DNA from: Candidatus Omnitrophota bacterium
GTDB lineage: Bacteria > Omnitrophota > Gorgyraeia > Aquiviventales > Aquiviventaceae
Length of the DNA stretch: 64,000 bases
Assembly (NCBI GenBank): GCA_016193175.1
Contig: JACPSR010000142.1
Location: 118,332 to 182,331, forward strand
Reading direction: 5' to 3'
Below are positions 1 to 64,000 of this stretch, piece by piece. The notes under the pieces are model-generated. The model did not search any database, was not told the origin of the DNA, and saw only the letters and a list, made by a program, of their open reading frames with translations. How positions within the stretch are numbered: the stretch's first letter is position 1; every line of letters begins with the position of its first letter. The translations under genes were made by a program, and so were the position numbers.

Positions 1-1
1 C

Positions 2-466
2 AAGCGGTTCGAGTTCACCTTCAAGGTCGTCGGCTCGGCGCGTCCGTTTCACCTTCCAGGGGTGGAGGTGATCCAGGAACCCTGGACGTTGGCAAAGGAC
101 GTGGCGTATTTCCAGGAGTTGGATATCGGCGTCTACCCCTTGCCCGTGGAGCCGTGGGTGTATGGAAAGACCGGGTTTAAGACGGTGCAGTACATGGCGG
201 TTGGGACGCCCTGTGTCGTGTCCAATGTGGGGCGAAACCGCGAGATCGTTCAGGACGGGGTCAATGGATTTCTGGCGGAGTCCGAGGAGGAATGGATTGA
301 GAAACTGGGGCGCCTCCTGGCCGATCCTGCATTGCGGGCCCGCTTCGGGTTGGCTGGCCGCAAGACCGTGGAAGAGCGATTCGCCATGCACCGGTATGTC
401 CCTTCGTATGTCAACATCCTCCGTCAGGACGCTGGGAAACGTTCTCCGGCGGGACGTGGAGTGTAA
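2..466 (+). CDS. Glycosyltransferase family 1 (GT-B/GT4-like), C-terminal part; the 5' end lies upstream of the window
   Basis: The frame is open from nt 2 with no start in the window. The block ..GKTGFKTVQYMAVGTPCVVSNVGRNREIVQDGVNGFLAESEEEW.. is the typical C-terminal nucleotide-sugar-binding region of GT1 enzymes. Stop TAA at 464-466. Confidence 0.8.
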   Translation, partial: KRFEFTFKVVGSARPFHLPGVEVIQEPWTLAKDVAYFQELDIGVYPLPVEPWVYGKTGFKTVQYMAVGTPCVVSNVGRNREIVQDGVNGFLAESEEEWIEKLGRLLADPALRARFGLAGRKTVEERFAMHRYVPSYVNILRQDAGKRSPAGRGV

Positions 467-475
467 GCGTCGCAG

Positions 476-3067
476 ATGGTCACGCCGTTCACCCCTCAGA
501 TCTGCGTGACCTTCCTGGTCATGAGTTGGGTGGGGGCACGGCTCATCCGGCGATTGGCCATGCCTGTGGCCGGCCCATGGGTCTGTCGCTTGCTGCTGGC
601 ATCCTACGGTCTGCGAGTCGTGCTGGCAGTGGTGTTCTTTGCCATTTCGTACTGGCGCCTCCCCATTCTTGATCCGTTGCAAGCGGAGATCCCGGGGTTC
701 TGGCAATTCGCGCCCGATGCGAGCGTGTACCACCTGTGTGGATTGCCGCTCGTGTCGGTGTGGCTCGCCGGTACGCCCATGCCCTACATCACGGGGCTCG
801 GGGTCGAGTATCTCGTGGTGGTGGCGGCGATCTACGCCTTCGTTGGGTCCCATCCGCTTTTGGCTACGGTTGTGAACTGCTTCCTGGGGACCTCGAGCGG
901 GCTGGTGGCCTTTTCGATCAGCCGGAGGCTCTCCGATGAGCGGTCGGCGGTGGTCAGCGGGCTGCTCGTGGGCTTTTGGCCATCCACGCTCATCTGGTCG
1001 AGTCAGCTCCTCAAAGATTCCCTGAGCCTGCTCCTCACGCTGGTGGTTCTCCTCTTGATCGTGCAGGCGTGTGCCGCTGTCCGTGATCGGCGCCGGATAG
1101 GGATCTTGCGGCTTATCGCCTGGTGTCTTGCCGTTGTAAGCTCAATCGTGTTGTTAACTCGGCTCCGGTTCTATCTGGGATCGATCCTCGCGCTGACGAT
1201 GCTCGTGGTCTTTTTTCCGGCAGCGACGAGCGCAGTCGTGAGGCGGCGTGTGAGTCTCGGCGTGGGGTACCTGGTCCTGGCGACCATGGTCGTGGTGTCC
1301 GTGCTGTTTGCTCGCGGCTTGGATACGGCACAGCTCCTGAGCTCAACCCAACCCGCGCCACGTCACTTCTGGTTGGGCATGCAGGCGTGGAACGCCGGCG
1401 AGCTCGCTAAGGCGATGGAAGAGTTCCGGCAGGCGCTCGCGCGGGATCCCTCTCGTGGAGACGCCTATCTCGCATTGGCGGCCGTCCACGTTCAAGAGAA
1501 ACACCTCGATGAAGCCGTTCATGTCTACCAGGAGTATCTCGCACTGGCACGAGCTGCCCCGCGTCGGCACGCAGAGGTGAGGTCCCTCATGGGACAGCTC
1601 CACATCGCGCGAGGTGACGTGGCGCTGAAGGAAAGCAACGTGATCAAGGCACAGGCGGCCTACGACGCGGCACTGGCCCTCGGCGCTGCTTCCAGCGCTC
1701 TCTACGAGCGCCTCGCCCTGGCGTTGGAAGGCCAAGGGCAGCTCGAGGAAGCTCTGGCCAGGGCCCAGCAGGCGCTCGAGGCAGCCGCCACACCCCAAGA
1801 GACGGATCGGCTTCATCAGATGCTGGGACGCCTCTCTGTAGCCCATGGCGACCAGTTCCTGGAGCATCGGCAGTTCGGGGAGGCGCAGGGAGCTTTTGAA
1901 CAGGCGCTGCGGTGGGTGGCGCCCACGGCCTCTCTCTACGAGCGCCTCGCCCTGGCGTTGGTGGGCCAAGGACAGATTGAGGCCGCGATCGCGCGGGCAA
2001 AAGAAGCGCTTGTCATGGCCGGGGGAGACTCTGAAGCGGTTGAGCGGGTCCGCCACACACTGGTGACCCTCTTAGTCGCCCATAGCAAGAAGTTGCTAGA
2101 GGCAGGAGAGCTGGAGGAGGCGCGGACCGTGTATGAGGAAGCATTGGTCGTGGGAGCTTCCCCCAGCCCTCTTGACGTGTACCTCCCCCTGGTGCGTAGA
2201 GGAGAGAGAGCGCCTGAGTTGGCGAGAGCACCTGAGCTGGCACACGTGATGCCTGAAGAAACATTGGCGATGGCCCCTGGCCGACCGCCAGAGGGCGCAG
2301 GGGCTCCTGCTGAGGTCTCGCTGCGCACACCTCCTGAGATCACAGAGGCTAGTCCCCCTGTCGCGGTCCTTGTTTCAGAAGCTTCCGACCCAGTCGCGGT
2401 CCTTGTTTCAGAAGCTTCCGATGAACGCTTCCAGGACCTCGCCGTAGCGCTCCTCTCAATGTCTCGGTCCAATATGAGCGCAAGCGCACTGGATGGTGCG
2501 AGACGATACGCAGCGGTTGTGGACAGCTTCCATCAACTCGATGCACAAGCGGTGTCAACCGTTCAGGAAACTACCCCGGAGGCGCTGGGTAGTCGACGCC
2601 AGGGATTTGTCACCAGTGGCGGGTACTCCCTCGTCGATCCACGCGCAATGATCTCTCAGCCCGGCCAACTCTTACGTTACCTGCCGCGCGCGCTGGCGAT
2701 TGGGCTGTTGGCGCCGTTTCCGTGGCAGTGGTTTGACGCGAAAGGCTCAACCGGCGTCATGCGCACATGGGCTGGTTTGGAGATGATGGTCCTCTACCTG
2801 CTGCTTCCTGCGATGTGGGTCGGTGCGCGGAGGCTTGCAGCTTCCCGTCGAATCGAAGCGTACGTTGTGCTGGCGTGGATTGTCCTGACCGCCATGCCGC
2901 TGTCCCTGGTGGTGGCGAATATGGGTACGCTCTTCCGTTTGCGGTTGGCGTTCGTGCTCCCCTTGCTGGTGGTTGCCGCTGAAGGCAAGCCCCTTGAGGT
3001 GTACTCCCGCCTGATCGCCAGGTGGGATCGGTTCCGACGGGAGAAAACGGAGGTCACCGTGTCGTGA
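476..3067 (+). CDS. Polytopic membrane protein: GT-C (ArnT/PMT-like) N-terminal region, a large central TPR insertion, and a C-terminal TM bundle
   Basis: 863-aa ORF. The N-terminal ~300 aa are hydrophobic helices with ArnT/PMT-like segments (..DASVYH.., ..FWPSTLIWSSQLLKDSL..). The central part is soluble TPR-like repeats (AWNAGELAKAMEEFRQALARDPSRGDAYLALAAVH..). A Pro/Ala-rich linker carries peptide repeats, and about 4 TM helices close the protein. Confidence 0.55.
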   Translation: MVTPFTPQICVTFLVMSWVGARLIRRLAMPVAGPWVCRLLLASYGLRVVLAVVFFAISYWRLPILDPLQAEIPGFWQFAPDASVYHLCGLPLVSVWLAGTPMPYITGLGVEYLVVVAAIYAFVGSHPLLATVVNCFLGTSSGLVAFSISRRLSDERSAVVSGLLVGFWPSTLIWSSQLLKDSLSLLLTLVVLLLIVQACAAVRDRRRIGILRLIAWCLAVVSSIVLLTRLRFYLGSILALTMLVVFFPAATSAVVRRRVSLGVGYLVLATMVVVSVLFARGLDTAQLLSSTQPAPRHFWLGMQAWNAGELAKAMEEFRQALARDPSRGDAYLALAAVHVQEKHLDEAVHVYQEYLALARAAPRRHAEVRSLMGQLHIARGDVALKESNVIKAQAAYDAALALGAASSALYERLALALEGQGQLEEALARAQQALEAAATPQETDRLHQMLGRLSVAHGDQFLEHRQFGEAQGAFEQALRWVAPTASLYERLALALVGQGQIEAAIARAKEALVMAGGDSEAVERVRHTLVTLLVAHSKKLLEAGELEEARTVYEEALVVGASPSPLDVYLPLVRRGERAPELARAPELAHVMPEETLAMAPGRPPEGAGAPAEVSLRTPPEITEASPPVAVLVSEASDPVAVLVSEASDERFQDLAVALLSMSRSNMSASALDGARRYAAVVDSFHQLDAQAVSTVQETTPEALGSRRQGFVTSGGYSLVDPRAMISQPGQLLRYLPRALAIGLLAPFPWQWFDAKGSTGVMRTWAGLEMMVLYLLLPAMWVGARRLAASRRIEAYVVLAWIVLTAMPLSLVVANMGTLFRLRLAFVLPLLVVAAEGKPLEVYSRLIARWDRFRREKTEVTVS
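1698..1961 (+). repeat. Intragenic duplication of a 234-bp (78-aa) TPR unit, marked by a 30-nt perfect direct repeat
   Basis: ctctctacgagcgcctcgccctggcgttgg occurs at 1698-1727 and again at 1932-1961. At protein level this is ..LYERLALALEGQGQLEEALARAQQALE.. versus ..LYERLALALVGQGQIEAAIARAKEALV.. Confidence 0.85.
2360..2421 (+). repeat. 33-bp tandem repeat (2 copies) inside the CDS
   Basis: The 29-nt perfect core gtcgcggtccttgtttcagaagcttccga occurs at 2360-2388 and 2393-2421, encoding VAVLVSEASDP / VAVLVSEASDE. A smaller RAPEL(A) x2 repeat lies at about 2205-2240. Confidence 0.9.
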
Positions 3068-5019
3068 TGTGCGGCATCGTCGGGATGCTCCAGTGGGATG
3101 GCCAAACGGTTGAGGAAGCCGTGTTGGCGGAAGCGCTGGCCAGCCTCTCACATCGCGGCCCTGAGGGAAGGGGACAGGTGGTGCTCAAGAACACTCCCAC
3201 GTGTTCGGTTGGGCTCGCCCATGCCAGGCTGAAGATCATCGACCTGTCTGAAGAGGCTTCGCAACCGATGTCGAACGACGATCAATCCGTCTGGATCGTG
3301 TTCAACGGCGAGATCTACAACTTTCTTGAGCTGCGCGCCTCGCTGCAGCAGCGCGGGGTGCGCTTTCGGACCGCCTCAGATACCGAGGTCCTCCTGCGGC
3401 TGTACGAAGCGGAGGGTGTGCGGTGTGTCGAGCGCCTCGAGGGGATGTTTGCCTTTGCCGTCTGGGATGCGCGGCGCCGACAGCTGCTGCTCGGTCGGGA
3501 CCGAGTCGGGAAAAAGCCGCTCTTCTACTCTGCTGATCCGGGGAGCGGACGGTTTGCATTCGCCTCTGAGATCAAGGCGCTGCTGCGTTATCCCCCGATC
3601 ATCCCTGAGGTGGATGCCGAAGCCCTGCCGGCCTTCTTCCTGTTCGGGTATGTTCCAACCCCTCACACGCTCTACCGTGGTATTTGCCAATTGCCACCAG
3701 GGCATCTCCTCACGCTGAGTGATGAGGGACGGTTGCGGATCGAAGCCTACTGGGATGTGCCGCTGGCTGCGCCAGCGGTGCATCGGGCGCCTTCCGAGGC
3801 CGAAGCGGTTGATCGGGTGCGAGCGTTGTTGACGGCTGCCGTGCGGAAGCGGCTCGTGGCTGATGTGCCCCTGGGGGCCTTCTTGAGCGGCGGCATCGAC
3901 TCGTCAATTATCGTGGGCTTGATGAGCAGGCTCCAGCGAGAGCCCGTGCGGACGTTTAGCATCGGGTTCAGCGGGGATTCGCGCTTTGACGAGACACGTT
4001 ACGCACGCCTGGTGGCACGGCACTTTGGCACGCAGCACACCGAGTTCCGAGTGGAGCCCTCAGCCGTCGAGCTCATTGAGCAGCTCGTGTGGCACTATGA
4101 TGGGCCGTTCGCAGACTCCTCGGCCATTCCGACCTACCTCCTGGCTCAACTGACGAAGGCGTATGTGACGGTGGCCCTGAACGGTGACGGGGGTGATGAA
4201 CTGTTCGCAGGCTATCTCCGATTTTGCGCGACCCTCTGGTCAGAGCGAGTCCCGCTGGCGCTGCGCCGCGCGGCGCGCTCGCTCCTCACCAACCTGCCGC
4301 CGTGGGGCGGACCCCGCAGTCTCTGGGGTCGCCTGCAGAAATTTGCCGGCAGCGCGGCGCTCCCGTTCAATGAGCGGTTCAGTCGATGGGTGGCCGTGTT
4401 CTATGAGGATCTCCCGCACCTGTGGACAGGCACGAACGGAGCCAGAGCGCCTCTCGCCGCTCTCGATCCGTACGTCCGTCGGTGCCGGGACGCATCACCT
4501 CTGACCCAGTTATTGTACCTGAACTTGAAGACCTACCTTCCGGACGATCTGCTGGTGAAGGCGGACCGCTGCTCGATGGCGCACGCGCTTGAGGCTCGCT
4601 CTCCCTTCCTCGACCGCGAGCTGCTGGAATACGTGTTCAGCCTGCCGGACGCGATGAAGCTCCATTGGGGGCGGACGAAGGTGATCCTCCGGCAGGCTTT
4701 TACCGACATGTTGCCTCAACCGGTGCTCCGGCGGGGAAAGATGGGCTTCGGCGTGCCGCTCCAGCGCTGGTTCCGGACTGATCTGAAGGAGTTCCTGCAG
4801 GATGTCCTGTTGTCGTCCAGTGCTTGCTGGCGGCAGTACCTCGATGCCTCCTATGTCGGTTCGTTGGTGCGGACCCATGTGTCGGGCCGGGCGGATCATT
4901 CCCACCGGCTGTGGACGCTGTTGACCTTTGAGGTGTGGCTTCGGAACGTGTCCTTGAAGGCCGACGGCCACCCCGCCGGGCTTCCAGCTGCCGGCAAAAA
5001 ACTCCTTGTGCGGAACTGA
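3067..5019 (+). CDS. asnB: Asparagine synthase (glutamine-hydrolysing) family amidotransferase, copy 1
   Basis: The start was moved to ATG 3067 so the protein begins MCGIVGM.., with the Cys2 nucleophile of class-II glutamine amidotransferases. This ATG shares 1 nt with the upstream TGA. The pyrophosphatase motif ..AFLSGGIDSS.. is present, and the length (650 aa) fits AsnB-type enzymes. Confidence 0.9.
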   Translation: MCGIVGMLQWDGQTVEEAVLAEALASLSHRGPEGRGQVVLKNTPTCSVGLAHARLKIIDLSEEASQPMSNDDQSVWIVFNGEIYNFLELRASLQQRGVRFRTASDTEVLLRLYEAEGVRCVERLEGMFAFAVWDARRRQLLLGRDRVGKKPLFYSADPGSGRFAFASEIKALLRYPPIIPEVDAEALPAFFLFGYVPTPHTLYRGICQLPPGHLLTLSDEGRLRIEAYWDVPLAAPAVHRAPSEAEAVDRVRALLTAAVRKRLVADVPLGAFLSGGIDSSIIVGLMSRLQREPVRTFSIGFSGDSRFDETRYARLVARHFGTQHTEFRVEPSAVELIEQLVWHYDGPFADSSAIPTYLLAQLTKAYVTVALNGDGGDELFAGYLRFCATLWSERVPLALRRAARSLLTNLPPWGGPRSLWGRLQKFAGSAALPFNERFSRWVAVFYEDLPHLWTGTNGARAPLAALDPYVRRCRDASPLTQLLYLNLKTYLPDDLLVKADRCSMAHALEARSPFLDRELLEYVFSLPDAMKLHWGRTKVILRQAFTDMLPQPVLRRGKMGFGVPLQRWFRTDLKEFLQDVLLSSSACWRQYLDASYVGSLVRTHVSGRADHSHRLWTLLTFEVWLRNVSLKADGHPAGLPAAGKKLLVRN

Positions 5020-5024
5020 CGGAG

Positions 5025-5062
5025 TGTTATAAAATGTGTCGACTGTTCATATTTTGAACACT
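5025..5062. promoter_or_regulatory. AT-rich imperfect palindrome; candidate promoter/operator of the EPS-type MarR regulator
   Basis: gtgttataaaatgtgtcgactgttcatattttgaacac has arms GTGTTATAAAAT and ATATTTTGAACAC around a central gtcgac. It contains -10-like hexamers TATAAA (5029-5034) and TATTTT (5051-5056). It is the only AT-rich intergenic stretch in the first 15 kb and ends 2 nt before the ATG at 5065. Confidence 0.4.
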
Positions 5063-5064
5063 GA

Positions 5065-5736
5065 ATGGATCTGGACGCCTACCGCCACCTTCAGCTCTTG
5101 ACCGAGATTTCTTCCAACGATTCGGTCACGCAGCGCCGCCTCGCCAAACGCTATCGTCTCGCGCTGGGCCTGACCAACTTTCTCATCCGCCGATTAGTCA
5201 ACAAGGGCTATGTCAAGATCATCAACCTCCAGCGCAAGCGCCTGCGCTATCTCATTACGCCCAAAGGGGTGGCCGAAAAAGCGCGATTGACCTACGAGTA
5301 TCTCGACTACTCCCTCGCCCTGTACCGGCACCTCCGGGCTTTTCTGATGCAAACCCTCTCCGCCATCCTTGAGTCCAAACGGACGAAAACCGTGTTGTTC
5401 GGCACAGGGGAGTTGGCGCAGATCGCATTGCTCGCCATGCAGGAGCGCGGCCTGCAGGTCGTGGCGGTGGTGACAGATAAGCCCTCCAATGGCAGCGAGT
5501 CATTTTTGGGCCACCCGGTGCGCCATGTGACGGCGCTTTCGAACCTGGCGTTCGATTGGCTTGTGCTGGCGGTCTTCAGGGACCATCAGCGGATCATCCC
5601 GCTGTTATGCCGTGCTGGCGTGGCGAGAGAAAAGATCTTGACCATCCCCGGTCGCGACACCTCCACTGCGCCTCGTGTCTCTGGCGGTTCCACGCTGGAA
5701 GAGCCCAGCGTATTTTCTGAGGCGCTTGTCCGATGA
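5065..5736 (+). CDS. MarR-type winged-helix regulator of the EPS-associated class, with a C-terminal Rossmann-like domain
   Basis: The N-terminus ..LLTEISSNDSVTQRRLAKRYRLALGLTNFLIRRLVNKGYVKIINLQRKRLRYLITPKGVAEKARLT.. matches the pattern I recall for EPS-associated MarR regulators (..LTPKGIAEKARLT..). The C-terminal ~120 aa (..TVLFGTGELAQIALLAMQERGLQVVAVV..) look like a nucleotide-binding fold. Confidence 0.7.
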   Translation: MDLDAYRHLQLLTEISSNDSVTQRRLAKRYRLALGLTNFLIRRLVNKGYVKIINLQRKRLRYLITPKGVAEKARLTYEYLDYSLALYRHLRAFLMQTLSAILESKRTKTVLFGTGELAQIALLAMQERGLQVVAVVTDKPSNGSESFLGHPVRHVTALSNLAFDWLVLAVFRDHQRIIPLLCRAGVAREKILTIPGRDTSTAPRVSGGSTLEEPSVFSEALVR

Positions 5737-7586
5737 GCGCACAGGAAGCCCCTCGACCGATCCGCCACGGCCTCTGGGCGTTAGCGCGATTTCTCAGGCC
5801 CTACCGCTGGAGAGTCAGCGGACTCATCGTGTTGGGAATCGTGGCCTCATTTTTGGAGACGGTGGGTATCAGCCTCCTGATTCCTGTCCTCGGAGGGTTA
5901 TCTCCGCACAGCGCCATGAAGGCGATGACGGGACATTTCCTCATGGATGCGCTCAGCCATCCCTTTGCTCAGGTCCCGCCGGCGCAGCGGCTCCAGGTGA
6001 TCGTCACCACCATGCTTGGGCTGATTCTCCTGAAGAATCTCGTCAGCTACGTCCTTGCCGTGTGGACCGAGGGGACGGTGATCAGCGTGGAGCGCGACCT
6101 CAGTCTCCGAGTCTTTGACCGGCTCATGACCGGCACAAGCTACCGGCTGATCGCCCGATGCCCGGTGGGTCAGCTGCTGACGCGGCTCCAGAGCGAACCG
6201 GAGCGAGCGGCCCTCGCCCTCCAGGGCCTCATCCAGATGCTCTCGACTCTGTGCTTGACCACGGCCTATGGCGTCCTGCTGCTCCTGATCTCCTGGCCGC
6301 TCACATTGCTGACGGTGGCGTTGCTCCTCGGACTCTCGTGGCTGCTCCGATGGCCGGCCCATCGTGCCAATGCCATCGGCGGGCGCAGGAGCCAGGCGAT
6401 CGCCGAGGTGTCTCAGGCGGGTGTGGAAGCCCTGTCAGGCATGCGCGTCGTGCGGGCCTTTGGACGCGAAGCCTTTGAGCAGAGCCGCTACCGCGATCGA
6501 TTGCGCTGCGTCAACGCCCTCCAGCTGCGAGGCGCTGGACTGGTGCATCTACCTTTCCCGTTGGCCGAGTCGCTCAGCATGACGGTGCTGGCTGTCTTCC
6601 TGGTGATGGCAGCACCCCGCCTCGTGGTGCAGGGCGGTCAGATGCTTCCGTTGCTGCTCACGTTCCTCTTCGTGTTGTATCGTCTGTTGCCGCGCGTGGC
6701 CTACTTCCATGCGACCTGGGTGATGACTGCGCTGTATATGGCCGGGGCCTCGGCTGTGGCGCGCACCCTTGGCCCTCAAGAAGCTTCAGCTCCAGTGAGC
6801 GGCCAACAACCATTCGATCGGCTGCAGAGTGGTATTCGGTTGGAACACGTCACCTTCACCTACCAGGCCGAGGAAGGTGCTGTCGTGAAGGATCTCTGCC
6901 TCGAGATCCCCGCCGGACGCACCACGGCCTTAGTGGGGGTATCAGGCGTGGGCAAGTCCACGCTCGTGGATCTTCTCCTGCGGTTCTATGACCCGGATAC
7001 GGGACGCATTACAGTGGATGGAATCGATCTGCGTGAGCTGAGTCTGACCCAGTGGCGCGCGGCGATTGGGGTGGTAAACCAGGATACGTTCATGTTTCAC
7101 GCCACGATCCGGGAGAACATCGCCTATGGCAACCCCCACGCCACGCAAGAAGAAATTCGTGAGGCAGCCCGCCGGGCGCATGCGCATGACTTCATTGTGG
7201 CCATGGCACGCGGCTACGACACCATTGTGGGAGACCGCGGGGTGCGGCTCTCCGCGGGGCAGCGGCAGCGACTGGCGATCGCGCGGGCCATCCTGCGCAA
7301 TCCACAGGTATTAATCCTGGATGAAGCCACCAGTGCTTTGGACAGCGCTTCTGAGCGCCACCTTCAGGAGGCGCTGGCGGAATTACGCTCACAACGGACG
7401 GTGCTAGTGATTGCGCATCGTCTCTCGACCGTGGCTGATGCGGATCACATTGCCGTGCTCAAGGAGGGACGGGTGGTGGAGCGCGGGACGCACACGGAGT
7501 TGATGGCTCGCGACGGACACTACGCCGCCTTTTGGCGCCTTCAGTCTCCACCGCGGGAGCCGATGGAACATCCGGTGACGGTCTGA
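5733..7586 (+). CDS. ABC exporter, fused permease + ATPase (MsbA/PglK-type half transporter)
   Basis: 617 aa. The N-terminal ~300 aa are a six-helix TMD. Walker A is GVSGVGKST, the signature is LSAGQRQR, Walker B is LILDEATSALD, and the H-loop is VIAHRLS. ATGA overlap with the upstream stop. Confidence 0.9.
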   Translation: MSAQEAPRPIRHGLWALARFLRPYRWRVSGLIVLGIVASFLETVGISLLIPVLGGLSPHSAMKAMTGHFLMDALSHPFAQVPPAQRLQVIVTTMLGLILLKNLVSYVLAVWTEGTVISVERDLSLRVFDRLMTGTSYRLIARCPVGQLLTRLQSEPERAALALQGLIQMLSTLCLTTAYGVLLLLISWPLTLLTVALLLGLSWLLRWPAHRANAIGGRRSQAIAEVSQAGVEALSGMRVVRAFGREAFEQSRYRDRLRCVNALQLRGAGLVHLPFPLAESLSMTVLAVFLVMAAPRLVVQGGQMLPLLLTFLFVLYRLLPRVAYFHATWVMTALYMAGASAVARTLGPQEASAPVSGQQPFDRLQSGIRLEHVTFTYQAEEGAVVKDLCLEIPAGRTTALVGVSGVGKSTLVDLLLRFYDPDTGRITVDGIDLRELSLTQWRAAIGVVNQDTFMFHATIRENIAYGNPHATQEEIREAARRAHAHDFIVAMARGYDTIVGDRGVRLSAGQRQRLAIARAILRNPQVLILDEATSALDSASERHLQEALAELRSQRTVLVIAHRLSTVADADHIAVLKEGRVVERGTHTELMARDGHYAAFWRLQSPPREPMEHPVTV

Positions 7587-7596
7587 TGGAGGTTCG

Positions 7597-8439
7597 ATGA
7601 TCCCACGCCCTAGCAGTCCCGCCGAAGGCGGGGTCGCACGACGACCAGAGGATTGCAACAGCAGGTGCGACGGCTCCACCAAGGGTGGAGCCCTGCCAGG
7701 GCGTGGGATGAGGACAAGACGATCGCGCCTGGCGATGCAGGTCCTGGTGTTCGCCGGTCTTGGCGCCGGCATGTGTTGGGCGTTGACGATCCCCGCGTTC
7801 ACGCGACAAGGGATCAACTTTCAGGTCTCGACCCATCAGGTTCCCTTGTACGTTAAGGCGGTGGACTTCCTCCATCGACACTACCAGTATGGCCTGCTGG
7901 CTCATGAGATCACACACGGCCTGCCGACGGATCACGAACGCGCGCTCGCCGTTTTCGCGTGGACGCGACAGCGCATCCGCCCCACCCCGGACGGGTGGCC
8001 GGTCATGGATGACCATATCCTGCACATCATCATTCGAGGGCACGGCCTTGAAGATCAGATGGCTGACGTGTTCACGACGTTGTGCACCTACGCCGGAGTA
8101 CCGGCGTTTTGGTACATCGTCAAGCTGCCGGCGGCGAAGCGCAATCTCATCCTCTCCTTTGCTCGAGTGGATGGACGGTGGGCGGTGTTCGATGTCGGGA
8201 ATGGATTTGTTTTCACCGACCGATCAGGAACCTTGGCGAGCAAGGAGGAGTTGGCGGCCGATCCAGAGCTCGTGCGCCTGACGGCAGGGGAGTTCCAGTA
8301 CGGGGGCGGTCCGTATGCGCGGTATTTTTCCAACCTGGCCTCTTTGAAGGCTCCTCGCACGCTTCGGGCGGAACTGCAGATGCCGTGGCGTCGATTCTGG
8401 CATGAGGTTCGCGATGCCCTTGGGTGGGGCCACGCATGA
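7597..8439 (+). CDS. Membrane-anchored transglutaminase-like-fold protein; catalytic residues not evident
   Basis: GGAGG lies 4 nt upstream of ATG 7597. A TM segment (..LAMQVLVFAGLGAGMCWALTIPAF..) is present. The block ..QMADVFTTLCTYAGVPAFWYIV..ILSFARVDGRWAVFDVGNGF.. resembles the transglutaminase core (C..FA..GIPAR / H.W.E....W..FD), but non-Cys and non-His residues occupy the expected positions. Confidence 0.4.
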   Translation: MIPRPSSPAEGGVARRPEDCNSRCDGSTKGGALPGRGMRTRRSRLAMQVLVFAGLGAGMCWALTIPAFTRQGINFQVSTHQVPLYVKAVDFLHRHYQYGLLAHEITHGLPTDHERALAVFAWTRQRIRPTPDGWPVMDDHILHIIIRGHGLEDQMADVFTTLCTYAGVPAFWYIVKLPAAKRNLILSFARVDGRWAVFDVGNGFVFTDRSGTLASKEELAADPELVRLTAGEFQYGGGPYARYFSNLASLKAPRTLRAELQMPWRRFWHEVRDALGWGHA

Positions 8440-9629
8440 CCCCTGGACCACGGCTTGACCTCGTTCCAATTCCCCCATCCACCAATGGGGTGATTCGGGT
8501 TTCTCGGCCGACCTTCTCCAGCGCCGAGGTTCGTGCCGTCGCCAGGGTGTTGGCGTCCGGTGAGGTGGGAGGCAACGGACCGATTGGGCGAGAGGTCGAG
8601 CGGCTGCTGGCCAAACGCCTGAACGCACGGCGAGTGCTCTTGCTGTCGTCCTGTACGCACGCCTATCAAGCTGGGCTACAGGCCCTTGGAATCGGAAAAG
8701 GGGATGAGGTCATCATGCCCAGCTTCAGCTACATGTCGATGGCGAACGCCGTCCTCAACGTCGGGGCGAGACCCGTCTTTGTCGACGTCGAGCCCGATCA
8801 CCTCACGATTGATCCTGTGGCTGCGAATCGTGCGGTCACGCGCCGCACAAAAGCCATCCTTGCTGTCCATTACGCGGGTTATCCTTGTCAGATGGATGCG
8901 CTCTTGGCGCTCAAGCGGCGGTATGAACTTGCGATTCTTGAGGATGCGGCGCAGGCGATCGGGTCGACGTACCGTGGCCGCGCACTGGGGACCATCGGGG
9001 AGTTCGGCTGTTTAAGTTTCCATCAGACGAAGAACATCGTGTGTGGGGAAGGCGGAGCGTTCGTGACCCAACGCGTGGCGTTGGCAGACCGTGTCGATCT
9101 CATTCGAGAAAAGGGGACAAATCGCTCGGCGTTCCTCAGGGGCAAGGTTGGGCGTTACGAGTGGATTGCCCAAGGGGACAACTATGTCCTGTCCGAGTTG
9201 CAGGCTGCGATTCTGCGCGAGCAGCTGTTGAAACTGGACATCCTGACCGCCCGACGGCGTCGCCTCGGACTGCGCTACGTCAGGTGGTTGCGACCACTGG
9301 AACAGCGAGGCCGACTCCGACTGCCACCGTTCAGGCGGCCTGAAGAGATCGCTGGCTATAACTGGCACTTCCTCTATGTCATGGTGGAGCCGCCCGGTGA
9401 TCGTAATCGGGTCATCGCCCAGTTGCGCGCCCGAAACATCGAAGCGACCACACATTTCCCAGCCCTACACTGCTCGCCATTGGGGCGGCAGTTTCATCGA
9501 GGGGGATCGCTGCCTTACGCGGAAGCGGCAGCCAAGCGGCTGATGCGAATCCCGTTGCATGCTGAGTTGAGTGTGCGTGACCAGCAGCGTGTCGTTGAGG
9601 CGCTGCACGAAGTCCTTGAAGGACATTAG
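8436..9629 (+). CDS. DegT/DnrJ/EryC1 aminotransferase, WecE/RffA/SpsC-like (NDP-4-keto-6-deoxyhexose 4-aminotransferase)
   Basis: ..YRGRALGTIGEFGCLSFHQTKNIVCGEGGAF.. and ..IREKGTNRSAFLRGKVGRYEWIAQGDNYVLSELQAAIL.. are collinear with E. coli WecE as I recall it (..SFHETKN.., ..IREKGTNRSQFFRGQVDKYTW..). ATG 8436 forms an ATGA overlap with the upstream stop; the track start 8424 is a GTG. Confidence 0.85.
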   Translation: MTPGPRLDLVPIPPSTNGVIRVSRPTFSSAEVRAVARVLASGEVGGNGPIGREVERLLAKRLNARRVLLLSSCTHAYQAGLQALGIGKGDEVIMPSFSYMSMANAVLNVGARPVFVDVEPDHLTIDPVAANRAVTRRTKAILAVHYAGYPCQMDALLALKRRYELAILEDAAQAIGSTYRGRALGTIGEFGCLSFHQTKNIVCGEGGAFVTQRVALADRVDLIREKGTNRSAFLRGKVGRYEWIAQGDNYVLSELQAAILREQLLKLDILTARRRRLGLRYVRWLRPLEQRGRLRLPPFRRPEEIAGYNWHFLYVMVEPPGDRNRVIAQLRARNIEATTHFPALHCSPLGRQFHRGGSLPYAEAAAKRLMRIPLHAELSVRDQQRVVEALHEVLEGH

Positions 9630-9660
9630 GGTGGATGGTCGTCCGAGCCGCTGAGCTTCG

Positions 9661-10512
9661 ATGAGGCTGCCACGATCCGTCAACCCATCCTCGCGTCGTG
9701 CTCCACCGACGGCCCGTGCGCAGCGGTCGGGCGCGGGGAAGAACCTGTTCTCGTTGGAAGGGCAGGTCGCTCTTGTCACGGGGGCATTAGGGCAGCTGGG
9801 ACGGCAGTTTGTACGCGTCTTAGGGGAGGCTGGCGCCCATGTCATTGTCGCTGATCTCGATGAGGGACGGTGTCAGCAACTGTGCCGGCAGCTTCGTGAG
9901 GAACACCTCAACGCCTCCTGGGCAGCGTTTGACGTGACCGATCCTGAGGCCGTGCGAGCGGCTTTTCAGCGTTTCAGACAAGCGTATGGGGGATGTGATG
10001 TCCTCGTGAACAACGCAGGTATCGCGGTGTTTACCCCGTTTGAGGAACGGGCATTTGAGGAGTTTATGAAGGTGCTGCGCGTGAATGTCGGTGGCATGTT
10101 TCTGTGTACGCAAGCGGCGGTTCCGCTGATGAAGGACCGACCGAGCGGCGGCCGGATTGTGAACATTGGGTCAATGTACGGGGTGGTCAGCGGTGATCCG
10201 CGGATCTACACCGATACCGCGCGGAACACCTCGGAGGTGTACGCGGCATCAAAGGCGGCGGTCATTCAGTTGACACGGTACTGGGCGATTCATCTCGCCC
10301 GGTACCGTATTCGAGTGAACGCCTTGAGCCCTGGGGGAATAGAGAACCAGCAGGGCAGTGATTTCGTGAAACAGTATTCGTTCCGGACCCCGTTGGGACG
10401 GATGGGGCAGGTCACGGAGCTGTCTGGGGCACTGCTGTTTCTGGCCTCTGAGGCGTCCTCCTACGTGACGGGGCATAACCTGCTCGTGGATGGCGGGTGG
10501 ACTGCGTGGTAG
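9661..10512 (+). CDS. Short-chain dehydrogenase/reductase (SDR)
   Basis: Cofactor motif ..ALVTGALGQLG.., plus NNAGI and the catalytic YAASKAAV. The exact start is uncertain because the N-terminal 30 aa are Arg/Pro-rich. Confidence 0.85.
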   Translation: MRLPRSVNPSSRRAPPTARAQRSGAGKNLFSLEGQVALVTGALGQLGRQFVRVLGEAGAHVIVADLDEGRCQQLCRQLREEHLNASWAAFDVTDPEAVRAAFQRFRQAYGGCDVLVNNAGIAVFTPFEERAFEEFMKVLRVNVGGMFLCTQAAVPLMKDRPSGGRIVNIGSMYGVVSGDPRIYTDTARNTSEVYAASKAAVIQLTRYWAIHLARYRIRVNALSPGGIENQQGSDFVKQYSFRTPLGRMGQVTELSGALLFLASEASSYVTGHNLLVDGGWTAW

Positions 10513-10521
10513 CGGGGACAC

Positions 10522-11370
10522 ATGGTCATGAGGAGCACCATGGACATCGACGGTCGACGAGTCGGTGAAACCCACCCAACGTTCATTGTGGCCGAGATTG
10601 GGATTAATCATAACGGTGAGATGCGGACCGCAGAACGCTTGATCGAATCGGCGGCAACGGCAGGGGCGGATGCGGTCAAGTTCCAGACCTATGTGACGGA
10701 GCAGCGGGTTCCTCGGTCCAACCCATTCTTCGAGTTGCTGAAACAATGCGAGCTGCCGTTTCCGCAGCAGGCCGAGCTCAAAGCCTTCGCGGAACATGTG
10801 GGAGTCTTGTTCTTCTCAACGCCGTTTGATACTGAGAGTGTTGAGTTCCTGGCTAGCCTGAATGTCTCGGTCTATAAGATTGCCTCATTTGATATCGTCA
10901 ACCTGCGCCTGCTCCGCAAGGCGGCTTCGACTGGGAAGCCGGTCATCGTCTCGCGGGGAATGGCGACGTTCGAAGAGATCAACCGAGCTGTGGCCGTGTT
11001 GGAGGAAGCGAGCGCCCCCTACGCCTTGCTCCACTGCATCTCTGCGTACCCGACGCCTGAAGATCAAGCGAACCTGAACGCGATTCGAACCTTGGTGGAG
11101 CACTACCAGTGCCCAGTCGGGTATTCTGACCACACGTTAGGGATCGAGGTTCCGGTGTATGCGGTGGCGGTTGGCGCCCACATCATTGAAAAACATTTCA
11201 CCTTAGACCGGAGCATGCAGGGGCCCGACCATTCGCTGTCCGCGAACCCCACACAACTTGCGGAGATGATTCAACGCATTCGGAGCCTTGAGCGGGCCCT
11301 GGGTCATGCCCAGTTGTGTGTCGTTGAAGCGGAGCAGGGGACTCTGATCTACCGGAGGCCAACCAACTAA
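10522..11370 (+). CDS. NeuB/SpsE-type nonulosonic-acid synthase, TIM-barrel part only (C-terminal SAF domain missing)
   Basis: ..TFIVAEIGINHNGEMRTAERLIESAATAGADAVKFQTY.., ..YSDHTLGIEVPVYAVAVGAHIIEKHFTLDRSMQGPDHSLS.. The protein ends at ..EAEQGTLIYRRPTN (282 aa), where the SAF/antifreeze-like domain normally begins. An alternative start is ATG 10540. Confidence 0.85.
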   Translation: MVMRSTMDIDGRRVGETHPTFIVAEIGINHNGEMRTAERLIESAATAGADAVKFQTYVTEQRVPRSNPFFELLKQCELPFPQQAELKAFAEHVGVLFFSTPFDTESVEFLASLNVSVYKIASFDIVNLRLLRKAASTGKPVIVSRGMATFEEINRAVAVLEEASAPYALLHCISAYPTPEDQANLNAIRTLVEHYQCPVGYSDHTLGIEVPVYAVAVGAHIIEKHFTLDRSMQGPDHSLSANPTQLAEMIQRIRSLERALGHAQLCVVEAEQGTLIYRRPTN

Positions 11371-11373
11371 GGC

Positions 11374-13092
11374 ATGGAACAGCGGATTCTCTTTCGGTGT
11401 GACGGTGGCCGAATTCCTGAGATCGGGACGGGACACGTGAGACGTTGCCTGTTGCTGGCCGACTATCACTGGCGGCACTACCGAAGCGTGGCACGGTTCC
11501 TGATGCGTCAGGCGTCAGACGGCGTGAACTTGGTCCTGGAGAGCGGTCTCCCCGTCGAGGTACAGACCTTTGCCACGGATGGGGATGAGGATCGCGCATT
11601 CACGGAGGCGCTGGATCAGTTTCATCCAGACGTCTGCGTCTTCGATTGCCTCAACGTCGCTGAGGAGTTGTTGGCGCTCTGCCATAGTCGTGGGACGGTG
11701 ACGGTTTCCCTGGACGATGTCGGAGCCGGCCTGACCCGGGCGGACATTGTGGTGAACGCCATCGTCGAGCATCCGGGGACCTGCTATAGCGGGCCGGAGT
11801 ATCTCATCCTGCCAGAGACTCCACCGGCCAGTCCACCTCAACGTGGCGGTCATGGACAAGGCGTGTCGTTGTTTATTTCCGCCGGGGGCTATGACCACCG
11901 CCGTCTGGCTGAGCGGCTCCTGCAGGTCCTGAAGGGCATTTCCGAGGTGAAGCGCATCCACCTGATCGCTTCGGATGCTGAAGTCTCACAGCGATGTCAG
12001 GGTTTGGTGGCAGAAGACACCACGCATCCAGCGATCACCATTCAGCACGCAGTGCCCAACATCGGGACGATTATGGCCCAATGTGACCTTGCCGTGGTTT
12101 CTGGAGGGTTAACCCTGTTTGAGGCGATGCGCTTGGGGGTGCCAAGCGTGGTGGTCGCGCAATATGCGCATCAGGCAACCACGGCAGCCGTGTATGCGTC
12201 GCGGGAATCAGTTGTCAGCGTTGGATTGCCCGACCACACCTTTGAAACCAAGGTGCGCCGGGCAGCCGAACAGCTCATTCAGGCCCCTGAAATCCGGTAT
12301 CGACTGGGTCGGAATGCTCAGCGGCTTGTGGACGGCAGGGGCCTTAAGCGGGTCGCAGAACTCATGAGAATCTGCGAGTTCCTCGAGTGGGATACCACCT
12401 TTTTCGGCAGACGCATCGCGGTCCTGAAGCCCCTGAGACTGACCGAGCGGATTCTGAACTATGCGCTTGAGCGCTGTCGGCAGTGGGGCGTCGAGTGCTT
12501 GTACTACCAATGCGACTGTCACCATGCCCCGAGCGTGCGCCTGGCCGAACAGCATGGATTTCATTTCGTGGATATGCGGCTCACGTTTGAATACGATCTG
12601 ACGCGCCCGGTTGTGCCCTTCAACGGGCTGCCACACGGGATCGAGATGCGGCCCTGTCGTCCTGATGATGTCCCGGCCCTGAAGGCGATCGCCAGCGACA
12701 GCTATCTGGACTCTCGCTATTACTTTGACCAGCGTTTTGCGCGCGAACGGTGCACCGCGTTCTACACCGAGTGGATTGAGAAGTGTGCGAACGGCTTTGT
12801 CGATCACGTGTTGGTTGCCGAGCATCAGGGACAAGCTGTGGGCTACGTGACGTGCAGGTGCGCCACACCCTATCTTGGACATATCGATCTCATCGGCGTT
12901 CACCCATCCATGCGCAATCGGCGGATTGGTCGAGCCCTGGTTGACGCAGCACTCCGGTGGTTCCTTGAGCGAGATTTTGAGCGCGTGGAGGTCGCGACTC
13001 AGGGACGTAATTACGCTGCACAGCGTCTGTATCAGCGGTGTGGATTCGTGAGCAGACAGACACGCTTATGGTACCACAAGTGGTTGACGTGA
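11374..13092 (+). CDS. Fusion of a PseG/SpsG-like UDP-sugar hydrolase (GT28-C fold) with a WecD/RffC-like GNAT acetyltransferase
   Basis: The N-terminus MEQRILFRCDGGRIPEIGTGHVRRCLLLA.. is PseG-like. The C-terminal ~230 aa begin ..WDTTFFGRRIA.. and contain ..FYTEWIEKCANGFVDHVLVA.. and ..VEVATQGRNYAAQRLYQRCGFVSRQTRLWYHKW. These are collinear with E. coli WecD as I recall it (..[20 protein letters not shown].., ..[32 protein letters not shown]). Confidence 0.75.
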   Translation: MEQRILFRCDGGRIPEIGTGHVRRCLLLADYHWRHYRSVARFLMRQASDGVNLVLESGLPVEVQTFATDGDEDRAFTEALDQFHPDVCVFDCLNVAEELLALCHSRGTVTVSLDDVGAGLTRADIVVNAIVEHPGTCYSGPEYLILPETPPASPPQRGGHGQGVSLFISAGGYDHRRLAERLLQVLKGISEVKRIHLIASDAEVSQRCQGLVAEDTTHPAITIQHAVPNIGTIMAQCDLAVVSGGLTLFEAMRLGVPSVVVAQYAHQATTAAVYASRESVVSVGLPDHTFETKVRRAAEQLIQAPEIRYRLGRNAQRLVDGRGLKRVAELMRICEFLEWDTTFFGRRIAVLKPLRLTERILNYALERCRQWGVECLYYQCDCHHAPSVRLAEQHGFHFVDMRLTFEYDLTRPVVPFNGLPHGIEMRPCRPDDVPALKAIASDSYLDSRYYFDQRFARERCTAFYTEWIEKCANGFVDHVLVAEHQGQAVGYVTCRCATPYLGHIDLIGVHPSMRNRRIGRALVDAALRWFLERDFERVEVATQGRNYAAQRLYQRCGFVSRQTRLWYHKWLT

Positions 13093-13126
13093 CTCCGAGG
13101 ACCCGTTGTCGGGTCGTGGACGCCTG

Positions 13127-13906
13127 ATGCCATCCCACAAGGTCGTGGGTATTATCCAAGCCCGGATGGGCTCCAGCCGTTTTCCAGGGAAAACGCTGTA
13201 CCCGGTCAATGGTCAACCCATGTTGTCCTGGATGCTGACGCGCGTCGCCCAGGCCCGTCGGCTCGACCACTGGCTGGTGGCGACCACTGACCAGGTAGCC
13301 GATGAGGCCATTGTTTCGTATTGTCAGGACCACAGGGTGCCAGTCTTCCGTGGCCACGAACTGGATGTCTTGGACCGATATTACCGGGCCGCTCGGGACG
13401 CCGGAGCTGGTGTTGTGGTGCGCTTGACCGCGGACTGCCCGCTGATTGATCCTCGGGTCATCGATCAGGTCATTGAGACCTTTCAGCTCGGCACCTCTGA
13501 CTATGTGTCGAACGTCACACCCCTTCCTTCCTCATTTCCCGATGGGATGGATGTTGAGGTGTTCTCGATGGCAGCGTTGAACCGGGCGTGGCGCGACGCG
13601 GTCAAGCCGTCAGACCGTGAGCATGTGACGTTTTACATGTGGCAGCACCCCGAGACGTTTCAACTCTATCGCGTAGAGCACGAACCGGATTGGTCGAGGT
13701 ACCGGCTCACGGTTGATTCCCCTCAAGACCTGGAAGTGATCGAAGCGATCATGAAGGCGTTCAGTCCTCAGCACCTCACGACCAGCATGGAGGAGTTGAT
13801 TGCGTATTTAGACCAGCATGAGGAGTTGCGAAGGCGCAATCATGGGATCGCACGCGATGCCGGGTGGCAGGCAGCGTATCAGCGCGACCGTGAGATGGGG
13901 TTCTAG
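13127..13906 (+). CDS. Cytidylyltransferase, SpsF/acylneuraminate cytidylyltransferase family (CMP-nonulosonate synthetase-like)
   Basis: ..VVGIIQARMGSSRFPGKTLYPVNGQPMLSWMLTRV.. and ..VVRLTADCPLIDP.. The start was moved to ATG 13127; the track start 13106 is a TTG. Confidence 0.85.
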   Translation: MPSHKVVGIIQARMGSSRFPGKTLYPVNGQPMLSWMLTRVAQARRLDHWLVATTDQVADEAIVSYCQDHRVPVFRGHELDVLDRYYRAARDAGAGVVVRLTADCPLIDPRVIDQVIETFQLGTSDYVSNVTPLPSSFPDGMDVEVFSMAALNRAWRDAVKPSDREHVTFYMWQHPETFQLYRVEHEPDWSRYRLTVDSPQDLEVIEAIMKAFSPQHLTTSMEELIAYLDQHEELRRRNHGIARDAGWQAAYQRDREMGF

Positions 13907-13909
13907 CGA

Positions 13910-15244
13910 ATGACGCGTCCCCCCTCACGCCAGCGGACTCAGTCGGAAGCTCTATGGGACCGGGCGAAGAAAGTGATTCCAGCCGGCACACAGACCTTTA
14001 GCAAAGGGCCTGGGCAATTTGTCAACGGGGTTGCACCCAAGTATCTGCGGCGGGGCGAAGGGGCGCACGTATGGGATGTTGACGGGAACGAATTTCTCGA
14101 CTACGGGCTGGCGCTCGGCCCCGTGATTCTTGGCTACGCGTACCCCCGGGTGAATGAGGCCATCATGGCGCAGCTGCGTGACGGAATTAGCTTTACGCTC
14201 ATGCATCCGCTGGAGGTTGAGCTGTCAGAGTTGCTCACGTCAATCATCCCGTGCGCGGAGATGGTGCGCTTTGGCAAGAACGGCTCTGATGCGACGGCCG
14301 CAGCCGTTCGGCTCGCCCGGGCCTTCACCGGTCGGGAACGGGTGGCCTGTTGCGGCTACCACGGATGGCAAGATTGGTACATCGGTTCGACATCGAGAAG
14401 GGCCGGAGTGCCCCGTGCGGTGCAAGCCCTGACCCATCCGTTTCAGTACAACGATCTCGATTCGCTCAGCGCGATTTTTACCACGTATCCAAAGGAGATG
14501 GCTGCGGTGATCCTAGAGCCGACGACCGTAGTGGAACCAGCGCAGGGATTTCTTGAGGGGGTTCGGGATTTGGCGCACCAGCACGGCGCCCTGGTCATTT
14601 TCGATGAGGTGATCACCGGGTTCCGCCTGGCCCTCGGCGGGGCGCAGGAATTCTTTGGCGTGACCCCTGATCTGGCCACGTTTGGCAAGGCGATGGCCAA
14701 CGGCATGCCATGTTCGGCGTTGGTTGGTCGGGCCGACGTGATGCGCCTGTTGGACGAGGTCTTTGTCTCGTTCACGTTCGCTGGGGAAACGCTGTCCTTG
14801 GCGGCTGCGCTGGCGACCATTCGCGAGTTGCAAACCCAACCCGTCCTGCCACATCTCTGGGAGTTGGGAAGGCGACTGAAGACGGGGTACACGGAGTTGG
14901 TCGCTGCACGAAGCCTCCAGGCCATGACGCGATGCAGCGGGTATCCTTGTTGGCCCACCTTGGCATTCGAGGCATTCCGCGGGATCCCGGCGTCGACGCT
15001 TCAAAGCCTGTTCTTCCAGGAAGTCGTGAAGCGGGGCATTTTGACTCGGCCTGGCATGTTCCTTTGCTTTGCGCACACGAGGGAAGACATTGAGCGGACC
15101 CTCCAGGTCTATGGGGAAGCGCTCGATGTCCTGGCCCGTGCCTGTGAGCGCGGCACAGCGGGGGAATGGCTCGAGGGGGATATCATCGAGCCGGTGATCA
15201 GGATGGAGACTTCCCCTCAAACGGTCGTGCATGGAATGTCTTGA
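13910..15244 (+). CDS. Class-III PLP aminotransferase (glutamate-1-semialdehyde aminomutase-like)
   Basis: ..GAHVWDVDGNEFLDYGLALGPVILGYAYP.., ..GSDATAAAVRLARAFTGR.., ..VIFDEVITGFRLALGGAQEFFGVTPDLATFGKAMANG.. (PLP lysine in FGKA). Confidence 0.85.
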   Translation: MTRPPSRQRTQSEALWDRAKKVIPAGTQTFSKGPGQFVNGVAPKYLRRGEGAHVWDVDGNEFLDYGLALGPVILGYAYPRVNEAIMAQLRDGISFTLMHPLEVELSELLTSIIPCAEMVRFGKNGSDATAAAVRLARAFTGRERVACCGYHGWQDWYIGSTSRRAGVPRAVQALTHPFQYNDLDSLSAIFTTYPKEMAAVILEPTTVVEPAQGFLEGVRDLAHQHGALVIFDEVITGFRLALGGAQEFFGVTPDLATFGKAMANGMPCSALVGRADVMRLLDEVFVSFTFAGETLSLAAALATIRELQTQPVLPHLWELGRRLKTGYTELVAARSLQAMTRCSGYPCWPTLAFEAFRGIPASTLQSLFFQEVVKRGILTRPGMFLCFAHTREDIERTLQVYGEALDVLARACERGTAGEWLEGDIIEPVIRMETSPQTVVHGMS

Positions 15245-15271
15245 AAGCCGGAGGAACCGGGAGAGCTGGGG

Positions 15272-15619
15272 TACCGCACGGACGAAACCAGCCGGGAAGG
15301 GCCGGATCACGGGTTCTCCATGACCCTGGATGCGTGGCGGGAGATGGTCGACCGCACGCGGGAGCTAGAGCGTGCCCTCGGCCATCCAGAAAAGGTGGTG
15401 GCGGCACACGAGCAAGAGACGGCGATCCTCCAGCGGCGCTGCCTGCGGACGGCTCGCAATCTCACGGAGGGGACGCTCCTCATGCGCGACGCGATCGAGG
15501 TTCTTCGGCCGGCGCCTGGCGATGCGATTCTGCCCCACCGGATCGACCAGGTGGTGAGCCGGCGTCTCCGACGAGCGATGCGACGAGGGGAGCATTTCAC
15601 CTGGAGCGTGCTGGAGTGA
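15272..15619 (+). pseudogene. Orphan NeuB C-terminal fragment (linker helix + SAF domain); either a relic of a second synthase gene or a stand-alone SAF protein (ORF 15320..15619)
   Basis: The same frame continues directly after the aminotransferase stop and reads ..SREGPDHGFSMTLDAWREMVDRTRELERALGHPEKVVAAHEQETAILQRRCLRTARNLTEGTLLMRDAIEVLRPAPGDAILP.. This aligns with ..QGPDHSLSANPTQLAEMIQRIRSLERALGHAQLCVVEAEQGTLIYRR of the 10522 gene and then extends through a SAF-like domain. No TIM-barrel part lies upstream. Confidence 0.55.
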
Positions 15620-15621
15620 GG

Positions 15622-16266
15622 ATGGCGCGGCAGGCGAGGCGCGTGTCGCTGGTCCAAGGTCGGGGAAAGGACGCGACTGGTGTCGGAGAGCTGCGGGTCC
15701 GTCGACGGCTGCGAGGTCGCTTGCTGGTGGGATCACGGCTGTGCCTGCGACCTCTGACAGAGGCTGACGTGACCAAGGAGTATCTGGGGTGGCTGAACGA
15801 TTCAGAAGTCACGCGGTTCCTCGAGGTCGGCCGGCAGCGCTCCACGCACCAGACGGTGCGCAGGTACCTCACGCGGTTCCACGGCAGCCGAACGGACTTC
15901 ATCTTTGCGATGATCGATCGGAAGACCGGACGCCACATCGGCAACGTCACCGTCAATCGGATACATCGAGTTGATTGCACGGCCGATACAGGCCTGATGA
16001 TCGGACGGAAGGACCTGTGGGGAAAAGGATATGCCTATGAGGCCTGGAGTCTTGTGCTGGCGCATGCGTTCCGGGATCTTGGGCTGCGCAAGGTGGTAGC
16101 GACGGTGGTGGTGGATAACGTCCGGAGCCTCCGGGCCCTGAAGAAGCTTGGTTTTCACGTTGAAGGGGTCCTCCGCCAAGAGCGGTTCGTCAACGGGACC
16201 TACAAGGATGTCGTGCGGCTCGGCCTGTTCAGCCATGAGTTCGAGCCTCTGAGGGGCGGAAGATGA
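15622..16266 (+). CDS. GNAT N-acetyltransferase (RimJ/RimL-like)
   Basis: ..LRPLTEADVTKEYLGWLNDSEVTRFLE.., ..IGNVTVNRIH..., ..GRKDLWGKGYAYEAWSLVLAHAFRDLGLRKVVATVVVDNVRSLRALKKLGFHVEGVLR.. The track ORF 15166..16266 has an implausible Arg/Gly/Pro-rich N-terminal extension, so the start was set at ATG 15622, 2 nt after the SAF-ORF stop. Confidence 0.8.
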   Translation: MARQARRVSLVQGRGKDATGVGELRVRRRLRGRLLVGSRLCLRPLTEADVTKEYLGWLNDSEVTRFLEVGRQRSTHQTVRRYLTRFHGSRTDFIFAMIDRKTGRHIGNVTVNRIHRVDCTADTGLMIGRKDLWGKGYAYEAWSLVLAHAFRDLGLRKVVATVVVDNVRSLRALKKLGFHVEGVLRQERFVNGTYKDVVRLGLFSHEFEPLRGGR

Positions 16267-16445
16267 GCACGGAGCGATTGCGGGTCATGGTGGGTCGGGG
16301 CTCATCCTGCCCCATTGACATGAACGTGTTTCCAGCCGAGCAAAACAGACAAGCCTACTTTGAAGCCCAGATTACCCATGCGGATCGGAAGTTTCGATAC
16401 TGTAAAGTGTCGGTGGACGATGTCTGGAAATATCGGGCGACCTGA
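16263..16445 (+). CDS. Small hypothetical protein (60 aa)
   Basis: ATGA overlap with the GNAT stop suggests translational coupling. No motif was recognised, and the ORF lies at the edge of a decayed region. Confidence 0.25.
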   Translation: MSTERLRVMVGRGSSCPIDMNVFPAEQNRQAYFEAQITHADRKFRYCKVSVDDVWKYRAT

Positions 16446-16493
16446 TCCTCGACTCGTGCAGGGCGCGATTCGAACGGGGAACACCGAGGGACG

Positions 16494-17136
16494 ATGAAAG
16501 GCGCATTCATCATCGAGCGGTCGAGCTACTACCGCGTCCTGGCGCCGATTATTGACGAGGCGTTGCGTAGAGGATGGCACGTGGAGTGCTGGCATGATTA
16601 CAGTCAGCCCAGGTCAGGAACCAAGGGGTACCAATTTCCGGCGGTCGAGTCAGCCCCAACATTCTTGAACGGCCGTCCGGTCTTCAAACCGTATGTTGGG
16701 GTCATGGAGCCTGCGCGACATCGAGGCGTTTATCGATGCATTCGATGAACCCTATGCTGGGGCATCGACGTTTTTGAATGGAGTACGTGTGCGGCTGCGG
16801 AGAGCCACTGCAGAATCGCTCGACGGAGCTTTCCATCCTTTCCAGACTGGTCTTGTCTATCGCAAGAGCCAAGACCGCCTGTTCATTGCTGCCACAGAGG
16901 GCTCATTGGTGGTCGGAGAAGTCTTGAGCGACGAGGGCACCAATATCTTGCAGCAGGTACGTGTGGGGGATCGGTTCTACAGCCCCTCGGAGTATCTCGA
17001 AGGCGCCAAGCGAATCCGGGTCTTTTATCGCGCAACAGGACTCACGACCGAAGGGCGTAGTGCGTTGGGTACCACACGCGCGAAGCATCCGCGACGTGGC
17101 TTGACGAAGGCTGGGGCCGTGGGCTCCCGGACCTGA
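16494..17136 (+). pseudogene. Formyltransferase-like gene remnant: an N-terminal beta-alpha-beta fragment and a C-terminal formyltransferase domain in different frames
   Basis: ORF 16693..17136 reads ..WSLRDIEAFIDAFDEPYAGASTFLNGVRVRLRRA...GLVYRKSQDRLFIAATEGSLVVGEV.., which matches the C-terminal domain pattern of Fmt-like formyltransferases (..iRA...PyPGA.t...g..v.i..a..). ORF 16494..16748 (MKGAFIIERSSYYRVLAPIIDEALRRGWHVECW..) is a Rossmann-type N-terminus in another frame. The catalytic core (HxSLLPxxRG region) is absent. Confidence 0.45.
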
Positions 17137-17140
17137 TCAG

Positions 17141-18439
17141 ATGCAACGACGGATTGCCTTTTACATGCCACGCGTGAACCACCTGCGGGCGGTTGCCCCG
17201 GTGATCGATTACCTGGTTCGGCACTGCGCGGAGACCTTTAGGGTCACGGTCCTCTACCCGGGATGGAAGACGTCGAAGCTGGCCCTGCAACCGAAGGCTG
17301 AGGATTTCAGTAGCCTGTTTGGGAACCGGGTTGCTGTGGAACGGTTGGAGGACCCCTTCGCGCTTCTCCGGCTCATCAGGACAGGCTCCATCGATGCCCT
17401 CGTGAACTTACTGACACAGGTGACGGACGTCGACCCGCGGCTGCTTGCGACGTTGCGCGCTGAATCCCGCAAGGTCGGGACGAGATGGATCGCGCTGCCG
17501 TACGTATTTGCGCAGTCCGAATTTGTCCTCAAGGAGCCTGAAGCAGCACGCGACATGTGGGATCTGATTTGTGTCGAAGGTTCTTGTTCAGTGGAATACA
17601 TCGAATCACATCTGAACGGTGCCTCCCGCGCGCTCACACAGGCACTGATGAAACGAGTGGTAATCATCGGCTACCCAGAGCTTGACGGGGTTGGTCTGTT
17701 GGCAGATGCGCAGACGATTCGACACAAATACAGCTTGCCTGCTGACCGGCCCCTGATCTTCGTGGCGACCGCACCGACATTCTACCCATTGGTGAACCGC
17801 TCAGTAACCATGTACGGACTCGAGCGGCGCTTCCGCGCCGAATGGTGTCTGTCGCTCCGCGACCTCGCGGGCTATCTCGCCTCCCTGCACCACCCTGTCC
17901 TAACGCCATATCGCCGGTACCTGTCGGCGCTGCGCAGGTTTGCGGATGCGAACAACGCGTGCCTCGTGGCGAAGACAAGAGCGAAGCATCGTGACCCAAG
18001 CTATCTGACAGACTATGTGGATTATGTGTTTGGCGATCAGTCGTTCTTCCCGTTCACCACGCTGGAATTACTGCGAGTCTCGAAATTGTATGTGGGGTTC
18101 TACAGCTCGGCGGTCATCGAAGCCCTCGCGCTGGGGGTGTATCCGATCACCATGCTCTTTATGCCCATCGAGCGCGTCGAACCCTCTCCTGTCCGTCGGG
18201 CGTGGTTTGAGTTTTTCCACCGCGGGGAGGGCAGCCTGTGGAACACGCGGGGGGTGAGCGAGCTCGTGGACGGCACAAATCGGTCAGGGGCAGCGTGGCT
18301 CAAGCGATTTGTGCGCTCGAGCCTTGAGCAGTACGCGGTGGATGGGTCTCGGCAGGCGCAGTTGCTTGATAAGTTCATTAGCTACCGTGGCAGGAGTTGC
18401 GAACGGTTTGTCGAGGTGCTGGCGTCCTGCTGGTCATGA
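17141..18439 (+). CDS. Hypothetical transferase, GT-B-like (TagB/TagF or capsule-synthesis-like pattern)
   Basis: 432 aa. ..RVVIIGYPELDGV..RPLIFVATAPTF.. and ..ELLRVSKLYVGFYSSAVIEALALGVYPITMLF.. resemble the C-terminal pattern of CDP-glycerol glycerophosphotransferase-type enzymes (..sD.lItDySS...e...l..P.i..). This is weak, by-eye evidence only. Confidence 0.35.
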   Translation: MQRRIAFYMPRVNHLRAVAPVIDYLVRHCAETFRVTVLYPGWKTSKLALQPKAEDFSSLFGNRVAVERLEDPFALLRLIRTGSIDALVNLLTQVTDVDPRLLATLRAESRKVGTRWIALPYVFAQSEFVLKEPEAARDMWDLICVEGSCSVEYIESHLNGASRALTQALMKRVVIIGYPELDGVGLLADAQTIRHKYSLPADRPLIFVATAPTFYPLVNRSVTMYGLERRFRAEWCLSLRDLAGYLASLHHPVLTPYRRYLSALRRFADANNACLVAKTRAKHRDPSYLTDYVDYVFGDQSFFPFTTLELLRVSKLYVGFYSSAVIEALALGVYPITMLFMPIERVEPSPVRRAWFEFFHRGEGSLWNTRGVSELVDGTNRSGAAWLKRFVRSSLEQYAVDGSRQAQLLDKFISYRGRSCERFVEVLASCWS

Positions 18440-19731
18440 CACGTCACAAGCCGGGTGCCGAAGCAGGAATGAGAGAACCTGGAAGCCTGAGCCATCGGCG
18501 CAAGCTTGCGGTCCGGCTGCTCGCCATCGTTGGTTTCGTGTGGAGTCTTGAGGTCTGCGAGGGGATCTGGGTCCGTCGCCAGACCTATGCGGCGGCCGCA
18601 AGAAGGTTGGGTGTTGCCTACGATACACGCCTGCCGTTTGAGGTAGTGCGTGAGCTGAGACAGCGGGGCCTCGATGCCATTCCCGTATTCAATCGGCCAT
18701 GGTCCACGAACATCCACCACCCTGAGGACGGCGTGTTTGCCTTGGGTGGGTGGGCGAACAAACTGACGGTCTTGTGTAATGAGAATGGGTATTACGCCAT
18801 GTACGAGAGCGACCTTTATGGCTTTAATAACCCGCCAGACGCCTGGAGGGGGGGCCGCCCGGACGTCGTGCTCCTTGGCGATTCCTTCGTCCAGGGTTCC
18901 TGTGTCTGGCCGGACCAGACCATTGCGGCTCGGCTGCGCGAGGCGTCGTTGCAGACGCTCAACCTCGGCTACGGGGGGAATGGTCCGCTTGGGATGCTGG
19001 CGACTCTGATGGAGTACGCTGCGCTGTTGAGGCCGCACATTGTGCTTTGGTGCTACTACGAAGGGAACGACATCGCCGATCTGAATACTGAGAAACAGTA
19101 TCCGTATCTCCGGAACATGGCGTTCCTGAAGTCGGAAGGTCGTCAAGATTTGCGCCTGTGGCGGGCCGAGGTAGATCAGCTCTACAGCCTGCGGGCGACT
19201 GGCGGAGTGCTGTCGGCTAGGCAGGAATTCGTGAAGGTGCATGGCCCCGAGGCCATCTCATGGATCGATTGGATCATGTACCGTCGGCTGCATGGCTGGC
19301 TGAAGGAGGACTCGCTCGGGCTCTTTGCCATTCAGTGTCTCAAGCTGAGTCACTTGCGCACCCGCGTTGCTACCGTGTTGCGGTTGTTTGATGCAACTCG
19401 CCAGTCTCAAGAGGTCCTAGATGAGGAGCTGTTTCGCCACGTCTTGGCCGCGACGAAGGAAGTGATCAGCTCCTGGGATGGACAGATGTACGTGGTGTAC
19501 TTGCCTGAATGGCGCCGCTACCGCCTGATGGGTCGGCCGAACCGGTATCGTGATCACATGCTGCAGCTGCTGCGCAGTCTTGAGATTCCTGTCATTGACA
19601 TCGATGAAGCGTTTCGAGCTCATGGGGATCCCCTCAACCTGTTTCCGTTTCGACTCCAGGGCCATTACAATGAGCAGGGCTATCGGGTTGTGGCGCAGGC
19701 CATCCTGGAGAGGATCGCCGTTCGCCACTAG
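18436..19731 (+). CDS. Membrane-anchored SGNH/GDSL hydrolase-family protein (glycan O-acyl esterase/transferase-like)
   Basis: TM segment ..LAVRLLAIVGFVWSL.. Block I is VVLLGDSFVQG, block II LGYGGNGP, block III YYEGNDI, and block V ..QGHYNEQGY.. ATG 18436 forms an ATGA overlap with the upstream stop. Confidence 0.7.
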   Translation: MTRHKPGAEAGMREPGSLSHRRKLAVRLLAIVGFVWSLEVCEGIWVRRQTYAAAARRLGVAYDTRLPFEVVRELRQRGLDAIPVFNRPWSTNIHHPEDGVFALGGWANKLTVLCNENGYYAMYESDLYGFNNPPDAWRGGRPDVVLLGDSFVQGSCVWPDQTIAARLREASLQTLNLGYGGNGPLGMLATLMEYAALLRPHIVLWCYYEGNDIADLNTEKQYPYLRNMAFLKSEGRQDLRLWRAEVDQLYSLRATGGVLSARQEFVKVHGPEAISWIDWIMYRRLHGWLKEDSLGLFAIQCLKLSHLRTRVATVLRLFDATRQSQEVLDEELFRHVLAATKEVISSWDGQMYVVYLPEWRRYRLMGRPNRYRDHMLQLLRSLEIPVIDIDEAFRAHGDPLNLFPFRLQGHYNEQGYRVVAQAILERIAVRH

Positions 19732-20111
19732 CGCCGCTGGCAGGGGATGTTCCACGACACACGATCCTCGAATGCATTAGAACTCGTGCGTAGTGATGAG
19801 AGGGTGGGCTGGTTTCCCCCTTTCCCCCAAGTGACTGATGTGAGACCAAGTGCCGATTGGGTCCTGAGGTTCACCAACGCAGCGATATTGCGCACGCGCA
19901 GGCCATAGGCTCTGACCCGATGCCGGTAGACCTGAGCGAGGACTTGGTACTTCTTCATCCGGGCAATGACGTGCTCGATTCGGTAGAAGACGAGCAGTAG
20001 GAGCAGCAGCGGTGCCAACCGAGTGGCGAGCGTCGTGAACTGCTCCACGGGAAGACCTGTGAGCCGCCGCAGCTGTTGCGGTTTCCCGCTGAGACGCTGA
20101 AAACGGAGCAT
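19728..20111 (-). mobile_element. Internally deleted IS5/DDE_Tnp_4-type transposase relic
   Basis: The 127-aa ORF joins a transposase N-terminal HTH segment (MLRFQRLSGKPQQLRRLTGLPVEQFTTLATRLAP) directly to the extreme C-terminal DDE-family segment (..YRIEHVIARMKKYQVLAQVYRHRVRAYGLRVRNIAALVNLR..). The ~200-aa catalytic core is missing. The remainder of the ORF (19728 to about 19850) is read-through. It is one of only two minus-strand elements in the window. Confidence 0.6.
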
Positions 20112-20203
20112 GGCCCTCTCTCCCTTCTCGTTCCGGCCACGACTCCCACAGCGTTCATGTGACCAGGCATGTCAACTACGCACCAGTTCTATTGAAGCAG
20201 GAG

Positions 20204-21481
20204 ATGGAGAACATGAAGCTGTTAAAGGACGTCGAGCTGTATCGGGACGTGAGGATCGGCAACATTGTGTATCGAGGGAGCGAAGACAGCCCGGGCGGCG
20301 AGGTCGGGTATATCTTCGACCTGTTTCCAGTCGGCTACTTTGAGGGCAAGACCGTGCTGGATCTCGGTTCGGCCGGCGGGGCCATCTGCTTTGAAGCCGC
20401 GAGGCGGGGATGCGCCATGACAGTCGGGCTAGAACTCCAGAAGGAACGGATCGCGGGTGCTCGGCGGATCCAACGGCTTGCTGGCATGACTCGCGTGAGG
20501 TTTATCCGGCGCGATCTCTACGAGTTTCTCGAGCGGGGTGCCGGACGGTTCGATGTGATTTTCGCCCTGAACCTTTTGCATCACCTGAGCAACCCGCTGC
20601 CCCTGTTGCAAAAGATCTGCCGGTCCAGCAAGGAATACATCTGCCTCGAGGGGCCTTGGGACCTGACGGTGGCGCCGTTCCGAGAGTATTGCCCGCGGCT
20701 GGCCGCGATGGAGCGCGGCACGACATTCGCGACGGTTGGGGACTACCTGCGGTACTTCGCGCTCATGCACTTCTCCGTGGTAGGACAAGCCCCCTCCGCC
20801 GCGGTCAAGGAGTTTTATCTATCAGACCGCAGCCCACGGCGGGTCTCCCTGCTGCGGTATGCGCGACGCCTGAAAGATCGGGACACGCGGCTTTGGGGGA
20901 TGCGGCTGTTCCAAGGGTACCGGGATGGCTGCGACCGGTATGTCAGGGCGGATCCGTACTTTCTGGCATGCCACGATGTCCAGGAGCTGCTGGCCTCCCT
21001 CAAGTCGCGGTTTAACTCTGGCAGATGGAATTTCATCTTGGTGGGGCCTCGGGCTTCTGGAAAGAGCGTCATTTATGAGAACCTTCCTGCGCTCCACAAG
21101 CCCACCTACCATTCGAAGATTTTCAAGTTCAGCAACTGGTTGGGTATGAAGGGCCTGAGGCGACACCTCCATCCGACCAGTCAGTGTCACAGCAAGTTCG
21201 CCGAGGTGCTGCTCAGTACGATGGATGATGGGACAGCTCATGTCTCGCAAGAGGAGTTCCTGCAAGTCATCAAGGGGCGGCCTGTCGTGTGTGTCGTGTG
21301 CTACTGCGGGTTTGAGGAACACTTCGAGCGGCTGTATGCACGGGAAGTCCGTGATTTCTCGACGGAATATCACGATGTATATTTCGACCTCTCCTTACGG
21401 TTTGACTATCTCCGGTGGGTTGAGGCGTTCAGGCAGCAGGGAATCCCCTATGTTATCGCCGAACTGGCGCCGATGCACTAA
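20204..21481 (+). CDS. Fusion of a class-I SAM methyltransferase with a P-loop (kinase/sulfotransferase-like) domain
   Basis: N-terminus: ..GKTVLDLGSAGGAICFEAARRGCAMTVGLE.. and ..FDVIFALNLLHHL.. C-terminal ~170 aa: Walker-A-like ..FILVGPRASGKSVIYENL.. Start at ATG 20204 or 20213; the track start 20159 is less likely. Confidence 0.65.
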   Translation: MENMKLLKDVELYRDVRIGNIVYRGSEDSPGGEVGYIFDLFPVGYFEGKTVLDLGSAGGAICFEAARRGCAMTVGLELQKERIAGARRIQRLAGMTRVRFIRRDLYEFLERGAGRFDVIFALNLLHHLSNPLPLLQKICRSSKEYICLEGPWDLTVAPFREYCPRLAAMERGTTFATVGDYLRYFALMHFSVVGQAPSAAVKEFYLSDRSPRRVSLLRYARRLKDRDTRLWGMRLFQGYRDGCDRYVRADPYFLACHDVQELLASLKSRFNSGRWNFILVGPRASGKSVIYENLPALHKPTYHSKIFKFSNWLGMKGLRRHLHPTSQCHSKFAEVLLSTMDDGTAHVSQEEFLQVIKGRPVVCVVCYCGFEEHFERLYAREVRDFSTEYHDVYFDLSLRFDYLRWVEAFRQQGIPYVIAELAPMH

Positions 21482-21487
21482 CGAAGG

Positions 21488-22606
21488 ATGATCACGCGCG
21501 TTTCCTTGCAGCCGATGGTGCGCCATGTGGTGAGGAGTGGCAGGCTCATCCTGAGCAGTCTTGGCCTTGACGCAAGCCCAGGGGCATTACTGCTGGTGAC
21601 GGGTGGAGGCGATTGGGTGGTGAAACAGATCGCCGTTGCCCTCCAGACTCACCTCACACCGTACTATGGCAAGGTGCAGGTGCTTGACCACCTCTGGCAA
21701 CAACCGTATGTGACACAGGCGAACATCCATTGCCTGTGCCGCCCTGCCTTTTTCGACGGTCGAGGGATCCCAGCGCTGCATCCCTCTAACCGGCTGGTCG
21801 TGAGCTGGCTGCATGGCGGCAAGGATAGCAGGGATTCCCACCTTGTTGCGGCGTGCGAGCAGCTCGAACGGCATTGGCGCAAGGTCAGGCGATTCATCGT
21901 GCCCAACACGACGACCAAGCACAAGGTCCTTGAGTGCGGCGTGGAGCCTGACATCGTCCATCTGATTCCCAATGGCGTTGATACAAAGGTCTTCACCCCG
22001 TCGGGAATGGATGCCAACCGGCAGCGGATCCGGACGCAGCTCGGCGTCCCGTTGGATGCCTTTGTGGTCGGGTCATTTCAGCGGGACGGGGATGACCAAG
22101 GCAACCCGAAACTCATCAAGGGTCCGGACATCCTCGTGGAAACCCTGGCGGCCGTCCATGCGCGTAGGCCCGTGGTGGCCCTGCTGACGGGCTCTGGTCG
22201 AACCTATGTGCGGCGACGGTTGGACGAACTTGGCGTACCCCATGTGTATCAGTGGCTTCAGGATCTTCGCGAGCTGCCAGCGATGTACCATGCGATTGAT
22301 GCGTATCTCATTACCTCACGGGAGGAGGGTGGACCGACAGCCTTGCGCGAGAGCATGGCGAGCGGGGTGCCGGTGGTGAGCACACGGATGGGGCTGGCGG
22401 CTGATCTCATCAAGCATGAAGTGAATGGGCTGCTGGCTGAGGTGGGGGATGTGGAGGGATTAGCGAAGGGTCCGCTGGCGCTCATGGATAGCCCCTCATT
22501 GCGCAAGCGGCTCGCTGAGGCGGCGCTTGAAACCATCCGCCCGCTCGACTTTGCGGTGATTGCGCGCCGGTATCGAGAAGAAGTGTATCGATCGGTGTTC
22601 CGATGA
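21488..22606 (+). CDS. Glycosyltransferase family 1 (GT4-like)
   Basis: ..LITSREEGGPTALRESMASGVPVVSTRMGLAADLIKHEVNGLLAE.. (E-x7-E region). GAAGGA lies upstream of the ATG. Confidence 0.85.
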   Translation: MITRVSLQPMVRHVVRSGRLILSSLGLDASPGALLLVTGGGDWVVKQIAVALQTHLTPYYGKVQVLDHLWQQPYVTQANIHCLCRPAFFDGRGIPALHPSNRLVVSWLHGGKDSRDSHLVAACEQLERHWRKVRRFIVPNTTTKHKVLECGVEPDIVHLIPNGVDTKVFTPSGMDANRQRIRTQLGVPLDAFVVGSFQRDGDDQGNPKLIKGPDILVETLAAVHARRPVVALLTGSGRTYVRRRLDELGVPHVYQWLQDLRELPAMYHAIDAYLITSREEGGPTALRESMASGVPVVSTRMGLAADLIKHEVNGLLAEVGDVEGLAKGPLALMDSPSLRKRLAEAALETIRPLDFAVIARRYREEVYRSVFR

Positions 22607-23484
22607 ACCTCGCGACGCTCTCGAACGAAGAAAAGCAGAGCTTAATTGATGCCTTCTACTGGTACCAGACCATCCAGTTTAGCGACGGACTGAAGAGCCG
22701 TGGGACGGTAGACCACGCCGAGGCGTTTGCCAAGTACGGGTTTCCCAGCGTGGCTGGGCGCACGGTGCTCGATGTGGGGGCGAGCGAGGGCTACTTCGCA
22801 TTCGCCTTCGAGCGCCTGGGGGCACAGAAGGTCGTCGCGGTTGATGTGGATCGCTGGATCGGGGAGCCTGGGTTTGATTTGCCCGCCCGTACAAAAGCAC
22901 GACGGCTGCGCAAGTTCCAGCCGCTGGCAGGAGAGGAGGAGGCGTTCCGGACGCGCGAGGAGCTCGCCCGCAGGCTGGGCTTCGATCGTCCCAACCCGTT
23001 TTACCTTGCTCGTGCGATGCTACGCTCCAACGTGGACTTCCGATCCCTGAGCATCTATGACCTACCGCTCCTGTCGGAGCAGTTTGACCTTGTCTTCGTG
23101 GGGACCGTCACGACTCATCTCCAGGATCTCGTTGCGGCCTTTGAAGCGGTCCGTGCGGTCACACGCATGCAGGCGATCATCGCCTGTGCCGATCTGTTGG
23201 ATTTTGACGCGCTGGCGGGATGGCGTTGGCTAGCGTTTCAGGCGATCAGAGCGCTACGAGTGATGGGGAGCTTGAAGGACCAGGTGGCGATCCCACGCGA
23301 GAGTCCTGTCGCGCTCTACACGGCGAATGCGAGCGGCTCGATCTGGCGCCCGAGCGTAGAGTGCATTCAGGAGTTGCTGCTCTCCGCTGGCTTCAAAGAC
23401 GCAGCGGTCTACTCGCGGTTTGCGCTCAAGAACTTGCGTCATGGGACCCTGATGAACCATGTCGTGTTTCACGCATTCGTGTAG
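22603..23484 (+). CDS. Class-I SAM-dependent methyltransferase
   Basis: ..YWYQTIQFSDGLKSRGT...GRTVLDVGASEGYFAFAFERLGAQKVVAVD.. and ..FDLVFVGTVTTHL.. ATGA overlap with the upstream stop. Confidence 0.75.
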   Translation: MNLATLSNEEKQSLIDAFYWYQTIQFSDGLKSRGTVDHAEAFAKYGFPSVAGRTVLDVGASEGYFAFAFERLGAQKVVAVDVDRWIGEPGFDLPARTKARRLRKFQPLAGEEEAFRTREELARRLGFDRPNPFYLARAMLRSNVDFRSLSIYDLPLLSEQFDLVFVGTVTTHLQDLVAAFEAVRAVTRMQAIIACADLLDFDALAGWRWLAFQAIRALRVMGSLKDQVAIPRESPVALYTANASGSIWRPSVECIQELLLSAGFKDAAVYSRFALKNLRHGTLMNHVVFHAFV

Positions 23485-24700
23485 CAACAACACGTCACAG
23501 AACCGACCCAGGGGAAATCATTCCGAGGGACTGAAGCGCCCCATCAAGGTCGCATTTCTTCTGCAAGACTTTACCGTGGGGGGGATTTCAGAGTGGGTCT
23601 ACACAAGTTGTCTAGAATTACACAAGACCGAACCGGGTCTGTTTGACTTTCACTTTATCTGTACGCATGGGTGGGAGATCCGCCCGAAGTTCTTGAGGGT
23701 CGGAACGCCAGTGTTTTTAGGACGGCAAGGCAAGGCCCCCAATTGGGTGGTTTGGCGTCGTGTGAAGAACTATCTACAGCGCTTGGCACCCGATATTATC
23801 CAATTCAGCAATTTGGAGCAGTACCGTGACATCTGCTTTCAAGTCAGACCCCCGGTCATTATCGAGCGGAAGGCAGGCATGCGAACGATCAGGCAGTGCG
23901 ATTCGCATGGGGTCGATGGGGTCATTTGCCAAAATCGGAAGGTGATGGACGCGATAGACGTTGATCCTCATCGGAAATTCTTAGTTTATCATGGTGTCGA
24001 TATTGACTATATGAGGTCCGTTCCACCGAATCGGTTAGGCTTCTCACGCGACGACTTCATCGTGGGACAGATTTCTCGAATTGGCCGAGGGCAGAATCAG
24101 CGGTTGCTCATCGACGCTGTGGTAGCGCTGCGTAAGCAGTATCCGCATGTGAAGATGGTGCTTGTGGGCGGGGTGACGAAACAACCCGGGTCGATCGACA
24201 TCCTGCCTGAGCTACGCGAGTATGCCCGGCCGCTTGGGGACAACGCCGTCTTTACCGGTGACATCGAGGACCCATTCCCGTACCTCGCTGGTTTTGCTGT
24301 GGCGACATGTACCGGGACTCGCGACTTAGGCGAGGGCGCCCCCAGGAAGCTCATCGAGCCGATGGCGTTGGGGATTCCCTGTGTGACGACTGACGGTGGG
24401 GCGACGAATGAGGTTGTAGACGACGGCGTGGATGGATTCGTCATCGAGGACAACAACGTTGGGCAGATGGTGGCTCGGCTCGAGCAGTTGATGCTCGACA
24501 AGCCGTTGTACCATGCGTTCTCCATTCGCGCCCAACGAAAAGTTGAGCGGATGTTTAACATCGAAGTCCAGGCCCAGAAGCTGAAGCAGATCTTTCTGAC
24601 GCTCCTGGCAGACGCGCGTCAGGATTCGCAGAGATCGTCACGGGCCGCTCGCTCAGGATTTTGGTTTGTCGGACGGGGCCGGCAGACGATTGCGGTGTAA
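23459..24700 (+). CDS. Glycosyltransferase family 1 (GT4-like)
   Basis: ..IKVAFLLQDFTVGGISEWV.. and ..GEGAPRKLIEPMALGIPCVTTDGGATNEVVDDGVDGFVIE.. The start is uncertain (26-nt overlap with the upstream gene). The 5' half has visibly lower GC. Confidence 0.8.
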   Translation: MSCFTHSCSNNTSQNRPRGNHSEGLKRPIKVAFLLQDFTVGGISEWVYTSCLELHKTEPGLFDFHFICTHGWEIRPKFLRVGTPVFLGRQGKAPNWVVWRRVKNYLQRLAPDIIQFSNLEQYRDICFQVRPPVIIERKAGMRTIRQCDSHGVDGVICQNRKVMDAIDVDPHRKFLVYHGVDIDYMRSVPPNRLGFSRDDFIVGQISRIGRGQNQRLLIDAVVALRKQYPHVKMVLVGGVTKQPGSIDILPELREYARPLGDNAVFTGDIEDPFPYLAGFAVATCTGTRDLGEGAPRKLIEPMALGIPCVTTDGGATNEVVDDGVDGFVIEDNNVGQMVARLEQLMLDKPLYHAFSIRAQRKVERMFNIEVQAQKLKQIFLTLLADARQDSQRSSRAARSGFWFVGRGRQTIAV

Positions 24701-24709
24701 GGAGCCACC

Positions 24710-25828
24710 ATGTCGACGGTGCCCACGAGAGCGGCGATTCGCTACCGCGCAACAGAGCCGCTGATCTCGCCAAAGGTGCTGGAAAACCTCAGGCGCGTCT
24801 TGGAGGAAAAATACCTCAGTCCTGGCACGTGGGTGCGGGAATTCGAGCAGCGTTGGGCGAAGATCTGCGGTGTGAAGTACGCGGTGGCGACGTCGAGCGG
24901 GACCGCCGCGCTCCATCTGACGCTGAAGGCTGCAGGCATTGGGACAGGGGATGAGGTCATCGTTCCAGCTATGACGTGTCCCGATACCTTGAATGCCGCC
25001 ACGTTTGTGGGAGCCAAGCCGGTGATTGTCGACATTGAGCCAGTGCGGTATGGCATGGATCCGCAGCGGATGAAAGAAACGATCACGCGGCGCACCAAGG
25101 CGGTGGTTCCCGTACACCTGTACGGTTGTGTGGTGGCGCCTGAAGTCTTTGAGATCAGTCGGGCGAAGGGGTTGTTAGTGATTGAGGACGCGGCCGAGGC
25201 CCACGGGGCCGAGCTCAATGGTCGCAAGGCCGGTGCGCTCGGCATCGCGGGGTGCTTCAGTTTCCGGGGGGACAAAGTCTTAGGGGTGGGGACGGGAGGC
25301 ATGATCGTGACCGACGATGCCAGGATTGCGGAACGCTCCCGCTATCTCCTCGGAATGGCCAGTCCCGGCGGGTTTGACCGGTATGGTAGTACCGAGATGG
25401 GCTACAGCTATGAGCTCTCGAACATCCATGCGGCCATTGGGGTCGCGCAAATCGGCATGCTTGAAGAAACGCTGAAGACCCGACGGGCTATTGCAGGTTG
25501 GTATGACGAGATGCTGCCTGATGAGGACATCGAGAAACCCGCCATGGTCCCTGGCCATGTGTGGTGGAGGTATGGGGTGCTGCTGAAACGAGCCAATCCC
25601 CGGGCGGTGCATCAGACATTACTGGAACGTGGGATCGAAACGATGCCGCCGTTTGTGCCCATGTATCGCATTCCGATGTACCGTGATGGATGCGACCTCA
25701 CGCAGTTTCCGGTCGCCGAAGATGTCTATCGGCGGTCCCTGGCGCTTCCCATCAGCCCCTATCTACAGCGGGAAGACGTTGAGGAAATCGTCACTGCCCT
25801 CCAGCACGCCATGAAGGTATGCCCGTGA
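24710..25828 (+). CDS. DegT/DnrJ/EryC1-family PLP aminotransferase (paralog A)
   Basis: AAGGAG lies 5 nt upstream of the ATG. ..YAVATSSGTAALHLTLKAAGIGTGDEVIVPAMTCPDT.., ..VIEDAAEAHGAE.., ..CFSFRGDKVLGVGTGGMIVT.. (PLP lysine). Collinear with the 43366..44484 gene. Confidence 0.9.
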   Translation: MSTVPTRAAIRYRATEPLISPKVLENLRRVLEEKYLSPGTWVREFEQRWAKICGVKYAVATSSGTAALHLTLKAAGIGTGDEVIVPAMTCPDTLNAATFVGAKPVIVDIEPVRYGMDPQRMKETITRRTKAVVPVHLYGCVVAPEVFEISRAKGLLVIEDAAEAHGAELNGRKAGALGIAGCFSFRGDKVLGVGTGGMIVTDDARIAERSRYLLGMASPGGFDRYGSTEMGYSYELSNIHAAIGVAQIGMLEETLKTRRAIAGWYDEMLPDEDIEKPAMVPGHVWWRYGVLLKRANPRAVHQTLLERGIETMPPFVPMYRIPMYRDGCDLTQFPVAEDVYRRSLALPISPYLQREDVEEIVTALQHAMKVCP

Positions 25829-28422
25829 CGATACCCTTGAACCCAGCGGTGGGTGTGCATCTCCCGCATCAGCTCAGGGTGCCCAACGAGGTGGCGGTCG
25901 TTGGTTGCGGCAGGTGGGGGAAGGTCATCTGCAACGTGTTGACCGAATTCTCGCCCCCCATCGAACGGATTGTGCTTGTTGCCGCTCGCAACACGGATCA
26001 GGCGCGATCATGGGTGCAGGACAAGCGTGCGCAGCCCGATGGAGCCCGCTATGAGCGGGTGACGGTGACCGGTCGGCTTGAAGACGTCCTCAGCAATGAG
26101 GCGATTCCTGTCGCCTTTGTCACGAACATGGCGGCTGAACATTACGCCGTCACCAAGCGGCTGCTTCAGCACGACAAGCATGTGTTCGTGGAGAAACCGT
26201 TCGTCCTGACAACGGCGCAGGCGGAGGAGCTGGTCCAATTGGCGCAGGAGCGCGGGCGGACGTTGGTGGTCGGCCATGAGTATCTCGTGGCCCGGTTCAT
26301 GCATCATTTGCATGCCATGGTGCAACAGCATCTGCCCGATATCCGTGATATGGAGATGGTGTGGGAGGAGCCTCCCGGAGAAGAGAAGTGGGGATTGCGG
26401 AAGCAGCCGGATGCCAGCACCAACGTCATCACGAATCTCTACCCCCATGTGCTCAGCCAGCTCTTCGTCCTGTTCGGCTATCAGCCGATCACGCTGGAAA
26501 CGCTCGAGTCGAAGGATCGCTGTTGGCACGCGACGATGCGCTTGCGCTATGGCGACGTCCCTGTCACGGTGACGCTGGATAAGGCGGGCACGCGTTCCGT
26601 CCGCAGGATCAACGTGACCTCCTTGCGCGGTGACCGGATGACGTTCGACTACAGCGAGGAGCCCGGCACGCTCACCCTGAACGGCCGCCGGTTGCCTGAT
26701 GATCCCCAGGCCCACGCCGGTCCGAGGCCCCTGCCGTTGGAGATTACGCACTTCTTCGCCCAGATCGACTCGGCCGACCCGGCGCTGCCGACGCTCGGTG
26801 TGCACGCCGTGCCGATTGTGGAAGCGACCGAACGTGCCGACGCCGAGCTGCAACGCGCACAACTCCTCGTGCTCCGCGCCCACGCGCTCCGGGAGTGTCC
26901 GACGGCGTTGTCCCCAGACGTCGTCCGAATGCTGATCCCCCATCTCGTCTGTCCGCTGTTGGATCACGGGCTCATCAGCCATCCGAAGGATGAGCGGGCG
27001 CTGGAGCATTGGATCACCCAGGCCTTCCGCATTACCCACCAGTTCTCCCACTCGCCGTGGACCACGCAGGCTCAGACTCAGGAGTTGACCGGGTTGCCGA
27101 CACAGACCTTGCGAATGTTGAATGCGGCCATTCGAGATTCGGCGCTGCTTCAACAACTCATGGTACAGGAGGGGTTGGGCCGGAAGTACTGGACCACCAT
27201 CATCCCGATGATCCGGTCAGGGGTGTTGGACGCCGTCTTGACGAGCACCTATCGGTTTCCCCTGCGCACGGGTATCTACCCAGGGGTGTCCTGCATGTTC
27301 TTCTGCGGTTTCTGCGGGCGCAACCCCAGAGCGCGGTATGCGTTTGAGTCTGCCCCAACCGGCAACGCCATGTTTGAGGAGGTGTTCGCCAGCACCCCGC
27401 GAGATCGCGAATGCACGTTTTCGTTCTCCGGCGGATTAGAGCCGCTCACCAACCCAGGGCTCGGCGGGCTGATCCGAAGCGCCAAGCGGCACGGGATCAG
27501 GGTCCCGCTGATCACGAACGGCTACATGCTGGCCCAGCAATACCTGAAGCGACAGCCAGGTCTCTGGAGCTTGGATTCGCTGCGCGTGTCGCTCTACGGC
27601 ATTGATGAGGCGAGCTATGACGCCGTGACGCGGGTGCGCGGAGCCTTCGAGCAGGTGAAGCGCAACGTGATCGCGTTTCTCCGGATGCGCAATGAGCAGA
27701 ACCCCGCCCTGCAGTTCGGCTTGAATTTCATCATCCTCAGGAGCTGCACCGAGCAGGTGCTGAGGGTGCTGGATCTCATCGGGGAGATCAATGCGTCGGT
27801 GACGAACGGCCGCGGGGTGGATTTTTTGACGCTTCGAGAAGATTTCAGCGTGACGGAGGCGGAAGGGCTGACGCCGGAAGAGCGCGCGCGACTCATCGAC
27901 ACCTTCCGCATCTTCCGACAGCGATGGCAGACCGAGGCGATGCTCTCCGGTCTCGAGGTCGATTTCGGCTATGCGCTCCTTCCGCTGAGTGAAGGGGTGG
28001 CGGGGAAATCGCTGGCGATGGTGACCCATGAACAGATGCGGCCGAAGGCGTATCCGCAGATCTCGGTCGTCATCGATCTGCTCGGCGATGTCTACCTCTA
28101 CCGGGAAGCGGGATTTTTGGAACGGCCGGGGGCCGAGCGCTATAAGATCGGAACGATCTCTACGACGCGATCACTCGAACAGGTGATCCGCGACTTCCTG
28201 GACCATGGCCAGCCCATTGCGCCGCTTCCGACGGACCCTGTGCTCCTGGATGCGTTTGATCACATCGCGACCATCCTGATCAATCAAGCGGAATCGGATG
28301 CGGCGAGCGGGATTCCGTTCAATGAGGGGCCGGTCCGCGCGCGCTGCTACGAGCCGTCCGATGTCCGGCAGCCTCGTTCGACGACGCGCGTCCACGCCAC
28401 GTCCATGGCGGGTTCACGATGA
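25819..28422 (+). CDS. Fusion protein: N-terminal Gfo/Idh/MocA NAD(P) oxidoreductase + C-terminal radical-SAM enzyme (DesII-like by eye)
   Basis: 867 aa. Rossmann motif ..EVAVVGCGRWGKVI.. and the EKP motif ..HVFVEKPF.. Radical-SAM CX3CX2C in ..YPGVSCMFFCGFCGRN.. (Cys codons at 27292, 27304, 27313). Further blocks ..FSGGLEPLTNPGLGGL.., ..ITNGYML.., ..SLRVSLYGIDE.., ..DLLGDVYLYREAGF.. 10-nt overlap with the upstream DegT gene and ATGA overlap with the downstream GT1 gene. Confidence 0.8.
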   Translation: MPVTIPLNPAVGVHLPHQLRVPNEVAVVGCGRWGKVICNVLTEFSPPIERIVLVAARNTDQARSWVQDKRAQPDGARYERVTVTGRLEDVLSNEAIPVAFVTNMAAEHYAVTKRLLQHDKHVFVEKPFVLTTAQAEELVQLAQERGRTLVVGHEYLVARFMHHLHAMVQQHLPDIRDMEMVWEEPPGEEKWGLRKQPDASTNVITNLYPHVLSQLFVLFGYQPITLETLESKDRCWHATMRLRYGDVPVTVTLDKAGTRSVRRINVTSLRGDRMTFDYSEEPGTLTLNGRRLPDDPQAHAGPRPLPLEITHFFAQIDSADPALPTLGVHAVPIVEATERADAELQRAQLLVLRAHALRECPTALSPDVVRMLIPHLVCPLLDHGLISHPKDERALEHWITQAFRITHQFSHSPWTTQAQTQELTGLPTQTLRMLNAAIRDSALLQQLMVQEGLGRKYWTTIIPMIRSGVLDAVLTSTYRFPLRTGIYPGVSCMFFCGFCGRNPRARYAFESAPTGNAMFEEVFASTPRDRECTFSFSGGLEPLTNPGLGGLIRSAKRHGIRVPLITNGYMLAQQYLKRQPGLWSLDSLRVSLYGIDEASYDAVTRVRGAFEQVKRNVIAFLRMRNEQNPALQFGLNFIILRSCTEQVLRVLDLIGEINASVTNGRGVDFLTLREDFSVTEAEGLTPEERARLIDTFRIFRQRWQTEAMLSGLEVDFGYALLPLSEGVAGKSLAMVTHEQMRPKAYPQISVVIDLLGDVYLYREAGFLERPGAERYKIGTISTTRSLEQVIRDFLDHGQPIAPLPTDPVLLDAFDHIATILINQAESDAASGIPFNEGPVRARCYEPSDVRQPRSTTRVHATSMAGSR

Positions 28423-29678
28423 CGCGCGTTCCCGCGCAGTTCCAAGATGCCGATTGGACGCTGAAGCCGCTGATCAGTCCCTCGTCGGACCGGCCGGTCA
28501 GACGGCTGCCGGTGCACCTGTGCCTGTTCTTCACCCGCGGCATGTCGTTATGCGCCTGGCACGAGGAAGGCAGGTTGGAGCGCGAGCTGAAGCTCTACGA
28601 CGCCCTGGCTTCCCGAGTGGGGTCGCTGAGCTTCCTGACGTATGGCGCGCAGGAGGACCTGGCGTTTCAAGAGCGGTTGGGGCCGATCGCGGTCCTTGTC
28701 AACCGCTGGCGTCTTGATTCGAATGGCTACAGCGTGCTGGCGCCGCTGTTGCATCATCGCGCCCTGCGGCGGGCGACGATCTTCAAAACGAACCAGCTCA
28801 ACGGCGCCTGGTGCGCGGCGATCGCCAAGCGGCTCTTTGGCAAGAGGCTCGTGGTGCGGTGCGGGTTTGTCTGGTCGGATTTCTACGCGCGGGAAACCCC
28901 AAGCGCCTGGAAACGCCGCCTGGCCCGAACGGTTGAGCGGTGGACGCTGCGATCCGCGGACCGAATCGTGGTCGCCTCGGAGGCCGACCGGAGCTATTTC
29001 ATCAACCAGGACGGCATCGCGGCGGACATGATCCGCGTGATTCCGAACTACGTGGACATCGGGCATTTCAAGCCGGATCCAGCAGTCAGCAAGGAGCGCG
29101 GCCTGTTGTGCTACGTCGGCAAGCTCGGATACAACAAGAACCTGCCGGTATTGCTGGAAGCGATTCGAGAGATCCCTGGGGTGCGACTGAGGCTGATCGG
29201 GGATGGCCCGTTGCGCGAGCCGCTTGAGCAGCAAGCGCACGGCGCACGGCTGCCGGTGGAGTTCGTGGGCACGGTGCCGCATGACCGCTTGCCCGCCGTC
29301 CTGAACCGCGCAGAAGCGTTCGTCTTTCCCTCGGAATACGAGGGCCATCCCAAGGCGTTGCTGGAAGCCATGGCCTGCGGGCTGCCTGTGATCGGGTCCG
29401 ATGCCCCAGGGATTCGTGACATCATCACCCATCGCACAACAGGTCTGCTGTGTGGGCTCTCCGCTTCAGCGATCCGCTCAGCCATCCGCGAGCTGATGGT
29501 CGATCCGCCATTGCGAGATCGGCTCGGCGCAGCGGCTCGGGCCGCCATCATCTCAACATGCAGCCTGGATCGTGTCGTGGAGCAAGAGCTTGCGCTGTTG
29601 GAAGGCCTCTGTCTGAGCCAACCAGGTGGAGAGCGACCTGGCCCTGTGCAGCAGGCAGGGGACCTGCGCCGCGGATGA
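28419..29678 (+). CDS. Glycosyltransferase family 1 (GT4-like)
   Basis: ..FVFPSEYEGHPKALLEAMACGLPVIGSDAPGIRDIITHRTTGLL.. Confidence 0.85.
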   Translation: MTRVPAQFQDADWTLKPLISPSSDRPVRRLPVHLCLFFTRGMSLCAWHEEGRLERELKLYDALASRVGSLSFLTYGAQEDLAFQERLGPIAVLVNRWRLDSNGYSVLAPLLHHRALRRATIFKTNQLNGAWCAAIAKRLFGKRLVVRCGFVWSDFYARETPSAWKRRLARTVERWTLRSADRIVVASEADRSYFINQDGIAADMIRVIPNYVDIGHFKPDPAVSKERGLLCYVGKLGYNKNLPVLLEAIREIPGVRLRLIGDGPLREPLEQQAHGARLPVEFVGTVPHDRLPAVLNRAEAFVFPSEYEGHPKALLEAMACGLPVIGSDAPGIRDIITHRTTGLLCGLSASAIRSAIRELMVDPPLRDRLGAAARAAIISTCSLDRVVEQELALLEGLCLSQPGGERPGPVQQAGDLRRG

Positions 29679-30553
29679 AACGCGCTCCCTCACGCATTAG
29701 GGCAATGGACCACGAAGCCCAAGAGGCATCGTTTCAACGGCTGGCACGTCTGACCGCGCTGAAACAAGCCCCGGATGGGACGTTCCATCTCGGGCACTGG
29801 CGGCGAGGTCCGTTCCTCTCCGCCTTGGTGAAGCGGCTCAGGCCCCGGCACATCCTGGAGTTCGGGACCGGACGCGGGTACGGTGCCCTCTGCATGGCGC
29901 AGGCCTCGGTGGAGGGCGGTTTTGACTGCACGGTGTGGACGATCGACGTGATTCCGACGACCCAGCCGCAACCGTGGCTCTTGGATGAAGGCGCCGGGGC
30001 GGTGCACATCCACGCGTCGCTGGAGGAGGTATGGTCGAAGCACGTGCCGGTTGAATGGACCCAGCGCATCCGGTGTCTGACCGGCGATTCGCGATCGGTG
30101 ATGCGGCGGTGGCGACGCGAGGGCCTGCCGCGCGTTGATTGCTGTTTTATCGACGGCGGCCATGACTATGCAACCGTCAAGCATGACTTTGTGGCGGCGC
30201 TGAGGATCGCCAATCCACGATGCAGCTTCCTTCTGGATGATTACACGGAGAGAAAAGGCTACGGGGTGAAACGCTTCTTCGACCGCGAGCTGGCTCCCAG
30301 ACTGCCTGCGGAGGCCTGGGAGATCCTTGATCCCATGGCCTGGGATGAGACGGCCTTTGGCGAGAAGGTTCCGCACAAGATGGTCTTACTGAAAGGGGAA
30401 GCCTTCGGGGCCCTGACGCTTGCGCAGTTGTACTCCCCGCGCGAGGTTCGAGCGTTCGATCGATGGGATGCCTGGCGTACTGACAGCCAACGCCTCGCGA
30501 GGCGCGTGAAGGCCCTGCTGCGCCTGCGACGCGAAGCGGCCCGCACGACGTGA
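29675..30553 (+). CDS. Class-I SAM-dependent methyltransferase (O-methyltransferase/Methyltransf_24-like)
   Basis: The start was moved to ATG 29675 (ATGA overlap); the track's 75-aa N-terminal extension lies inside the GT1 gene. ..HILEFGTGRGYGALCMAQA.. and ..CFIDGGHDYATVKHDF.. Confidence 0.7.
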   Translation: MKRAPSRIRAMDHEAQEASFQRLARLTALKQAPDGTFHLGHWRRGPFLSALVKRLRPRHILEFGTGRGYGALCMAQASVEGGFDCTVWTIDVIPTTQPQPWLLDEGAGAVHIHASLEEVWSKHVPVEWTQRIRCLTGDSRSVMRRWRREGLPRVDCCFIDGGHDYATVKHDFVAALRIANPRCSFLLDDYTERKGYGVKRFFDRELAPRLPAEAWEILDPMAWDETAFGEKVPHKMVLLKGEAFGALTLAQLYSPREVRAFDRWDAWRTDSQRLARRVKALLRLRREAARTT

Positions 30554-31536
30554 TGAGCGTTCCTCGTGTGAGCGTGATTGTTGCGGTCCATAATGGGCAG
30601 CGCCATCTCGAGGCGTCGTTGGCGTGCGTCCTCAGACAGACCTTCAGCGATTTCGAACTGATGGTGGTAGATGACGGCTCAACAGATCGCACCCCGGAGA
30701 TCCTGTCACGCCTGAGCGATGAGGATTCGCGGCTCCGAGTGATTCAGCAGGAACACCGCGGTCAGACGGCCTCACTGATCCGGGCCATGCGCGTGGCGCA
30801 GGGCGCCTACCTTGCGCGCCAGGATGCGGATGACCTCTCGCATCCTGAACGCTTCGAGCGCCAACTGCGCTATTTCGACGCGCACCCATCTGTCGGCGCG
30901 CTGGGCTGTGCGACCGAGATCATTGATGAGGAGGGACGGGTGCTTGGCGTGATGCCGATGCGGCATGGGATCGCGCGCGTCCGACGCGGGCTGATGACGC
31001 TCAAGGCGACCATGGTCCATAGCTCGATCATGATGCGGCGGCAAACGTATGAGGCCGTCGGGAGATATCGTGAAGTCTTTTGCGTGTCGCAGGACACTGA
31101 TCTCTGGCTGCGGATGGTGCAGCGTTATGACGTGGACAACCTCCCGGAGCGATTGGTGCAGTGGAGGGTCAGCCGTGACGGAGTCTACACGAGTCAGCGA
31201 GAAAAGCAGCTGAAGTATGGGGGGGTGGCGCTGGCATTCGCGCATGAGCGCGCACGCTTCGGCGAGGATTCCTACGATCTGCTGGCCCGCGTGGGTGGTG
31301 ACCTGGAGGCCTTCGCGGCCCGGTACCGCTTGAGTGGGATGCTCCACGCGATATGGGGGGAGTTGTTGTTTCGCGGGCTGCGCGATCCTGCGGCGGCCCG
31401 TCCCTATTTTGCGCGCGCACTGGCCCAAGGCTTTGTGCGGCCCAAGACAGCCTGCTTCTTCGGATGGAGCCTGATGGGACTCGCGTGGCCGGGAGGTGCG
31501 CCGTTTTCCGTGCGTCCCGGGCAGGGACAGACCTAA
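30553..31536 (+). CDS. Glycosyltransferase family 2
   Basis: ..VSVIVAVHNGQRHLEASLACVLRQTFSDFELMVVDDGSTDRT.. and ..ARQDADDLSHPER.. TGATG overlap with the upstream stop. Confidence 0.9.
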   Translation: MSVPRVSVIVAVHNGQRHLEASLACVLRQTFSDFELMVVDDGSTDRTPEILSRLSDEDSRLRVIQQEHRGQTASLIRAMRVAQGAYLARQDADDLSHPERFERQLRYFDAHPSVGALGCATEIIDEEGRVLGVMPMRHGIARVRRGLMTLKATMVHSSIMMRRQTYEAVGRYREVFCVSQDTDLWLRMVQRYDVDNLPERLVQWRVSRDGVYTSQREKQLKYGGVALAFAHERARFGEDSYDLLARVGGDLEAFAARYRLSGMLHAIWGELLFRGLRDPAAARPYFARALAQGFVRPKTACFFGWSLMGLAWPGGAPFSVRPGQGQT

Positions 31537-31540
31537 CCCG

Positions 31541-32656
31541 ATGCGACGCAGTCTGCTCGACCTCATCTGTTGCCCCGTGTGCCACGGCGTCTTCGGACTC
31601 GAGGTGTTCGTCGAAGCCTCTGAGATCGAAGAAGGCCGGCTGACCTGCCAGCGCTGCAGCCGGGTCTTCCCGATCATCAACGGCATCCCGCGGCTCTTAC
31701 CCGATCCCCTGGCGCACTTGTCCCCGCCCTACCACCGGGACTTCTTCCAGCGCTACGCCCAGCCGATGGCCCCCTTCCTGGCGCGCTGCGCGCAGCCCCA
31801 ACAGGACCGGTGGTGGCAGGCCGAGCGCCGGACGCTCAAGAGCTACAGCTACCAGTGGCGCACCTTCAAGCAGATGCTGCCCCACTGGGAGCAGATCTTC
31901 CGCGACTCGATCCACCCCATCGACCCGGCGTTCTTCCGCGGCAAGGTGGGGCTGGATGCCGGCTGCGGCTTCGGCCGCTCGCTCCACTACGCCGCCACCT
32001 ATGGGGCGGAGGTCATCGGGATGGACCTCAGCGAAGCGGTCGAGGCGGCGCGCGAGAACACCCGGCAGCTCCCCACCATTCACCTCATCCAAGGCGACAT
32101 CTTCCATCCGCCGATCGCGGACCACTCACTCGACTTCGTCTACAGCATTGGGGTGCTCCACCATTTGCCGAAGCCGAAACAGGGGTTGCTTCGTTTGACA
32201 CACCTGGTCCGTCCGGGATCTCCCATCTTCATCTGGATGTACTCCCGCGGCCGCGGCCGCCAGATCGCCTTCCTCACCCTGCTGCGTGCCCTCACGACCC
32301 GACTCCCGTACCGGCTGTTGCACGGCGTCTCGCTGGGCTGTGCGGCCCTGCAGTGGGGCTGCTGGATCCTCCCCTATCGCCTCCTGAACCGCTTCGCCCT
32401 GACGCGGCCGCTGGCGCAGCGGCTGCCGTTCACCTTCCACGCCCGCTACCCGTTCTCCGTCCTCCACACGGACTGGTTCGACGGGCTCTCGGTCCCGCTG
32501 CAGGAGTACTACCGGCGGGAGGAGGTCGAGGCCTGGCTCCACGAAGCGGAGTTGGAGCGCATCACCATGGATCCGGCGTGGGGTCAGGTCGGCGGCGGCG
32601 GCCGGGCCTTGGGGTATGCGCCGGCGGAGGTGGGGGCAACGGAGGTCGTTCGCTGA
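31541..32656 (+). CDS. SAM-dependent methyltransferase with an N-terminal Trm112-like zinc ribbon
   Basis: MRRSLLDLICCPVCHG....LTCQRCSRVFPIINGIPRLL followed by ..GLDAGCGFGRSLHYAATYGAEVIGMDLS.. and ..LDFVYSIGVLHHL.. Confidence 0.8.
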   Translation: MRRSLLDLICCPVCHGVFGLEVFVEASEIEEGRLTCQRCSRVFPIINGIPRLLPDPLAHLSPPYHRDFFQRYAQPMAPFLARCAQPQQDRWWQAERRTLKSYSYQWRTFKQMLPHWEQIFRDSIHPIDPAFFRGKVGLDAGCGFGRSLHYAATYGAEVIGMDLSEAVEAARENTRQLPTIHLIQGDIFHPPIADHSLDFVYSIGVLHHLPKPKQGLLRLTHLVRPGSPIFIWMYSRGRGRQIAFLTLLRALTTRLPYRLLHGVSLGCAALQWGCWILPYRLLNRFALTRPLAQRLPFTFHARYPFSVLHTDWFDGLSVPLQEYYRREEVEAWLHEAELERITMDPAWGQVGGGGRALGYAPAEVGATEVVR

Positions 32657-32664
32657 CGCCGACG

Positions 32665-33852
32665 ATGTGCGCTCCACGGGTGCTCATGGTGACCGGGGCG
32701 TATTATCCCGAAGTCAGCGGGGGCGGGCTGCAGTGCCGTACGCTGATCCAGGCCATTCGGGATCGCGCGGATGTCATCGTGCTCACCACGACGAGAGATG
32801 ACTCGCTGCCGAGACGTGATGAGGTCGACGGCGTTCCCGTCTACCGCATCCCGATTGATGTCATGCGATGGCGTTCGAAGCTCGCGGCCGCGATGCGGCT
32901 GATCGGGTTCTTCGGCCGATCCCACCACCGGTTTGACATCGTGCACCTTCACGGATTCTCGCAGAAATCCATGCTGCTGCTGGCTCTCTCTAGGCTGTTC
33001 CGTAAGCACCTGGCGCTCAAGCTTACGCTGGTGGGGGAGGACGACCCGGCCTCGGTTCGGACCAAGGGGCGATTGCGGTGGTGGTGTTACACCCATGTCG
33101 ATGCGTTTTTCGGCGTCAGCCCGCGCCTTCGACAGCTCCATGACACCTTCGGCCTGCCGCAGGAGAAATTTTGGCTCATCCCCAACGGCGTCGATCTTGG
33201 CCGGTTCCGTCCGCCTCAGGCCGGAGAACGCGTTGAGCTGCGCAGGGCGCTCGGCTTGCCTGAGACGAAGCCGCTGATTCTCTTTGTCGGGCTGTTTTCT
33301 CCGCGGAAGCGCCCCCAGGTGCTCGTGGAAGCGTGGGGGCGTCTGCGGCAGCGCGACACGGGCGCGCGCGCGACGACCCTCGTCTTCGTGGGAGCCACGC
33401 AGCCCAGAGGGTATGAGGTCGATCCCGCCCTCGGGCCTGAGATTCACGCGAGGATCAAAGCACTCAGCGCGGACCGCGACGCCGTGTTCATTGAACGGAC
33501 GCATCGGATTGATCAGTACTACCGGGCTGCGGATGTGTTCGTGCTGCCCTCGACCGGCGAGGGGCTGCCCAATGCGCTCCTGGAGGCGATGGCCTCGGGT
33601 CTGGCGTGTGTCGTGACGAAGCTGGACGGCTCAACCGACACGATTGTGGAGCATGGTGTCAACGGGCTGCTCGTTCCGCCCGAAGATCCAGAGGCGTTGG
33701 AGCGCACCCTGGAGGACCTGTTGGCCGATCCGGTGCGCGCCGACATGATGGGCCGTCAGGCCCGGCAGACCGTCGAGGCGCGTTTTGCCATCCGACAGAC
33801 CGCCGAACGCTGCCTCGAGGCCTACCGGTGTCTGCTGGCCGGGAGTCGGTGA
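32665..33852 (+). CDS. Glycosyltransferase family 1 (GT4-like)
   Basis: MCAPRVLMVTGAYYPEVSGGG.. and ..VFVLPSTGEGLPNALLEAMASGLACVVTKLDGSTDTIVEHGVNGLLV.. The first 285 codons of track ORF 31810..33852 are an out-of-frame artefact over the preceding gene. Confidence 0.9.
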   Translation: MCAPRVLMVTGAYYPEVSGGGLQCRTLIQAIRDRADVIVLTTTRDDSLPRRDEVDGVPVYRIPIDVMRWRSKLAAAMRLIGFFGRSHHRFDIVHLHGFSQKSMLLLALSRLFRKHLALKLTLVGEDDPASVRTKGRLRWWCYTHVDAFFGVSPRLRQLHDTFGLPQEKFWLIPNGVDLGRFRPPQAGERVELRRALGLPETKPLILFVGLFSPRKRPQVLVEAWGRLRQRDTGARATTLVFVGATQPRGYEVDPALGPEIHARIKALSADRDAVFIERTHRIDQYYRAADVFVLPSTGEGLPNALLEAMASGLACVVTKLDGSTDTIVEHGVNGLLVPPEDPEALERTLEDLLADPVRADMMGRQARQTVEARFAIRQTAERCLEAYRCLLAGSR

Positions 33853-35600
33853 TGTGGATTCTCGGGATCAGCACAGGCTTTGCCCACGATCCCTCCGCGA
33901 CGTTGCTGCAGGATGGGCGCGTGGTGATGGCGGTCGAAGAGGAGCGCCTGGATCGCGTGAAATACGGCAAGGGGTTTCCCCACCGGGCGATCGCGCGCTG
34001 CCTGGAGCACGCCGGGATCGCGTGGTCCGATGTCTCGGCCGTGGGGTTGAATTTCCAGCCGTGGAAGATGTACGCGACCGACCTCGCCCTGAACCTCGGC
34101 GAGCTCGTGCGTCCCGGGGCGCTGAAGTACGCGGCGTTTAATGCGTGCTGGGCGGCGTACCCCTTCCTATCGACGTTGAGAGAGGTGGAGAAGATCAAGC
34201 GGGTGACGAGCGGTACTGCCCGCATTCGGTTCATCGACCACCATCTGTGCCACGCCGCCAGCAGCTTTCTCGTTTCCCCGTTTGATGAAGCCGCCATCCT
34301 GACGATGGATAATCGAGGCGAGCGGGTGTCCAGCACCTGGGGCGTTGGGCGAGGCGCGACGATTCAGCGGCTCGGCGAGGTGCGATTCCCCCACTCGTTA
34401 GGCCTGCTGTACCTGAGCGTGACGCTCTATCTGGGGTTTCGCTTCGGGGATGAGTATCAGGTGATGGGCCTGGCGGCCTACGGAGAACCCGCGTTCTCCG
34501 ACGTGTTTGCCGACCTCATCCGAACAGATGACGCCGGCGGCTTTACGCTCAACCGGTCGTATTTTACCTATCTGGGAGCCGAAGGGTTCTTCTCAGATAA
34601 ATGGCGTCGGGCGTTCGGGCCGCGGAGGATGCCGGGAGAGCCGATCACCAAACGGCATCAGGATATCGCCTGCAGCCTGCAGCGTCGGCTGGAAGAGGTC
34701 GTCCTGCACATGGCGCAGCGGCTCCATGCCGCCACGGGGGCGCGCAACCTGTGCCTGGCCGGCGGGGTGGCGTTCAACAGCGTGATGAATGGTGTGCTGT
34801 TGAAACGCTCCCCCTTTGAACGCGTGTTCGTCCAACCTGCTGCCGGTGATGCGGGGACGTCGCTCGGGGCGGCTCTCGTGATGCATGATCGCCAGGGGGG
34901 TCGGCCCCGGACCTGGCGCATGACGCACGCGCTGCTGGGGCCGGCGTTTAGCGAGGAGCAGATCGAAGAGGCCCTCACCGCCTCAAAGCTGTCCTATGAG
35001 CGATGCCCTGACATCGCCACGCGCGTCGCCGAATTGTTAGCTCAGGGACGGATCGTCGGGTGGGTGCAGGGGCCGATGGAGTGGGGACCGCGGGCGTTGG
35101 GCGCGCGGAGCATTCTGGCCGATCCGAGACAGCCTCACATGAAGGATCTCCTCAACGCCTGCGTCAAGCACCGCGAATCCTTCAGGCCGTTTGCGCCTGC
35201 CGTCGTGGAAGAGCGCGCGGCGGAGTACTTCGACTGCCCCCACCCCTCGCCGTTCATGCTGTTCGTGCATTCGGTGCGTGTCGAGAAGCGGCATGAGATT
35301 CCTGCGGTGACCCATGTGGACGGCACGGCTCGGGTGCAGACGGTTCGCCGGCAGGAGCAGCCGCTCTTTTGGCAGGTGATCAAGGCATTCGAAGCCATCA
35401 CGGGGGTGCCGGTCGTGCTCAACACGTCGTTCAATGTCGATGGCGAGCCGATCGTCTGCTCCCCCCTGGATGCCATTCGGTGCTTTTTTGGGTCGGGCAT
35501 CGATGATCTGGCGATCGGGCCGTTTCTGGTGTCGAAGCGCCAGCCGGCCCCCTGGTCGTCTCCAGAGCCGGTGAGTGCGCAGGATGTTGCCACGCGCTGA
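33852..35600 (+). CDS. Carbamoyltransferase (NodU/CmcH family)
   Basis: MWILGISTGFAHDPSATLLQDGRVVMAVEEERLDRVKY.., ..IDHHLCHAASSF.., ..NLCLAGGVAFNSVMNG.., ..VVLNTSFNVDGEPIVCSP.. TGATG overlap with the upstream stop. Confidence 0.9.
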   Translation: MWILGISTGFAHDPSATLLQDGRVVMAVEEERLDRVKYGKGFPHRAIARCLEHAGIAWSDVSAVGLNFQPWKMYATDLALNLGELVRPGALKYAAFNACWAAYPFLSTLREVEKIKRVTSGTARIRFIDHHLCHAASSFLVSPFDEAAILTMDNRGERVSSTWGVGRGATIQRLGEVRFPHSLGLLYLSVTLYLGFRFGDEYQVMGLAAYGEPAFSDVFADLIRTDDAGGFTLNRSYFTYLGAEGFFSDKWRRAFGPRRMPGEPITKRHQDIACSLQRRLEEVVLHMAQRLHAATGARNLCLAGGVAFNSVMNGVLLKRSPFERVFVQPAAGDAGTSLGAALVMHDRQGGRPRTWRMTHALLGPAFSEEQIEEALTASKLSYERCPDIATRVAELLAQGRIVGWVQGPMEWGPRALGARSILADPRQPHMKDLLNACVKHRESFRPFAPAVVEERAAEYFDCPHPSPFMLFVHSVRVEKRHEIPAVTHVDGTARVQTVRRQEQPLFWQVIKAFEAITGVPVVLNTSFNVDGEPIVCSPLDAIRCFFGSGIDDLAIGPFLVSKRQPAPWSSPEPVSAQDVATR

Positions 35601-37425
35601 TATTTTGTGCCTCTCGTCCATCGACTGGGATTTTATCTGGCAGGGCCACCAGGAGATCATGTCGGCCTTGGCGCGCCAGGGCAACCGGGTGCTGTTTGTC
35701 GAGAACACCGGGGTGCGCGCGCCGGGCTTGCGGGACCTGGCGCGGCTCATGCGTCGTCTGCTGAACTGGTGGAAAGGCACCAAAGGCTTCCGCCAAGTGC
35801 AGGAGAATCTTTTTGTGTACGCGCCCATCCTGCTGCCGTTTCCGTATTCGAGCCTGGCGCGATGGGTGAACCGGCGCCTGCTCCTCGGAGCCCTGCATCG
35901 GTGGATGCAGGCGACGGGGTTTCGCCACCCCATCCTCTGGACCTTCCTGCCGACGCCGCTCATCCATGGGCTCATCCGGGACGTCGAGCCGGCGCTGACA
36001 GTGTACTACTGCATCGATGATTTCGCGTCGAGTTCTCCGCAGGCGAGGCGGATCAGCCGCAGCGAAGCGAAGCTCTTCCGTGAAGCCGGCCTCGTGTTTA
36101 CGACGTCGGAGAAGCTGCGGGAACGGGCCGCTCGCTTCACGACGCGCGTGCACCTGTTTCCCTTCGGGGTGGACTTCGAGACGTTCGAGCGGATCCGCAA
36201 GAGCCCTGATGAGATTCCAGAGGAGCTGCGAGCGCTTCCGCGTCCGGTGGTGGGGTATATCGGCGGAATTCACCAATGGGTGGATCAGGAGCTGTTGTCA
36301 GCCGCAGCCGCTCGGATGCCCCAGGTCAGTTTCGTCCTCATGGGGCCGCCGCAGACCGACGTCTCCCGTTTGGCGCGGCATGCGAATATCCATCTCTTGC
36401 CGGCCAGACCGCACGCCCATGTGCCGCGCTATATCAAGGGGTTTGATGTCGGCATCATCACCTACCGGCTCTGCGAGTACACCGCCCATGTCTACCCGAC
36501 CAAGCTCAACGAGTATCTGGCGATGGGGATTCCGGTCGTGGCCACCGATCTGTCGGAAATCTCCCGGTTTAACGCCGGACATCACGGCGCCGTGGCGATT
36601 GTCCGCAATCTTGATGAGTTCGTTGGGGCGCTGCAAGAGGCGTTTCAGAGCAGACCACCTGAGGTCATCGCGCGACGGATCGAGATTGCCCGACAGAATA
36701 GCTGGAGCGCCCGCATTGCTCAGATGTCCGCGCTGATCGATGAACAGCTCAGGACCCGCCGGGATGCGGGGCTCCAGTGGGACACCTCGCTTCGCCGGCT
36801 CTATCGGAGCGCTCGTCGACGGGTCGTCCGGCTCGCCTTCGGACTCGCCGCGGCCTACCTCGTGTTGTTTCACAGCTCGTTCATCTGGTGGGTCGCCGAG
36901 CCCCTCCGCATGGTCGGCTCACCGCAATCAGCGGACGCCATCGTGGTGTTCGCTGGTGGAGTGGGTGAATCGGGAGAGGCGGGTGGGGGCTACCAGGAGC
37001 GAGTCAAACAAGCGGTTGATCTGTATCAGCAAGGTCTAGCTCCGCGCATGATTTTCTCCTCCGGCTATACCTTTGTCTTTCGCGAGGCGGAAGTGATGAA
37101 GGAGCTGGCGATCAATCATGGCGTGCCCGCCTCAGCCGTCCTGCTGGAGACGAAGGCTGCCAATACGTATGAGAATATCACGTTCGTCGCCAAGATCCTT
37201 CGCCAGGAACGCTGGCGCTCTATTCTTCTGGTCAGCGCTCCCTACCACATGCGTCGAGCCATCCTGACGTGGCGTAAAACGGCTCCCGATATTTCCGTCG
37301 TGCCTCTGCCGGTGCCTGCGAGCCAGTTCTACCGGCACGGCCGGGGAGCGAGCATCGGGCAGATTGGCGGGATCATGCATGAGTATGTGGCCATTCTGGC
37401 CTACTGGTGGAGAGGATGGATCTGA
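35584..37425 (+). CDS. Fusion of a TuaH-like GT1 glycosyltransferase with a DUF218 (YdcF/ElyC/SanA-like) domain
   Basis: N-terminus: ..[37 protein letters not shown].. and ..[20 protein letters not shown].. A TM segment (..[21 protein letters not shown]..) follows. DUF218 part: ..[13 protein letters not shown]..., ..MIFSSGY.., ..[13 protein letters not shown].., ..[12 protein letters not shown].. Confidence 0.75.
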
Positions 37426-37454
37426 TCGCCATCAAGGCGCCACACGGAGTCGCG

Positions 37455-38204
37455 ATGACCGGCCGTGCGAAAGTCGTCGCCGTCATGCCGGCTTACAACG
37501 CCGCCGCGACGCTCCAGCAAACCTGCGCGGACCTTCCGCCGGCCGCCGTGGATGAAGTGATCGTGGTGGATGACGGCAGCCGGGATCGGACGGTGGAGAT
37601 CGCGCGGTCGCTTGGCTTGACCGTCATCGTCCATCCCGAGAATCGCGGCTACGGCGCGAACCAGAAGACGTGTTACGACGAGGCGTTGCGTCGGGGCGCG
37701 GACATCATCGTGATGATCCATCCGGACTATCAGTATGACAGCCGCCTGGTTCCGTTGCTGACCGGCTTCATCGAAGCCGGTGTCTGCGACATCGTGCTCG
37801 GCAACCGGATCCGGACGCGCCGCGAGGCGCTGGCGAACGGGATGCCGTGGTGGAAGTACCTGGCCAACCGTGCCTTGACCCTCCTCGAGAACGTCGTGCT
37901 GGGGCAGAACCTGGGCGAGTTCCATTCCGGGTTTCGCGCCTACAGTCGCCGCGTCCTGGAAACGATCCCGTACCACCGCAACTCGGACGACTTCGTGTTC
38001 GACCAGCAGCTCCTCGTTCAGGCGGTCCACTGTGGCTTCCGGCTCGGCGACGTCCCGGTTCCGGTTCGGTACATGCCGGAGGCCTCCTCGATCAACTTCC
38101 GTCGCAGCGTCACCTATGGGGTGCAGACGCTGATGACGCTCCTGAGGTGGGTCATCCACCGAATGGGCTTGAGGCGGGACCCGTTGTTCGTCCCGAAGGC
38201 CTGA
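37455..38204 (+). CDS. GT2 polyprenyl-phosphate glycosyltransferase (Dpm1/ArnC-like), copy 1
   Basis: GGAG lies 6 nt upstream of ATG 37455 (alternative start ATG 37407). ..[14 protein letters not shown].., ..[12 protein letters not shown].., ..[10 protein letters not shown].., ..MIHPDYQYD.. Confidence 0.8.
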
Positions 38205-39061
38205 TGGTGAAGCCTCAGCACGTCTCGGTGGTGATCCCAGCCCATAACGAAGCGCGGACGATCGGCGCTGTGGTGTCCCGTCTGCGTCAAGCGCATCCAG
38301 AGCTCGCGGAAATCATCGTGGTGGATGACGGCTCCAGCGACCAGACCGCCGCGGCAGCTCAGGTCGCAGGGGCGACCGTCGTCCGTCACCAGGCCACTCA
38401 CGGTTACGGGGCCTCGATCAAGTCCGGGATCCGAACTGCCCAAGGGGTGTTCATCCTCACGCTGGACGGCGATGGGCAACATCAGGTGACCGACCTCACG
38501 AAGTTCTTCGAGCTGTCAGAGCACGTCGACCTCGCGGCCGGACGCCGGGTGCGATGGCTCCACAGCGCCCCCTGGCGGTTGCCAGGGAAGTGGCTGCTGA
38601 GGCGACTGAGCAGCTACCTGGTCCAACAGCGGATTCCAGATCTCAACTGCGGATTACGGTTGTATCGCCGCGAGGCGATCCTCCGGTATCTCCCCCTGTG
38701 CTCGGACGGGTATTCCTTCACTGGGACGAGCCTCGTGCTCTTCCTCCACCGGGGCTACCGCGTCACGTTCGTCCCGGTGGATGTCCAACCCAACTCCTCC
38801 CAGGGACGGGTCACCGTCCGCACCGGATTCGACGTGTTCCTATTGCTGTTGCGGATGGCCACGCTGCTGGACCCCTTGCGGGTGTTCGTACCCCTCAGCG
38901 CGGTCATCGCCCTCTTGGGGATCGCTTGGGGAGCGCCCTATGTCGTGGCGGGCCGCGGGATCAGCGTGGGGGCGCTCCTCCTCCTCCTGACGTCACTGTT
39001 GCTTTTCGCCGTGGGGTTGCTCTCCGACCAGATCGCACAGCTCCGTAAGGAGCGGCTCTAA
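38204..39061 (+). CDS. GT2 polyprenyl-phosphate glycosyltransferase with C-terminal TM helices (GtrB/ArnC-like), copy 2
   Basis: [24 protein letters not shown].., ..IIVVDDGSSDQT.., ..ATHGYGASIK.., ..LDGDGQH.. C-terminus: ..VFLLLLRMATLL.. and ..LLLLLTSLLLFAVGLLSDQIAQLRKE. TGATG overlap with the upstream stop. Confidence 0.85.
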   Translation: MVKPQHVSVVIPAHNEARTIGAVVSRLRQAHPELAEIIVVDDGSSDQTAAAAQVAGATVVRHQATHGYGASIKSGIRTAQGVFILTLDGDGQHQVTDLTKFFELSEHVDLAAGRRVRWLHSAPWRLPGKWLLRRLSSYLVQQRIPDLNCGLRLYRREAILRYLPLCSDGYSFTGTSLVLFLHRGYRVTFVPVDVQPNSSQGRVTVRTGFDVFLLLLRMATLLDPLRVFVPLSAVIALLGIAWGAPYVVAGRGISVGALLLLLTSLLLFAVGLLSDQIAQLRKERL

Positions 39062-39064
39062 CCC

Positions 39065-40942
39065 ATGTGCGGGATCGCCGGACTCTTCCAGTTTTCTGGC
39101 ATGCCGGTGTCGCAGGCCGTCATTGAACGGATGACGCGCACCCTGGCACATCGTGGTCCCGACGGGGAAGGCTGGCATGTCGAGGGGCCGATCGGCCTGG
39201 GCCATCGCCGGTTGGCGGTGTTGGACCTCAGCGAAGCGGGCGCGCAGCCAATGGCCAGCGCTGACGGACAGCTGTGGGTGACGTACAACGGGGAGCTCTA
39301 CAACTTTCAGGATCTCCGCGCCGAGCTGGCTGCCACGGGATACCCGTTCCGCTCCCGCACGGATACTGAGGTGATCCTGGCGGCGTATCAGGCCTGGGGT
39401 CCGGCGTGTCTGGAGCGATTCAACGGGATGTTCGCCTTCGCCCTCTGGGATGTCCGACATCAGCAGCTCTGGCTCGTGCGCGATCGCCTGGGCGTCAAAC
39501 CGCTCTTCTATACGCTCCAGCCGGGGTTCCTCGCGTTCGCCTCGGAAATCAAGGGGATCCTTCCCGTCTGCTCCGCGCCGCCGGCGCTGAACGAGGAAGC
39601 ACTCCACCACTTCCTCTCATTGAACTACACGCCGGCGCCGCTCACGTTGTTCCGGGGGATCCTCCAGTTGCCCCCGGGACATCACCTCACGTGTCGGCGG
39701 GATGGCACGACGCAGCTAACGTCGTACTGGGACCTCCAGCCGAGGGCTGCGACTAGCGCAGACCCTGCCGCGCATCTTGCCGAACTCCTCTCGGATGCCG
39801 TGCGGCTGCGGCTCGTCAGCGACGTCGAGGTGGGGGCGTTCCTGAGCGGTGGGCTGGACTCCAGTGCCGTCGTGGCGTGGATGCAGCGTCACGTCCCTCA
39901 GCGGGTGAAGACCTTCACCGCGACCTTTCGAGAACCGTCCTATGATGAAGGGGCCTACGCCAGACAGGTCGCGGCGGCGCTGGGGACCGAGCACGACGAG
40001 CAGGTCGTGGAGGACGGTGATCTCGACCTGCTCCCGCAGCTGGTCTGGCACAGTGAAGAGCTGACCGCGGACTCCTCGATGCTGGCTCTCTATCGCCTCG
40101 CCCAGCGCGCACGCCAGAAGGTCAAAGTCGTCCTCACAGGTGATGGAGCCGATGAGCTCTTCGGCGGTTATTCGACGTATCTGGCGACGCGTGTTGCTCA
40201 GGCCTATCGGTGGGTCCCTCGTCCGGTCCGTGAATGGGTCGTACGGCCGCTCGTGAACGCCCTCCCCCCCTCGACGAGCAAGGCCAGTGTGGAGTCGCAG
40301 TTGCGCCGCTTCGTCAACGGGGATATAAGCAACATGGCCCACGCCCACGCCTCGTGGCGCGTCATCTTCACCGAGGAGGAGAAACGGACGCTGGCCAAAT
40401 CCCCTGGCGACTGGCCGCCGACAGCGAGGCTCTACGAGCCGTTCCTCGCCCAGGCCAACGGCGTGGATCTCATCAATCGGCTCCTCGACGCGGATCTACG
40501 GTTCTACCTGCCCAATGACATGCTGGTCAAAGTGGACCGCATGACGATGGCGTGGGGCCTAGAGGCGCGGACCCCTTACTTGGACTACCGGCTGGTGGAA
40601 TTTGCCGCCTCGCTCCCCTCGAGGATCAAACGGGGCAGAGGATATTCGGGCAAGCAGCTGCTTCGGCAGGCGACCGTCGGGCTGCTTCCCGAGCCGATTC
40701 GGCGCCGGTCGAAAGCGGGGTTCAACATCCCCGCGTCCCAGTGGCTCAGGGCGGGGCGACGCGCGTTTGTCGAGCAACATCTGCTGGACACGCGGCCCTC
40801 CCTGTTGACCATCTTTGAGCGGCGCGAACTCGAACGGGTGATCCGTCGGCATTTCTCGGGACAAGAAGACGGGTCGCATAAACTCTGGGGTCTCCTGTGT
40901 TTTTCGCTGTGGTCCCAGCGATTCCTGGATGGCCAGCCATGA
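39065..40942 (+). CDS. asnB: Asparagine synthase (glutamine-hydrolysing) family amidotransferase, copy 2
   Basis: MCGIAGLFQF.. (Cys2 nucleophile), ..AFLSGGLDSS.., 625 aa. Confidence 0.9.
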   Translation: MCGIAGLFQFSGMPVSQAVIERMTRTLAHRGPDGEGWHVEGPIGLGHRRLAVLDLSEAGAQPMASADGQLWVTYNGELYNFQDLRAELAATGYPFRSRTDTEVILAAYQAWGPACLERFNGMFAFALWDVRHQQLWLVRDRLGVKPLFYTLQPGFLAFASEIKGILPVCSAPPALNEEALHHFLSLNYTPAPLTLFRGILQLPPGHHLTCRRDGTTQLTSYWDLQPRAATSADPAAHLAELLSDAVRLRLVSDVEVGAFLSGGLDSSAVVAWMQRHVPQRVKTFTATFREPSYDEGAYARQVAAALGTEHDEQVVEDGDLDLLPQLVWHSEELTADSSMLALYRLAQRARQKVKVVLTGDGADELFGGYSTYLATRVAQAYRWVPRPVREWVVRPLVNALPPSTSKASVESQLRRFVNGDISNMAHAHASWRVIFTEEEKRTLAKSPGDWPPTARLYEPFLAQANGVDLINRLLDADLRFYLPNDMLVKVDRMTMAWGLEARTPYLDYRLVEFAASLPSRIKRGRGYSGKQLLRQATVGLLPEPIRRRSKAGFNIPASQWLRAGRRAFVEQHLLDTRPSLLTIFERRELERVIRRHFSGQEDGSHKLWGLLCFSLWSQRFLDGQP

Positions 40943-42087
40943 TGCTGCTGCTCGTTGGGATCACGGGGGTCAAACTCCTCGTGGCGTCCCTGTGGGGGAC
41001 CACCGCGGACATTCCCCAAACGCTGGAGCAAGCGCAGTCGTTCCTGGCCGGGGAAGATGTGTTGAATCCCGCCAGCACCGGGGGCAACCCGTCGTTCTTC
41101 CCGCTTGGACACTACCTTCTGGCGTCCTGGTGTCTGTTGGCGTCCCAGTGGACCGGGCTCTCCTTCGCATTTCTCATCAAGGCGCCGGCCATTCTGGCGG
41201 ACCTTCTCGTCGCCCTCCTGCTACGCCTGGTGCCGCGGGGAGGAGACCAGGCGGCCTTCCTCTATCTGGTGAACCCGGTGACGTTCCTCCTCTCGGTCTA
41301 CCACGGCCAGCTCCACACGGTCGCCATGGCCGCGGCCGTGCTGGCCCTCTGGCTTGACGCGCGGCACAGCCGATGGCTTGTGGGACTGGCGCTGGGGATG
41401 GCGGCGGGCATCCGGCAGCACTTCGGGGTGCTGATCGTGCCGTTCTTGCTGCGGCGGGACACGCGCCGATGGGTGATCGCGTTGAGCTTCGGGTCCATGG
41501 TGGGGCTGATGAACGTGTGGTTCTTGACGAGCGCCTCTCCCGAACGGCTCCTCGCGCCGACCTGGACGTACGGCTCGTGGGGCTATACGATGCTGCTCCT
41601 GCAAGGCCCCCGCGTCTTGGCGGCACTCGGGTTTCACGGGCTCACGAACGCGCTGGCGCAGGTGAACGCGCTCCTCCGCGCCGTTGGGCCGGCGATCTAT
41701 TGGGTCTGGACCATCGGATTCCTCTGCTGGGTGTGGCGACGGTCGCATCGGACAGGGATTCATCCCTGGGAGGCCGCCTTGCTCTTCCTGGTCGGACTCT
41801 ACACGGTGAGCCCGGGGTTTGGCGTCCAGTGGCTGGTCTGGGCGATCCCGTTTTGGCTGGTGGTGAATCGCCTGGAGGCGATGGGCTACTGTGCGCTGGC
41901 CGGAGCGTTTCTCATCGGCTCCTATTGGCAGTGGAGCCTCAATGCGCACTACGGTGGCGGCGCGCTCACGACGAAACTCCACCTGCTCACGAAGGTCCAC
42001 CTAGCCGGCGTCATCTTGGTGGGCGCAGCAGGGGTGGCGACATGGCTCTATGCGGCGAGGACCACGTGGCGGCTGTGGCGGACATGA
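40939..42087 (+). CDS. Polytopic membrane protein, GT-C-like (DUF2029/GT87-like)
   Basis: About 10 hydrophobic helices. ATGA overlaps at both ends. No soluble domain. The family assignment is by general architecture only. Confidence 0.45.
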   Translation: MMLLLVGITGVKLLVASLWGTTADIPQTLEQAQSFLAGEDVLNPASTGGNPSFFPLGHYLLASWCLLASQWTGLSFAFLIKAPAILADLLVALLLRLVPRGGDQAAFLYLVNPVTFLLSVYHGQLHTVAMAAAVLALWLDARHSRWLVGLALGMAAGIRQHFGVLIVPFLLRRDTRRWVIALSFGSMVGLMNVWFLTSASPERLLAPTWTYGSWGYTMLLLQGPRVLAALGFHGLTNALAQVNALLRAVGPAIYWVWTIGFLCWVWRRSHRTGIHPWEAALLFLVGLYTVSPGFGVQWLVWAIPFWLVVNRLEAMGYCALAGAFLIGSYWQWSLNAHYGGGALTTKLHLLTKVHLAGVILVGAAGVATWLYAARTTWRLWRT

Positions 42088-43355
42088 AACCCTGGGTTGG
42101 GATCATCCTGGCAGGGGTGGTGGCGCGGGTCGTGGTTATCGCGCTGTGCGGCGGGCTCCACCCGCAAGCGCTTGAGCCGTCCGTCATCGCGGCCAACCTC
42201 AATGCGGGGCGCGGGTTCACCTTTGAGCAATACGGCGCCGTCTACCACGCCTGGAAGGAACCGTTGTACATCGGGCTCTTGGCGATCCTGACGCGGTGGT
42301 TTGGAGAGCACCCGCTGCCATTACTGCTGTTTCAGGGGATGTTTGGGGTCGCTACGGCGGTGGGCGTGGCGATCGTTGCCCGCCGGATCCTTGGCGATGC
42401 CACCAAGGCGACCGTCGCCGGTGTCATCGCCTCGGCCAACCCGTTTCTGGTGTTCTATGATACACAGCGCATCCACCCCTTGAGCATGGACGCCTTCCTC
42501 TTTATTGCAACGACCGGCGCGGTGCTCGTGGCGGTCATGGGGCAGGGCGCTCGATGGCGCCAAAGCCTGGTGGCGGGGCTCGTGACAGGCCTGGCGCTGT
42601 GGCAACGGGCAACGTTGTTGGCCGCGGCGGCGATGTCGTGGTGTGCGGCTGTTATTCGCGCACCAGCCCCCCATCGCGCGCGGCGGGCGCTCTCGGCGGG
42701 TTGTTCGCTCATCCTCGCCCTCTTGGTCGTGTCTCCATGGCTCATCAGGAATTATCGCGTGCTGGGGCGATGGGCCGTCACGACGGATGCCGCGCACGTG
42801 TTCTGGCTGGGAAACAACCCCTGGTCCAACGGCACGTACTCCGATGACAAGGGCAGGCGTGTGTTCTATGTTGCGGACGAGGCGTTCCAACGGCATATTC
42901 TGGGGGCATCGGAGCTTGAACAGTACGATCGGTTCCGTGAGGCGGCGGGGCAGTTCATCGTCCAACAGCCTGCCCGATTCGCCGGGCTGGTCCTTGGGCG
43001 GCTCAAGACGTTTTTTTGGTTCTCCCCCAATTCAGGCCTCCTCTACACGACAGAACAAAAACTGATCTACCAGATTGCCTATGTCGGCCTGCTCAGCCTT
43101 GGGCTTGTGGGGCTGGCGGGGTTTTGGACACGGGCCACCGAATCCAGGCGTTACGAAGCTGGGGTGATCATTGCCGGGGTCCTGGGGTTAGCAGCCGCGC
43201 ACAGCGTGATCGTGATGAACTTGAAACACCGGGTCCCGCTGGAACTTGTGTTGGCGATCTTTGCAGCGGAGGGCCTTGTGCGCGGTCTCACCGTGCTCCG
43301 GGCGTGGGGAAAAGCTGTCAATGCTAAAGACGAAAGGCCGGCCGGCGAGAAGTAA
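42084..43355 (+). CDS. Polytopic membrane glycosyltransferase, GT-C (ArnT/PMT, GT39/83-like)
   Basis: MKPWVGIILAGVVARVVVIAL.., first-loop segment ..GRGFTFEQYGAVYHAWKEPLYIGLLAIL.., about 11 helices. The upstream 237 codons of the track ORF are an artefact over the preceding gene. Confidence 0.6.
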   Translation: MKPWVGIILAGVVARVVVIALCGGLHPQALEPSVIAANLNAGRGFTFEQYGAVYHAWKEPLYIGLLAILTRWFGEHPLPLLLFQGMFGVATAVGVAIVARRILGDATKATVAGVIASANPFLVFYDTQRIHPLSMDAFLFIATTGAVLVAVMGQGARWRQSLVAGLVTGLALWQRATLLAAAAMSWCAAVIRAPAPHRARRALSAGCSLILALLVVSPWLIRNYRVLGRWAVTTDAAHVFWLGNNPWSNGTYSDDKGRRVFYVADEAFQRHILGASELEQYDRFREAAGQFIVQQPARFAGLVLGRLKTFFWFSPNSGLLYTTEQKLIYQIAYVGLLSLGLVGLAGFWTRATESRRYEAGVIIAGVLGLAAAHSVIVMNLKHRVPLELVLAIFAAEGLVRGLTVLRAWGKAVNAKDERPAGEK

Positions 43356-43365
43356 GCGGACGACG

Positions 43366-44484
43366 ATGCGGTATCGTGCGACTGAGCCGCTCATTTCTCC
43401 GAAGGTCCTTGAGAACATCCGCAGGGTCCTGGAGGAGCGCTATCTGAGCCCTGGTCGCTGGGTGCGAACGTTTGAGGAGCGATGGGCCGCGGTGTGCGGC
43501 GTCACGTATGCGGTGGCCACTTCGAGCGGCACGGCCGCGCTTCATCTGGCGATGCGGGCGGCTGGCATTGGGCCGGGCGATGAGGTCATCGTCCCCGCGG
43601 TGACCTGCCCGGATACCTTGAACGCAGTGACCTTCGTGGGCGGAACACCTGTGATCGTCGATATCGAACCCCTGCGATTCGGCCTGGACCCCGCGCGGGT
43701 TCAAGAGGCGATCTCAAAGCGGACGAAGGCGGTCGTCCCCGTGCACCTGTATGGCTGTCCGGTGTCGCCGCAAGTCTTTGAGCTGTGCTCGGCGCGCGGC
43801 CTCCTGGTCATCGAGGATGCGGCAGAAGCGCATGGGGCGCAGCTCGATGGCCGGATGGTGGGGTCGCTCGGGACCATGTGCTGTTTCAGTTTCCGAGGGG
43901 ACAAGGTCCTGGGCGTGGGCACCGGGGGCATGATCACGACCAACAACCCCCAGCTGGCCCAGCGCGCCCGATACATGCTGGGGATGGCCAGCCCAGGCGG
44001 ATTTGACCGCTACCAGAGCACCGAGATGGGCTTTAGCTATGAGCTCTCGAACGTGCACGCGGCCATCGGCGTCGCGCAAATTGACGTCCTTGAGGAAACC
44101 CTGAGAGCAAAACGTCAGATTGCGAGATGGTATGACGAGCTGTTGCCGGAGGACGCCCTCGACAAACCAGCGATGATTCCAGGCCACGTCTGGTGGAGGT
44201 ACGCCGTGCTGCTGAAGACCGCTAACCCCCGAGAGGTCCATGCGCAGTTAATCGATGTAGGGATCGAGACGATGCCGCCGTTTACCCCGATGTATCGAAT
44301 CCCTATGTATCGCGGAGGCCACCGGCCATCCGATTTTCCAATTACTGAGGATCTCTACCGGCGATCCTTGGCGCTGCCGATCAGCCCCTATTTGGAGCGG
44401 CCGCAGGTGGAGGAAATTGTCAACGCCCTCCAGCAAGCGGTCAAAACATCCCGAGGGGATGCCTTAGAGCTTCGGAAACAATAA
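43366..44484 (+). CDS. DegT/DnrJ/EryC1-family PLP aminotransferase (paralog B)
   Basis: MRYRATEPLISPKVLENIRRVLEERYLSPGRWV.. is collinear with the 24710 gene without gaps; long identical blocks include YAVATSSGTAALHL, GLLVIEDAAEAHGA, CFSFRGDKVLGVGTGGMI, LGMASPGGFDRY and YRRSLALPISPYL. An alternative start is ATG 43321. Confidence 0.9.
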   Translation: MRYRATEPLISPKVLENIRRVLEERYLSPGRWVRTFEERWAAVCGVTYAVATSSGTAALHLAMRAAGIGPGDEVIVPAVTCPDTLNAVTFVGGTPVIVDIEPLRFGLDPARVQEAISKRTKAVVPVHLYGCPVSPQVFELCSARGLLVIEDAAEAHGAQLDGRMVGSLGTMCCFSFRGDKVLGVGTGGMITTNNPQLAQRARYMLGMASPGGFDRYQSTEMGFSYELSNVHAAIGVAQIDVLEETLRAKRQIARWYDELLPEDALDKPAMIPGHVWWRYAVLLKTANPREVHAQLIDVGIETMPPFTPMYRIPMYRGGHRPSDFPITEDLYRRSLALPISPYLERPQVEEIVNALQQAVKTSRGDALELRKQ

Positions 44485-45257
44485 TGCCGACACCGCAGGT
44501 CGCATCGCCACAGGTCTCGCTGATCCTTCCGACCTATAACGAAGCGCACAACATCGTGCCGCTGATCCAAGAGCTCAAACGGCACCTCAACGGCGTGTCT
44601 CACGAAATTCTCCTGATGGATGACAACAGTCCGGATCGCACCGCCCAGGTAGCGGAGGCGGCGTTCGCGGATGATTCCACCGTTCAGGTCCATATCCGTG
44701 TACGGGACCGAGGTCTGGCGAAGGCGGTCAGGGAGGGGGTGGAGCGCTCGCGGGGCGCCTATGTATTGGTGATGGATAGCGATTTTAATCATGACCCCGC
44801 GATTGTGGGGCGGCTCGTTGAACTCAGCCAGCATGCAGACATGGTCATCGGCTCGCGGTTCTGCGACGGCGGGGGGATGGCCAGCCGCTGGCGCTACCAT
44901 TGCAGCCGGCTCTACAGCAACTGGTTCGTCCGTCCGCTCCTGGGTATGGGCGTGCGCGACAACCTGTGCGGCTACTATCTCATTCGCCGCGACAGGCTCA
45001 TGCGTCTGCCCTACGATGAGATTTTCCACGGCTACGGCGACTATTTCTTTAGATTGTTGTGGCACGCGCGTGCGGTGGGCTGCTCGATGATCGAGACGCC
45101 GGTCTTCTACAGGCAGCGACCCAGCGGCAGAAGCAAATCGAATCTGCCCGTTCTGCTGTTCAGCTACACCTGGACCGTCTTGGATCTGTGGCTGCATGCT
45201 GGACAGCCTCGCTGGCCTGCTCCAGGGTCCGACAAGCCGGACACCCCGCATGGCTGA
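44484..45257 (+). CDS. GT2 polyprenyl-phosphate glycosyltransferase (Dpm1-like), copy 3
   Basis: ..VSLILPTYNEAHNIVPLIQEL.., ..ILLMDDNSPDRT.., ..VMDSDFNHDP.. TAATG overlap with the upstream stop. Confidence 0.85.
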   Translation: MPTPQVASPQVSLILPTYNEAHNIVPLIQELKRHLNGVSHEILLMDDNSPDRTAQVAEAAFADDSTVQVHIRVRDRGLAKAVREGVERSRGAYVLVMDSDFNHDPAIVGRLVELSQHADMVIGSRFCDGGGMASRWRYHCSRLYSNWFVRPLLGMGVRDNLCGYYLIRRDRLMRLPYDEIFHGYGDYFFRLLWHARAVGCSMIETPVFYRQRPSGRSKSNLPVLLFSYTWTVLDLWLHAGQPRWPAPGSDKPDTPHG

Positions 45258-46677
45258 GTTCTGTGGTCCTCGCAGGCCTGGGCGGTGGGCGTGGCGAAGC
45301 ATCCCGTATGCAGTCGGGATCCTGAACCTGCTCCTCTTTCATGTGGTGTTCCGTATCGAGCGTGGCACGTTTTTTGGCGGAGATTCCGGGCAGTATATGG
45401 CGATCGCGGAGGCGTTGCGCTCGGGAGCGTTATGGAACACCGCCGAGAACGGCAAGCCGCTCGGCTACCCCTTGATACTAGCTCTCGCAGGCAGCCTACC
45501 GGGAGACACCGTTGTCAATGCGCTTCTGTTCAACTGGCTGTTCTACCTGACCACCATCCTTGCGATTGGGCACATCGGGCGCCTGCTGACCGGATCGTCG
45601 ATGGTCGGCTGGAGCGCCCAAACCCTGTTTGCCGTGATCCCCAACACCGCAGCTTGGGCGAACCTTGTGTATTCAGACACGATGGCGATGGGACTGTTCG
45701 TCAGCAGCTTCTGGGTCTTCCTGAGGATCATCCACGTCCCTGCGGAGGCGCTCGTGCGCTGGAATCTCATGGGGCTCGGGCTGCTCCTTGGACTTCTGGG
45801 TATTACGCGCACCGAATACCTGGTGCTCCTCCCGCTCGTGACGCTGCTGCTCTGTGGACTGCACCTCTCCCGAGGGGTTTTCATAAGGCGGGCGGTCAAC
45901 AGCGCGCTGCTCCTGTGGCTGTGCAGCCTGCCACTGCTGCTGCTTCAACCGACGGTTTCTGGCTGGCGGGGGTTGGCATCGCTGCTCCCTCCAAACCAGT
46001 CTGGACCCTTGCAATTGTGGGCAGGGCGGTTCGACCTCGACTTCAGTCAGCTGCGTATCTGGAAACTCATCGACCTTGTCCACCTGACCAGTCATCGTCC
46101 GTCAATGCTGGATATTGCCGACGTGCAGCGCCAGCTTGACGCGCTCAAGTATACCCAGCGCGGCGAGGATCCAATTGACGATCAGGTCCTCAGGCTTGCC
46201 GTCCACGACCTGCAGATCTTGCACACACTCGTGACAGCCCGGGGGCTTGCGCCGCTTGATGCCTACCGGATCCTCGCGTGGCAGACGCTGACCCAAAACC
46301 CGTGGCGGTTTGTTGCGCGGGCGATTCGGCGGTTTGCCCTGTACGTTACGGCTGCCGAGCGCGAGTGGTCACCAGCCCATCCTGCGTATTGGGTGTACAC
46401 CACGCTGTTGCGTCCGCTTTCAACGCTCGGGTATCTGTTCTGGGTGATGCTGGTCATGGTCAACCGAGGGGCGGCGCGCTGGAAGATGGCGGCGACCGGG
46501 CTCTGGATGGCATTTCCTATCCTGGTGCATTCGTGGTTCATGTTTGAGCAACGCTGGGCTTACCCATCAGTGCCGCTGCTGTGCACGGTCTGGGCGATGG
46601 CAGGACAGACGCTATGGGGTTGGTACGTGCATCGGACCGCTGACACCAGATCCGTCGTACTGGTATGCGGGCGATGA
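45250..46677 (+). CDS. Polytopic membrane protein, GT-C-like
   Basis: ..FFGGDSGQYMAIAEALRSGALWNTAENGKPLGYPLILAL.. (a first-loop acidic motif as in ArnT-like enzymes), about 11 helices and one ~90-aa soluble loop. Confidence 0.5.
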   Translation: MAEFCGPRRPGRWAWRSIPYAVGILNLLLFHVVFRIERGTFFGGDSGQYMAIAEALRSGALWNTAENGKPLGYPLILALAGSLPGDTVVNALLFNWLFYLTTILAIGHIGRLLTGSSMVGWSAQTLFAVIPNTAAWANLVYSDTMAMGLFVSSFWVFLRIIHVPAEALVRWNLMGLGLLLGLLGITRTEYLVLLPLVTLLLCGLHLSRGVFIRRAVNSALLLWLCSLPLLLLQPTVSGWRGLASLLPPNQSGPLQLWAGRFDLDFSQLRIWKLIDLVHLTSHRPSMLDIADVQRQLDALKYTQRGEDPIDDQVLRLAVHDLQILHTLVTARGLAPLDAYRILAWQTLTQNPWRFVARAIRRFALYVTAAEREWSPAHPAYWVYTTLLRPLSTLGYLFWVMLVMVNRGAARWKMAATGLWMAFPILVHSWFMFEQRWAYPSVPLLCTVWAMAGQTLWGWYVHRTADTRSVVLVCGR

Positions 46678-46679
46678 GG

Positions 46680-47309
46680 TCAGTGGTGGGCAGGCGAGGG
46701 GAAGGCAGACGCGGGCAGAGCAGCCTGGGGGGTCATGATGCATTCGTAGACTTCCCAGGGCTCGTGATACATCCGCAGTTGGTCGATGACGCGGAATCCC
46801 CGTCTGCGATAGAAGCGGGTTGCTGGCTCGTTCTTCGCCTTCACTGCCACGCAGTAGCGGGCACATCCCTGCGCACGGAACCACTCGCTCAACGCGGCGA
46901 CCAGGTGGGTGCCGATCCCACGCCCCTGTCTGGAGGGATCGACCGCGATCGCCATGAGCTCCGGTCCCGCATATCGGCTGCGCCTGGGATACGCAAGCGT
47001 CTCGAGGGCAAGTGGAATCAGCCGCGGATGGCTGACACAGCGTAGACATGTCTTCAATCCCAGGGGCAGCCATGCCCGTCGCAGGACTGCCGGCATGACG
47101 CGGCTAGCGTTGAGGCACCCAAGGACAAACCCCTCCGCCTGCCCGCGCTCCTCATAGACGAAGGCTGCGACGTCGGGACGGTGCAGGAGTGCGGCATAGA
47201 GGCTGGTCAGGAACGACACCCCCAGGTCGGGCAGCACGTCACCCGGGCGGGCGGCAACATGGATGGCGGCGACCTGCGCGCAATCTCGAGCTTGGAGAGG
47301 GCGAATCAT
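46680..47309 (-). CDS. GNAT family N-acetyltransferase
   Basis: ..ELMAIAVDPSRQGRGIGTHLVAALSEWFRAQGCARYCVAVKAKNEPATRFYRRRGFRV.. (Q/RxxGxG/A acetyl-CoA motif). Convergent with the upstream gene, with only 2 nt between the two stop codons. Confidence 0.85.
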   Translation of the reverse strand: MIRPLQARDCAQVAAIHVAARPGDVLPDLGVSFLTSLYAALLHRPDVAAFVYEERGQAEGFVLGCLNASRVMPAVLRRAWLPLGLKTCLRCVSHPRLIPLALETLAYPRRSRYAGPELMAIAVDPSRQGRGIGTHLVAALSEWFRAQGCARYCVAVKAKNEPATRFYRRRGFRVIDQLRMYHEPWEVYECIMTPQAALPASAFPSPAHH

Positions 47310-47391
47310 GCGCTCATCCTACCACAAGCGGCAGCGCACCGCTGCAACAGCTGCCTCTGTCTTTCGTCAGGGGTTTTGCGATGATGTGGCG

Positions 47392-48660
47392 ATGACCAAT
47401 CCTCTTCCTCTAAAGATCCTCCGGATCCTCACCCGCATGAATATCGGCGGGCCAGCGGTGCACGCGTCAATCCTCTCCACCCAGTTGGATCCCCATCGCG
47501 TGACCACCCATTTGGTGGTCGGGCGGCCGGACGCGACGGAAGGCGATCTCAGCGGGTGTGTCCACGGTCCGCATGTGCGCGTGACGCAGCTGAACACCCT
47601 CGGCAGAGCGCTCCATCCGTGGAAGGACGTGGTGTCGCTCGCCAGGTTGCTCAAGATGATCTGGCAGGACCCTCCGCACATTCTTCACACGCACATGGCG
47701 AAGGCCGGTGCCCTCGGTCGGCTCGCCGGTATCCTGTACAACCGGGTGGGACCAGGCCGCCGTCGTTCCAAGGTGATCCTGGTCCACACCTTCCACGGCC
47801 ATGTCCTTGACGGGTACTTTGCGCCGTGGCTCTCCCGGTTCTTTCTCATGCTCGAACGATGGTTGGCACGCCACACGGATTGCCTCATTGCGGTCAACCA
47901 GGCGGTTCGCCGTGAGTTGCTCAAGCACGGCATCGGTCGCAGCGAGCAATGGCGCGTGATTCCGATTGGCCTCAATCTGTCTGCGCTGGCGCAGCTCCCA
48001 GTTCCAAACGGCACGTCGCCGGTGCGATTCGGGATCGTTGGCCGCCTTGTTCCGATCAAGAATCCCCAGCTGTTTCTTGAGGGTCTGCGCCGCATGGTCC
48101 GAGACCAGCCGGGAGGTTCTGTGGCGGGGATTATCGTCGGTGATGGCCCCCTCCGCGATGCGTTGGAGCGCGTCTCGGAGCGCTTAGGGCTGTCCGAGAT
48201 CGTTCGGTTTGCCGGATGGCAGCGGGATCTCCGCATGGTGTACGAAGGATTGGATGTGGTGTGTCTCACCTCATGGAACGAAGGCACGCCGGTCTCACTG
48301 ATCGAGGCCATGGCTGCCGGGCGTGCGGTGGTCGCCACCGACGTCGGCGGGGTTCGCGAGCTCTTGGCGGACGGCGAGGATTCGCGCGTCCTGATTCCTC
48401 AACGGGGATTTCACATTGCCCAGCGGGGGATCCTGGTCTTGCCGGGAGATGGAGCAGGTCTGGCGGCGGCCCTGAACCGAGTTGGTCACGATCCCGCCCT
48501 GCGCTGTCGACTCGGACAAGCGGCCCGCGCCTATGTGGTCGGCGTGTATCACGCCGAGCGGCTCCTCCGTGATATCTCGGTCCTCTATGAGGAGTTGGTC
48601 TGGTCAGGACCCGCCAGGGGGGCGGGTCGGATGGGGGCATCGGGGAAGGATCGACCATGA
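47392..48660 (+). CDS. Glycosyltransferase family 1 (GT4-like)
   Basis: ..LKILRILTRMNIGGPAVHASIL.., ..HTHMAKAGALGRLAG.., ..VCLTSWNEGTPVSLIEAMAAGRAVVATDVGGVRELL.. The start was moved to ATG 47392. Confidence 0.85.
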   Translation: MTNPLPLKILRILTRMNIGGPAVHASILSTQLDPHRVTTHLVVGRPDATEGDLSGCVHGPHVRVTQLNTLGRALHPWKDVVSLARLLKMIWQDPPHILHTHMAKAGALGRLAGILYNRVGPGRRRSKVILVHTFHGHVLDGYFAPWLSRFFLMLERWLARHTDCLIAVNQAVRRELLKHGIGRSEQWRVIPIGLNLSALAQLPVPNGTSPVRFGIVGRLVPIKNPQLFLEGLRRMVRDQPGGSVAGIIVGDGPLRDALERVSERLGLSEIVRFAGWQRDLRMVYEGLDVVCLTSWNEGTPVSLIEAMAAGRAVVATDVGGVRELLADGEDSRVLIPQRGFHIAQRGILVLPGDGAGLAAALNRVGHDPALRCRLGQAARAYVVGVYHAERLLRDISVLYEELVWSGPARGAGRMGASGKDRP

Positions 48661-48918
48661 AGCCGCGGCCGGCGCCCTCCAGACGTTCGAACACCTGCTT
48701 CGCGGAGCGATCCGAACCGCCGCTGGGTACCCCTGACGTGGTATCATATGTGACGTTGCGAAGAGGCGTTGGGGCGGACGGGTGAGGCGCGCCTGTGCTA
48801 CACGAAAGCGTCGGAGGCGGGAATCGGTGCAGCGGCTCGCCGCTTAGCGAACCGTCAAGGGGAGACCATTCAGACGATTGACATGGCGGCTCTGTCGGTG
48901 AATGAAAGGGAGAGAAGG

Positions 48919-49899
48919 ATGCGCATGTTGGTTACAGGTGGGGCGGGATTCATCGGGTCGCATTTGACTGAGCGGCTGCTGCAGGTGGACCATGAGGTGA
49001 CCGTGCTCGATAATCTCTCCACCGGCCACTATGAGAATATCGCGCACCTCGACGGCCACCCGCGCCTTCATTTTGTCGTGGGGACGATCCTCAACGAATC
49101 CCTGGTCGATAAGCTGGTGGAACGCTGCGATGTGGTGTTTCATCTAGCGGCAGCGGTCGGGGTTGAGCTTATCATCAAGAAGCCCCTCGAATCCCTGATG
49201 ACCAACATTCGAGGCAGCGAGGTCGTCCTGGAGATGGTGCATCGGTACCGCAAGAAGGTGCTGATCGCCTCGACGTCGGAGATCTACGGCAAGAACACGA
49301 ACGGTCCACTTCGGGAAGACACCGATCGCATCCTCGGCTCTCCGCTGAAAAGCCGGTGGAGCTACTCCACGTCAAAGGCGGTCGATGAGATCCTGGCGCA
49401 CGTCTACTGGAAAGAGAAAGGGGTGCCGACGGTCATCGTGCGTCTCTTTAACACGGTGGGTCCCCGACAAAGCGGCGCCTATGGGATGGTGATCCCCCGC
49501 TTTGTCAGCCAGGCGCTGAAAGGAGAGCCGCTCGTGGTGCATGGGAGCGGGAAGCAATCCCGCTGCTTCCTGCATGTGAAAGACGTGGTGAACGCCCTGG
49601 TGAAGCTGATTGAGCATCCCCGGGCGGTGGGGGACGTTTTCAACCTGGGCAGCCAGGAAGAGGTGACCATTGAAGCGCTGGCCAACCTCGTCATCCGTCT
49701 GACCAAAAGCCCCTCGCGAGCTGTCTACGTGCCCTATGAAGAAGCCTATGAAGAGGGGTTTGAGGACATGCCACGGCGGGTGCCGGATACCAGCAAGGTT
49801 CGCGGCCTGATCGGTTTCCAGCCCACGATGAATCTCGAGGAGATTATCCAGAGCGTGGTGGACAGCATGCGCCAACCCTTTCCAGCACCCGCCAAATAG
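48919..49899 (+). CDS. NAD-dependent NDP-sugar epimerase/dehydratase (extended SDR; UXS/ArnA-C/GalE-like)
   Basis: MRMLVTGGAGFIGSHL.., ..ASTSEIYG.., ..YSTSKAVDE.. (YxxxK). GGGAGAGAAGG lies directly upstream of ATG 48919; the track's 50-aa N-terminal extension is unlikely. Confidence 0.9.
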   Translation: MRMLVTGGAGFIGSHLTERLLQVDHEVTVLDNLSTGHYENIAHLDGHPRLHFVVGTILNESLVDKLVERCDVVFHLAAAVGVELIIKKPLESLMTNIRGSEVVLEMVHRYRKKVLIASTSEIYGKNTNGPLREDTDRILGSPLKSRWSYSTSKAVDEILAHVYWKEKGVPTVIVRLFNTVGPRQSGAYGMVIPRFVSQALKGEPLVVHGSGKQSRCFLHVKDVVNALVKLIEHPRAVGDVFNLGSQEEVTIEALANLVIRLTKSPSRAVYVPYEEAYEEGFEDMPRRVPDTSKVRGLIGFQPTMNLEEIIQSVVDSMRQPFPAPAK

Positions 49900-49910
49900 C
49901 CAGCCTGTCG

Positions 49911-51728
49911 ATGGGCCTCGAAACAGCAAGAGAGCTCGGCCGAGTCGGATTGGCTGGCATGACGGCGTTCGTGATCACCCTGCTGCTTACCCCCCTGGTG
50001 CGGTTGACCGCCGTCCGGTTTGGGTGGATCGTCAAGCCGGCGGAATCACGTTGGGGCAGGCGCGTCGTCGCCCGGCTGGGCGGGGTCGCCATGTTTATCG
50101 GGTTTGTCGCGACGACCGCCTTGTGGGTGCCCTGGGAACGATCGGTCTTGGCGCTGCTCGGGGGGGTGAGCCTCGTCTATGTCGTCGGGCTCGTGGATGA
50201 CTTCCGTCGAATTCCTCCGTATGCCAAGCTGCTGGCCCAACTGCTCATCGGCTGCGTGATCGTCCTCAGCGGCATCCGGTTGGCGTCCGTCCCCTGGGCG
50301 TGGGTGTCGATTCCGCTGTCCGTCTTGTGGTTTGTCTTTGTGATGAATGCCTTCAACCTCCTGGACAACATGGACGGCCTGGCGGCCGGCGTGGGGGCGA
50401 TTGCCGCGGGGTTCTGCGTGCTCCATGCCGCCCTGAGCGGCCAGTGGGTCGTCGCGACGCTGGCGGGCATCGTGAGCGGCGTGTGTCTGGGCTTCCTGCG
50501 CTACAACTTTCCTCCGGCCAAGATCTTCATGGGCGACTCCGGCAGTCACCTGCTGGGTTTGAGCCTGGCGACGGTGGTCCTGATGGAGAGCCGACCGCAC
50601 TCGACGCAGCTCGTCAGCATCTTGGCGGTGCCCGCCCTCGTGCTGGCCGTGCCGATCTTTGACACCTGTTTCGTGACCGTGCAGCGTCTGCTCCATCGGC
50701 TGCATCCCTTCGCCGGCGGTATCGACCATGTCTCCCACCGGTTGGCGATTCTGGGGCTCAGCCCTCGTCAAACCGTGATCGTCCTCTACGGGGCCAGCGC
50801 GGCTCTGGGAGGCTTGAGCGTGTTCTCGACGCGTCTCAGCCCTCTTCCGGCGATCGCCATGTGGCTGCTCGTCCTTGTCGGACTGATCCTGTGCGGCCGC
50901 TACCTGGCGCGGGTGAACGTGTACCGCTTGCAACCCGCCGAAACGCCGGCCGCCAGGATGGGGAGCCCTCCGGTGACGCTGATTGAGACGATGCTGCTGC
51001 ACAAGCGCCGGCTGGTCGAGGTCTTGGTCGATTTCGGCATCGTGAGCAGCGTCTATGTGTTCGCGCATCTCTTGCGGTTTGAGGGAGCGCTGACGAGCCA
51101 CCTCCAATCGCTGCTGGTCCGCTCCCTCCCGATCATCCTGGTGGGCAAGTTGATCTGTTTCGCGGGCTGCGGGCTCTATCGCAGGGTCTGGCGGTATCCA
51201 GATCTCTCCGACCTCTTAGCGGTCTTCAAAGCGGTGTCGCTCGGCTCCATCCTGTCGTCCATCGCGCTCCTCTACCTCTGGCGCTTTGAAGGATATTCCC
51301 GCGCCGTGTTGATCATCGATTGGATGCTCTGCTTACTCGCCATCGGGGGCTCACGGGTGGTTGAGCGCGTGCTGGATGAGTGGATCAGCGCCGCGAGCAA
51401 CCAGGAAAGCGTTCCGGTCCTCATTCTCGGAGCCGGTGAAACTGGGGAGCGGGTGTTGCGATTCCTCAGGCTTCAAGGCAGAGGCACGCGCCGAGCGGTT
51501 GGCTTTCTTGACGATGATTGGCGCAAGCAGGGCAACCAGCTCCACCGTGTCCGCGTGCTGGGGACGCGGGAGCGGCTCGCAGCGGTGCTCGCGGAATACG
51601 GCGTGCGTGAAGTCCTGATTGCGATCAGCGATCCGCCGGGCGATCTCCTTCAACACGTGCGCCAGTGTTGCGAGCCTCGGGGCATCGCCTGGAAAATGGT
51701 GACGGCGGACGTGACTGACGCCGTATAA
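49911..51728 (+). CDS. Polyprenyl-phosphate HexNAc-1-phosphate transferase (WecA/MraY family) fused to a WbpM/PglF/CapD N-terminal-like membrane + Rossmann module
   Basis: N-terminal ~330 aa: ..VGLVDDFRRIP.., ..VMNAFNLLDNMDGLAAG.., ..NFPPAKIFMGDSGSHLLG.. C-terminal ~270 aa: four TM helices (..WRYPDLSDLLAVFKAV..), then ..VPVLILGAGETGERVLRFL...AVGFLDDDWRKQGNQLHRVRVLG..VLIAISD.. Confidence 0.85.
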   Translation: MGLETARELGRVGLAGMTAFVITLLLTPLVRLTAVRFGWIVKPAESRWGRRVVARLGGVAMFIGFVATTALWVPWERSVLALLGGVSLVYVVGLVDDFRRIPPYAKLLAQLLIGCVIVLSGIRLASVPWAWVSIPLSVLWFVFVMNAFNLLDNMDGLAAGVGAIAAGFCVLHAALSGQWVVATLAGIVSGVCLGFLRYNFPPAKIFMGDSGSHLLGLSLATVVLMESRPHSTQLVSILAVPALVLAVPIFDTCFVTVQRLLHRLHPFAGGIDHVSHRLAILGLSPRQTVIVLYGASAALGGLSVFSTRLSPLPAIAMWLLVLVGLILCGRYLARVNVYRLQPAETPAARMGSPPVTLIETMLLHKRRLVEVLVDFGIVSSVYVFAHLLRFEGALTSHLQSLLVRSLPIILVGKLICFAGCGLYRRVWRYPDLSDLLAVFKAVSLGSILSSIALLYLWRFEGYSRAVLIIDWMLCLLAIGGSRVVERVLDEWISAASNQESVPVLILGAGETGERVLRFLRLQGRGTRRAVGFLDDDWRKQGNQLHRVRVLGTRERLAAVLAEYGVREVLIAISDPPGDLLQHVRQCCEPRGIAWKMVTADVTDAV

Positions 51729-51880
51729 CCCACACCACAGAAACACAGTCCGCCAACAGAATTGGCGGATCCGCCACGCTGTGTGGCAGAAATTCCACAG
51801 AGGCACAGAGGCGTGTCGACAAACGTGCTCTGTGTCTCTGTGGGATTCGTTCTGTGGCCTCTGTGGTGTGGTTCTGTGAG
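51729..51880. repeat. Nested palindromic intergenic element built from CACAG/CTGTG units, including a small GC hairpin just after the upstream stop
   Basis: Hairpin: ccgccaa(51750-56)/ttggcgg(51762-68). Inner arms: ccacagaggcacagaggcgt (51795-51814) versus acgtgctctgtgtctctgtgg (51822-51843), flanking gtcgac (51815-20). Outer arms: cacaccacagaaacacag (51731-48) versus ctgtggcctctgtggtgtg (51852-70). There are 4 CACAG and 6 CTGTG pentamers in about 150 bp. Confidence 0.85.
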
Positions 51881-51891
51881 GGCTTGCGTGG

Positions 51892-53142
51892 ATGACTGTG
51901 CGGTTAGGAAAGGTTGGGAACAGGGTCCAAGAAGGCAGCCTCTATGCGCTGCTTTTTTTATTGCCGTTTTCGAAAGCCGCGGTTGAGATCTTGTTCGGGT
52001 TCATCTTCTTCGGGTGGATCTTCCAGCGGCTCGACCCCCGAACGCGTACCGATACGCTCTGGCTGCGCCCCGCACTCCACCCACTGGCATGGGCGCTCAT
52101 CTCGTACCTGAGCGTCTGTGCGCTCTCCATCGTGTCCAGCACCTCCCCGTGGTTGAGCATCAAAGGATTTGTTGGCAAGTGGCTCGAGTATCTCTTGTTC
52201 TTCGTGATGGTCGCCGATGTCGCTCGTCAACCCATGGTCGTCAGGCGAAGCCTGAGGATCCTCGTGTATTCTGCGACGTTCGTGTTGATTGAGGCGTTCA
52301 CTCAGGAGCGATATGGAAATGGGTTCTTTTCCTCCCACCGGTTGGATTTCTTCAGCCGAATGACCGGCCCCTATGAAAATCCCATTGATCTGGCGACGTA
52401 CCTGATCGTGGTCATTCCAACCCTGCTCGCTTTTGCAACGGTCCGCCGCAGGGCCAGCCGCTGGCCGCTGTGGGGCGTGCTCCTGCTCCTAAGCGCATGC
52501 CTCGTCAGGACCAAAGCGGTCGGGGCGTGGTTGGGGGTGGGGGTGGGGATGCTCGTGATGATTCTCCTGAAGACCGCAGTGCGGAAACCTGCGCTCATCC
52601 TCCTCATGACGCTCGCGCTGACCGGGGGGGGCGTGCTGTCTCTGGGGGGCCGCTTCAAGGCGGTGGTGTCCAAGTCTGATATCGGGATGTTGGACCGGTG
52701 GCACATGTGGCAGGCGGCGCTCAAGATGATCGGCGAGCGGCCGGTGTTGGGGTTCGGGCTGAACACCTTTATGGCAAACTACCTCGACCATTGGGTTGGA
52801 GGTCAACAGCTCCCGCGCTACGCCCACAACTGTTACCTGCAGGTTGCCGCGGAAACGGGCCTCCCGGGTCTCCTGACGTTCCTGGCGCTGCTGTATCTAT
52901 TCTTCGCGCGCGTGGTGGCCGAACTGCGCCGCCTGCGCCCCAACGATCAGTCGGTCCTTGCCGGTCTGACGGCGGGGCTCCTCGCGTTTGCCGTTCAGTC
53001 AGCGGTCGACACCAACTTCTATGCCTTACGCCAAGCGGCGCTCTTCTGGGTGCTCGCAGGACTGGCGCTTGGGTTGAGCAGCAGGAGCGTCAGCCCGGCA
53101 CCCCAAGCTTCTCCTGTTAGCCGACAGAAGCTCGTGGCATAG
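51892..53142 (+). CDS. O-antigen ligase family protein (WaaL/Wzy_C domain)
   Basis: About 11 TM helices. Periplasmic loop motif ..PRYAHNCYLQVAAETGLPGLLTFLALL.. (conserved His of the Wzy_C/WaaL domain). Confidence 0.85.
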   Translation: MTVRLGKVGNRVQEGSLYALLFLLPFSKAAVEILFGFIFFGWIFQRLDPRTRTDTLWLRPALHPLAWALISYLSVCALSIVSSTSPWLSIKGFVGKWLEYLLFFVMVADVARQPMVVRRSLRILVYSATFVLIEAFTQERYGNGFFSSHRLDFFSRMTGPYENPIDLATYLIVVIPTLLAFATVRRRASRWPLWGVLLLLSACLVRTKAVGAWLGVGVGMLVMILLKTAVRKPALILLMTLALTGGGVLSLGGRFKAVVSKSDIGMLDRWHMWQAALKMIGERPVLGFGLNTFMANYLDHWVGGQQLPRYAHNCYLQVAAETGLPGLLTFLALLYLFFARVVAELRRLRPNDQSVLAGLTAGLLAFAVQSAVDTNFYALRQAALFWVLAGLALGLSSRSVSPAPQASPVSRQKLVA

Positions 53143-53151
53143 GGGGGTGTT

Positions 53152-54150
53152 GTGGTTTCGATCCAGCGGGCGCGTCACATCCTCTTTCTCCGCACCGATC
53201 GGCTTGGCGAGACGTTGTTGAACCTCCCAGCGATCGCTGCGCTGAAGCAATTCCTCCCCAACGCCTCGCTCGCCTTGCTGGTTCATCCGGATCTACAGGT
53301 GCTTATGTCGAGTTTCCCGATCATCGATCATGTGATTCCGTATCCTCAGGATGCTCACCGTGCGTGGTGGATCCGCGCGTACCAGGTCGGGTGCCTGCTC
53401 AGATCGCACAGGTTCGACATCGCGGTCGTGTCCAACCCGATGAAGGAGCTGCACCTGGCGGCGCGGCTGGCTGGCATCCCTGTCCGGGTCGGGTACAACC
53501 GGAAATGGGGTTGGCTCCTCACGCACCGCCTCGAGGACCGCAAAGCGCTTGGCGAACGCCATGAAGCCGAGTATAATCTTGACTTAGTGCGAAGGCTTGG
53601 GTTCCAGACCTCGACCCCTCAGTGGCCCGTCCCTCATCTTGAGCGCGAGCAACTCGAAGTCCTCCAACTGCTTGAGCAGCAGGGGATTCAGCAGTCAGAG
53701 CCGTTTATCGCGGTTCACCCGTGGACCTCGAACCCTCTCAAAGAGTGGCCGGCCACTCGGTTCGCAGCGTTGATCCAGCAGGTGGGAGAGCGTGTCCCCC
53801 TCAGCGTCGTGGTGATCGGGGGTCCGGAGCACCGTCACCAAGCGGATGCGATTATCCCACCAGCGCTGCCAGTGGTGAATCTTGTCGGCCGTTTGACGCT
53901 CAATCAGCTCGCGGCCCTGCTGGCGCGCGCGAGGCTGCTCGTTTCAAATGACAGCGGCCCGGTTCACTTGGCCGTTGCGGTCAAGACCAAGACCCTCGTG
54001 CTCTTTGGCGCGTCGAGTCCGGCCACGGGCCCTCGCCGCTGGGGGCCGTGGGGGGAAGGCCATGCGGTCATCTGGAAAGCCTCGATGGAGGCGATTACCG
54101 TCGAGGAAGTATTCGAAGCGCTTCGGCAGATGCTCGAGACCAAACAATGA
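53152..54150 (+). CDS. Glycosyltransferase family 9 (ADP-heptose:LPS heptosyltransferase-like), copy 1
   Basis: ..ILFLRTDRLGETLLNLPAIAALKQ.. and ..LLVSNDSGPVHLAVAVKTKTLVLFG.. GTG start. Confidence 0.85.
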   Translation: MVSIQRARHILFLRTDRLGETLLNLPAIAALKQFLPNASLALLVHPDLQVLMSSFPIIDHVIPYPQDAHRAWWIRAYQVGCLLRSHRFDIAVVSNPMKELHLAARLAGIPVRVGYNRKWGWLLTHRLEDRKALGERHEAEYNLDLVRRLGFQTSTPQWPVPHLEREQLEVLQLLEQQGIQQSEPFIAVHPWTSNPLKEWPATRFAALIQQVGERVPLSVVVIGGPEHRHQADAIIPPALPVVNLVGRLTLNQLAALLARARLLVSNDSGPVHLAVAVKTKTLVLFGASSPATGPRRWGPWGEGHAVIWKASMEAITVEEVFEALRQMLETKQ

Positions 54151-55274
54151 CCTCGAATGTGCCTCGTCGCATCCTGCTCGTCAATCCGTTTGGCATCGGC
54201 GATGTGCTCTTTACTACGCCGCTCATCCGCGCCGTGCGTCAGGCCTTCCCGCACAGCCGTCTGGGGTATCTCTGTAACCGGCGCACTGAGCGGATTCTCC
54301 AAACGAACCGGCACCTGGATGAGCTCTTCGTGTACGAGAAAGACGAGGTCGTGGAGCTGTGGCGCTCCTCATGGTGGCGAGGGGCGGCTCATGTGGCGAG
54401 GTTGGTGCGCCGCATTCACGGGGCGCGTATCGATCTCGCCATTGATCTCTCGCTGGGGGATCGGTATAGCCTGATCCTGAAGCTGCTCCGGATCCCCCGC
54501 CGCGTCGGCTTTCACTATCGCACCCGCGGACGCTTTTTGACCGACCGTCTCACGATTGACGGCTACCACGATCTCCACGTGGTGGAGTATTATCGCCGGT
54601 TGCTGCGCTTTCTGGGGATCGAGCTGCTCGACCACTCCCTGGAGCTGCAGGCGTCCCAGGAGGATGAGCGATGGGCCGACCAGTGGTTGGAGGAGCACAA
54701 CCTCAACGGCCGCCATCCCCTCGTCGGGATGGTGCCGGCCGGAGGCGTCAGCTGGGGCATCAGCGCGCCGTTCCGCCGATGGAGCTTCGAGGGGTTCGCG
54801 GCGGTTGGGGATGCCCTCGTGAAGCGCTTTGGAGCGCGGCTCATCCTCTTCGGGGAGCCGTCGGATCAGTCGGCGTGCGGGACGGTCGCCCGGCTGATGC
54901 ACTGCCCGGCCGTGGATGCGAGCGGACAGACGACGCTCGGGCAATTCGTCAGCCTCTTGGGCCGCTTGGAGCTCGTCATCTGCAACGACGGCGGACCCCT
55001 CCATCTTGCGGTCAGCCAGGGAGTCAAGACGGTCTCGATCTTTGGACCGGTTGATCCCAACGTCTATGGCCCATACCCTCAAGTCCACTATCATCAGGTT
55101 GTCTGCAAGGAGGAGCTCCCCTGTCGTCCCTGCTACCACCAGTTCAAGCTCCCCCCCTGTCCGTATGAGCGCGCCTGCCTGACCACCATCATGCCAGAGG
55201 AAGTGATCGAAGCGTGTGGAGCCCTCTTGAGCGGCAGGGCGTTACAGCCGAGGGCAGAACCGAGCCATGCGTGA
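54147..55274 (+). CDS. Glycosyltransferase family 9 (heptosyltransferase-like), copy 2
   Basis: ..RILLVNPFGIGDVLFTTPLIRAVRQAFP.. and ..LVICNDGGPLHLAVSQGVKTVSIFG.. ATGA overlap; the track start 54048 lies inside the previous gene. Confidence 0.85.
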   Translation: MTSNVPRRILLVNPFGIGDVLFTTPLIRAVRQAFPHSRLGYLCNRRTERILQTNRHLDELFVYEKDEVVELWRSSWWRGAAHVARLVRRIHGARIDLAIDLSLGDRYSLILKLLRIPRRVGFHYRTRGRFLTDRLTIDGYHDLHVVEYYRRLLRFLGIELLDHSLELQASQEDERWADQWLEEHNLNGRHPLVGMVPAGGVSWGISAPFRRWSFEGFAAVGDALVKRFGARLILFGEPSDQSACGTVARLMHCPAVDASGQTTLGQFVSLLGRLELVICNDGGPLHLAVSQGVKTVSIFGPVDPNVYGPYPQVHYHQVVCKEELPCRPCYHQFKLPPCPYERACLTTIMPEEVIEACGALLSGRALQPRAEPSHA

Positions 55275-55461
55275 ACCCCGTACCACGGCTTCACAGCCGG
55301 GGCTTCCAGAAATACGTTTCGCGCTCCAGGCACATTCCTCCCCACGTTCACACGCGGGGCTTCCTGTGGTACGGGGTGAAGCTGGGCCGGTGGTCCTCTC
55401 ACTCGTCGAGCGGGGCTGGCAGGCTGCCAGGGAATGCTCGCTCGAACTGCAGCCGCAGGGC

Positions 55462-55794
55462 ATGGAGTTCCTCCACATCATCAAGGGTCGGCTCGACCGC
55501 GCGGTCCGCAGCCTCATTGAGCCATGGCCCCACATCCGGATCATCAGCCTCCCGCGCACGCTGTTTTGGCCCGTGGTGAGCGCGCTTGTGCTCGGCTTGT
55601 GGCTGACGGGGAAGCTCCGCGCCCTCCTGGTGGATAATCCCCGCTCGTACCGGCGGCTGTCGCGGGTGAGCGGTTTGGTGCGAGTGCCCTTGACGCTGGT
55701 GCAATGGGGGGATGCGGGGTACGAACTGTCCGTGGACTCGGCGCCGATCACACGGGCGGCCTGGTGGACGCAGGTTCAGCGACGGGGCCAGTGA
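55462..55794 (+). CDS. Hypothetical small membrane protein
   Basis: 111 aa from ATG 55462 with one TM segment (..LFWPVVSALVLGLWLTG..). No motif was recognised. The upstream part of the track ORF (55267-55461) covers a structured non-coding-looking region. Confidence 0.3.
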   Translation: MEFLHIIKGRLDRAVRSLIEPWPHIRIISLPRTLFWPVVSALVLGLWLTGKLRALLVDNPRSYRRLSRVSGLVRVPLTLVQWGDAGYELSVDSAPITRAAWWTQVQRRGQ

Positions 55795-55820
55795 CCCACG
55801 GGACGGCCGGAGCGGGACGG

Positions 55821-56699
55821 ATGCGGATCGCCCTGATCTTCGATAAGCCCCGAGCGGATACGACCGGGGTGTATTTCGAACGGGCCTGCCGAACGCTGGG
55901 GCTTGCGTATGACCACTGCTCGCTGCGCGACGCGGCTCGACTGACGGCCGCTTATGACGTGTACCTGCGGATCGATCATGGAGGTGACTACCTTGTCGGG
56001 CTGCCCGCGGGCCTTCGGCCGCGGGTGTTCTTCGCGATTGATACGCACCTTCCGCATAGCTGGAAGAAGATTCGGCGGATCGCCTCACGGTACGACGTGG
56101 TCTTCTGCGCGCAGGCGGAGGCGGCCAGCCGGCTGCGAAACGGCGCATGGCTGCCGCTGGCGTGCGACCCAGCCATCCACGGGGCGCCTGACGAGGCTGC
56201 CGCTTCGCCGGTCTGGGATGTCGCGTTCGTCGGGACCGACGGCGGCATCCCGAGGAAATTCTATCTCCAGGCGCTCCGGGAGCGCTACCCGAACAGCTTC
56301 ATCGGTCCCGCTGACCATGCCCAGTTGGCCTCGATCTACCGGCGGGCGCGGGTGGGGTTTAACTACTCGATCCACGACGATGTCAATATGCGCATCTTCG
56401 AGGTGCTGGCCGCGGAGACGCTCCTCGTGACGAACCAGCTTCGCCATGATGATCTGGGTCGTCTGGGTCTGGAGGATCGCCGCCACCTCGTCCTCTACCG
56501 GAGCCCGCGGGAGCTCTTCGACCTCATCGAGTACTACCTGGCGCATCCAGCCGAACGGCAGGCGATCGCGCAGGAGGGGGCCCACGTCGTGCGGGCGCGG
56601 CACACGTACGTCCGCCGCCTCGAGCAGCTCCTGGCGACGGTGTCACGCCAGCCGACCCTCACCGTGGGCCAGCCGGGAGGGGAATCCGGTGTGAGATGA
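55821..56699 (+). CDS. CgeB-like glycosyltransferase (DUF3880 / Glyco_trans_1_2-type), copy 1
   Basis: ..VAFVGTDGGIPRKFYLQAL.., ..NMRIFEVLAAETLLVTNQL.., ..LVLYRSPRELFDLIEYYLAHPAERQAIAQEGAHVVRARHTY.. Confidence 0.65.
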   Translation: MRIALIFDKPRADTTGVYFERACRTLGLAYDHCSLRDAARLTAAYDVYLRIDHGGDYLVGLPAGLRPRVFFAIDTHLPHSWKKIRRIASRYDVVFCAQAEAASRLRNGAWLPLACDPAIHGAPDEAAASPVWDVAFVGTDGGIPRKFYLQALRERYPNSFIGPADHAQLASIYRRARVGFNYSIHDDVNMRIFEVLAAETLLVTNQLRHDDLGRLGLEDRRHLVLYRSPRELFDLIEYYLAHPAERQAIAQEGAHVVRARHTYVRRLEQLLATVSRQPTLTVGQPGGESGVR

Positions 56700-57826
56700 G
56701 TGACACGCCCGTGTGTGATCTGGTGCTCTTGAGCTGGAACCATCTCGAGGAGACGCGGCCATGCCTCGAAACGTTGTTCGCGTCCACCGGCGTCCCGTGC
56801 CGGTTGCTCATCGTGGACAATGGGAGCGAGCCGGAGGTCCGCGCCTTTTTGCGGACGGTCACGCCGCGCGGCCACATCACCGAGGTCACCCTCCTGCAGA
56901 ACGAGCAGAACGAAGGCTTCCCGAAGGGCATGAACCGCGGCATCCAGGCCTCCACGGCGCCGTTTGTCTGCCTACTCAATAATGATCTCCTGTTCACGAA
57001 GGGTTGGCTGGAGGAACTGATCGACGTGGCCGGCACCCATCGAGAGATCGGCGTCGTCAACCCGTCCAGCAGCACGCTCGGCAATCGCCCGTCGCGCGGG
57101 GAGTCGTTGCAAGAGTACGCGGACAGCCTCCGGCCGCTCCACGGCGTCTACACGGAAGTAGGGATGTGCATCGGCTACTGCATACTCATCAAGCGGGCGG
57201 TCATCGATCGGATCGGCGGCTTGAGCGAGGAGGTGGAACGGGCGTTCTTTGAAGATGAGGACTTCTCCGCGCGGGCCCAGCAGGCCGGGTTCCAGTGCGT
57301 CGTCGCCGAAGCCTCCTACGTGTACCACGCGGAGCATCAATCGGTGCGCCACCTCCCGGAGCGGGAGGCGCTCTTTGCAAAGAACCGGAAGTGGTGCGAG
57401 GAGCGATGGGGTCGGAGGATCCGGCTCGCCTGGCCGCGCTTCGAGCCGGTGGTGCCGGGGTCCGACGAGCTCCGTCCCTGGCTTGAGCAGATGATCCAGT
57501 GGGCGCGGAAGCGCACCCTGGTCTACGTCTACTCTCCGATGCCCTCTGGCGTGAGTGCTGAGGTGCTGTTTCGATCTGTGGGCCTGGTGCCACATATCGA
57601 TGTCCACTGGCATGCCGTCCCTGCGGCCTTCGCGCCGTGGGCGACGCTCGGATTCATCCTGCAGCGGAGGAAGAAGCCCTTTGACATCATCGTGGCTCCC
57701 ACCAAGCGGTGGGAACGGCGGGTCGCGCGGTTGAAATGGCTGCATGGTGCCGATGTCGTCCCGCTGGGCGATGACGCGCAGTTGGTGAAGCGATGGCAGC
57801 ACCGATCCCGATGCCTGCGCCGGTGA
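56696..57826 (+). CDS. Glycosyltransferase family 2
   Basis: ..CDLVLLSWNHLEETRPCLETL..LLIVDNGSEPE.., ..NEGFPKGMNRG.., ..FEDEDFSARAQQAGF.. ATGA overlap with the upstream stop. Confidence 0.85.
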   Translation: MSDTPVCDLVLLSWNHLEETRPCLETLFASTGVPCRLLIVDNGSEPEVRAFLRTVTPRGHITEVTLLQNEQNEGFPKGMNRGIQASTAPFVCLLNNDLLFTKGWLEELIDVAGTHREIGVVNPSSSTLGNRPSRGESLQEYADSLRPLHGVYTEVGMCIGYCILIKRAVIDRIGGLSEEVERAFFEDEDFSARAQQAGFQCVVAEASYVYHAEHQSVRHLPEREALFAKNRKWCEERWGRRIRLAWPRFEPVVPGSDELRPWLEQMIQWARKRTLVYVYSPMPSGVSAEVLFRSVGLVPHIDVHWHAVPAAFAPWATLGFILQRRKKPFDIIVAPTKRWERRVARLKWLHGADVVPLGDDAQLVKRWQHRSRCLRR

Positions 57827-58878
57827 TGGCGCGGCGGCTCATGGATCAGCCCAGCGAGGGGTTTGAATCCGTGGGGTGCATCCTCTGCGGATCAAACAGG
57901 ACAGCGCCGGTGGTCGCGGCCCCGGATCGGGACCCTCGAGGGGATCCGAGCGTGTGGTTCCAAGTGGTGAGGTGTCAGGGCTGCGGACTCCACTTCCAGA
58001 ACCTTCGGCCGACGGCCGAGCGGCTTAACGCCTATTATCCGGAGCACTACTACGCCTATCAGCCCACCGGGTCCCCGCCACCCAGGGGTCTCAAGGCGAT
58101 AGGGCAGAGGCTCGAGTGGTGGACGAAGAGAGGCCTTCGGCAAGCCTTCTTCGGATACCCCTGTCCAAGCGGAGGGGCCAGGCGGTTGGTGCTGCGGCTT
58201 GCCCTGTGGCCCCTGTGGCTTCGGATGCGGCTCCTTGGAAAGGATGTCAAGGTGGTGCCCTATGTCGGTCGCGGACGGTTCCTGGATCTTGGCTGCGGGA
58301 CGGGAGGGGATCTCGCCTACCAGCGCCGATGCGGCCTGACCGTCGCCGGCGTGGAACGGAGCCAGTCGGCTGCGCGGGCAGCTCGGGAGCGCTACGGGCT
58401 TGATGTGCGGGGAGGGACCCTTGAGGAGGCGCGGTTTCCGGACAGGGCGTTCGATACCATCCACATGTCCCATGTCTTTGAACACCTGCCGAACCCGGCA
58501 GCGACCCTCGACGAGATGCATCGAGTTCTGGATCCCAACGGGGTAGTCATTCTGAAGGTCCCGAACATCGCCAGCATGAGCGCCAAGAGGTTTGGCGCGT
58601 ACTGGCTGGGCCTGGAGCTGCCACGGCACTTCTACCACTTCTCGCCGGAGACGATCACCGCACTCCTCCAACGGCACGGGTTTGCGGTGAGCGCGATTCG
58701 TCACGATCCCAGCTCGTGGGGGTTGTGGCGAGAGAGCCGGCGCTGCCAGATGCGGGAGACCCAGGGCAAGGAATTGGGCAAGAGCTGGTTGGGGAAGTGC
58801 GCCCACCAGATGGCGGAGGCCTTCGCCTGTTGGCGCGGCCGAGGCGGTGTGATAGTCGTCTACGCCTCGAAAGGCTGA
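57826..58878 (+). CDS. Class-I SAM-dependent methyltransferase with an N-terminal Cys4 zinc ribbon
   Basis: ..CILCGSN....CQGCGLHF.., ..RFLDLGCGTGGDLAYQRRCGLTVAGVE.., ..FDTIHMSHVFEHL.. TGATG overlap with the upstream stop. Confidence 0.8.
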   Translation: MARRLMDQPSEGFESVGCILCGSNRTAPVVAAPDRDPRGDPSVWFQVVRCQGCGLHFQNLRPTAERLNAYYPEHYYAYQPTGSPPPRGLKAIGQRLEWWTKRGLRQAFFGYPCPSGGARRLVLRLALWPLWLRMRLLGKDVKVVPYVGRGRFLDLGCGTGGDLAYQRRCGLTVAGVERSQSAARAARERYGLDVRGGTLEEARFPDRAFDTIHMSHVFEHLPNPAATLDEMHRVLDPNGVVILKVPNIASMSAKRFGAYWLGLELPRHFYHFSPETITALLQRHGFAVSAIRHDPSSWGLWRESRRCQMRETQGKELGKSWLGKCAHQMAEAFACWRGRGGVIVVYASKG

Positions 58879-59690
58879 TGGACACACCGATCCCGCTCTC
58901 CGTGGTCATCCTGACCAGAAACGAAGCCGGCCGGATCCGGGACTGCATCCAGAGTGTGCGCTGGGCCGATGAGGTGCTGGTGATCGATGATGAGAGTACG
59001 GACGACACCGTGCAGATTGCCGAATCGCTTGGCGGCCGAGTCCTCAGGCGCAAGATGGACATCGAGGGGCGCCATCGCAACTGGGCCCATGCCCAGGCCA
59101 AGCACGAGTGGATCTTGAGCCTGGACGCGGATGAACGGGTGACCCCGGCGCTCGCTGAGGAGATCCGGGCGTTGGTCGAAAACGGCGCCGCCCATCCGCT
59201 CTACGCGATTCCTCGGCGGAACTACATCGGGACCCGCTGGATTCGCTACGGAGGCTGGTACCCGAGCGCGCAGCTCAAACTATTCCAGAAATCCGTGTTC
59301 CGGTGGGAGGAAACGACCGTCCATCCCCGCGCGATCGGCAGCGGCTCCTGTGGGCAGACCCGTTACGACCTCCTGCACTTTTCCTACCGGGACGAACAGG
59401 ACTTCCTGCAGAAGGTAGACCGGCAGACGACGCTGGAAGCCGAGAAGTGGGTCGCGGAGGGCCGAGGGGTGAGCCTGGCCAAGGCGCTGTGGCGGACGTG
59501 CGATCGCTTCGTCCGGACCTACGTGGGCAAGCAGGGGTTCCGCGAGGGGCGGCTGGGGTGGTTCATCGCGCGAATGGCCGCCCGGTACCAGTGGCACAGT
59601 TACGTGAAGTATAAGCGCCTCTGGCGCCAGCGGGACGCGAGCAGGGTGACGGCGAGCTACGGCGATCCCATGAACGCCAGGAAGACGTAG
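58878..59690 (+). CDS. Glycosyltransferase family 2, WaaE/KdtX-like (module 1 of 3)
   Basis: ..LSVVILTRNEAGRIRDCIQSVRWADEVLVIDDESTDDT.., ..WILSLDADERV.. C-terminal ..YVGKQGFREGRLGWFIARMAA.. Confidence 0.8.
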   Translation: MDTPIPLSVVILTRNEAGRIRDCIQSVRWADEVLVIDDESTDDTVQIAESLGGRVLRRKMDIEGRHRNWAHAQAKHEWILSLDADERVTPALAEEIRALVENGAAHPLYAIPRRNYIGTRWIRYGGWYPSAQLKLFQKSVFRWEETTVHPRAIGSGSCGQTRYDLLHFSYRDEQDFLQKVDRQTTLEAEKWVAEGRGVSLAKALWRTCDRFVRTYVGKQGFREGRLGWFIARMAARYQWHSYVKYKRLWRQRDASRVTASYGDPMNARKT

Positions 59691-61337
59691 ATGTGTCGGA
59701 GACTGAGCGCCGTCATCCTGGCGAAGAACGAGGGAGGACGAATCCCGGCGTGCCTGGCGAGCCTCGGCTGGGTGGATGAAATTGTGGTGGTAGACGATGA
59801 GAGCACCGATCGGACCCGTGAGCTGTGCCGGGCGTTCGGGGCCACGGTGATCACACGCCGCTCCGGCGGCGATTTTGACCAGCAGCGCAACGCCGGAATC
59901 GATGCGGCGTCCTGGGAGTGGATCCTCCAGCTCGATGCCGATGAGGTCGTCTCACCCGCGCTGGGGGAGGAGATCCGCAGCGCCATCCAACGCGCCAGCC
60001 CCACCGGGCGAGACGCGGTAGGCGGGGCCAGCCCCATCGTCGCGTACCGTGTGAGACGGCAGAACATCTTCCTCGGTCGCGAGATGCGCTACGGCGGATG
60101 GGGGTGGAATGGCGTCAAGCTGTTTCGGAAATCCGCGGCTCGGTATGTCGGGCACAGCGTCCATGAGACGCTCGCCGTCAACGGTCAGGTGGCGGAGCTC
60201 ACCCAACCGATTCAGCACTACCCCTTCCAGAGTCTCACGCAGTTCCTCGAGCGGCAGAACTTCTATTCGGATGTCGAAGCGAGGCTGCTGCGCCAGTCCC
60301 AGGGGACCATGACGGAGCGTGCGCTGCGGTACCAGCTTTTGATTCGACCCCTGAAGCTCTTTTGGAAGTCCTACGTGAAGCAAGGGGGCTACCGCGAAGG
60401 TCTGCACGGCCTCGTCTTTGCGGCGCTCTTCGCGTGGACGCATTTTCTCAAATGGGCCAAGTGGTGGGAGGCGGGCCTCACTCTCGCGCAGCCCCAGCCG
60501 CTCGGATCGGTTGAACCGGTGCACGGCATGTCTTCGCGAGCGGCTGGCCAACCCGCAGGGATGGCGCGAGACCGCGAGACGCTCTCCGTGGTGATCTTGA
60601 CGAAGAACGAGGAGGAGAGAATCGGCCGATGCCTGGCGAGCGTCCGGTGGGCCGACGAGGTCATCGTGGTGGACGGGGAGAGCCAGGATCGGACTCCGGA
60701 GCTCGCGCGGGCCTTCGGCGCGACGGTGGTCTCTCACGCGTTTGACGGCAGTTTTGCGACCGAACGGAACCTGGGACTGTCGCACGCGCACGGCGACTGG
60801 GTCCTCCAGATCGACGCGGATGATGTCGTGACGCAGGAATTCCACGCGACGGTTGACGCCGTCCTCCGGGAGAAACCCTCTCACGCCGCCTATAAGTTCC
60901 GGCGCCGGAGCGTCCTGCTGGGGCGGGTCATGCGCTATGGAGGATGGTACTATGCGGTGCCGAACCTGCTCCGTCGCGGCCGGGCGCGTTACGAGGGGCT
61001 GGTCCATGAGCGGCCGAGCGTCGAGGGGACGATCGGCGAGTTGAACGCCGATATCGAGCATCACCCCTGCGAGCGCCTCTCGGTGTTCGTGGGACGCCAC
61101 AACCGCTACACGTCGCTGCAGGCCGAAGAGCTCTGCCGCACGCTGGGCACGGCGCCCGATCGGCGCCTCTGGAGACTGCTGTGGCGGATGCCCTGGAAGA
61201 CGTTCTGGAAGAGCTACGTCAAAAAAGCGGGATACCGGGAAGGACTGCACGGCCTGGTCTTCGCGGAGCTCTACGCGGGTTTTGAACTGCTGAAGTGGGC
61301 GAAGTACTGGGAGCGTTCCCGCCTGCAACCCCCATGA
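59691..61337 (+). CDS. Tandem double GT2 (two WaaE/KdtX-like modules fused; modules 2 and 3)
   Basis: Module 2: ..LSAVILAKNEGGRIPACLASLGWVDEIVVVDDESTDRT.., ..WILQLDADEVV.., ..YVKQGGYREGLHGLVFAALFA.. Module 3 begins at in-frame ATG 60561: MARDRETLSVVILTKNEEERIGRCLASVRWADEVIVVDGESQDRT.., ..WVLQIDADDVV.., ..YVKKAGYREGLHGLVFAELYA.. The ATG abuts the TAG of module 1. Confidence 0.8.
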   Translation: MCRRLSAVILAKNEGGRIPACLASLGWVDEIVVVDDESTDRTRELCRAFGATVITRRSGGDFDQQRNAGIDAASWEWILQLDADEVVSPALGEEIRSAIQRASPTGRDAVGGASPIVAYRVRRQNIFLGREMRYGGWGWNGVKLFRKSAARYVGHSVHETLAVNGQVAELTQPIQHYPFQSLTQFLERQNFYSDVEARLLRQSQGTMTERALRYQLLIRPLKLFWKSYVKQGGYREGLHGLVFAALFAWTHFLKWAKWWEAGLTLAQPQPLGSVEPVHGMSSRAAGQPAGMARDRETLSVVILTKNEEERIGRCLASVRWADEVIVVDGESQDRTPELARAFGATVVSHAFDGSFATERNLGLSHAHGDWVLQIDADDVVTQEFHATVDAVLREKPSHAAYKFRRRSVLLGRVMRYGGWYYAVPNLLRRGRARYEGLVHERPSVEGTIGELNADIEHHPCERLSVFVGRHNRYTSLQAEELCRTLGTAPDRRLWRLLWRMPWKTFWKSYVKKAGYREGLHGLVFAELYAGFELLKWAKYWERSRLQPP

Positions 61338-62170
61338 AGATCGCGGCGGTCTATTCGGTTTTCAACGAAGAGGAGTATATCGCCTACTCCATCCGGTCTG
61401 TGCGGGATCACGTCGATCAGGTCGTCGTCACGATCAACGAAGGGCCGTGGGTGCGCCCCGGCGGCTCACTTCCACGCGCCTGGGTCGCAGACCGAACCGA
61501 GGCCATCGTCAGGACGTTGGCTCAGCAGGATGCAAAGATCACGATCCTGAAAGGCTCCTGGCCGACGGAGGTGGCTCACCGGCAGGCCGGGATGGCGTCC
61601 TGCCTCGAGCGCGGCGTTGACTACTACTTCCTCGTGGACGGGGACGAAGTCTACCGCCCAGACCATCTGCGCTGCCTGCTCGACGACGTCCGCTCCCATC
61701 CCCACGTGGGCACCTTTCTGATCAAGTGCGCAATCTTCTGGAGGAGCTTTGCCTACCGGATCCCTCCCCAGGCGATGAAGTGGACGCCATGGAGGGTCTT
61801 CAAAATCGATCGGCGGCGGCGCATCCTCGGGATCCCATTCCCCTATGAGACCATGTTCATCGGCGATAATCGAGCGAACAGCCTCGGCCCGCGCTACCTC
61901 GTGCCACCCGAGCGGTGCTTCTTCTACCATTTTTCGTATGCGAGGTCCGAGCAGAAGATGCGGCAGAAAATCGCGACGTTCTCCGTCGCCGATCAGGTGC
62001 GAAGCGACTGGTTCGAGAAAATCTGGCTCGCCTGGCCTTCGCAGCGGGACATGCGCAACATCCACCCGATGGTTCCCGAAGAGTTTCCGATCGCCCAACG
62101 GATTGAGCCATTGGATCTGCCGGAGGTGATGACCGCCCACCCCTACTTCCACATGGAGATTATTCCCTGA
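61334..62170 (+). CDS. Hypothetical glycosyltransferase-like protein (GT-A/GT2-like)
   Basis: MKIAAVYSVFNEEEYIAYSIRSV.. and a DxD-like motif ..YYFLVDGDEVY.. ATGA overlap with the upstream stop. The family is not recognised with certainty. Confidence 0.45.
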   Translation: MKIAAVYSVFNEEEYIAYSIRSVRDHVDQVVVTINEGPWVRPGGSLPRAWVADRTEAIVRTLAQQDAKITILKGSWPTEVAHRQAGMASCLERGVDYYFLVDGDEVYRPDHLRCLLDDVRSHPHVGTFLIKCAIFWRSFAYRIPPQAMKWTPWRVFKIDRRRRILGIPFPYETMFIGDNRANSLGPRYLVPPERCFFYHFSYARSEQKMRQKIATFSVADQVRSDWFEKIWLAWPSQRDMRNIHPMVPEEFPIAQRIEPLDLPEVMTAHPYFHMEIIP

Positions 62171-62180
62171 CGGCCGATTG

Positions 62181-63197
62181 ATGAAAAAGCTTGCGAGAAA
62201 ACTCACCCATTGGGTGCTGCGGCGGACCGTTCGTGAGGGACGAAGCCGGCGTCGTGGGGCGGTGGCGCTTGGCGTGTGTCTGAATCACCGCATTTCACGG
62301 TTCAGCCCATTTCTGCGACTGGCCGGTGACGAGTTGTTGGCTGTCCGACTGGGTGAGGAGCTGTTTGCGCACTGCCCGGAGATTCGATCGTGGCGGCTGT
62401 ATGATGCGAAAGAAGCTGCTCGCATGAGGGCGGACCTCCTCATCGTGATGTCGCCGGACTACCCGGTCCCAACCGGATCGCGGTCAAAGAACGTCATGTG
62501 GTTGGGATTCGCCGGCTGGGCGAATCGAATCCCTCACCTGTTGGAGCGGTTCGAGTTGGTCTTCTGCGCCTCGGCCAGGCCCTGTGCCCAGCACCGGCAG
62601 TTGATCTACCTGCCGGTGCCGTGCGAAGATGAGCGGTTGTTCCGTCCTATTCAGCCGGATCCGCGTCTTGACTGTGAGGTGTCTTTCCTCGGAGGGTATT
62701 CGAGCGACTCGAGGCCTCCCGAGCATCTTGCGCGCTACCTGGTGCCGGCCACGCCCTTTCGATTTGCCATCTGGGGCTCCGATTGGCAGCACGCGGAGCC
62801 GCCGGTGCTGCGCGCGGCCTACCGGGGACGGTTGCCGGTGAGACTCGGGCCGGCGCTCTGCGTCTCCTCCCGGATCTGCCTCTCATGCCACGGCGTGTTT
62901 CACCATGAGGAGGATAACATGGTCTCACGGGCCATGAACATTCTGGCCTGTGAGGCGTTCGTCATCTCCGATTACCTGCCGTCGATGGAATGCCTCAGGG
63001 ACTACGTCGTCTTTACGGAAGGCGGAAAGGACCTGGAGGAAAAAATCCGCTACTACCTCGCCCATCCTGAAGAGCGGCAGGCGAGAGTTCGAGGTGCGCG
63101 CTCATTCATCCTTCAGCGCCACACGATGCGGCAGCGAGCCCAGATCATGGCACAGACGCTCGGCTTACGCTGGGACGACACAGATGATGTCGGTTGA
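62181..63197 (+). CDS. CgeB-like glycosyltransferase (DUF3880 / Glyco_trans_1_2-type), copy 2
   Basis: ..VSFLGGYSSDSRPPEHLARYL.., ..AMNILACEAFVISDYL.., ..KDLEEKIRYYLAHPEERQARVRGARSFILQRHTM.. This parallels the 55821 gene. Confidence 0.65.
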   Translation: MKKLARKLTHWVLRRTVREGRSRRRGAVALGVCLNHRISRFSPFLRLAGDELLAVRLGEELFAHCPEIRSWRLYDAKEAARMRADLLIVMSPDYPVPTGSRSKNVMWLGFAGWANRIPHLLERFELVFCASARPCAQHRQLIYLPVPCEDERLFRPIQPDPRLDCEVSFLGGYSSDSRPPEHLARYLVPATPFRFAIWGSDWQHAEPPVLRAAYRGRLPVRLGPALCVSSRICLSCHGVFHHEEDNMVSRAMNILACEAFVISDYLPSMECLRDYVVFTEGGKDLEEKIRYYLAHPEERQARVRGARSFILQRHTMRQRAQIMAQTLGLRWDDTDDVG

Positions 63198-64000
63198 GAC
63201 GGGGCAGCGGACGACGTGCCGCGTCTGTGATGCCAGGGCCCTCATCCCGGCGATTGACCTCGGTTCGCAGCCGTGGTGCAATCATTTTTTGCGTCCCGAT
63301 GAGATCGGGAGGGAACCGTTCTACCCCCTGCGGGTGGTCTACTGCGAGCGGTGCCGCACGGCGCAGCTCGACTACACGATCCCAAAGGAAGTCATGTTTG
63401 GCGACCACACCTACTTGACCGGAGTGACCCGGACCCTGTCGGAGCATTTCCGGCGCGTGGCCGAGGAGGTGGATACGCGGTTCTTCCAAGACGCCCCGGC
63501 CAAGTCGGTGCTGGACATCGGATCGAACGACGGCACGCAACTGCAGTGTTTCCAGGCGCTGGGCTACAACGTCCTGGGGATCGAATCGGCAAAGACGCCT
63601 GCACGAATTGCCGCCGAGAAGGGCGTAGAGACGGTCCAGGCCTTCTTCAACCGTGATGTGGTGCGACGGATCGGACGCCGCTTCCACGTCGTGACGGCTG
63701 CCGGGGTCTTCTTTCACTTGGAAGAGCTCCACTCGGCAACCGATGGCATCCGTGAGGCGCTGCGGGACGACGGCGTGTTTGCCATCCAATTCCTGTACAT
63801 GAAATCCATTGTCGAGGAAGGGTCCTTCGACCAAATCTACCATGAACATCTCGTCTACTACACGTTGGAGTCGCTTGAGGGGCTGTTGAGTCGTCACGGC
63901 CTGGCGCTGTTTGATGCGTACGTGGCGCCGATCCACGGGGGCTCCGTGATTGCGTTTGCAACGCACCAGGGGCGGCGGCAACCGACGCCTCGGCTGCAGG
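63184..64000 (+). CDS. NDP-sugar C-methyltransferase-like SAM methyltransferase (TylCIII-type zinc-ribbon + Methyltransf domains); the 3' end lies outside the window
   Basis: Not in the supplied ORF track because there is no stop before the window end. My translation: M(M)SVETGQRTTCRVCDARALIPAIDLGSQPWCNHFLRPDEIGREPFYPLRVVYCERCRTAQLDY..FGDHTYLTGVTRTL..SVLDIGSNDGTQLQCFQALGYNVLGIE..VVTAAGVFFHLEELHS..FDQIYHEHLVYY.. Starts at ATG 63184/63187 and overlaps the upstream stop. Confidence 0.75.
   Translation, partial: MMSVETGQRTTCRVCDARALIPAIDLGSQPWCNHFLRPDEIGREPFYPLRVVYCERCRTAQLDYTIPKEVMFGDHTYLTGVTRTLSEHFRRVAEEVDTRFFQDAPAKSVLDIGSNDGTQLQCFQALGYNVLGIESAKTPARIAAEKGVETVQAFFNRDVVRRIGRRFHVVTAAGVFFHLEELHSATDGIREALRDDGVFAIQFLYMKSIVEEGSFDQIYHEHLVYYTLESLEGLLSRHGLALFDAYVAPIHGGSVIAFATHQGRRQPTPRLQ

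Follow-up and report, generated by a model that had tools for sequence, protein, structure and literature searches.

The window, which is the whole 64 kb stretch of DNA that was analysed, shows the following features around the gene encoding the NeuB-like protein:

8424..9629, forward strand: gene encoding a DegT/WecE-like sugar aminotransferase, first gene of the cassette (Pfam DegT_DnrJ_EryC1, E 1.4e-95)
9661..10512, forward strand: gene encoding the SDR of the cassette (Pfam adh_short_C2, E 1.9e-54)
10522..11370, forward strand: gene encoding a predicted barrel-only (SAF-less) NeuB-family nonulosonic-acid synthase of 282 aa (Pfam NeuB without SAF)
11374..13092, forward strand: gene encoding a fusion of a PseG-like nucleotide-sugar hydrolase and a WecD-like GNAT (TIGR03590 PseG, residues 3-272; PRK10975, residues 332-569)
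13106..13906, forward strand: gene encoding an SpsF-like cytidylyltransferase (Pfam CTP_transf_3, E 7.5e-32)
13910..15244, forward strand: gene encoding a complete class-III aminotransferase (AT3, PRK06209-like), right border of the cassette (Pfam Aminotran_3, E 1.3e-47)
15245..15277, forward strand: junction from the AT3 stop to the first securely neuB-homologous codon, without secure homology to neuB or to the AT3 relatives
15278..15619, forward strand: probable leftover 3' end of a canonical neuB of the SAF-containing type, covering last barrel helix, linker and SAF (TIGR03569 and Pfam SAF)
15622..16266, forward strand: gene encoding a GNAT (Pfam Acetyltransf_3, positions 1-138 of 138, E 1.3e-30)
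16693..17136, forward strand: ORF with the formyltransferase C-terminal domain only (Pfam Formyl_trans_C, E 5.6e-7)

The cassette context, formed by the DegT, SDR, NeuB, PseG-like, SpsF-like and AT3 genes, was found in loci L008-L022, L031, L038, L048 and L088-L092, and the cassette genes of L092 are 54-60% identical to those described here. The product of the first gene scores 387.7 bits against NF008687 (cut-off 375), and this gene keeps its syntenic position in L088-L092 and in the majority of the SAF-less genome loci. In 15 of the 23 related loci, the barrel-only neuB is immediately preceded by the SDR gene, and orthologues of the PseG-GNAT fusion, of 570-576 aa, are encoded downstream of neuB in L088, L090 and L092. 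The SpsF-like gene belongs to the cassette in the related loci as well; in L092, L117 and L151 it forms a fusion with AT3. NF004856 covers AT3 residues 8-434, and the C-terminus of this protein is complete and aligns with its relatives through LEGDIIEPVIR. The right flank of the cassette differs in every relative: AT3 is directly followed by another gene in L088/89, L090 and L092, which in L092 is a GNAT gene after a 1-nt gap, and L117 and L151 show the gene order SpsF-AT3, RmlD-like and NeuB(SAF). In the papers searched, no biochemical characterisation of the cassette was found, although canonical NeuB needs SAF, and no substrate or activity was found for a member of the barrel-only NeuB subfamily.

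The 282-aa NeuB ORF ends in ..EAEQGTLIYRRPTN*, and the next ATG, which belongs to the PseG-like gene, is at 11374. The likelier start of neuB is the ATG at 10540, which gives a protein of 276 aa, has a GAGGAG 8 nt upstream and agrees with the Logan gene calls. Pfam NeuB matches the 282-aa ORF at positions 1-239 of 241 (E 9.1e-85), which indicates a complete TIM barrel, and Pfam shows no SAF match in this ORF. TIGR03569 matches only at its positions 1-270 of 329, with a score of 312.1 (cut-off 399.65), and the NCBIfam equivalog profile for PseI gives 267.9 (cut-off 340.25). Since both equivalog cut-offs are missed, the protein is a member of the NeuB family not assignable as a Neu5Ac or a Pse synthase. 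In the alignment with NmNeuB (1XUU), E25, K53, Q55, K129, S132, Y186, S213, H215, H236 and D247 are all identical; these ten positions are presumably the metal ligands and the PEP-binding residues (roles as in Gunawan 2005). NmNeuB E134 is replaced by Asp and N184 by Ser, and both changes are shared with 6NCS. The domain content suggests that the product of 10522/10540..11370 is the PEP-condensing nonulosonic-acid synthase of the cassette, from which its role and substrate would follow.

The original prediction described this synthase as lacking its SAF domain, as if by a local anomaly, and this description does not hold, because the subfamily is naturally SAF-less and all its members end at the same point. 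The best 120 homologues are 269-306 aa long and contain PF03102 only (120 of 120), and they belong to many phyla. Likewise, in the 23 related loci (18 genome loci and five closest-relative loci) the end of the NeuB ORF always falls on one and the same profile position (HMM 1-78). Up to 10 kb from the barrel-only neuB, no NeuB-type SAF was found in these 23 loci, where the best match has an E of 3.1, and none of them shows a SAF ORF beside this gene as a separate gene; barrel-only NeuB therefore does not need a SAF partner. The solved structure 6NCS, a SAF-less NeuB of 290 aa named 'N-acetylneuraminic acid synthetase', is also a TIM barrel only, close in length to the roughly 280 aa of our protein, and aligns at its residues 15-285 with residues 9-279 of our protein (E 4.9e-71). 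Proteins of the 6NCS-like subfamily, from which our synthase shows no essential difference, end as it does just past the start of the E-Q-x-x-x-x-R-R linker. A survey of 2021 found SAF in only 70% of 13,941 bacterial NeuB proteins (about 30% are without it) and described whole SAF-less branches, the consequence of this absence being one that 'remains to be investigated' (PMC8208679). Judged by its sequence, the 282-aa protein is a normal member of this widespread and already described SAF-less subfamily, with no truncation.

Downstream of AT3, whose stop is the TGA at 15242-15244, the same frame stays open to 15619 and reads ..TDETSREGPDHGFSMTLDAWREMV.. Within it, a 99-aa ORF runs from the ATG at 15320 to 15619, and the ATG of the GNAT gene is at 15622. 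These ORF ends, stops and gene gaps, together with the shared frame, the SAF homology and the ATG at 15320, are all as originally described. The fragment matches TIGR03569 at positions 225-328 of 329 (E 2.4e-16) and Pfam SAF (E 1.9e-7), and a SAF-only HMM built for this analysis scores it at 89.5 bits. It overlaps the 282-aa synthase by 53 residues with 45% identity, and at the DNA level the two pieces hardly resemble each other, with a single 46-nt stretch of 72% identity (E 0.001) as the best match. The fragment is therefore from a different neuB paralogue, in agreement with the earlier view that it is not the product of a simple split. The same values led to the rejection of the overlap as a duplicated target site. 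A tblastn search of the whole window found no further NeuB-like stretch and no 5' part of a second neuB.

The homology to the barrel (TDETSREGPDHGFS) extends 14 codons upstream of the ATG at 15320, which is the only start, and 10-13 of these 14 codons are identical to the relatives, a sign that the truncation is young. This ATG corresponds to an internal Met conserved in the family, and the 99-aa ORF exists only because of this Met. Traces of homology upstream of 15278 ('PG…LG.R', requiring two in-frame deletions), seen in the protein alignment, are not supported by the DNA alignment. No stop or frameshift is found across the 113 homologous codons, and the native stop is kept. The GC content at the three codon positions is 0.76/0.48/0.78, a coding-type periodicity, and the total GC is 67%, against 57-61% in the cassette. 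The equivalent of NmNeuB R314, the substrate-contacting Arg, is the Arg of VLRPAPG; its retention had been proposed as a check, and it is indeed retained, although this Arg is present in 99% of the relatives and thus shows only the absence of decay. Changes are found in four of 41 conserved columns, which is in the top 10% of the family, a mild excess and a weak, non-significant signal, and the relative-rate counts against the nearest neighbours show no significant acceleration. The fragment starts, at its ATG, 75 nt after AT3 and is annotated as gene HYY59_07645; since it lies inside a co-directional operon, it is probably transcribed. An SD-like motif is found at -23 and none within 20 nt of the ATG, a comparison that is uninformative because many bona fide genes in this DNA have no SD. 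A scan for promoters and terminators around the fragment gave no match, and no IS element, repeat or tRNA was found at the junction in the region examined.

The exact 99-aa product was found only in this population. The nearest relatives of the fragment show at most 62% identity, and every one of them forms the 3' end of a canonical neuB of full length. Among the best 80 metagenome relatives (48-62% identity), the match is the 3' end of a canonical full-length neuB wherever the contig allows this to be seen, and none is a free SAF gene. A family of stand-alone SAF proteins was considered and rejected, since the recurring short matches of 129-213 aa on long contigs are frameshift-split neuB genes or contig-end partials: in the contexts checked (P0086, P0054, P0018, P0116 and P0004), the gene is either split, in a long-read assembly rich in errors, or cut off by the contig end, and in P0116 the NeuB N-terminal piece was not actually seen. 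Related genomes were also searched for an intact second neuB between AT3 and the GNAT gene, as the original prediction had suggested, and none was found; no sister strain with an intact neuB beside the same AT3 or GNAT turned up, as AT3 has a single context and there is no record of the 214-aa GNAT product.

The canonical NeuB/PseI/LegI enzymes (NmNeuB 1XUZ, C. jejuni PseI 8H2C and B. subtilis SpsE 1VLI) share the barrel and the metal and PEP residues with the 282-aa protein, and the last barrel helix, the linker and SAF with the R314 equivalent with the fragment. However, they contain barrel and SAF in one chain of about 350 aa, which forms a domain-swapped dimer, whereas our barrel protein never had SAF, our SAF piece lost about 225 barrel codons, and both pieces score under the NCBIfam equivalog cut-offs.

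The GNAT encoded at 15622..16266 is not an orthologue of the GNAT located downstream of AT3 in L092, with which it shows only 27% identity, against 54-60% for the cassette genes. Its product matches residues 358-527 of the FMT-GNAT fusions of L010 and L017, and the product of 16693..17136 matches residues 226-352 of the same 530-aa fusions. The catalytic N-domain of FMT is absent, and the order of FMT_C and GNAT is swapped relative to these fusions. By these matches, the FMT_C-only ORF and the GNAT gene are rearranged parts of one fusion gene, and 16693..17136 is apparently a second domain-level gene fragment. Remnants at the recombination borders of surface-glycan loci (O-antigen, capsule and flagellin-glycosylation) are similar in that a truncated gene is located at the edge of a conserved cassette with a variable flank; here too, other domain-level fragments adjoin the remnant and its GC content differs from that of the cassette. 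Unlike such remnants, ours has no IS, repeat or tRNA at the junction in the region examined, and it is unusually clean, with neither stop nor frameshift.

The reading preferred here, with a probability of about 75%, is that the locus contains a barrel-only synthase which works alone and a recent remnant of a canonical neuB at the cassette border. The NeuB gene and the SAF piece would then be two unrelated things 4 kb apart: the synthase would work without any SAF, as its relatives must, and 15278..15619 would be what is left, at the right border, of another neuB, a canonical one with SAF, of which only the 3' third remains. The remnant may have been formed by a deletion that began just past the AT3 stop and reached roughly codon 225 of a neuB located downstream, or by recombination of the cassette into a resident neuB; an origin by one deletion is plausible because the SpsF-AT3, RmlD-like, NeuB(SAF) order exists in L117 and L151. 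The remnant would be still open and family-like because the event was recent. The original prediction had offered a relic beside a synthase working alone as one of two options, and the SAF-less relatives and the remnant features favour it. The intact frame, the GC periodicity, the kept Arg and the lack of acceleration are equally expected for a maintained small gene.

In another reading, the SAF ORF would be retained because its small product binds sugars or has a regulatory role without acting on the NeuB barrel, or read-through of the TGA at 15242-15244 would yield a fusion of AT3 and SAF. The intact frame without evident rate acceleration is compatible with this, as is the position of SAF in the AT3 frame, open from the stop onward, and other proteins related to carbohydrates also contain SAF domains (Iyer et al., cited in PMC8208679). 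However, two frames coincide by chance in one case out of three, neither a fusion of AT3 with SAF nor a free SAF gene was seen in any relative, and AT3 is complete and ends as in its relatives, so that such a role is very unlikely.

The other option of the original prediction was complementation in trans, in which the 99-aa linker and SAF, translated from the ATG at 15320, would cap the active site of the barrel-only protein, supply an R314-type Arg and restore or change its specificity. NmNeuB requires its AFP-like domain, and this domain acts on the partner subunit (PMC11339185); the ORF, intact, coding-like and with its Arg, has the same operon direction as the synthase. This option is nevertheless highly improbable: related genomes carry the same synthase of about 280 aa and the cassette with no SAF partner in any of the 23 loci, the fragment belongs to another NeuB subfamily, and no stand-alone SAF gene was found among the best 80 metagenome relatives and the short database matches checked. 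Moreover, the 5' limit of the fragment is the cassette border, and a useless piece of barrel (GPDH motif) precedes its start, at which the missing SD-like motif, also missing in many real genes here, counts for little. It is very unlikely, too, that a recently stranded canonical SAF, translated as 99 aa, docks in trans on the SAF-less synthase and changes its sugar specificity; such a case would show domain recruitment via gene fragmentation in a glycan locus as it happens. Most likely, the 99-aa product does not act together with the synthase as a functional partner.

An assembly or binning artefact, by which the MAG would combine two genomes at the AT3-fragment junction, is essentially refuted, since, although breaks recur close by in the per-run assemblies (at 15878 and 16219), they fall inside the GNAT gene, away from the fragment borders, and the independent single-run Logan contigs L001-L005 and L176 span the AT3-fragment-GNAT junction at 100% identity, while L177 crosses the AT3-fragment border and ends within the fragment at 15511.

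The finding is thus real but ordinary, because the synthase belongs to a known SAF-less subfamily and the SAF piece is a likely stranded neuB leftover. Short database proteins containing a NeuB C-terminus and SAF are mostly frameshift or contig-end artefacts. The barrel-only NeuB cassette is very widespread in uncultured phyla. A SAF-less NeuB with a length of some 280 aa is no truncation; it should not be flagged as a pseudogene, nor should a missing partner be sought for it.

The window shows a putative nonulosonic-acid gene cassette followed by a NeuB piece and a probably rearranged right flank, with these features:

8424..15244: cassette of DegT, SDR, NeuB, PseG-like/GNAT, SpsF-like and class-III aminotransferase genes
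10522..11370, forward strand: NeuB-family synthase
13910..15244, forward strand: class-III aminotransferase
15278..15619, forward strand: NeuB C-terminus plus SAF (antifreeze-like) domain, here called the fragment
15622..16266, forward strand: GNAT gene

The 282 aa of the synthase ORF end in ..IYRRPTN*; the following gene begins at 11374. ATG 10540 (276 aa) is a likelier start, with GAGGAG 8 nt upstream and in agreement with the Logan gene calls. In the 282 aa, Pfam identifies the NeuB domain as complete (1-239/241, E 9e-85) and detects no SAF domain; the TIGR03569 match spans 1-270 of 329. The best 120 homologues among 5.8 billion proteins searched are all 269-306 aa with PF03102 only, and belong to Omnitrophica, Desulfobacteraceae, Acidobacteria, Zixibacteria, Actinomycetota and Promethearchaeota. 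The nearest solved structure is 6NCS (E 4.9e-71), a 290-aa 'N-acetylneuraminic acid synthetase' which lacks the SAF domain like the synthase. In an alignment with N. meningitidis NeuB, the synthase keeps the metal and PEP residues; E134 is replaced by Asp and N184 by Ser, both changes being common to 6NCS. A phylogenomic survey reported SAF in only 70% of 13,941 bacterial NeuB proteins and whole NeuB branches without it in environmental bacteria, and left the functional consequence open (PMC8208679).

In a genome scan for synthase relatives with one genome per species, followed by a six-frame ORF search with an HMM built from the NeuB C-terminus and SAF, NeuB of the best 18 loci stops at the same profile position as the window synthase, and more distant loci show full NeuB plus SAF. 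The five closest relatives, which include L088/89 (69% identity), L090 (65%) and L092 (60%), share with these 18 loci a cassette containing DegT, usually SDR, barrel-only NeuB (the TIM barrel without SAF), a PseG-like protein often fused to a WecD-like GNAT, an SpsF-like cytidylyltransferase and a PRK06209-type class-III aminotransferase. A SAF-only HMM at maximum sensitivity finds no SAF in any of the 23 cassette loci (best E 3.1) and scores the window fragment at 89.5 bits. The original prediction regarded the synthase as lacking a SAF domain of its own, but the 120 homologues, the 23 loci and 6NCS are equally SAF-less, and the synthase is not truncated. It is a further, intact member of the already known barrel-only NeuB subfamily.

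The loci compared with the window cassette were L008-L022, L031, L038, L048 and L088-L092, and groups with the conserved cassette include Zixibacteria, Planctomycetes, SAR86, Pelagibacteraceae, Omnitrophota and Desulfobacterales. L092 shows a fusion of SpsF and the aminotransferase, L090 has no SDR gene, and a methyltransferase gene lies between PseG-GNAT and SpsF in L088 (7164-8051) and L090 (12564-13439), which is absent from the window (13092-13106). The class-III aminotransferase of the window is a complete gene. Directly after it, L088/89 show a radical-SAM gene, L090 a PFTS_polysacc gene and L092 a GNAT gene (gap 1 nt); since different genes follow at once in the nearest relatives, the cassette ends at the aminotransferase stop and the right flank is variable. 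The flanks (476-8439 and 17141-25828) make up a large surface-glycan locus and contain genes for a TPR protein, an AsnB-type amidotransferase, an HTH protein, an MsbA-like ABC exporter, a transglutaminase-like protein, a GDSL/SGNH protein, methyltransferases and GT4 glycosyltransferases. The left flank shares part of its gene order with L092 and L088.

The DegT protein (8424-9629) scores above the NCBIfam cut-off for dTDP-4-amino-4,6-dideoxygalactose transaminase (387.7 vs 375), and the GNAT part of the PseG fusion (11374-13092) is WecD-like (E 3.9e-31). These two matches hint that the precursor may be a 4-acetamido-4,6-dideoxyhexose and not, as is usual, a 2,4-diacetamido sugar. Beyond the domain content, conserved residues, synteny and absent SAF partners, which are direct observations, we infer a pathway in which the WecE-like aminotransferase and WecD-like acetyltransferase would make a 6-deoxy-amino-hexose, the PseG-like hydrolase would release it, the barrel-only NeuB would condense it with PEP, SpsF would turn the product into an activated CMP-sugar, and modification of the sugar would fall to the SDR and the class-III aminotransferase.

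The stretch after the aminotransferase stop matches TIGR03569 225-328/329 (E 2.4e-16) and Pfam SAF (E 1.9e-7), and begins at most 11 codons from the cassette border. Its sole canonical start, ATG 15320, gives a 99-aa ORF, HYY59_07645 of the Candidatus Omnitrophica MAG that contains the window, annotated as hypothetical protein; the GNAT gene starts at 15622. The predicted layout of a SAF-less NeuB ORF and an in-frame SAF piece after the aminotransferase is confirmed by ORFs, Pfam, TIGR03569 and single-run assemblies. The two NeuB pieces overlap (53 residues, 45% identity) and are non-identical, as had been proposed; their DNA is barely alike (one 46-nt match at 72%), and no further NeuB-like sequence was found in the 64 kb.

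The exact 99-aa product is limited to this population; the identity of the next-best proteins does not exceed 62%. A metagenome scan with the fragment gave 80 relatives (48-62% identity); wherever the contig is long enough, each match forms the 3' end of a canonical full-length neuB. From the protein matches, short 'NeuB C-terminus + SAF' proteins had looked like a family of their own, which the genomic contexts examined contradict. The database proteins P0086, P0054, P0018 and P0116, on long contigs, are in error-rich assemblies with many split genes, the first three each directly behind a NeuB N-terminal piece, and P0004 is a contig-end partial. Loci L006, L007, L093 and L095 (ENA assemblies ERZ250394xx-ERZ250396xx) lie on long contigs with many frameshift-split genes, where neuB, Polysacc_synt_2 and glycosyltransferases are each broken into 2-3 ORFs, and such splits place spurious short proteins of this kind in the protein collection.

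ATG 15320 corresponds to a Met kept in ~80-90% of canonical relatives ('FSMTP') and is not a new start. Barrel homology extends upstream of it, where TDETSREGPDHGFS shows 10-13/14 residues identical to relatives (71-93%), against 53-61% identity over the 99 codons downstream. Since this barrel piece is untranslatable from any standard start yet well preserved, its conservation indicates a recent truncation, and the open frame of the fragment is therefore no evidence of selection. The remaining tests are weak: the fragment mismatches 4 of 41 strongly conserved columns, a count in the highest 10% of the family; its lineage-specific changes (10.8-13.3) do not differ significantly from those of its nearest neighbours (8.9-11.6); its codon-position GC is still coding-like; and SD motifs are uninformative in this genome.

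We consider it likely (probability about 0.75) that the fragment has no role. Another role, or a read-through fusion with the aminotransferase, whose frame stays open from the stop at 15244 to 15619, is improbable. Slightly less probable still is complementation of the synthase in trans: the fragment carries the equivalent of the SAF-domain Arg R314, as do 99% of relatives, but the relatives have the same short synthase and, at the genomic level, no SAF partner in 23 loci, which is the genomic part of what the original prediction had named as refuting it. An assembly artefact at the junction is very unlikely, because aminotransferase, fragment and GNAT gene are joined at 100% identity in independent single-run assemblies.

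L117 and L151 show a GFO–SpsF–aminotransferase fusion, then an RmlD-like gene and a canonical NeuB(SAF) of the fragment's subfamily. A single deletion from the aminotransferase stop into neuB, in a similar gene order, could have produced the window arrangement; alternatively, a lower-GC cassette may have recombined into a resident higher-GC neuB. GC is 57-61% in the cassette and 67% in the fragment. To the right, GNAT 15736-16245 and a Formyl_trans_C-only ORF (16702-17079) match residues 358-527 and 226-352, respectively, of one 530-aa formyltransferase–GNAT fusion, located downstream of the same cassette in L010 (10451-12043) and L017 (10532-12127), a Planctomycetes MAG and a Desulfobacteraceae MAG. 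Compared with this fusion, the window shows swapped domain order and no catalytic N-domain, so the neighbourhood of the fragment supports rearrangement. No convincing gene lies in 16267-16692: its ORFs are short (60 and 84 aa) and lack a family match, and coding-type GC periodicity is absent. The 84-aa ORF has weak similarity (E 0.004) to the N-terminal part of the 432-aa protein encoded at 17141, and the region may be decayed gene debris. In the single-run Logan assemblies, five left-hand contigs stop at 15878 and four right-hand contigs begin at 16219, inside the GNAT gene. Given these shared break points, the 340-bp GNAT core (15879-16218) acts as an assembly-graph bubble or repeat, which implies that the community contains a second allele or a second genomic context.

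The whole feature is real but ordinary: a barrel-only NeuB of known type, plus a young gene remnant at the cassette border in a variable glycan locus.

What the first reader, a model, noticed from the sequence alone, without database searches (positions are those of the whole stretch)
24710..28422. DegT aminotransferase coupled to a Gfo/Idh/MocA::radical-SAM fusion, a candidate self-contained sugar deoxygenation module
Seen in sequence: ORF 25819..28422 (867 aa) starts with a Gfo/Idh/MocA-type NAD(P) domain (EVAVVGCGRWGKVI.., ..HVFVEKPF..). After a ~130-aa helical linker it carries a radical-SAM core with CX3CX2C (..YPGVSCMFFCGFCGRN..; Cys codons at 27292/27304/27313). Further blocks are ..FSGGLEPLTNPGLGGL.., ..SLRVSLYGIDE.. 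and ..DLLGDVYLYREAGF.. It overlaps the stop of a DegT-family aminotransferase by 10 nt and the next GT1 gene by ATGA, so the three are probably co-translated. Established knowledge: the well-characterised pairing of a DegT-family 4-aminotransferase with a radical-SAM enzyme is DesI/DesII in desosamine biosynthesis. There the radical-SAM enzyme deaminates TDP-4-amino-4,6-dideoxyglucose to the 3-keto-4,6-dideoxy sugar, giving net C4 deoxygenation. From memory the blocks above resemble DesII, but I cannot verify that here. Inference: the fused dehydrogenase domain could reduce or oxidise the product on the same polypeptide. That would give an aminotransferase, then radical deaminase, then ketoreductase route to an unusual deoxy-hexose for a cell-surface glycan rather than an antibiotic. 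I know of no characterised Gfo/Idh/MocA::radical-SAM fusion.
Basis: partly seen in the sequence, partly recalled or inferred. Interest (0 to 1): 0.85.

Follow-up and report, generated by a model that had tools for sequence, protein, structure and literature searches.

The report
Sugar oxidoreductase fused to DesII-type enzyme
One 867-residue gene in a cell-surface sugar cluster joins an NAD-type sugar oxidoreductase to a complete copy of the radical enzyme DesII (known from antibiotic sugar synthesis), and this pairing, fused or as neighbouring genes, recurs across environmental bacteria, pointing to an uncharacterised route to deoxy sugars.

Summary
ORF 25819..28422 (867 aa) is real, and the identical protein occurs in independent assemblies. 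The fusion is conserved in more than 25 divergent homologues.

The C-terminal half is a full DesII-family radical SAM enzyme. It scores 393.6 bits to TIGR04426, below the 450 equivalog cutoff. It scores 323 bits to the S. venezuelae DesII sequence, and the model superposes on the crystal structure at TM 0.90. The cluster cysteines, the SAM motifs and the equivalents of DesII E408 and D456 are all present.

The N-terminal half is a complete but divergent Gfo/Idh/MocA enzyme. Sugar C3 dehydrogenases and ketoreductases (GnnA, KijD10) are among its best structural matches.

The main new result is comparative. Of 69 stand-alone DesII-like genes recovered from metagenomes, 56 have a short Gfo-like gene within 1 kb, mostly abutting. 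Streptomyces DesII lacks one. So Gfo plus DesII-like is a conserved two-part module.

The DegT link is weaker. The neighbour resembles perosamine synthase and LegC, not DesI. A DegT lies nearby in only about a third of loci with enough flank.

The likeliest mechanism is radical deamination (or dehydration) to a 3-keto sugar, followed by NAD(P)H reduction. No publication on this architecture was found, so it counts as a new variant of a known kind.

The parts
25819..28422 (+). Gfo/Idh/MocA::DesII-like radical SAM fusion protein, 867 aa
   Evidence: ORF; Pfam and NCBIfam domains; conserved full-length homologues; AF2 model with pLDDT 84.9 and pTM 0.85
25819..26853 (+). Gfo/Idh/MocA oxidoreductase domain (aa 1-345): Rossmann half plus alpha/beta C-terminal half
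   Evidence: PF01408 at aa 25-153. The model has strands up to aa ~287 and a helix at 304-317. Foldseek gives TMt 0.81 to GnnA and KijD10.
25897..25923 (+). Dinucleotide-binding motif VVGCGRWGK (G29, G31, W33)
   Evidence: G29 and G31 are found in 79 of 80 fused and split family members; position 33 is W or F
26182..26202 (+). VFVEKPF, the EKP motif with Lys126
   Evidence: E125-K126-P127 are invariant in 24 fusions and 56 split Gfo-like partners
26431..26448 (+). TNLYPH: His210 of the D-x-x-x-H motif; this protein has Asn206 where 23 of 24 fusions have Asp
26914..27243 (+).
   Evidence: It aligns to DesII residues ~50-130. The model places the helices here. The DesII paper describes an N-terminal domain of six helices.
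27265..27966 (+). Radical SAM core (aa ~483-716)
   Evidence: PF04055; alignment to the DesII RS domain S132-L369
27292..27315 (+). CMFFCGFC: CX3CX2C cluster ligands C492, C496 and C499
   Evidence: Aligned with DesII C141, C145 and C148
27427..27444 (+). SGGLEP: GGE SAM-binding motif
   Evidence: Aligned with DesII G187-E190
27580..27600 (+). LRVSLYG: ribose motif (R589, S591, Y593)
   Evidence: Aligned with DesII R238, S240 and Y242
28093..28116 (+). YLYREAGF: Glu763, equivalent to the proposed DesII general base E408
   Evidence: the position is E or D across the family
28243..28263 (+). LLDAFDH: Asp811, equivalent to DesII D456 (the D456A mutant is inactive)
24710..25828 (+). DegT-family PLP aminotransferase, perosamine-synthase/LegC-like, with the catalytic Lys retained; overlaps the fusion start by 10 nt
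   Evidence: PF01041 324 bits. NCBIfam LegC 252, PseC 226, DesI 170 bits, all below their cutoffs. Best PDB match is GDP-perosamine synthase 3bn1 at 243 bits, with FSFRGDK aligned to FSFFGNK.
28419..29678 (+). GT4 glycosyltransferase, with an ATGA overlap onto the fusion stop; candidate user of the product sugar
   Evidence: Glycos_transf_1 121.6 bits, Glyco_transf_4 56 bits
43246..44484 (+). Paralogue of the DegT neighbour (74% identical), 17 kb downstream in the same glycan locus

Best explanation
The gene encodes a bifunctional enzyme of nucleotide-sugar (or closely related sugar) metabolism, serving a lipopolysaccharide or O-antigen-like glycan locus.

Proposed steps:
1. The DesII-type radical SAM half binds a [4Fe-4S] cluster and SAM. 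It abstracts the hydrogen on the carbinol carbon next to an amino-bearing carbon (C3-H of a 4-amino-4,6-dideoxyhexose in DesII).
2. With the Glu763/Asp811 pair as proton shuttle, it eliminates ammonia to give a 3-keto-4-deoxy sugar.
3. The fused Gfo/Idh/MocA half then reduces that ketone with NAD(P)H, giving an NDP-4,6-dideoxy (or 4-deoxy) hexose.

In this window the amine is most likely installed by the translationally coupled perosamine-synthase/LegC-like DegT aminotransferase. The product would be used by the overlapping GT4 and possibly modified by the neighbouring methyltransferases.

Shown here: both domains are complete with intact catalytic motifs, the radical SAM half belongs to the DesII family, and Gfo and DesII-like genes are linked across the family in fused and split forms.

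Inferred: the substrate, the order of the steps, the direction of the Gfo reaction, and the role of the DegT.
For: Radical SAM half:
- TIGR04426 scores 393.6 bits over profile positions 27-460 of 468.
- It scores 323 bits to the DesII sequence (PDB 8HZV), and Foldseek gives TMt 0.90 at rmsd 2.8.
- C492/C496/C499, the GGE and ribose motifs, Glu763 (DesII E408) and Asp811 (DesII D456, essential) are all conserved.

Gfo half:
- G-x-G, E-K-P and His210 are invariant in 24 fusions and 56 split partners.
- The best characterised structural neighbours by TM-score include GnnA (UDP-GlcNAc 3-dehydrogenase, TMt 0.81) and KijD10 (TDP-sugar 3-ketoreductase, TMt 0.81). GenD2 and KanD2 score lower (~0.70).

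Coupling of the two halves:
- Fusions make up about 18 representatives at 50% identity.
- Of 69 stand-alone DesII-like loci, 56 have a Gfo-like gene within 1 kb. Only 4 of the 13 without one have adequate flanks.
- pTM of 0.85 for the whole two-domain model suggests a defined domain arrangement.

Amine route and glycan setting:
- The DegT overlaps the fusion by 10 nt and keeps its Lys. Its closest solved relative makes a 4-amino-4,6-dideoxyhexose.
- A DegT also lies directly upstream of the fusion most closely related to true DesII (L091) and 1 kb from the fusion in L160.
- Glycan context recurs in the window, after a GT2, and with Bac_transf plus WecG.
- DesII chemistry is taken from PMC11434129.
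Against: - The radical SAM half scores below the DesII equivalog cutoff (393.6 against 450).
- The DegT is not DesI-like (170 against 650), and no 4,6-dehydratase or sugar-1-phosphate nucleotidyltransferase for this route is evident in the 64 kb. The extended SDR is UXS/ArnA-like.
- Most family loci show no DegT in the available flanks. Where one is present, its type varies: perosamine-synthase-like, PseC-like, or 2-deoxy-scyllo-inosose aminotransferase-like.
- Several close fusion relatives sit directly after NRPS-PKS genes, not glycan genes.
- This protein alone has Asn at the Asp206 position of the Gfo D-x-x-x-H motif.
- Foldseek E-values across Gfo structures are nearly flat, so C3 specificity is only a hint.
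- In an operon of about 15 overlapping genes, overlap with the DegT is weak evidence of specific coupling.
Confidence: 0.5

Rival explanations
1. Deoxygenation without an aminotransferase. The DesII-like half acts on a vicinal diol sugar as a radical dehydratase (or dehydrogenase), and the Gfo half reduces the resulting ketone. This would work like the AprD4 radical SAM dehydratase and its reductase partner AprD3 in apramycin biosynthesis. The adjacent DegT would serve another branch of the glycan pathway.
For: - The Gfo association is near-universal, whereas DegT is found near only 3 of 9 fusion loci and 10 of 26 stand-alone loci with at least 8 kb of flank.
- Some fusions stand alone with no sugar-amine genes nearby.
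- DesII itself oxidises TDP-quinovose and partly dehydrates TDP-fucose (PMC11434129).
- A 74%-identical DegT paralogue elsewhere in the window shows that this DegT type is used in the locus independently of the fusion.
Against: - DesII does not dehydrate its equatorial 4-OH analogue; it oxidises it.
- The acidic pair proposed to handle the ammonium group (E763, D811) is retained.
- A DegT is immediately upstream in two phylogenetically distant fusions (window and L091).
- The flanks of most metagenome contigs are too short to exclude a DegT.
- The families of AprD4 and AprD3 were not compared here; this analogy rests on memory.
Confidence: 0.2
2. The Gfo half acts first, as a sugar dehydrogenase. 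It would work like GnnA or WbpB, which (from general knowledge) oxidise C3 to feed a DegT-family aminotransferase. Here it would make the keto group that the DegT transaminates, and the DesII-like half would then deaminate radically. The bound NADH could be recycled on the final ketone. The result would be deoxygenation that needs no 4,6-dehydratase.
For: - No clear 4,6-dehydratase lies in the window.
- GnnA, a UDP-GlcNAc 3-dehydrogenase, is among the best structural matches of the N-half, and GenD2 and KanD2 also match.
- The gene order DegT then Gfo::DesII is translationally coupled.
Against: - There is no direct evidence for the reaction order.
- It requires DegT co-occurrence, which is not conserved.
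- KijD10, a ketoreductase, matches equally well.
- A 3-amino product would put the amine on the carbon from which DesII abstracts hydrogen, so a different regiochemistry would be needed.
Confidence: 0.12
3. The substrate is not a nucleotide sugar. It could be a cyclitol or aminocyclitol, or an amino-alcohol moiety of a lipid, peptide or polyketide product. The pair would still perform radical deamination or oxidation followed by NAD(P)H redox.
For: - Close fusion relatives lie directly downstream of a hybrid NRPS-PKS, followed by a hydrolase, a sulfotransferase and two phosphodiesterases.
- The DegT beside the L091 fusion most resembles 2-deoxy-scyllo-inosose aminotransferases.
- The Gfo family includes inositol dehydrogenases (weak hits).
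Against: - The window gene is embedded among GT4, GT2 and methyltransferase genes of a glycan locus that also carries an O-antigen ligase and heptosyltransferases.
- The closest sub-clade relatives (P0002, P0018, L100) are next to glycosyltransferases.
- The DesII N-terminal helical domain is retained intact.
Confidence: 0.08
4. The Gfo-like partner is not a sugar enzyme. It would be a dedicated NAD(P)H-dependent electron supply for the radical SAM cluster, since deamination by DesII consumes reducing equivalents.
For: In many marine split forms the Gfo-like domain is fused to a FAD/NAD(P)-binding oxidoreductase domain. That combination could pass single electrons.
Against: - Gfo/Idh/MocA enzymes transfer hydrides and have no one-electron carrier.
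- The window fusion has no flavin domain.
- The substrate-side residues Lys126 (EKP) and His210 are invariant in 78-80 of 80 members.
Confidence: 0.05

Closest known systems
DesII of Streptomyces venezuelae (dTDP-4-amino-4,6-dideoxy-D-glucose ammonia-lyase; TIGR04426; PDB 8HZV/8HZY)
   Same: - Same three-domain fold: N-terminal helical domain, radical SAM core, C-terminal domain.
- 35-36% identity in the structural alignment, TMt 0.90.
- Same CX3CX2C, GGE and ribose motifs.
- Same Glu (E408 to E763) and essential Asp (D456 to D811).

   Different: - It scores below the equivalog cutoff (393.6 against 450).
- It is fused to a ~345-aa Gfo/Idh/MocA enzyme that DesII lacks.
- Its partner aminotransferase is not DesI-type.
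- It sits in an envelope-glycan locus of a Candidatus Omnitrophica MAG rather than a macrolide cluster.
- In desosamine synthesis the 3-keto product is transaminated (DesV, from general knowledge). Here a reductase is attached instead.
- The beta6 Tyr is Phe (REDFS).
Gfo/Idh/MocA sugar C3 oxidoreductases: KijD10 (TDP-sugar 3-ketoreductase, 3RC9), GnnA (UDP-GlcNAc 3-dehydrogenase, 7BVJ), GenD2 and KanD2
   Same: Two-domain Gfo fold, TMt 0.81 for KijD10 and GnnA and ~0.70 for GenD2 and KanD2. It has the G-x-G dinucleotide motif, the EKP lysine and the motif histidine.
   Different: - Only 14-20% identity.
- The Pfam C-terminal Gfo models do not hit.
- The G-R-W-G/A-K and L-Y-P-H signatures are distinctive.
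- Asn replaces the motif Asp in this protein.
- It is covalently fused to a radical SAM enzyme.
- The best sequence matches in the PDB are uncharacterised (YvaA, YhhX).
DesI/DesII aminotransferase plus radical deaminase pair (desosamine C4 deoxygenation)
   Same: A DegT-family aminotransferase gene lies directly upstream of a DesII-family gene. Streptomyces loci L012 and L013 show the same adjacency, with a 3-4 nt overlap.
   Different: The DegT here is perosamine-synthase/LegC-like (DesI model 170 bits against a 650 cutoff). The pairing is not conserved in the Gfo-linked part of the family.
AprD4/AprD3 (radical SAM diol dehydratase plus NADPH reductase; C3' deoxygenation in apramycin and tobramycin)
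   Same: Same logic: a radical SAM lyase makes a ketone that a nicotinamide-dependent reductase reduces, giving net deoxygenation. This rests on general knowledge; AprD4 is cited in PMC11434129.
   Different: They are separate proteins acting on a pseudodisaccharide, and they belong to a different radical SAM subfamily. No sequence comparison was run here.

Membership tests
DesII (TIGR04426 equivalog, dTDP-4-amino-4,6-dideoxy-D-glucose ammonia-lyase) | Score at or above the curated NCBIfam equivalog cutoff (450 bits) | tested here: not met
   393.6 bits, E = 1.1e-117, covering profile positions 27-460 of 468. It is clearly in the family but below the cutoff for naming it DesII.
DesII (TIGR04426 equivalog, dTDP-4-amino-4,6-dideoxy-D-glucose ammonia-lyase) | CX3CX2C cluster motif plus the GGE, ribose and beta6 SAM-binding motifs | tested here: met
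   C492, C496 and C499; SGGLEP; LRVSLYG; REDFS (Tyr to Phe). All align with DesII C141/C145/C148, G187-E190, R238/S240/Y242 and D323/Y324.
DesII (TIGR04426 equivalog, dTDP-4-amino-4,6-dideoxy-D-glucose ammonia-lyase) | Three-domain fold: N-terminal six-helix domain, radical SAM core, C-terminal hairpin plus helices | tested here: met
   AF2 model (pLDDT 84.9) against 8HZV_A: TMt 0.90, rmsd 2.8 over 482 columns
DesII (TIGR04426 equivalog, dTDP-4-amino-4,6-dideoxy-D-glucose ammonia-lyase) | Active-site acid/base pair E408 and D456 | tested here: met
   Glu763 in YLYREAGF and Asp811 in LLDAFDH. Across the fusions the first position is E or D and the second is nearly invariant.
DesII (TIGR04426 equivalog, dTDP-4-amino-4,6-dideoxy-D-glucose ammonia-lyase) | Genomic partnership with a DesI-type 4-aminotransferase and the other desosamine genes | tested here: not met
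   The neighbouring DegT scores 169.7 bits to TIGR04427 (cutoff 650); LegC, PseC and ArnB models score higher. No macrolide or desosamine genes are present.
DesII (TIGR04426 equivalog, dTDP-4-amino-4,6-dideoxy-D-glucose ammonia-lyase) | SAM-dependent deamination of TDP-4-amino-4,6-dideoxy-D-glucose to the 3-keto sugar | not testable with these tools
   Requires anaerobic biochemistry
Gfo/Idh/MocA oxidoreductases | N-terminal Rossmann domain with a G-x-G-x-x-G-type motif (PF01408 above the gathering score) | tested here: met
   69.8 bits against a cutoff of 24, at aa 25-153; VVGCGRWGK
Gfo/Idh/MocA oxidoreductases | EKP motif lysine | tested here: met
   VFVEKPF, K126; invariant in 80 of 80 fused and split members
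Gfo/Idh/MocA oxidoreductases | C-terminal alpha/beta substrate-binding domain | tested here: met
   The Pfam C-terminal models do not hit. However, the model has the beta-sheet domain at aa 175-290, and whole-domain superpositions on GnnA and KijD10 reach TMt 0.81.
Gfo/Idh/MocA oxidoreductases | D-x-x-x-H catalytic motif (Asp and His, as in 1,5-anhydro-D-fructose reductase; the role is recalled from general knowledge) | tested here: inconclusive
   His210 is invariant. The Asp position is Asn206 in this protein only (23 of 24 fusions have Asp) and is R, N or K in the split forms.
DegT/DnrJ/EryC1/StrS aminotransferases (the neighbouring gene) | PF01041 above cutoff and the PLP-binding lysine present | tested here: met
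   324.3 bits; FSFRGDK aligns with the lysine region FSFFGNK of perosamine synthase 3bn1

The most novel reading that the evidence does not exclude
The Gfo-like oxidoreductase plus DesII-like radical SAM enzyme is an ancient, widespread two-component sugar deoxygenation module, found fused or as abutting genes. It would make 4-deoxy or 4,6-dideoxy sugars for the envelope glycans of marine bacteria and candidate phyla, in many lineages without any aminotransferase (radical dehydration followed by reduction). The well-known macrolide DesII would then be a derived offshoot that lost the reductase partner when its keto product was diverted to transamination.
Probability: 0.25. Interest if true: 0.75.

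Novelty: new variant of a known kind. Interest (0 to 1): 0.6.

Why it matters
DesII is a textbook radical SAM enzyme, known in practice from actinomycete macrolide sugar pathways. This analysis indicates that most of the family's sequence diversity lies elsewhere: in environmental bacteria, where it is fused to or abuts a distinctive Gfo/Idh/MocA oxidoreductase.

If the pair makes deoxy sugars for cell-surface glycans, three things follow:
- It would add a radical route to the known deoxygenation strategies of primary envelope biosynthesis.
- It would predict unusual 4-deoxy or 4,6-dideoxy sugars in uncultured lineages, including Omnitrophota and marine taxa.
- It would give enzymologists a natural single-polypeptide system for studying how the DesII substrate radical partitions between deamination, dehydration and oxidation when a ketoreductase is attached.

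It also corrects database names. JGI labels these proteins as the DesII ammonia-lyase, and NCBI labels them only as a Gfo/Idh/MocA oxidoreductase.

Tried and rejected
- **Assembly artefact or gene-calling error: rejected.** The identical protein occurs in independent assemblies, and the fusion is conserved at 35-54% identity.
- **Another radical SAM subfamily (SPASM maturase, B12 methylase, viperin, MoaA): rejected.** The best non-DesII model scores 38 bits against 393.6.
- **The DegT is DesI: rejected**.
- **Search for a 4,6-dehydratase or RmlA in the window.** Only a UXS/ArnA-like SDR was found, so the sugar's origin is unresolved.
- **Scan of species-representative genomes with the full-length alignment.** It returned three Streptomyces DesII loci and 77 ordinary Gfo genes. 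This says nothing about how rare fusions are in isolate genomes.
- **phmmer with the window's Gfo domain.** It missed the short Gfo-like partners of the marine genes. They were found only after Pfam flagged two of them and they were used as seeds.
- **FAD-type domain fused to many split Gfo-like partners.** No informative match beyond the dinucleotide-binding fold.
- **Neighbour-joining tree.** Deep nodes are unsupported (bootstrap below 50), so the number of fusion and fission events cannot be stated.
- **Whether the two active sites face each other.** This could not be checked, because model coordinates and the predicted aligned error are not returned.
- **Two literature queries failed on syntax**. 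The valid queries found no paper on DesII-like enzymes in LPS or on Gfo-radical SAM fusions.

Full report
**1. The observation**

ORF 25819..28422 on the + strand encodes 867 residues. Pfam places a GFO_IDH_MocA Rossmann domain at aa 25-153 (69.8 bits) and a Radical_SAM core at aa 487-620 (33.6 bits).

The upstream DegT-family gene (24710..25828; PF01041, 324 bits) overlaps the start by 10 nt. The downstream GT4 gene (28419..29678) overlaps the stop by ATGA.

The fusion is not an artefact. The identical protein lies on four contigs, including two separate SRA-run assemblies and an NCBI MAG labelled Candidatus Omnitrophica. Full-length homologues at 38-54% identity align end to end without a break between the domains.

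**2. The radical SAM half**

NCBIfam's best model is TIGR04426 (rSAM_desII) at 393.6 bits, E = 1e-117. The match covers aa 395-832 and profile positions 27-460 of 468. The next radical SAM model reaches only 38 bits. The score is below the curated equivalog cutoff of 450. The domain is therefore in the DesII family but is not certified as DesII.

Against the PDB it matches S. venezuelae DesII (8HZV/8HZY) at 323 bits over aa 401-837.

The DesII structure paper (PMC11434129) defines the following features:
- cluster ligands C141, C145 and C148;
- the GGE motif G187-E190;
- the ribose motif R238, S240 and Y242;
- beta6 residues D323 and Y324;
- the proposed general base E408 (the E408A and E408Q mutants remain active);
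- D456, whose alanine mutant is inactive.

All of these align to identical residues here: CMFFCGFC, SGGLEP, LRVSLYG, Glu763 in YLYREAGF and Asp811 in LLDAFDH. The one exception is Tyr324, which is Phe (REDFS).

That region is DesII's N-terminal six-helix domain.

An AlphaFold2 model built on the 17-sequence alignment has mean pLDDT 84.9 and pTM 0.85. Its C-terminal half superposes on 8HZV with TMt 0.90 and rmsd 2.8 Å.

**3. The Gfo half**

Residues 1-345 form a complete two-domain Gfo/Idh/MocA fold in the model. The signature residues G29, G31, E125-K126-P127 and H210 are invariant across 17 aligned fusions. They also hold across a wider set of 24 fusions plus 56 unfused partners.

By sequence the domain is divergent, and its best PDB matches are uncharacterised proteins (YvaA, YhhX). 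By structure, the best-superposing characterised enzymes are:
- GnnA, a UDP-GlcNAc 3-dehydrogenase (TMt 0.81);
- KijD10, a TDP-sugar 3-ketoreductase (TMt 0.81);
- the aminoglycoside C3'' dehydrogenases GenD2 and KanD2, at about 0.70.

Foldseek E-values across the Gfo family are nearly flat, so this is a hint of sugar C3 chemistry and not proof.

One oddity stands out. The Asp of the D-x-x-x-H motif is present in 23 of 24 fusions but is Asn206 in the window protein.

**4. How common the pairing is, and what goes with it**

An exhaustive HMMER search of 1.84 billion representatives at 50% identity found only 79 proteins at E ≤ 1e-30. These include about 15 full-length fusions, three more with a shorter Gfo part that Pfam confirms, and about 18 stand-alone DesII-like proteins.

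A metagenome scan seeded with DesII-domain patterns returned 80 loci. Eleven were further fusions and 69 were stand-alone genes of about 500-530 aa. The stand-alone genes are 41-50% identical to the window's C-half, and many come from marine-survey assemblies judging by record names such as TARA.

Pfam flagged the gene right after two of the stand-alone genes as GFO_IDH_MocA. Using those two as seeds gave the following result for the 69 stand-alone loci:
- 56 carry a homologous short Gfo-like gene within 1 kb;
- 43 of these lie just downstream on the same strand, mostly with a 0-13 nt gap or a small overlap;
- 11 lie just upstream, and 2 are on the opposite strand within 1 kb;
- of the 13 without one, 9 have flanks under 900 bp.

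These partners share the G-x-W/F-G, EKP and His signatures of the fused domain. In many they form the N-terminus of a ~575-aa protein that also carries a FAD/NAD(P)-binding domain.

The three Streptomyces DesII loci have no Gfo partner. Each has a DegT (DesI-type position) upstream, overlapping in two of them.

In a bootstrapped neighbour-joining tree the Streptomyces DesII clade (95-100%) is sister, with 100% support, to a Gfo::DesII fusion (L091/P0047). The window protein sits in a clade of fusions (73%) next to the marine split clade. Deeper nodes are unsupported.

The robust conclusion is that, outside the macrolide DesII clade, DesII-like enzymes come with a dedicated Gfo-like oxidoreductase, either fused or abutting. 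This is the strongest evidence that the two halves act in one pathway.

**5. The aminotransferase link**

The neighbouring DegT retains its PLP lysine. It scores 252 bits to the LegC model, 226 to PseC, 193 to ArnB and only 170 to DesI (cutoff 650), and it passes no cutoff. Its best solved relative is Caulobacter GDP-perosamine synthase, which makes a 4-amino-4,6-dideoxyhexose (243 bits). A 74%-identical paralogue lies at 43246..44484.

Across the family, a DegT lies within 7 kb in 3 of 9 fusion loci and 10 of 26 stand-alone loci that have at least 8 kb of flank. Where it is close to a fusion, its type differs:
- perosamine-synthase-like in this window;
- PseC-like in L160, inside what looks like a pseudaminic-acid-type cluster;
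- a 2-deoxy-scyllo-inosose aminotransferase-like domain fused to a GT2 in L091, directly upstream and overlapping.

So an amine-bearing substrate is plausible here and recurs elsewhere. It is not a defining feature of the module.

**6. Genomic setting**

The window is one long + strand glycan locus. It contains:
- GT4, GT2 and GT9 glycosyltransferases;
- at least five methyltransferases;
- a carbamoyltransferase;
- a WecA-like initiating transferase;
- an O-antigen ligase and heptosyltransferases;
- a NeuB/CMP-transferase nonulosonic-acid block;
- three DegT genes.

The only extended SDR (48769..49899) is UXS/ArnA-like. No sugar-1-phosphate nucleotidyltransferase for this route was seen. The source of the presumed 4-keto sugar is therefore open.

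Other fusions sit in a range of contexts:
- next to a GT2;
- beside a Bac_transf plus WecG pair;
- near a GHMP kinase, an SDR, a GT4 and a nucleotidyltransferase;
- directly behind a hybrid NRPS-PKS, followed by a hydrolase, a sulfotransferase and two phosphodiesterases (at least five loci);
- with no informative neighbours.

**7. Mechanism**

The best-supported reading has three steps:
1. An NDP-4-amino-4,6-dideoxyhexose is made by the coupled DegT.
2. It is deaminated by DesII-type chemistry. SAM is cleaved reductively, the hydrogen next to the amine-bearing carbon is abstracted, and ammonia is eliminated with help from Glu763 and Asp811. The product is the 3-keto-4-deoxy sugar.
3. The fused Gfo domain reduces that ketone with NAD(P)H. 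The resulting deoxy sugar goes to the overlapping GT4.

Family membership, intact motifs and the Gfo/DesII-like linkage are shown. The substrate, the order of steps and the direction of the Gfo reaction are inferred. I put about 0.5 on this full scheme and roughly 0.75 on the broader claim that the two halves perform consecutive steps on one sugar.

The rivals are:
- aminotransferase-independent radical dehydration followed by reduction, with AprD4/AprD3-like logic (0.2);
- Gfo acting first as the dehydrogenase that feeds the DegT (0.12);
- a non-nucleotide-sugar substrate (0.08);
- Gfo as an electron supply (0.05).

**8. Novelty**

SFLD and RadicalSAM.org list a 'DesII-like' subgroup. Full-text searches found no paper on DesII-like enzymes in LPS or glycan loci, or on a Gfo/Idh/MocA-radical SAM fusion. 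Databases name these proteins either as the DesII ammonia-lyase (JGI) or as a Gfo/Idh/MocA oxidoreductase (NCBI).

I rate this a new variant of a known kind. The chemistry is probably DesII-like. The obligate oxidoreductase partner, the envelope-glycan setting and the breadth in uncultured bacteria are new and directly testable.

Noticed in passing
window 8424-16266: A nonulosonic-acid-type block. It contains a WecE/dTDP-Fuc4N-type DegT (387.7 bits, above its 375 cutoff), an SDR, NeuB, a GNAT-containing 572-aa protein, a CMP-type cytidylyltransferase, a class-III aminotransferase close to glutamate-1-semialdehyde aminomutase models, and another GNAT.
   Followed up: partly
window 43246-44484: A third DegT gene, 74% identical to the one beside the fusion. 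This looks like a recent duplication within the same glycan locus.
   Followed up: partly
L005 1-13995, L006 1-18034, L007 3-12461, L095 1-9262, L096: The largest sub-clade of fusions lies directly after a hybrid NRPS-PKS (A-KR-PCP, C-A-PCP, KS-AT-MT-KR-ACP), with overlapping stop and start. It is followed by an alpha/beta hydrolase, a sulfotransferase and two type-I phosphodiesterases. This is a recurrent, unexplained natural-product-like cluster with no DegT.
   Followed up: partly
L118:11425-13173, L132:4832-6544, L158:11454-13178, L130:5206-7080: In many marine loci the short Gfo-like partner of the stand-alone DesII-like gene is fused to a ~330-aa FAD/NAD(P)-binding (DAO/Pyr_redox-like) domain. 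That domain has no informative PDB match. A PfkB-like kinase gene often sits just upstream.
   Followed up: partly
P0017 (L008:2205-4805), alignment A1 columns ~506-516: One NCBI-derived fusion homologue has lost the CX3CX2C cysteines (AAS---HGAPGGR) and the Asp811 equivalent, while keeping the Gfo motifs. It may be a degenerate radical SAM half or a sequence error.
   Followed up: no
P0145 (807 aa), P0169 (866 aa), P0125 (1111 aa): Other proteins combine a Gfo/Idh/MocA domain with a radical SAM region that matches the DesII domain only weakly (21-28 bits). Some have the opposite domain order. Gfo-radical SAM fusions may therefore exist beyond the DesII family.
   Followed up: no
L160 6361-15119: Here the fusion sits in a pseudaminic-acid-like cluster: a CTP_transf_3 cytidylyltransferase, a second small radical SAM gene, the fusion, a PseC-like DegT and a GT28-C/GNAT protein. 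This hints that a 4-amino-4,6-dideoxy-HexNAc intermediate could be the substrate in that lineage.
   Followed up: partly
L100 759-5107 and the P0018 contig: A compact triad recurs in two distant lineages: the Gfo::DesII fusion, a Bac_transf phosphoglycosyl transferase and a WecG/TagA-type glycosyltransferase. The gene order differs between the two.
   Followed up: no
window 49911-51728: A WecA/MraY-family transferase (Glycos_transf_4) is fused to a CoA_binding_3 domain, which is usually found in polyprenyl glycosylphosphotransferases.
   Followed up: no
window 3022-5019 and 39065-40942; 33606-35600: Two asparagine-synthase-like amidotransferases and a carbamoyltransferase lie inside the glycan locus. 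They suggest amidated and carbamoylated sugars.
   Followed up: no
alignment A1, last ~15 columns: Most fusions end in a conserved VNYWQGLFGA tail. The window protein, P0002 and P0018 lack it, and the window tail (aa 848-867) is modelled with low confidence.
   Followed up: no

Follow-up and report, generated by a model that had tools for sequence, protein, structure and literature searches.

A very probable REP/BIME-like palindromic repeat between a transferase and an O-antigen ligase gene of Omnitrophota, with a scaffold that points to a cross-phylum family of CACAG-unit hairpins

The gap between an initiating transferase gene and an O-antigen ligase gene in a genome of Candidatus Omnitrophota is occupied by a nested palindrome, which we regard as very likely to be a dispersed, REP/BIME-like palindromic repeat that was inserted at this place; the specific mechanism of its mobilisation is much less certain. 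The extragenic dispersal, the stem-loop palindrome and the mosaic arrangement by which REP and BIME elements are recognised were found in it. All coordinates refer to the window, i.e. the whole 64-kb stretch of DNA (64,000 nucleotides) that was analysed (Table 1).

The stop codon of the transferase and the start codon of the ligase are separated by 163 nt, of which only the part from 51878 onwards (51878-51894) is free of repeat, and the element lies inside a co-directional operon. The best homologues of the ligase belong to Candidatus Omnitrophota and its N-terminus could be aligned with those of the orthologues in two related loci (L168 and L169); an exact protein look-up of the upstream transferase matched no record. 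No promoter-like site was detected in or near the gap and no U-tract on its plus strand, while the only terminator-like site of the plus strand between 51400 and 52200 is situated within the upstream ORF. A 74-aa ORF (51762-51986) that runs across the gap had been suspected to be spurious, a judgement with which we concur, since it has no Pfam match and overlies a repeat that is found in both orientations elsewhere.

Table 1. Features of the transferase-ligase gap and of its flanking genes (positions within the 64-kb window; arms of inverted repeats separated by a slash).
Feature	Position	Strand	Description	Basis
Upstream gene	49911-51728	+	GT4 WecA/WbpL-type initiating transferase fused to a CoA_binding_3 domain	Pfam
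Upstream stop codon, TAA	51726-51728	+	palindromic element begins 2 nt downstream	
Outer left arm, units 1-2 (CCACACCACAGAAACACAG)	51730-51748		pairs with 51850-51871; perfect part 51730-51741 / 51860-51871, 12 nt, 100% complementary	inverted-repeat search and fold
GC mini-hairpin A, TCCGCCAA-CAGAA-TTGGCGGA	51749-51769		opening half of the twin module that separates units 2 and 3; arms 51749-51756 / 51762-51769, 8 nt, 100% complementary	
GC mini-hairpin B, TCCGCCAC-GCTGT-GTGGCAGA	51770-51790		second half of the twin module	fold
Inner hairpin, units 3-4 per arm (AATTCCACAGAGGCACAGAGGCGT, loop GTCGACAA, ACGTGCTCTGTGTCTCTGTGGGATT)	51791-51848		arms 51791-51810 / 51828-51847, 20 nt, 90% complementary, around GTCGAC	fits the cross-phylum (CACAGAGR)n hairpin model
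Outer right arm (TTCTGTGGCCTCTGTGGTGTGG)	51850-51871		pairs with 51730-51748	inverted-repeat search and fold
Extra degenerate unit, TTCTGTG	51872-51878		immediately beyond the outer stem	
CACAG motifs	51736, 51744, 51796, 51804			
CTGTG motifs	51779, 51830, 51838, 51852, 51861, 51874		a further one at 51896, just within the ligase ORF	
SD-like GAGGG	51878-51882	+	9-nt spacer to the ligase ATG	sequence inspection
Downstream gene	51892-53142	+	Wzy_C O-antigen ligase, ATG at 51892	Pfam

The element (51730-51878) consists of ten CACAG/CTGTG units that are arranged as nested hairpins. The first-pass annotation had described a GC hairpin, an inner and an outer inverted repeat, as well as four CACAG and six CTGTG motifs in the gap, and we recovered every one of them, with all motif positions located (Table 1). 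A second mini-hairpin and the degenerate unit beyond the outer stem had been overlooked; the junction of the former (GGCGGATCCGCC) is palindromic in itself. The motif is strongly concentrated at this place: the best 170-nt stretch holds 11 CACAG/CTGTG (0.33 expected from the window-wide rate), no 170-nt stretch in the 64 kb outside the element region holds more than four, and CACAGNNNCACAG occurs three times in the 64 kb, always within the element (0.2 expected). Within the 64-kb window the element is single-copy, as searches with the CACAG array, the GC mini-hairpin and the covariance model introduced below (R1) brought up no further copy there. Both strands were predicted to fold into highly stable structures (-89.9 kcal/mol, z = -7.5 for the plus strand; -85.0 kcal/mol, z = -7.9 for the minus strand), and in neither case was any of 200 shuffled sequences as stable. 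The element was recovered without any difference from an independent MAG assembly (GCA_016192565.1; L001) and thus cannot be regarded as an assembly artefact. Two Logan contigs with the same ligase begin within it, as would be expected if a repeat or hairpin interrupts the assembly of short reads.

An operator or riboregulator of the LPS cluster would be expected to be conserved at the orthologous position, and such conservation was not observed at the transferase-ligase junctions that we compared (L168 and L169/L170). In the closest relative (L168 of MAG JAUYPJ01, with a ligase 88% identical) the gene order is kept, the gap measures 23 nt and no repeat is present; the two genes of L169/L170 (62% identical) overlap as ATGA, and the element is likewise missing. 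The same MAG JAUYPJ01 harbours homologous elements on other contigs (L029 and L044). In L169, a plain CACAG hairpin is found at another junction of the same operon, between two GT9 heptosyltransferase genes, and at the window locus those two genes lie 8 nt apart (according to the L001 gene calls) and have no CACAG cluster between them. Considering that the junction of the relatives is empty while copies sit elsewhere (L029, L044, L169), the element is an insertion that comes and goes, and not a conserved part of the transferase-ligase junction.

The dispersal of the element points in the same direction. The first-pass annotation had proposed a multi-site operator, or else an attenuator-like structured RNA, both specific to this locus, and had named many dispersed copies and a lack of conservation in syntenic loci as the observations that would speak against them. 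Both were encountered: the composite element recurs in at least eight other flank contexts, its core hairpin is present at more than 120 loci across phyla, and the syntenic junctions of the relatives either leave a 23-nt gap or overlap. Hence, neither form of locus-specific regulator is supported.

Composite copies were sought with a pattern specific to the twin module and the adjoining CTGTG, which retrieved 11 metagenome contigs of Omnitrophota type with at least eight distinct flank contexts; the homologous composite elements are 140-230 nt long. The module of mini-hairpin A, with variable loops, recurs in these 11 contigs, a module homologous to mini-hairpin B was found in L044 and L124-L134, and the outer left arm is present in L044, L124-L134 and L169. 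The minus strand of the window element aligns over its full length with the plus strand of L044, both GC mini-hairpins included. The genes that adjoin the copies are unrelated to one another, e.g. rimP-nusA (L134, identified by N-terminal sequence only) and purD. The composite has multiplied in Omnitrophota genomes.

The composites follow a common plan, in which an outer stem (ACACCACAGA.../...TCTGTGGTGT) encloses a scaffold with four CACAG units per arm; the number of sets of small GC hairpins ranges from zero to two, and they are invariably placed between units 2 and 3. The polarity of the twin module relative to the CACAG arm is constant, with conserved stems and variable loops. Among the GC mini-hairpin modules, at least four types were distinguished, each recurring in at least two loci and located in one or both arms of the scaffold; the plain form of the scaffold, with no mini-hairpins, was seen in L169 and L029. 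This arrangement of modules is the organisation of a mosaic (BIME) element. A pair of orthologous loci (L128 and L130, flanks ~92% identical) has kept the element in both, and L130 differs from L128 by an extra 30-nt GC hairpin (CCTGCCTGCGCCGCGGACGCGGCAGGCAGG) that sits within a CACAG unit (CA^CAG) with no target duplication. L130 has the same twin-module loops as L129, which represents a separate locus.

The scaffold itself is a member of a much wider (CACAGAGR)2-4 hairpin family. We derived a self-complementary search pattern from the window hairpin (CCACAGNNNCACAG-N15-45-CTGTGNNNCTGTGG), for which about one match is expected by chance in the 596-Gb genome collection (22 specified bases, 31 spacings), an estimate that stays at about two if it is restricted to pre-existing long hairpins. 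Against this expectation, the scan yielded at least 120 genome loci from at least 14 phyla. The carriers comprise Acidobacteriota, Planctomycetota, Verrucomicrobiota, Chloroflexota, Alpha-, Beta- and Gammaproteobacteria (Pseudomonadota), Myxococcota, Bacteroidota, Calditrichota, Chlamydiota, Gemmatimonadota, Cyanobacteria, Firmicutes, Omnitrophota and others, with Pelomonas, Roseateles, Sulfuricella, Sorangium and Flavobacterium among the cultured ones. The matches have more in common than the pattern prescribes: they share a further, third CACAGAG unit, carry AG where the pattern leaves the bases free and have loops 4-25 nt long, and they also agree in the flanks and the genomic location of the hairpins, neither of which is part of the pattern. 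The core hairpin of the family can be written as TT(C/A)R-CCACAG(AGR-CACAG)n...CTGTGG-Y(G/T)AA, its two ends (TT(C/A)R-CCACAG and CTGTGG-Y(G/T)AA) forming a fixed boundary. Sub-types follow lineages (in some Acidobacteriota the inner unit is CACAGCTTG, in Thermoanaerobaculia the loops are very short and in Bacteroidota the units are CACAGATT), which is what amplification within lineages would produce.

In an alignment of 70 sequences, 93% of the cells are paired, the flank pair is AU in 55, GC in 13 and unpaired in 1, and the observed covariation score was not reached by any of 500 shuffles. The palindrome extends for about 4 nt past the core: positions -1/+1 are complementary in 97% (always R...Y), positions -2 and -3 in ~67% and position -4 in 50%, with background levels further out. 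An origin of the palindrome by fold-back duplication of arbitrary flanks was also considered and rejected, for the complementarity stops about 4 nt outside the core. At position 8 of the unit, A or G occur almost independently between the arms (odds ratio 2.3, p = 0.06), giving rise to recurrent A.C and G.U mismatches, which indicates that the sequence of the unit is constrained by something besides pairing. A core that is conserved more strictly than pairing needs, together with a regular 8-bp periodicity that recalls tandem operator boxes (such as the metbox arrays of MetJ), would suit a multi-site operator, in which an oligomeric protein that controls the LPS cluster would bind co-operatively to inverted 8-bp CACAG arrays in duplex DNA. 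We find such an operator barely credible, given that there is no promoter-like site in or near the gap, that the element is located between co-directional genes directly past a stop codon, that it is absent at the orthologous junction and that its copies stand beside unrelated genes (174 neighbour families).

The 70 sequences were used for a covariance model (R1) that contains no Omnitrophota sequence, its members having been gathered by the pattern from the window hairpin; on the window (51790-51848) it scored 43.1 bits (E ~1e-8) on the plus strand and 39.5 bits on the minus strand, the window hairpin being its only significant match in 64 kb. In 100 genome loci (734 kb) the model found ~33 copies beyond the seeds, i.e. 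~1 per 22 kb, which is a biased local density around the seeds and not a genome-wide count. Several of these loci hold at least four hairpin copies within 8 kb.

Of the REP/MITE-like repeat that the first-pass annotation had put forward as a third reading, the REP/BIME-like part agrees better with the data than the MITE part, because no target-site duplication was found and the palindrome covers the whole element. A classical MITE would be a deletion derivative of an insertion sequence with a DDE transposase, mobilised via its terminal inverted repeats. The element resembles one in being small, non-coding and dispersed, in having inverted termini and in its presence/absence polymorphism, and MITEs such as the Correia elements of Neisseria are, too, small non-autonomous intergenic repeats that can be co-transcribed and alter mRNA processing. 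Correia-type MITEs, however, possess terminal inverted repeats, target-site duplications and a parent insertion sequence, none of which was seen for the CACAG element: here the palindrome is not confined to the ends, the flanks of the core are inverted complements instead of direct repeats (with complementarity at background after 4 nt), the sole clean insertion event (L130 versus L128) left no target-site duplication, and in the ~1.3 Mb of loci examined there was neither an insertion sequence with matching ends nor a transposase near any copy. An origin as a classical MITE is therefore quite improbable.

The genomic placement of the hairpins was assessed by crude ORF calling around the genome loci listed, 78 of which could be classified. 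The hairpins occupy short intergenic spacers. Among these listed matches, 24 hairpins lie in convergent and 46 in co-directional contexts, and only 8 of the 78 in divergent ones. Ninety-nine gene ends face a hairpin (again among the matches listed), and in ~80 of them the stop codon is found within 0-30 nt, at a median distance of ~11 nt; several hairpins abut the stop exactly. The 148 neighbouring ORFs were distributed over 174 Pfam families with at most three members each, which reveals no association with a gene family, and neither a transposase nor Y1_Tnp or TnpB figured among the families listed for them. ORFs bracketed by two hairpins were of housekeeping type (purD, a response regulator etc.), with no cognate enzyme, and a scan of window genes (476-28422 and 47263-56699) brought up no transposase.

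A location soon after stop codons and the avoidance of divergent spacers would also be compatible with a cis-acting structured RNA (an attenuator, an RNase III site or a 3'-end stabiliser) that is selected for transferase/ligase expression, its repetition reflecting the reuse of a module. The very stable fold (-90 kcal/mol, z = -7.5), the position inside a co-directional operon 2 nt past a stop codon, the clustering of the family copies 0-30 nt after stops, the covarying stems and the RNA-level effects known for E. coli REPs all speak for it. We nevertheless consider it unlikely, since the strands behave alike: in the sense strand, G.U mismatches are as frequent as A.C ones (54 vs 56, no bias), and the difference between sense and antisense fold energies has a median of 0. 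Moreover, the polar composites occur in both orientations relative to transcription (with respect to the incoming gene, three have the module first and two have it last, and two are in convergent contexts), and relatives, in which the two genes are tightly coupled or overlap, lack the element at this junction. The equal numbers of G.U and A.C mismatches, the equal stability of sense and antisense folds and the mixed orientation of the composites argue for a primary constraint on the DNA, or on a hairpin that is symmetric between the strands, rather than on a strand-specific RNA.

Searches for known RNA families gave no match to the hairpin either. The Rfam scan suggested by the first-pass annotation returned merely sub-threshold miRNA noise for the window gap; at the gathering threshold, 18 hit loci produced one tRNA and one Flavo-1, neither of them on the hairpin, and permissive scans of two hairpins with Rfam 15 gave miRNA-like sub-threshold matches only. 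Intrinsic (Rho-independent) terminators are comparable in that a stable stem-loop soon follows a stop codon; in contrast to them, the window copy has no U-tract on the plus strand and lies inside an operon, and a run of at least four T within 16 nt accompanies only 21 of the 99 generic copies (78 have none).

Among known repeats, the closest likeness is to the REP/BIME elements of Enterobacteria and Pseudomonas (REPIN/RAYT). Both are extragenic, hairpin-forming and multi-copy, occupy 3' ends and convergent spacers (REPs often ~15-20 nt from stops), form mosaics of palindromic units, are present or absent between related genomes and are inserted without target duplication; the GC mini-hairpins, with 21-30 nt, are REP-sized. 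Unlike the single 20-40-nt palindrome of REPs, the CACAG scaffold is built of tandem 8-nt units (two to four per arm, 55-105 nt), and whereas REPs are specific to species or genera, the CACAG core is conserved across at least 14 phyla. REPs bear a tetranucleotide tag (GTAG, or GTGG/CGTC) at one end of the palindrome. Of these, GTGG is present, since the CACAG element ends in CTGTGG on both strands, but it is paired in the stem at both feet and not single-ended; a single-ended GTAG or CGTC was not seen. No RAYT, a class of genes that are single-copy, was noticed among the hairpin-bracketed genes, the 148 neighbours or the scanned window genes.

A parallel is offered by the short tandemly repeated repetitive heptamers (STRR) of cyanobacteria, which are direct tandem arrays of 7-nt units, intergenic and restricted to heterocystous cyanobacteria. 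They share with the CACAG element the short (7-8 nt) tandem units in intergenic DNA, but the CACAG arrays are short, are disposed as inverted pairs that form a bounded hairpin and occur across phyla. The DnaA box, the LexA box, sigma-54 sites, integron attC sites, Type III restriction sites and SECIS elements were dropped, on account of a mismatch in motif or in distribution (hundreds of gene 3' ends).

The CACAG-unit hairpin family has apparently not been described so far. Strings of 15-17 nt taken from the element had no match in a full-text search of a limited literature library, and the literature on Omnitrophota, octanucleotide and Flavobacterium repeats contained nothing relevant that we could find. 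A BLAST comparison with a plasmid collection left the window element and the generic hairpin (the latter possibly masked as low-complexity sequence) unmatched. No CACAG or CTGTG palindromes are reported in surveys of REP, RAYT and HUH systems (PMC3733652, PMC6006769 and PMC12306157).

We picture the REP/BIME-like repeat as a non-autonomous, DNA-level palindrome, the scaffold of which is a long hairpin whose arms each comprise four CACAG units of 8-9 nt, one of the arms carrying two 21-nt GC mini-hairpins as a twin pair after its second unit and before its third. By inserting 2 nt past the transferase stop it would have split a junction at which the two genes of relatives are 23 nt apart or overlap as ATGA. 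Copies probably spread as single-stranded DNA hairpins through a trans-encoded, structure-specific enzyme, for which a HUH/Y1 RAYT-like (RAYT/IS200) protein would be the leading candidate, although the sequence examined contained no such gene. It is the obvious candidate because RAYT/HUH-Y1 enzymes are the known means by which REPs are mobilised, and they insert them without target duplication (PMC3733652, PMC6006769).

In the operon, the element would be co-transcribed with the two genes, since the gap has neither a U-tract nor a promoter-like site, and its RNA is predicted to fold with ~-90 kcal/mol. A ribosome completing the transferase would meet the outer stem only 2 nt past the stop and would have to open it, and a fold of this stability, lacking a U-tract, in the operon RNA would probably uncouple the translation of the ligase from that of the transferase and render it dependent on its own GAGGG, 9 nt before the ATG. 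By analogy with E. coli REPs, the element might further serve as a 3'-end stabiliser, as a partial attenuator or as a brake on ribosomes that terminate within 15 nt. In E. coli, REP325 partially terminates transcription in a Rho-dependent manner and stabilises the mRNA upstream of it (bioRxiv 10.64898/2026.03.23.713779), and REPs less than 16 nt from a stop codon lower the translation of the upstream gene (PMC12306157, with reference to an earlier study). Any such effects on the operon RNA would be incidental.

For this locus, the outcome is that the palindrome is not a regulator of the LPS cluster, by which a tempting wrong annotation is removed; as regards the locus itself the finding is an ordinary one, a repeat insertion that would incidentally break the translational coupling between transferase and ligase. 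As CACAG repeats break short-read assemblies (the Logan contigs ending inside the element), they also matter for MAG quality. The interest lies in the family, i.e. in a stop-proximal CACAGAGR hairpin of cross-phylum occurrence, whose Omnitrophota copies bear mobile GC mini-hairpins as a further tier. REP-type repeats are generally regarded as confined to particular lineages and as linked to RAYT transposases in a restricted number of phyla, and the cross-phylum CACAG hairpin is at odds with that notion. The conservation of its core across phyla hints at a constraint beyond selfish spread.

We advance only tentatively, and hold to be rather doubtful, the broader proposal that the (CACAGAGR)n hairpin is an unrecognised, sequence-conserved palindrome of at least 14 phyla, positioned right after stop codons at roughly one per tens of kb. 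Were it true, there would be a widespread trans-acting protein that reads the 8-nt CACAG units on the hairpin, for which a new clade of ssDNA transposases or nucleases, or a conserved nucleic-acid-binding factor, would be the candidates; the element would then be a pan-bacterial mobile element or a general 3'-end signal, and in Omnitrophota the CACAG units would double as landing sites (CA^CAG) for the second-tier mobile GC mini-hairpins. The R1 model and the search pattern provide a searchable handle on the question of which conserved protein recognises the hairpin, and on stop-proximal hairpins as a general operon-tuning device in poorly studied phyla.

In the window, neither of two further stretches devoid of an ORF of at least 200 aa, both inside the polysaccharide/nonulosonic-acid cluster (NeuB, CMP-sugar transferase, aminotransferases and glycosyltransferases), contains a CACAG element or a match to R1, the covariance model of the hairpin family. 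A weak R1 match elsewhere in the window (14.5 bits, E = 0.17) overlaps a 16-nt inverted repeat in a region covered by ORFs and is probably due to chance.

The initiating transferase upstream of the element is a single 605-aa GT4 + CoA_binding_3 fusion, as it is in the syntenic relative L169 (606 aa), while the corresponding stretch of L168, the closest relative of the locus, encodes it in two separate genes (391 and 217 aa). L168 also carries a PhdYeFM antitoxin/PIN toxin pair inserted between its two heptosyltransferase genes, a further sign that the junctions of this LPS operon tolerate insertions.

Outside Omnitrophota, direct tandem arrays of a 9-nt unit border the hairpin of a Pirellulales MAG (L049) on either side, with GGCCACAGG to its left and CTCCTGTGGCCCTGTT-like units to its right, which suggests that hairpin units can expand into microsatellite-like arrays. 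In Flavobacterium sp. PLA-1-15 (L031) the Bacteroidota-type hairpin is followed, 68 nt downstream, by a Flavo-1 RNA; as a single instance, this proximity may be coincidental. A typical hairpin was also found on a contig assigned to a MAG labelled 'Klebsiella pneumoniae' (L079), and considering the distribution of the hairpin elsewhere, the contig is probably mis-binned rather than the bearer of an enterobacterial copy.

Viral contigs were found to harbour another hairpin family, distinct from the CACAG one and built from CCACAGTT units (example arms: CCACAGTTCCACAGTTCTTCCACAGTT...AACTGTGGAACTGTGG), with a conserved sequence (catacaactactgtggtggaagg) adjoining it. The majority of the contigs measure 4.3-7.8 kb (several being microvirus-sized) and the remainder 13.7-34 kb; one possibility is that the structure serves small ssDNA phages as an origin or packaging hairpin.

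Coordinates of the features described, by locus
Locus	Position	Feature
Window	16267-17140; 19732-20158	stretches without long ORFs
Window	38741-38785	weak R1 match
Window	49911-51728	initiating transferase
L168	2133-3977	initiating transferase genes
L168	6312-7006	toxin-antitoxin pair
L031	3347-3390	CACAGATT hairpin
L031	3458-3556	Flavo-1 RNA (Rfam RF01705, 61 bits)
L049	~6577-6730	tandem arrays around hairpin
L079	5452-5524	hairpin
L139	2141-2193	CCACAGTT-unit hairpin (example)
L135, L137, L139, L141, L142, L144, L145, L147, L149, L152, L155, L156, L164, L166		CCACAGTT-unit hairpin
L134	1572-1948; 2421-2580	CACAG elements
L134	~1802-1833	terminator (cccaaaaaaagtgggtgacgcccactttttttg)
L002	1-40	right arm of element
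L003	1-45	right arm of element

The metagenome contig L134 holds three CACAG elements within 1 kb. They surround an ORF with a NusA-like N-terminus after it (a gene pair that, judging by sequence alone, we take to be rimP-nusA), and a canonical A-tract/hairpin/T-tract terminator lies between two of them.

Both Logan contigs with the identical ligase (L002 and L003) start within the right arm of the window's element, and therefore the CACAG-unit repeat interrupts k-mer assemblies; it may also fragment Omnitrophota MAGs.
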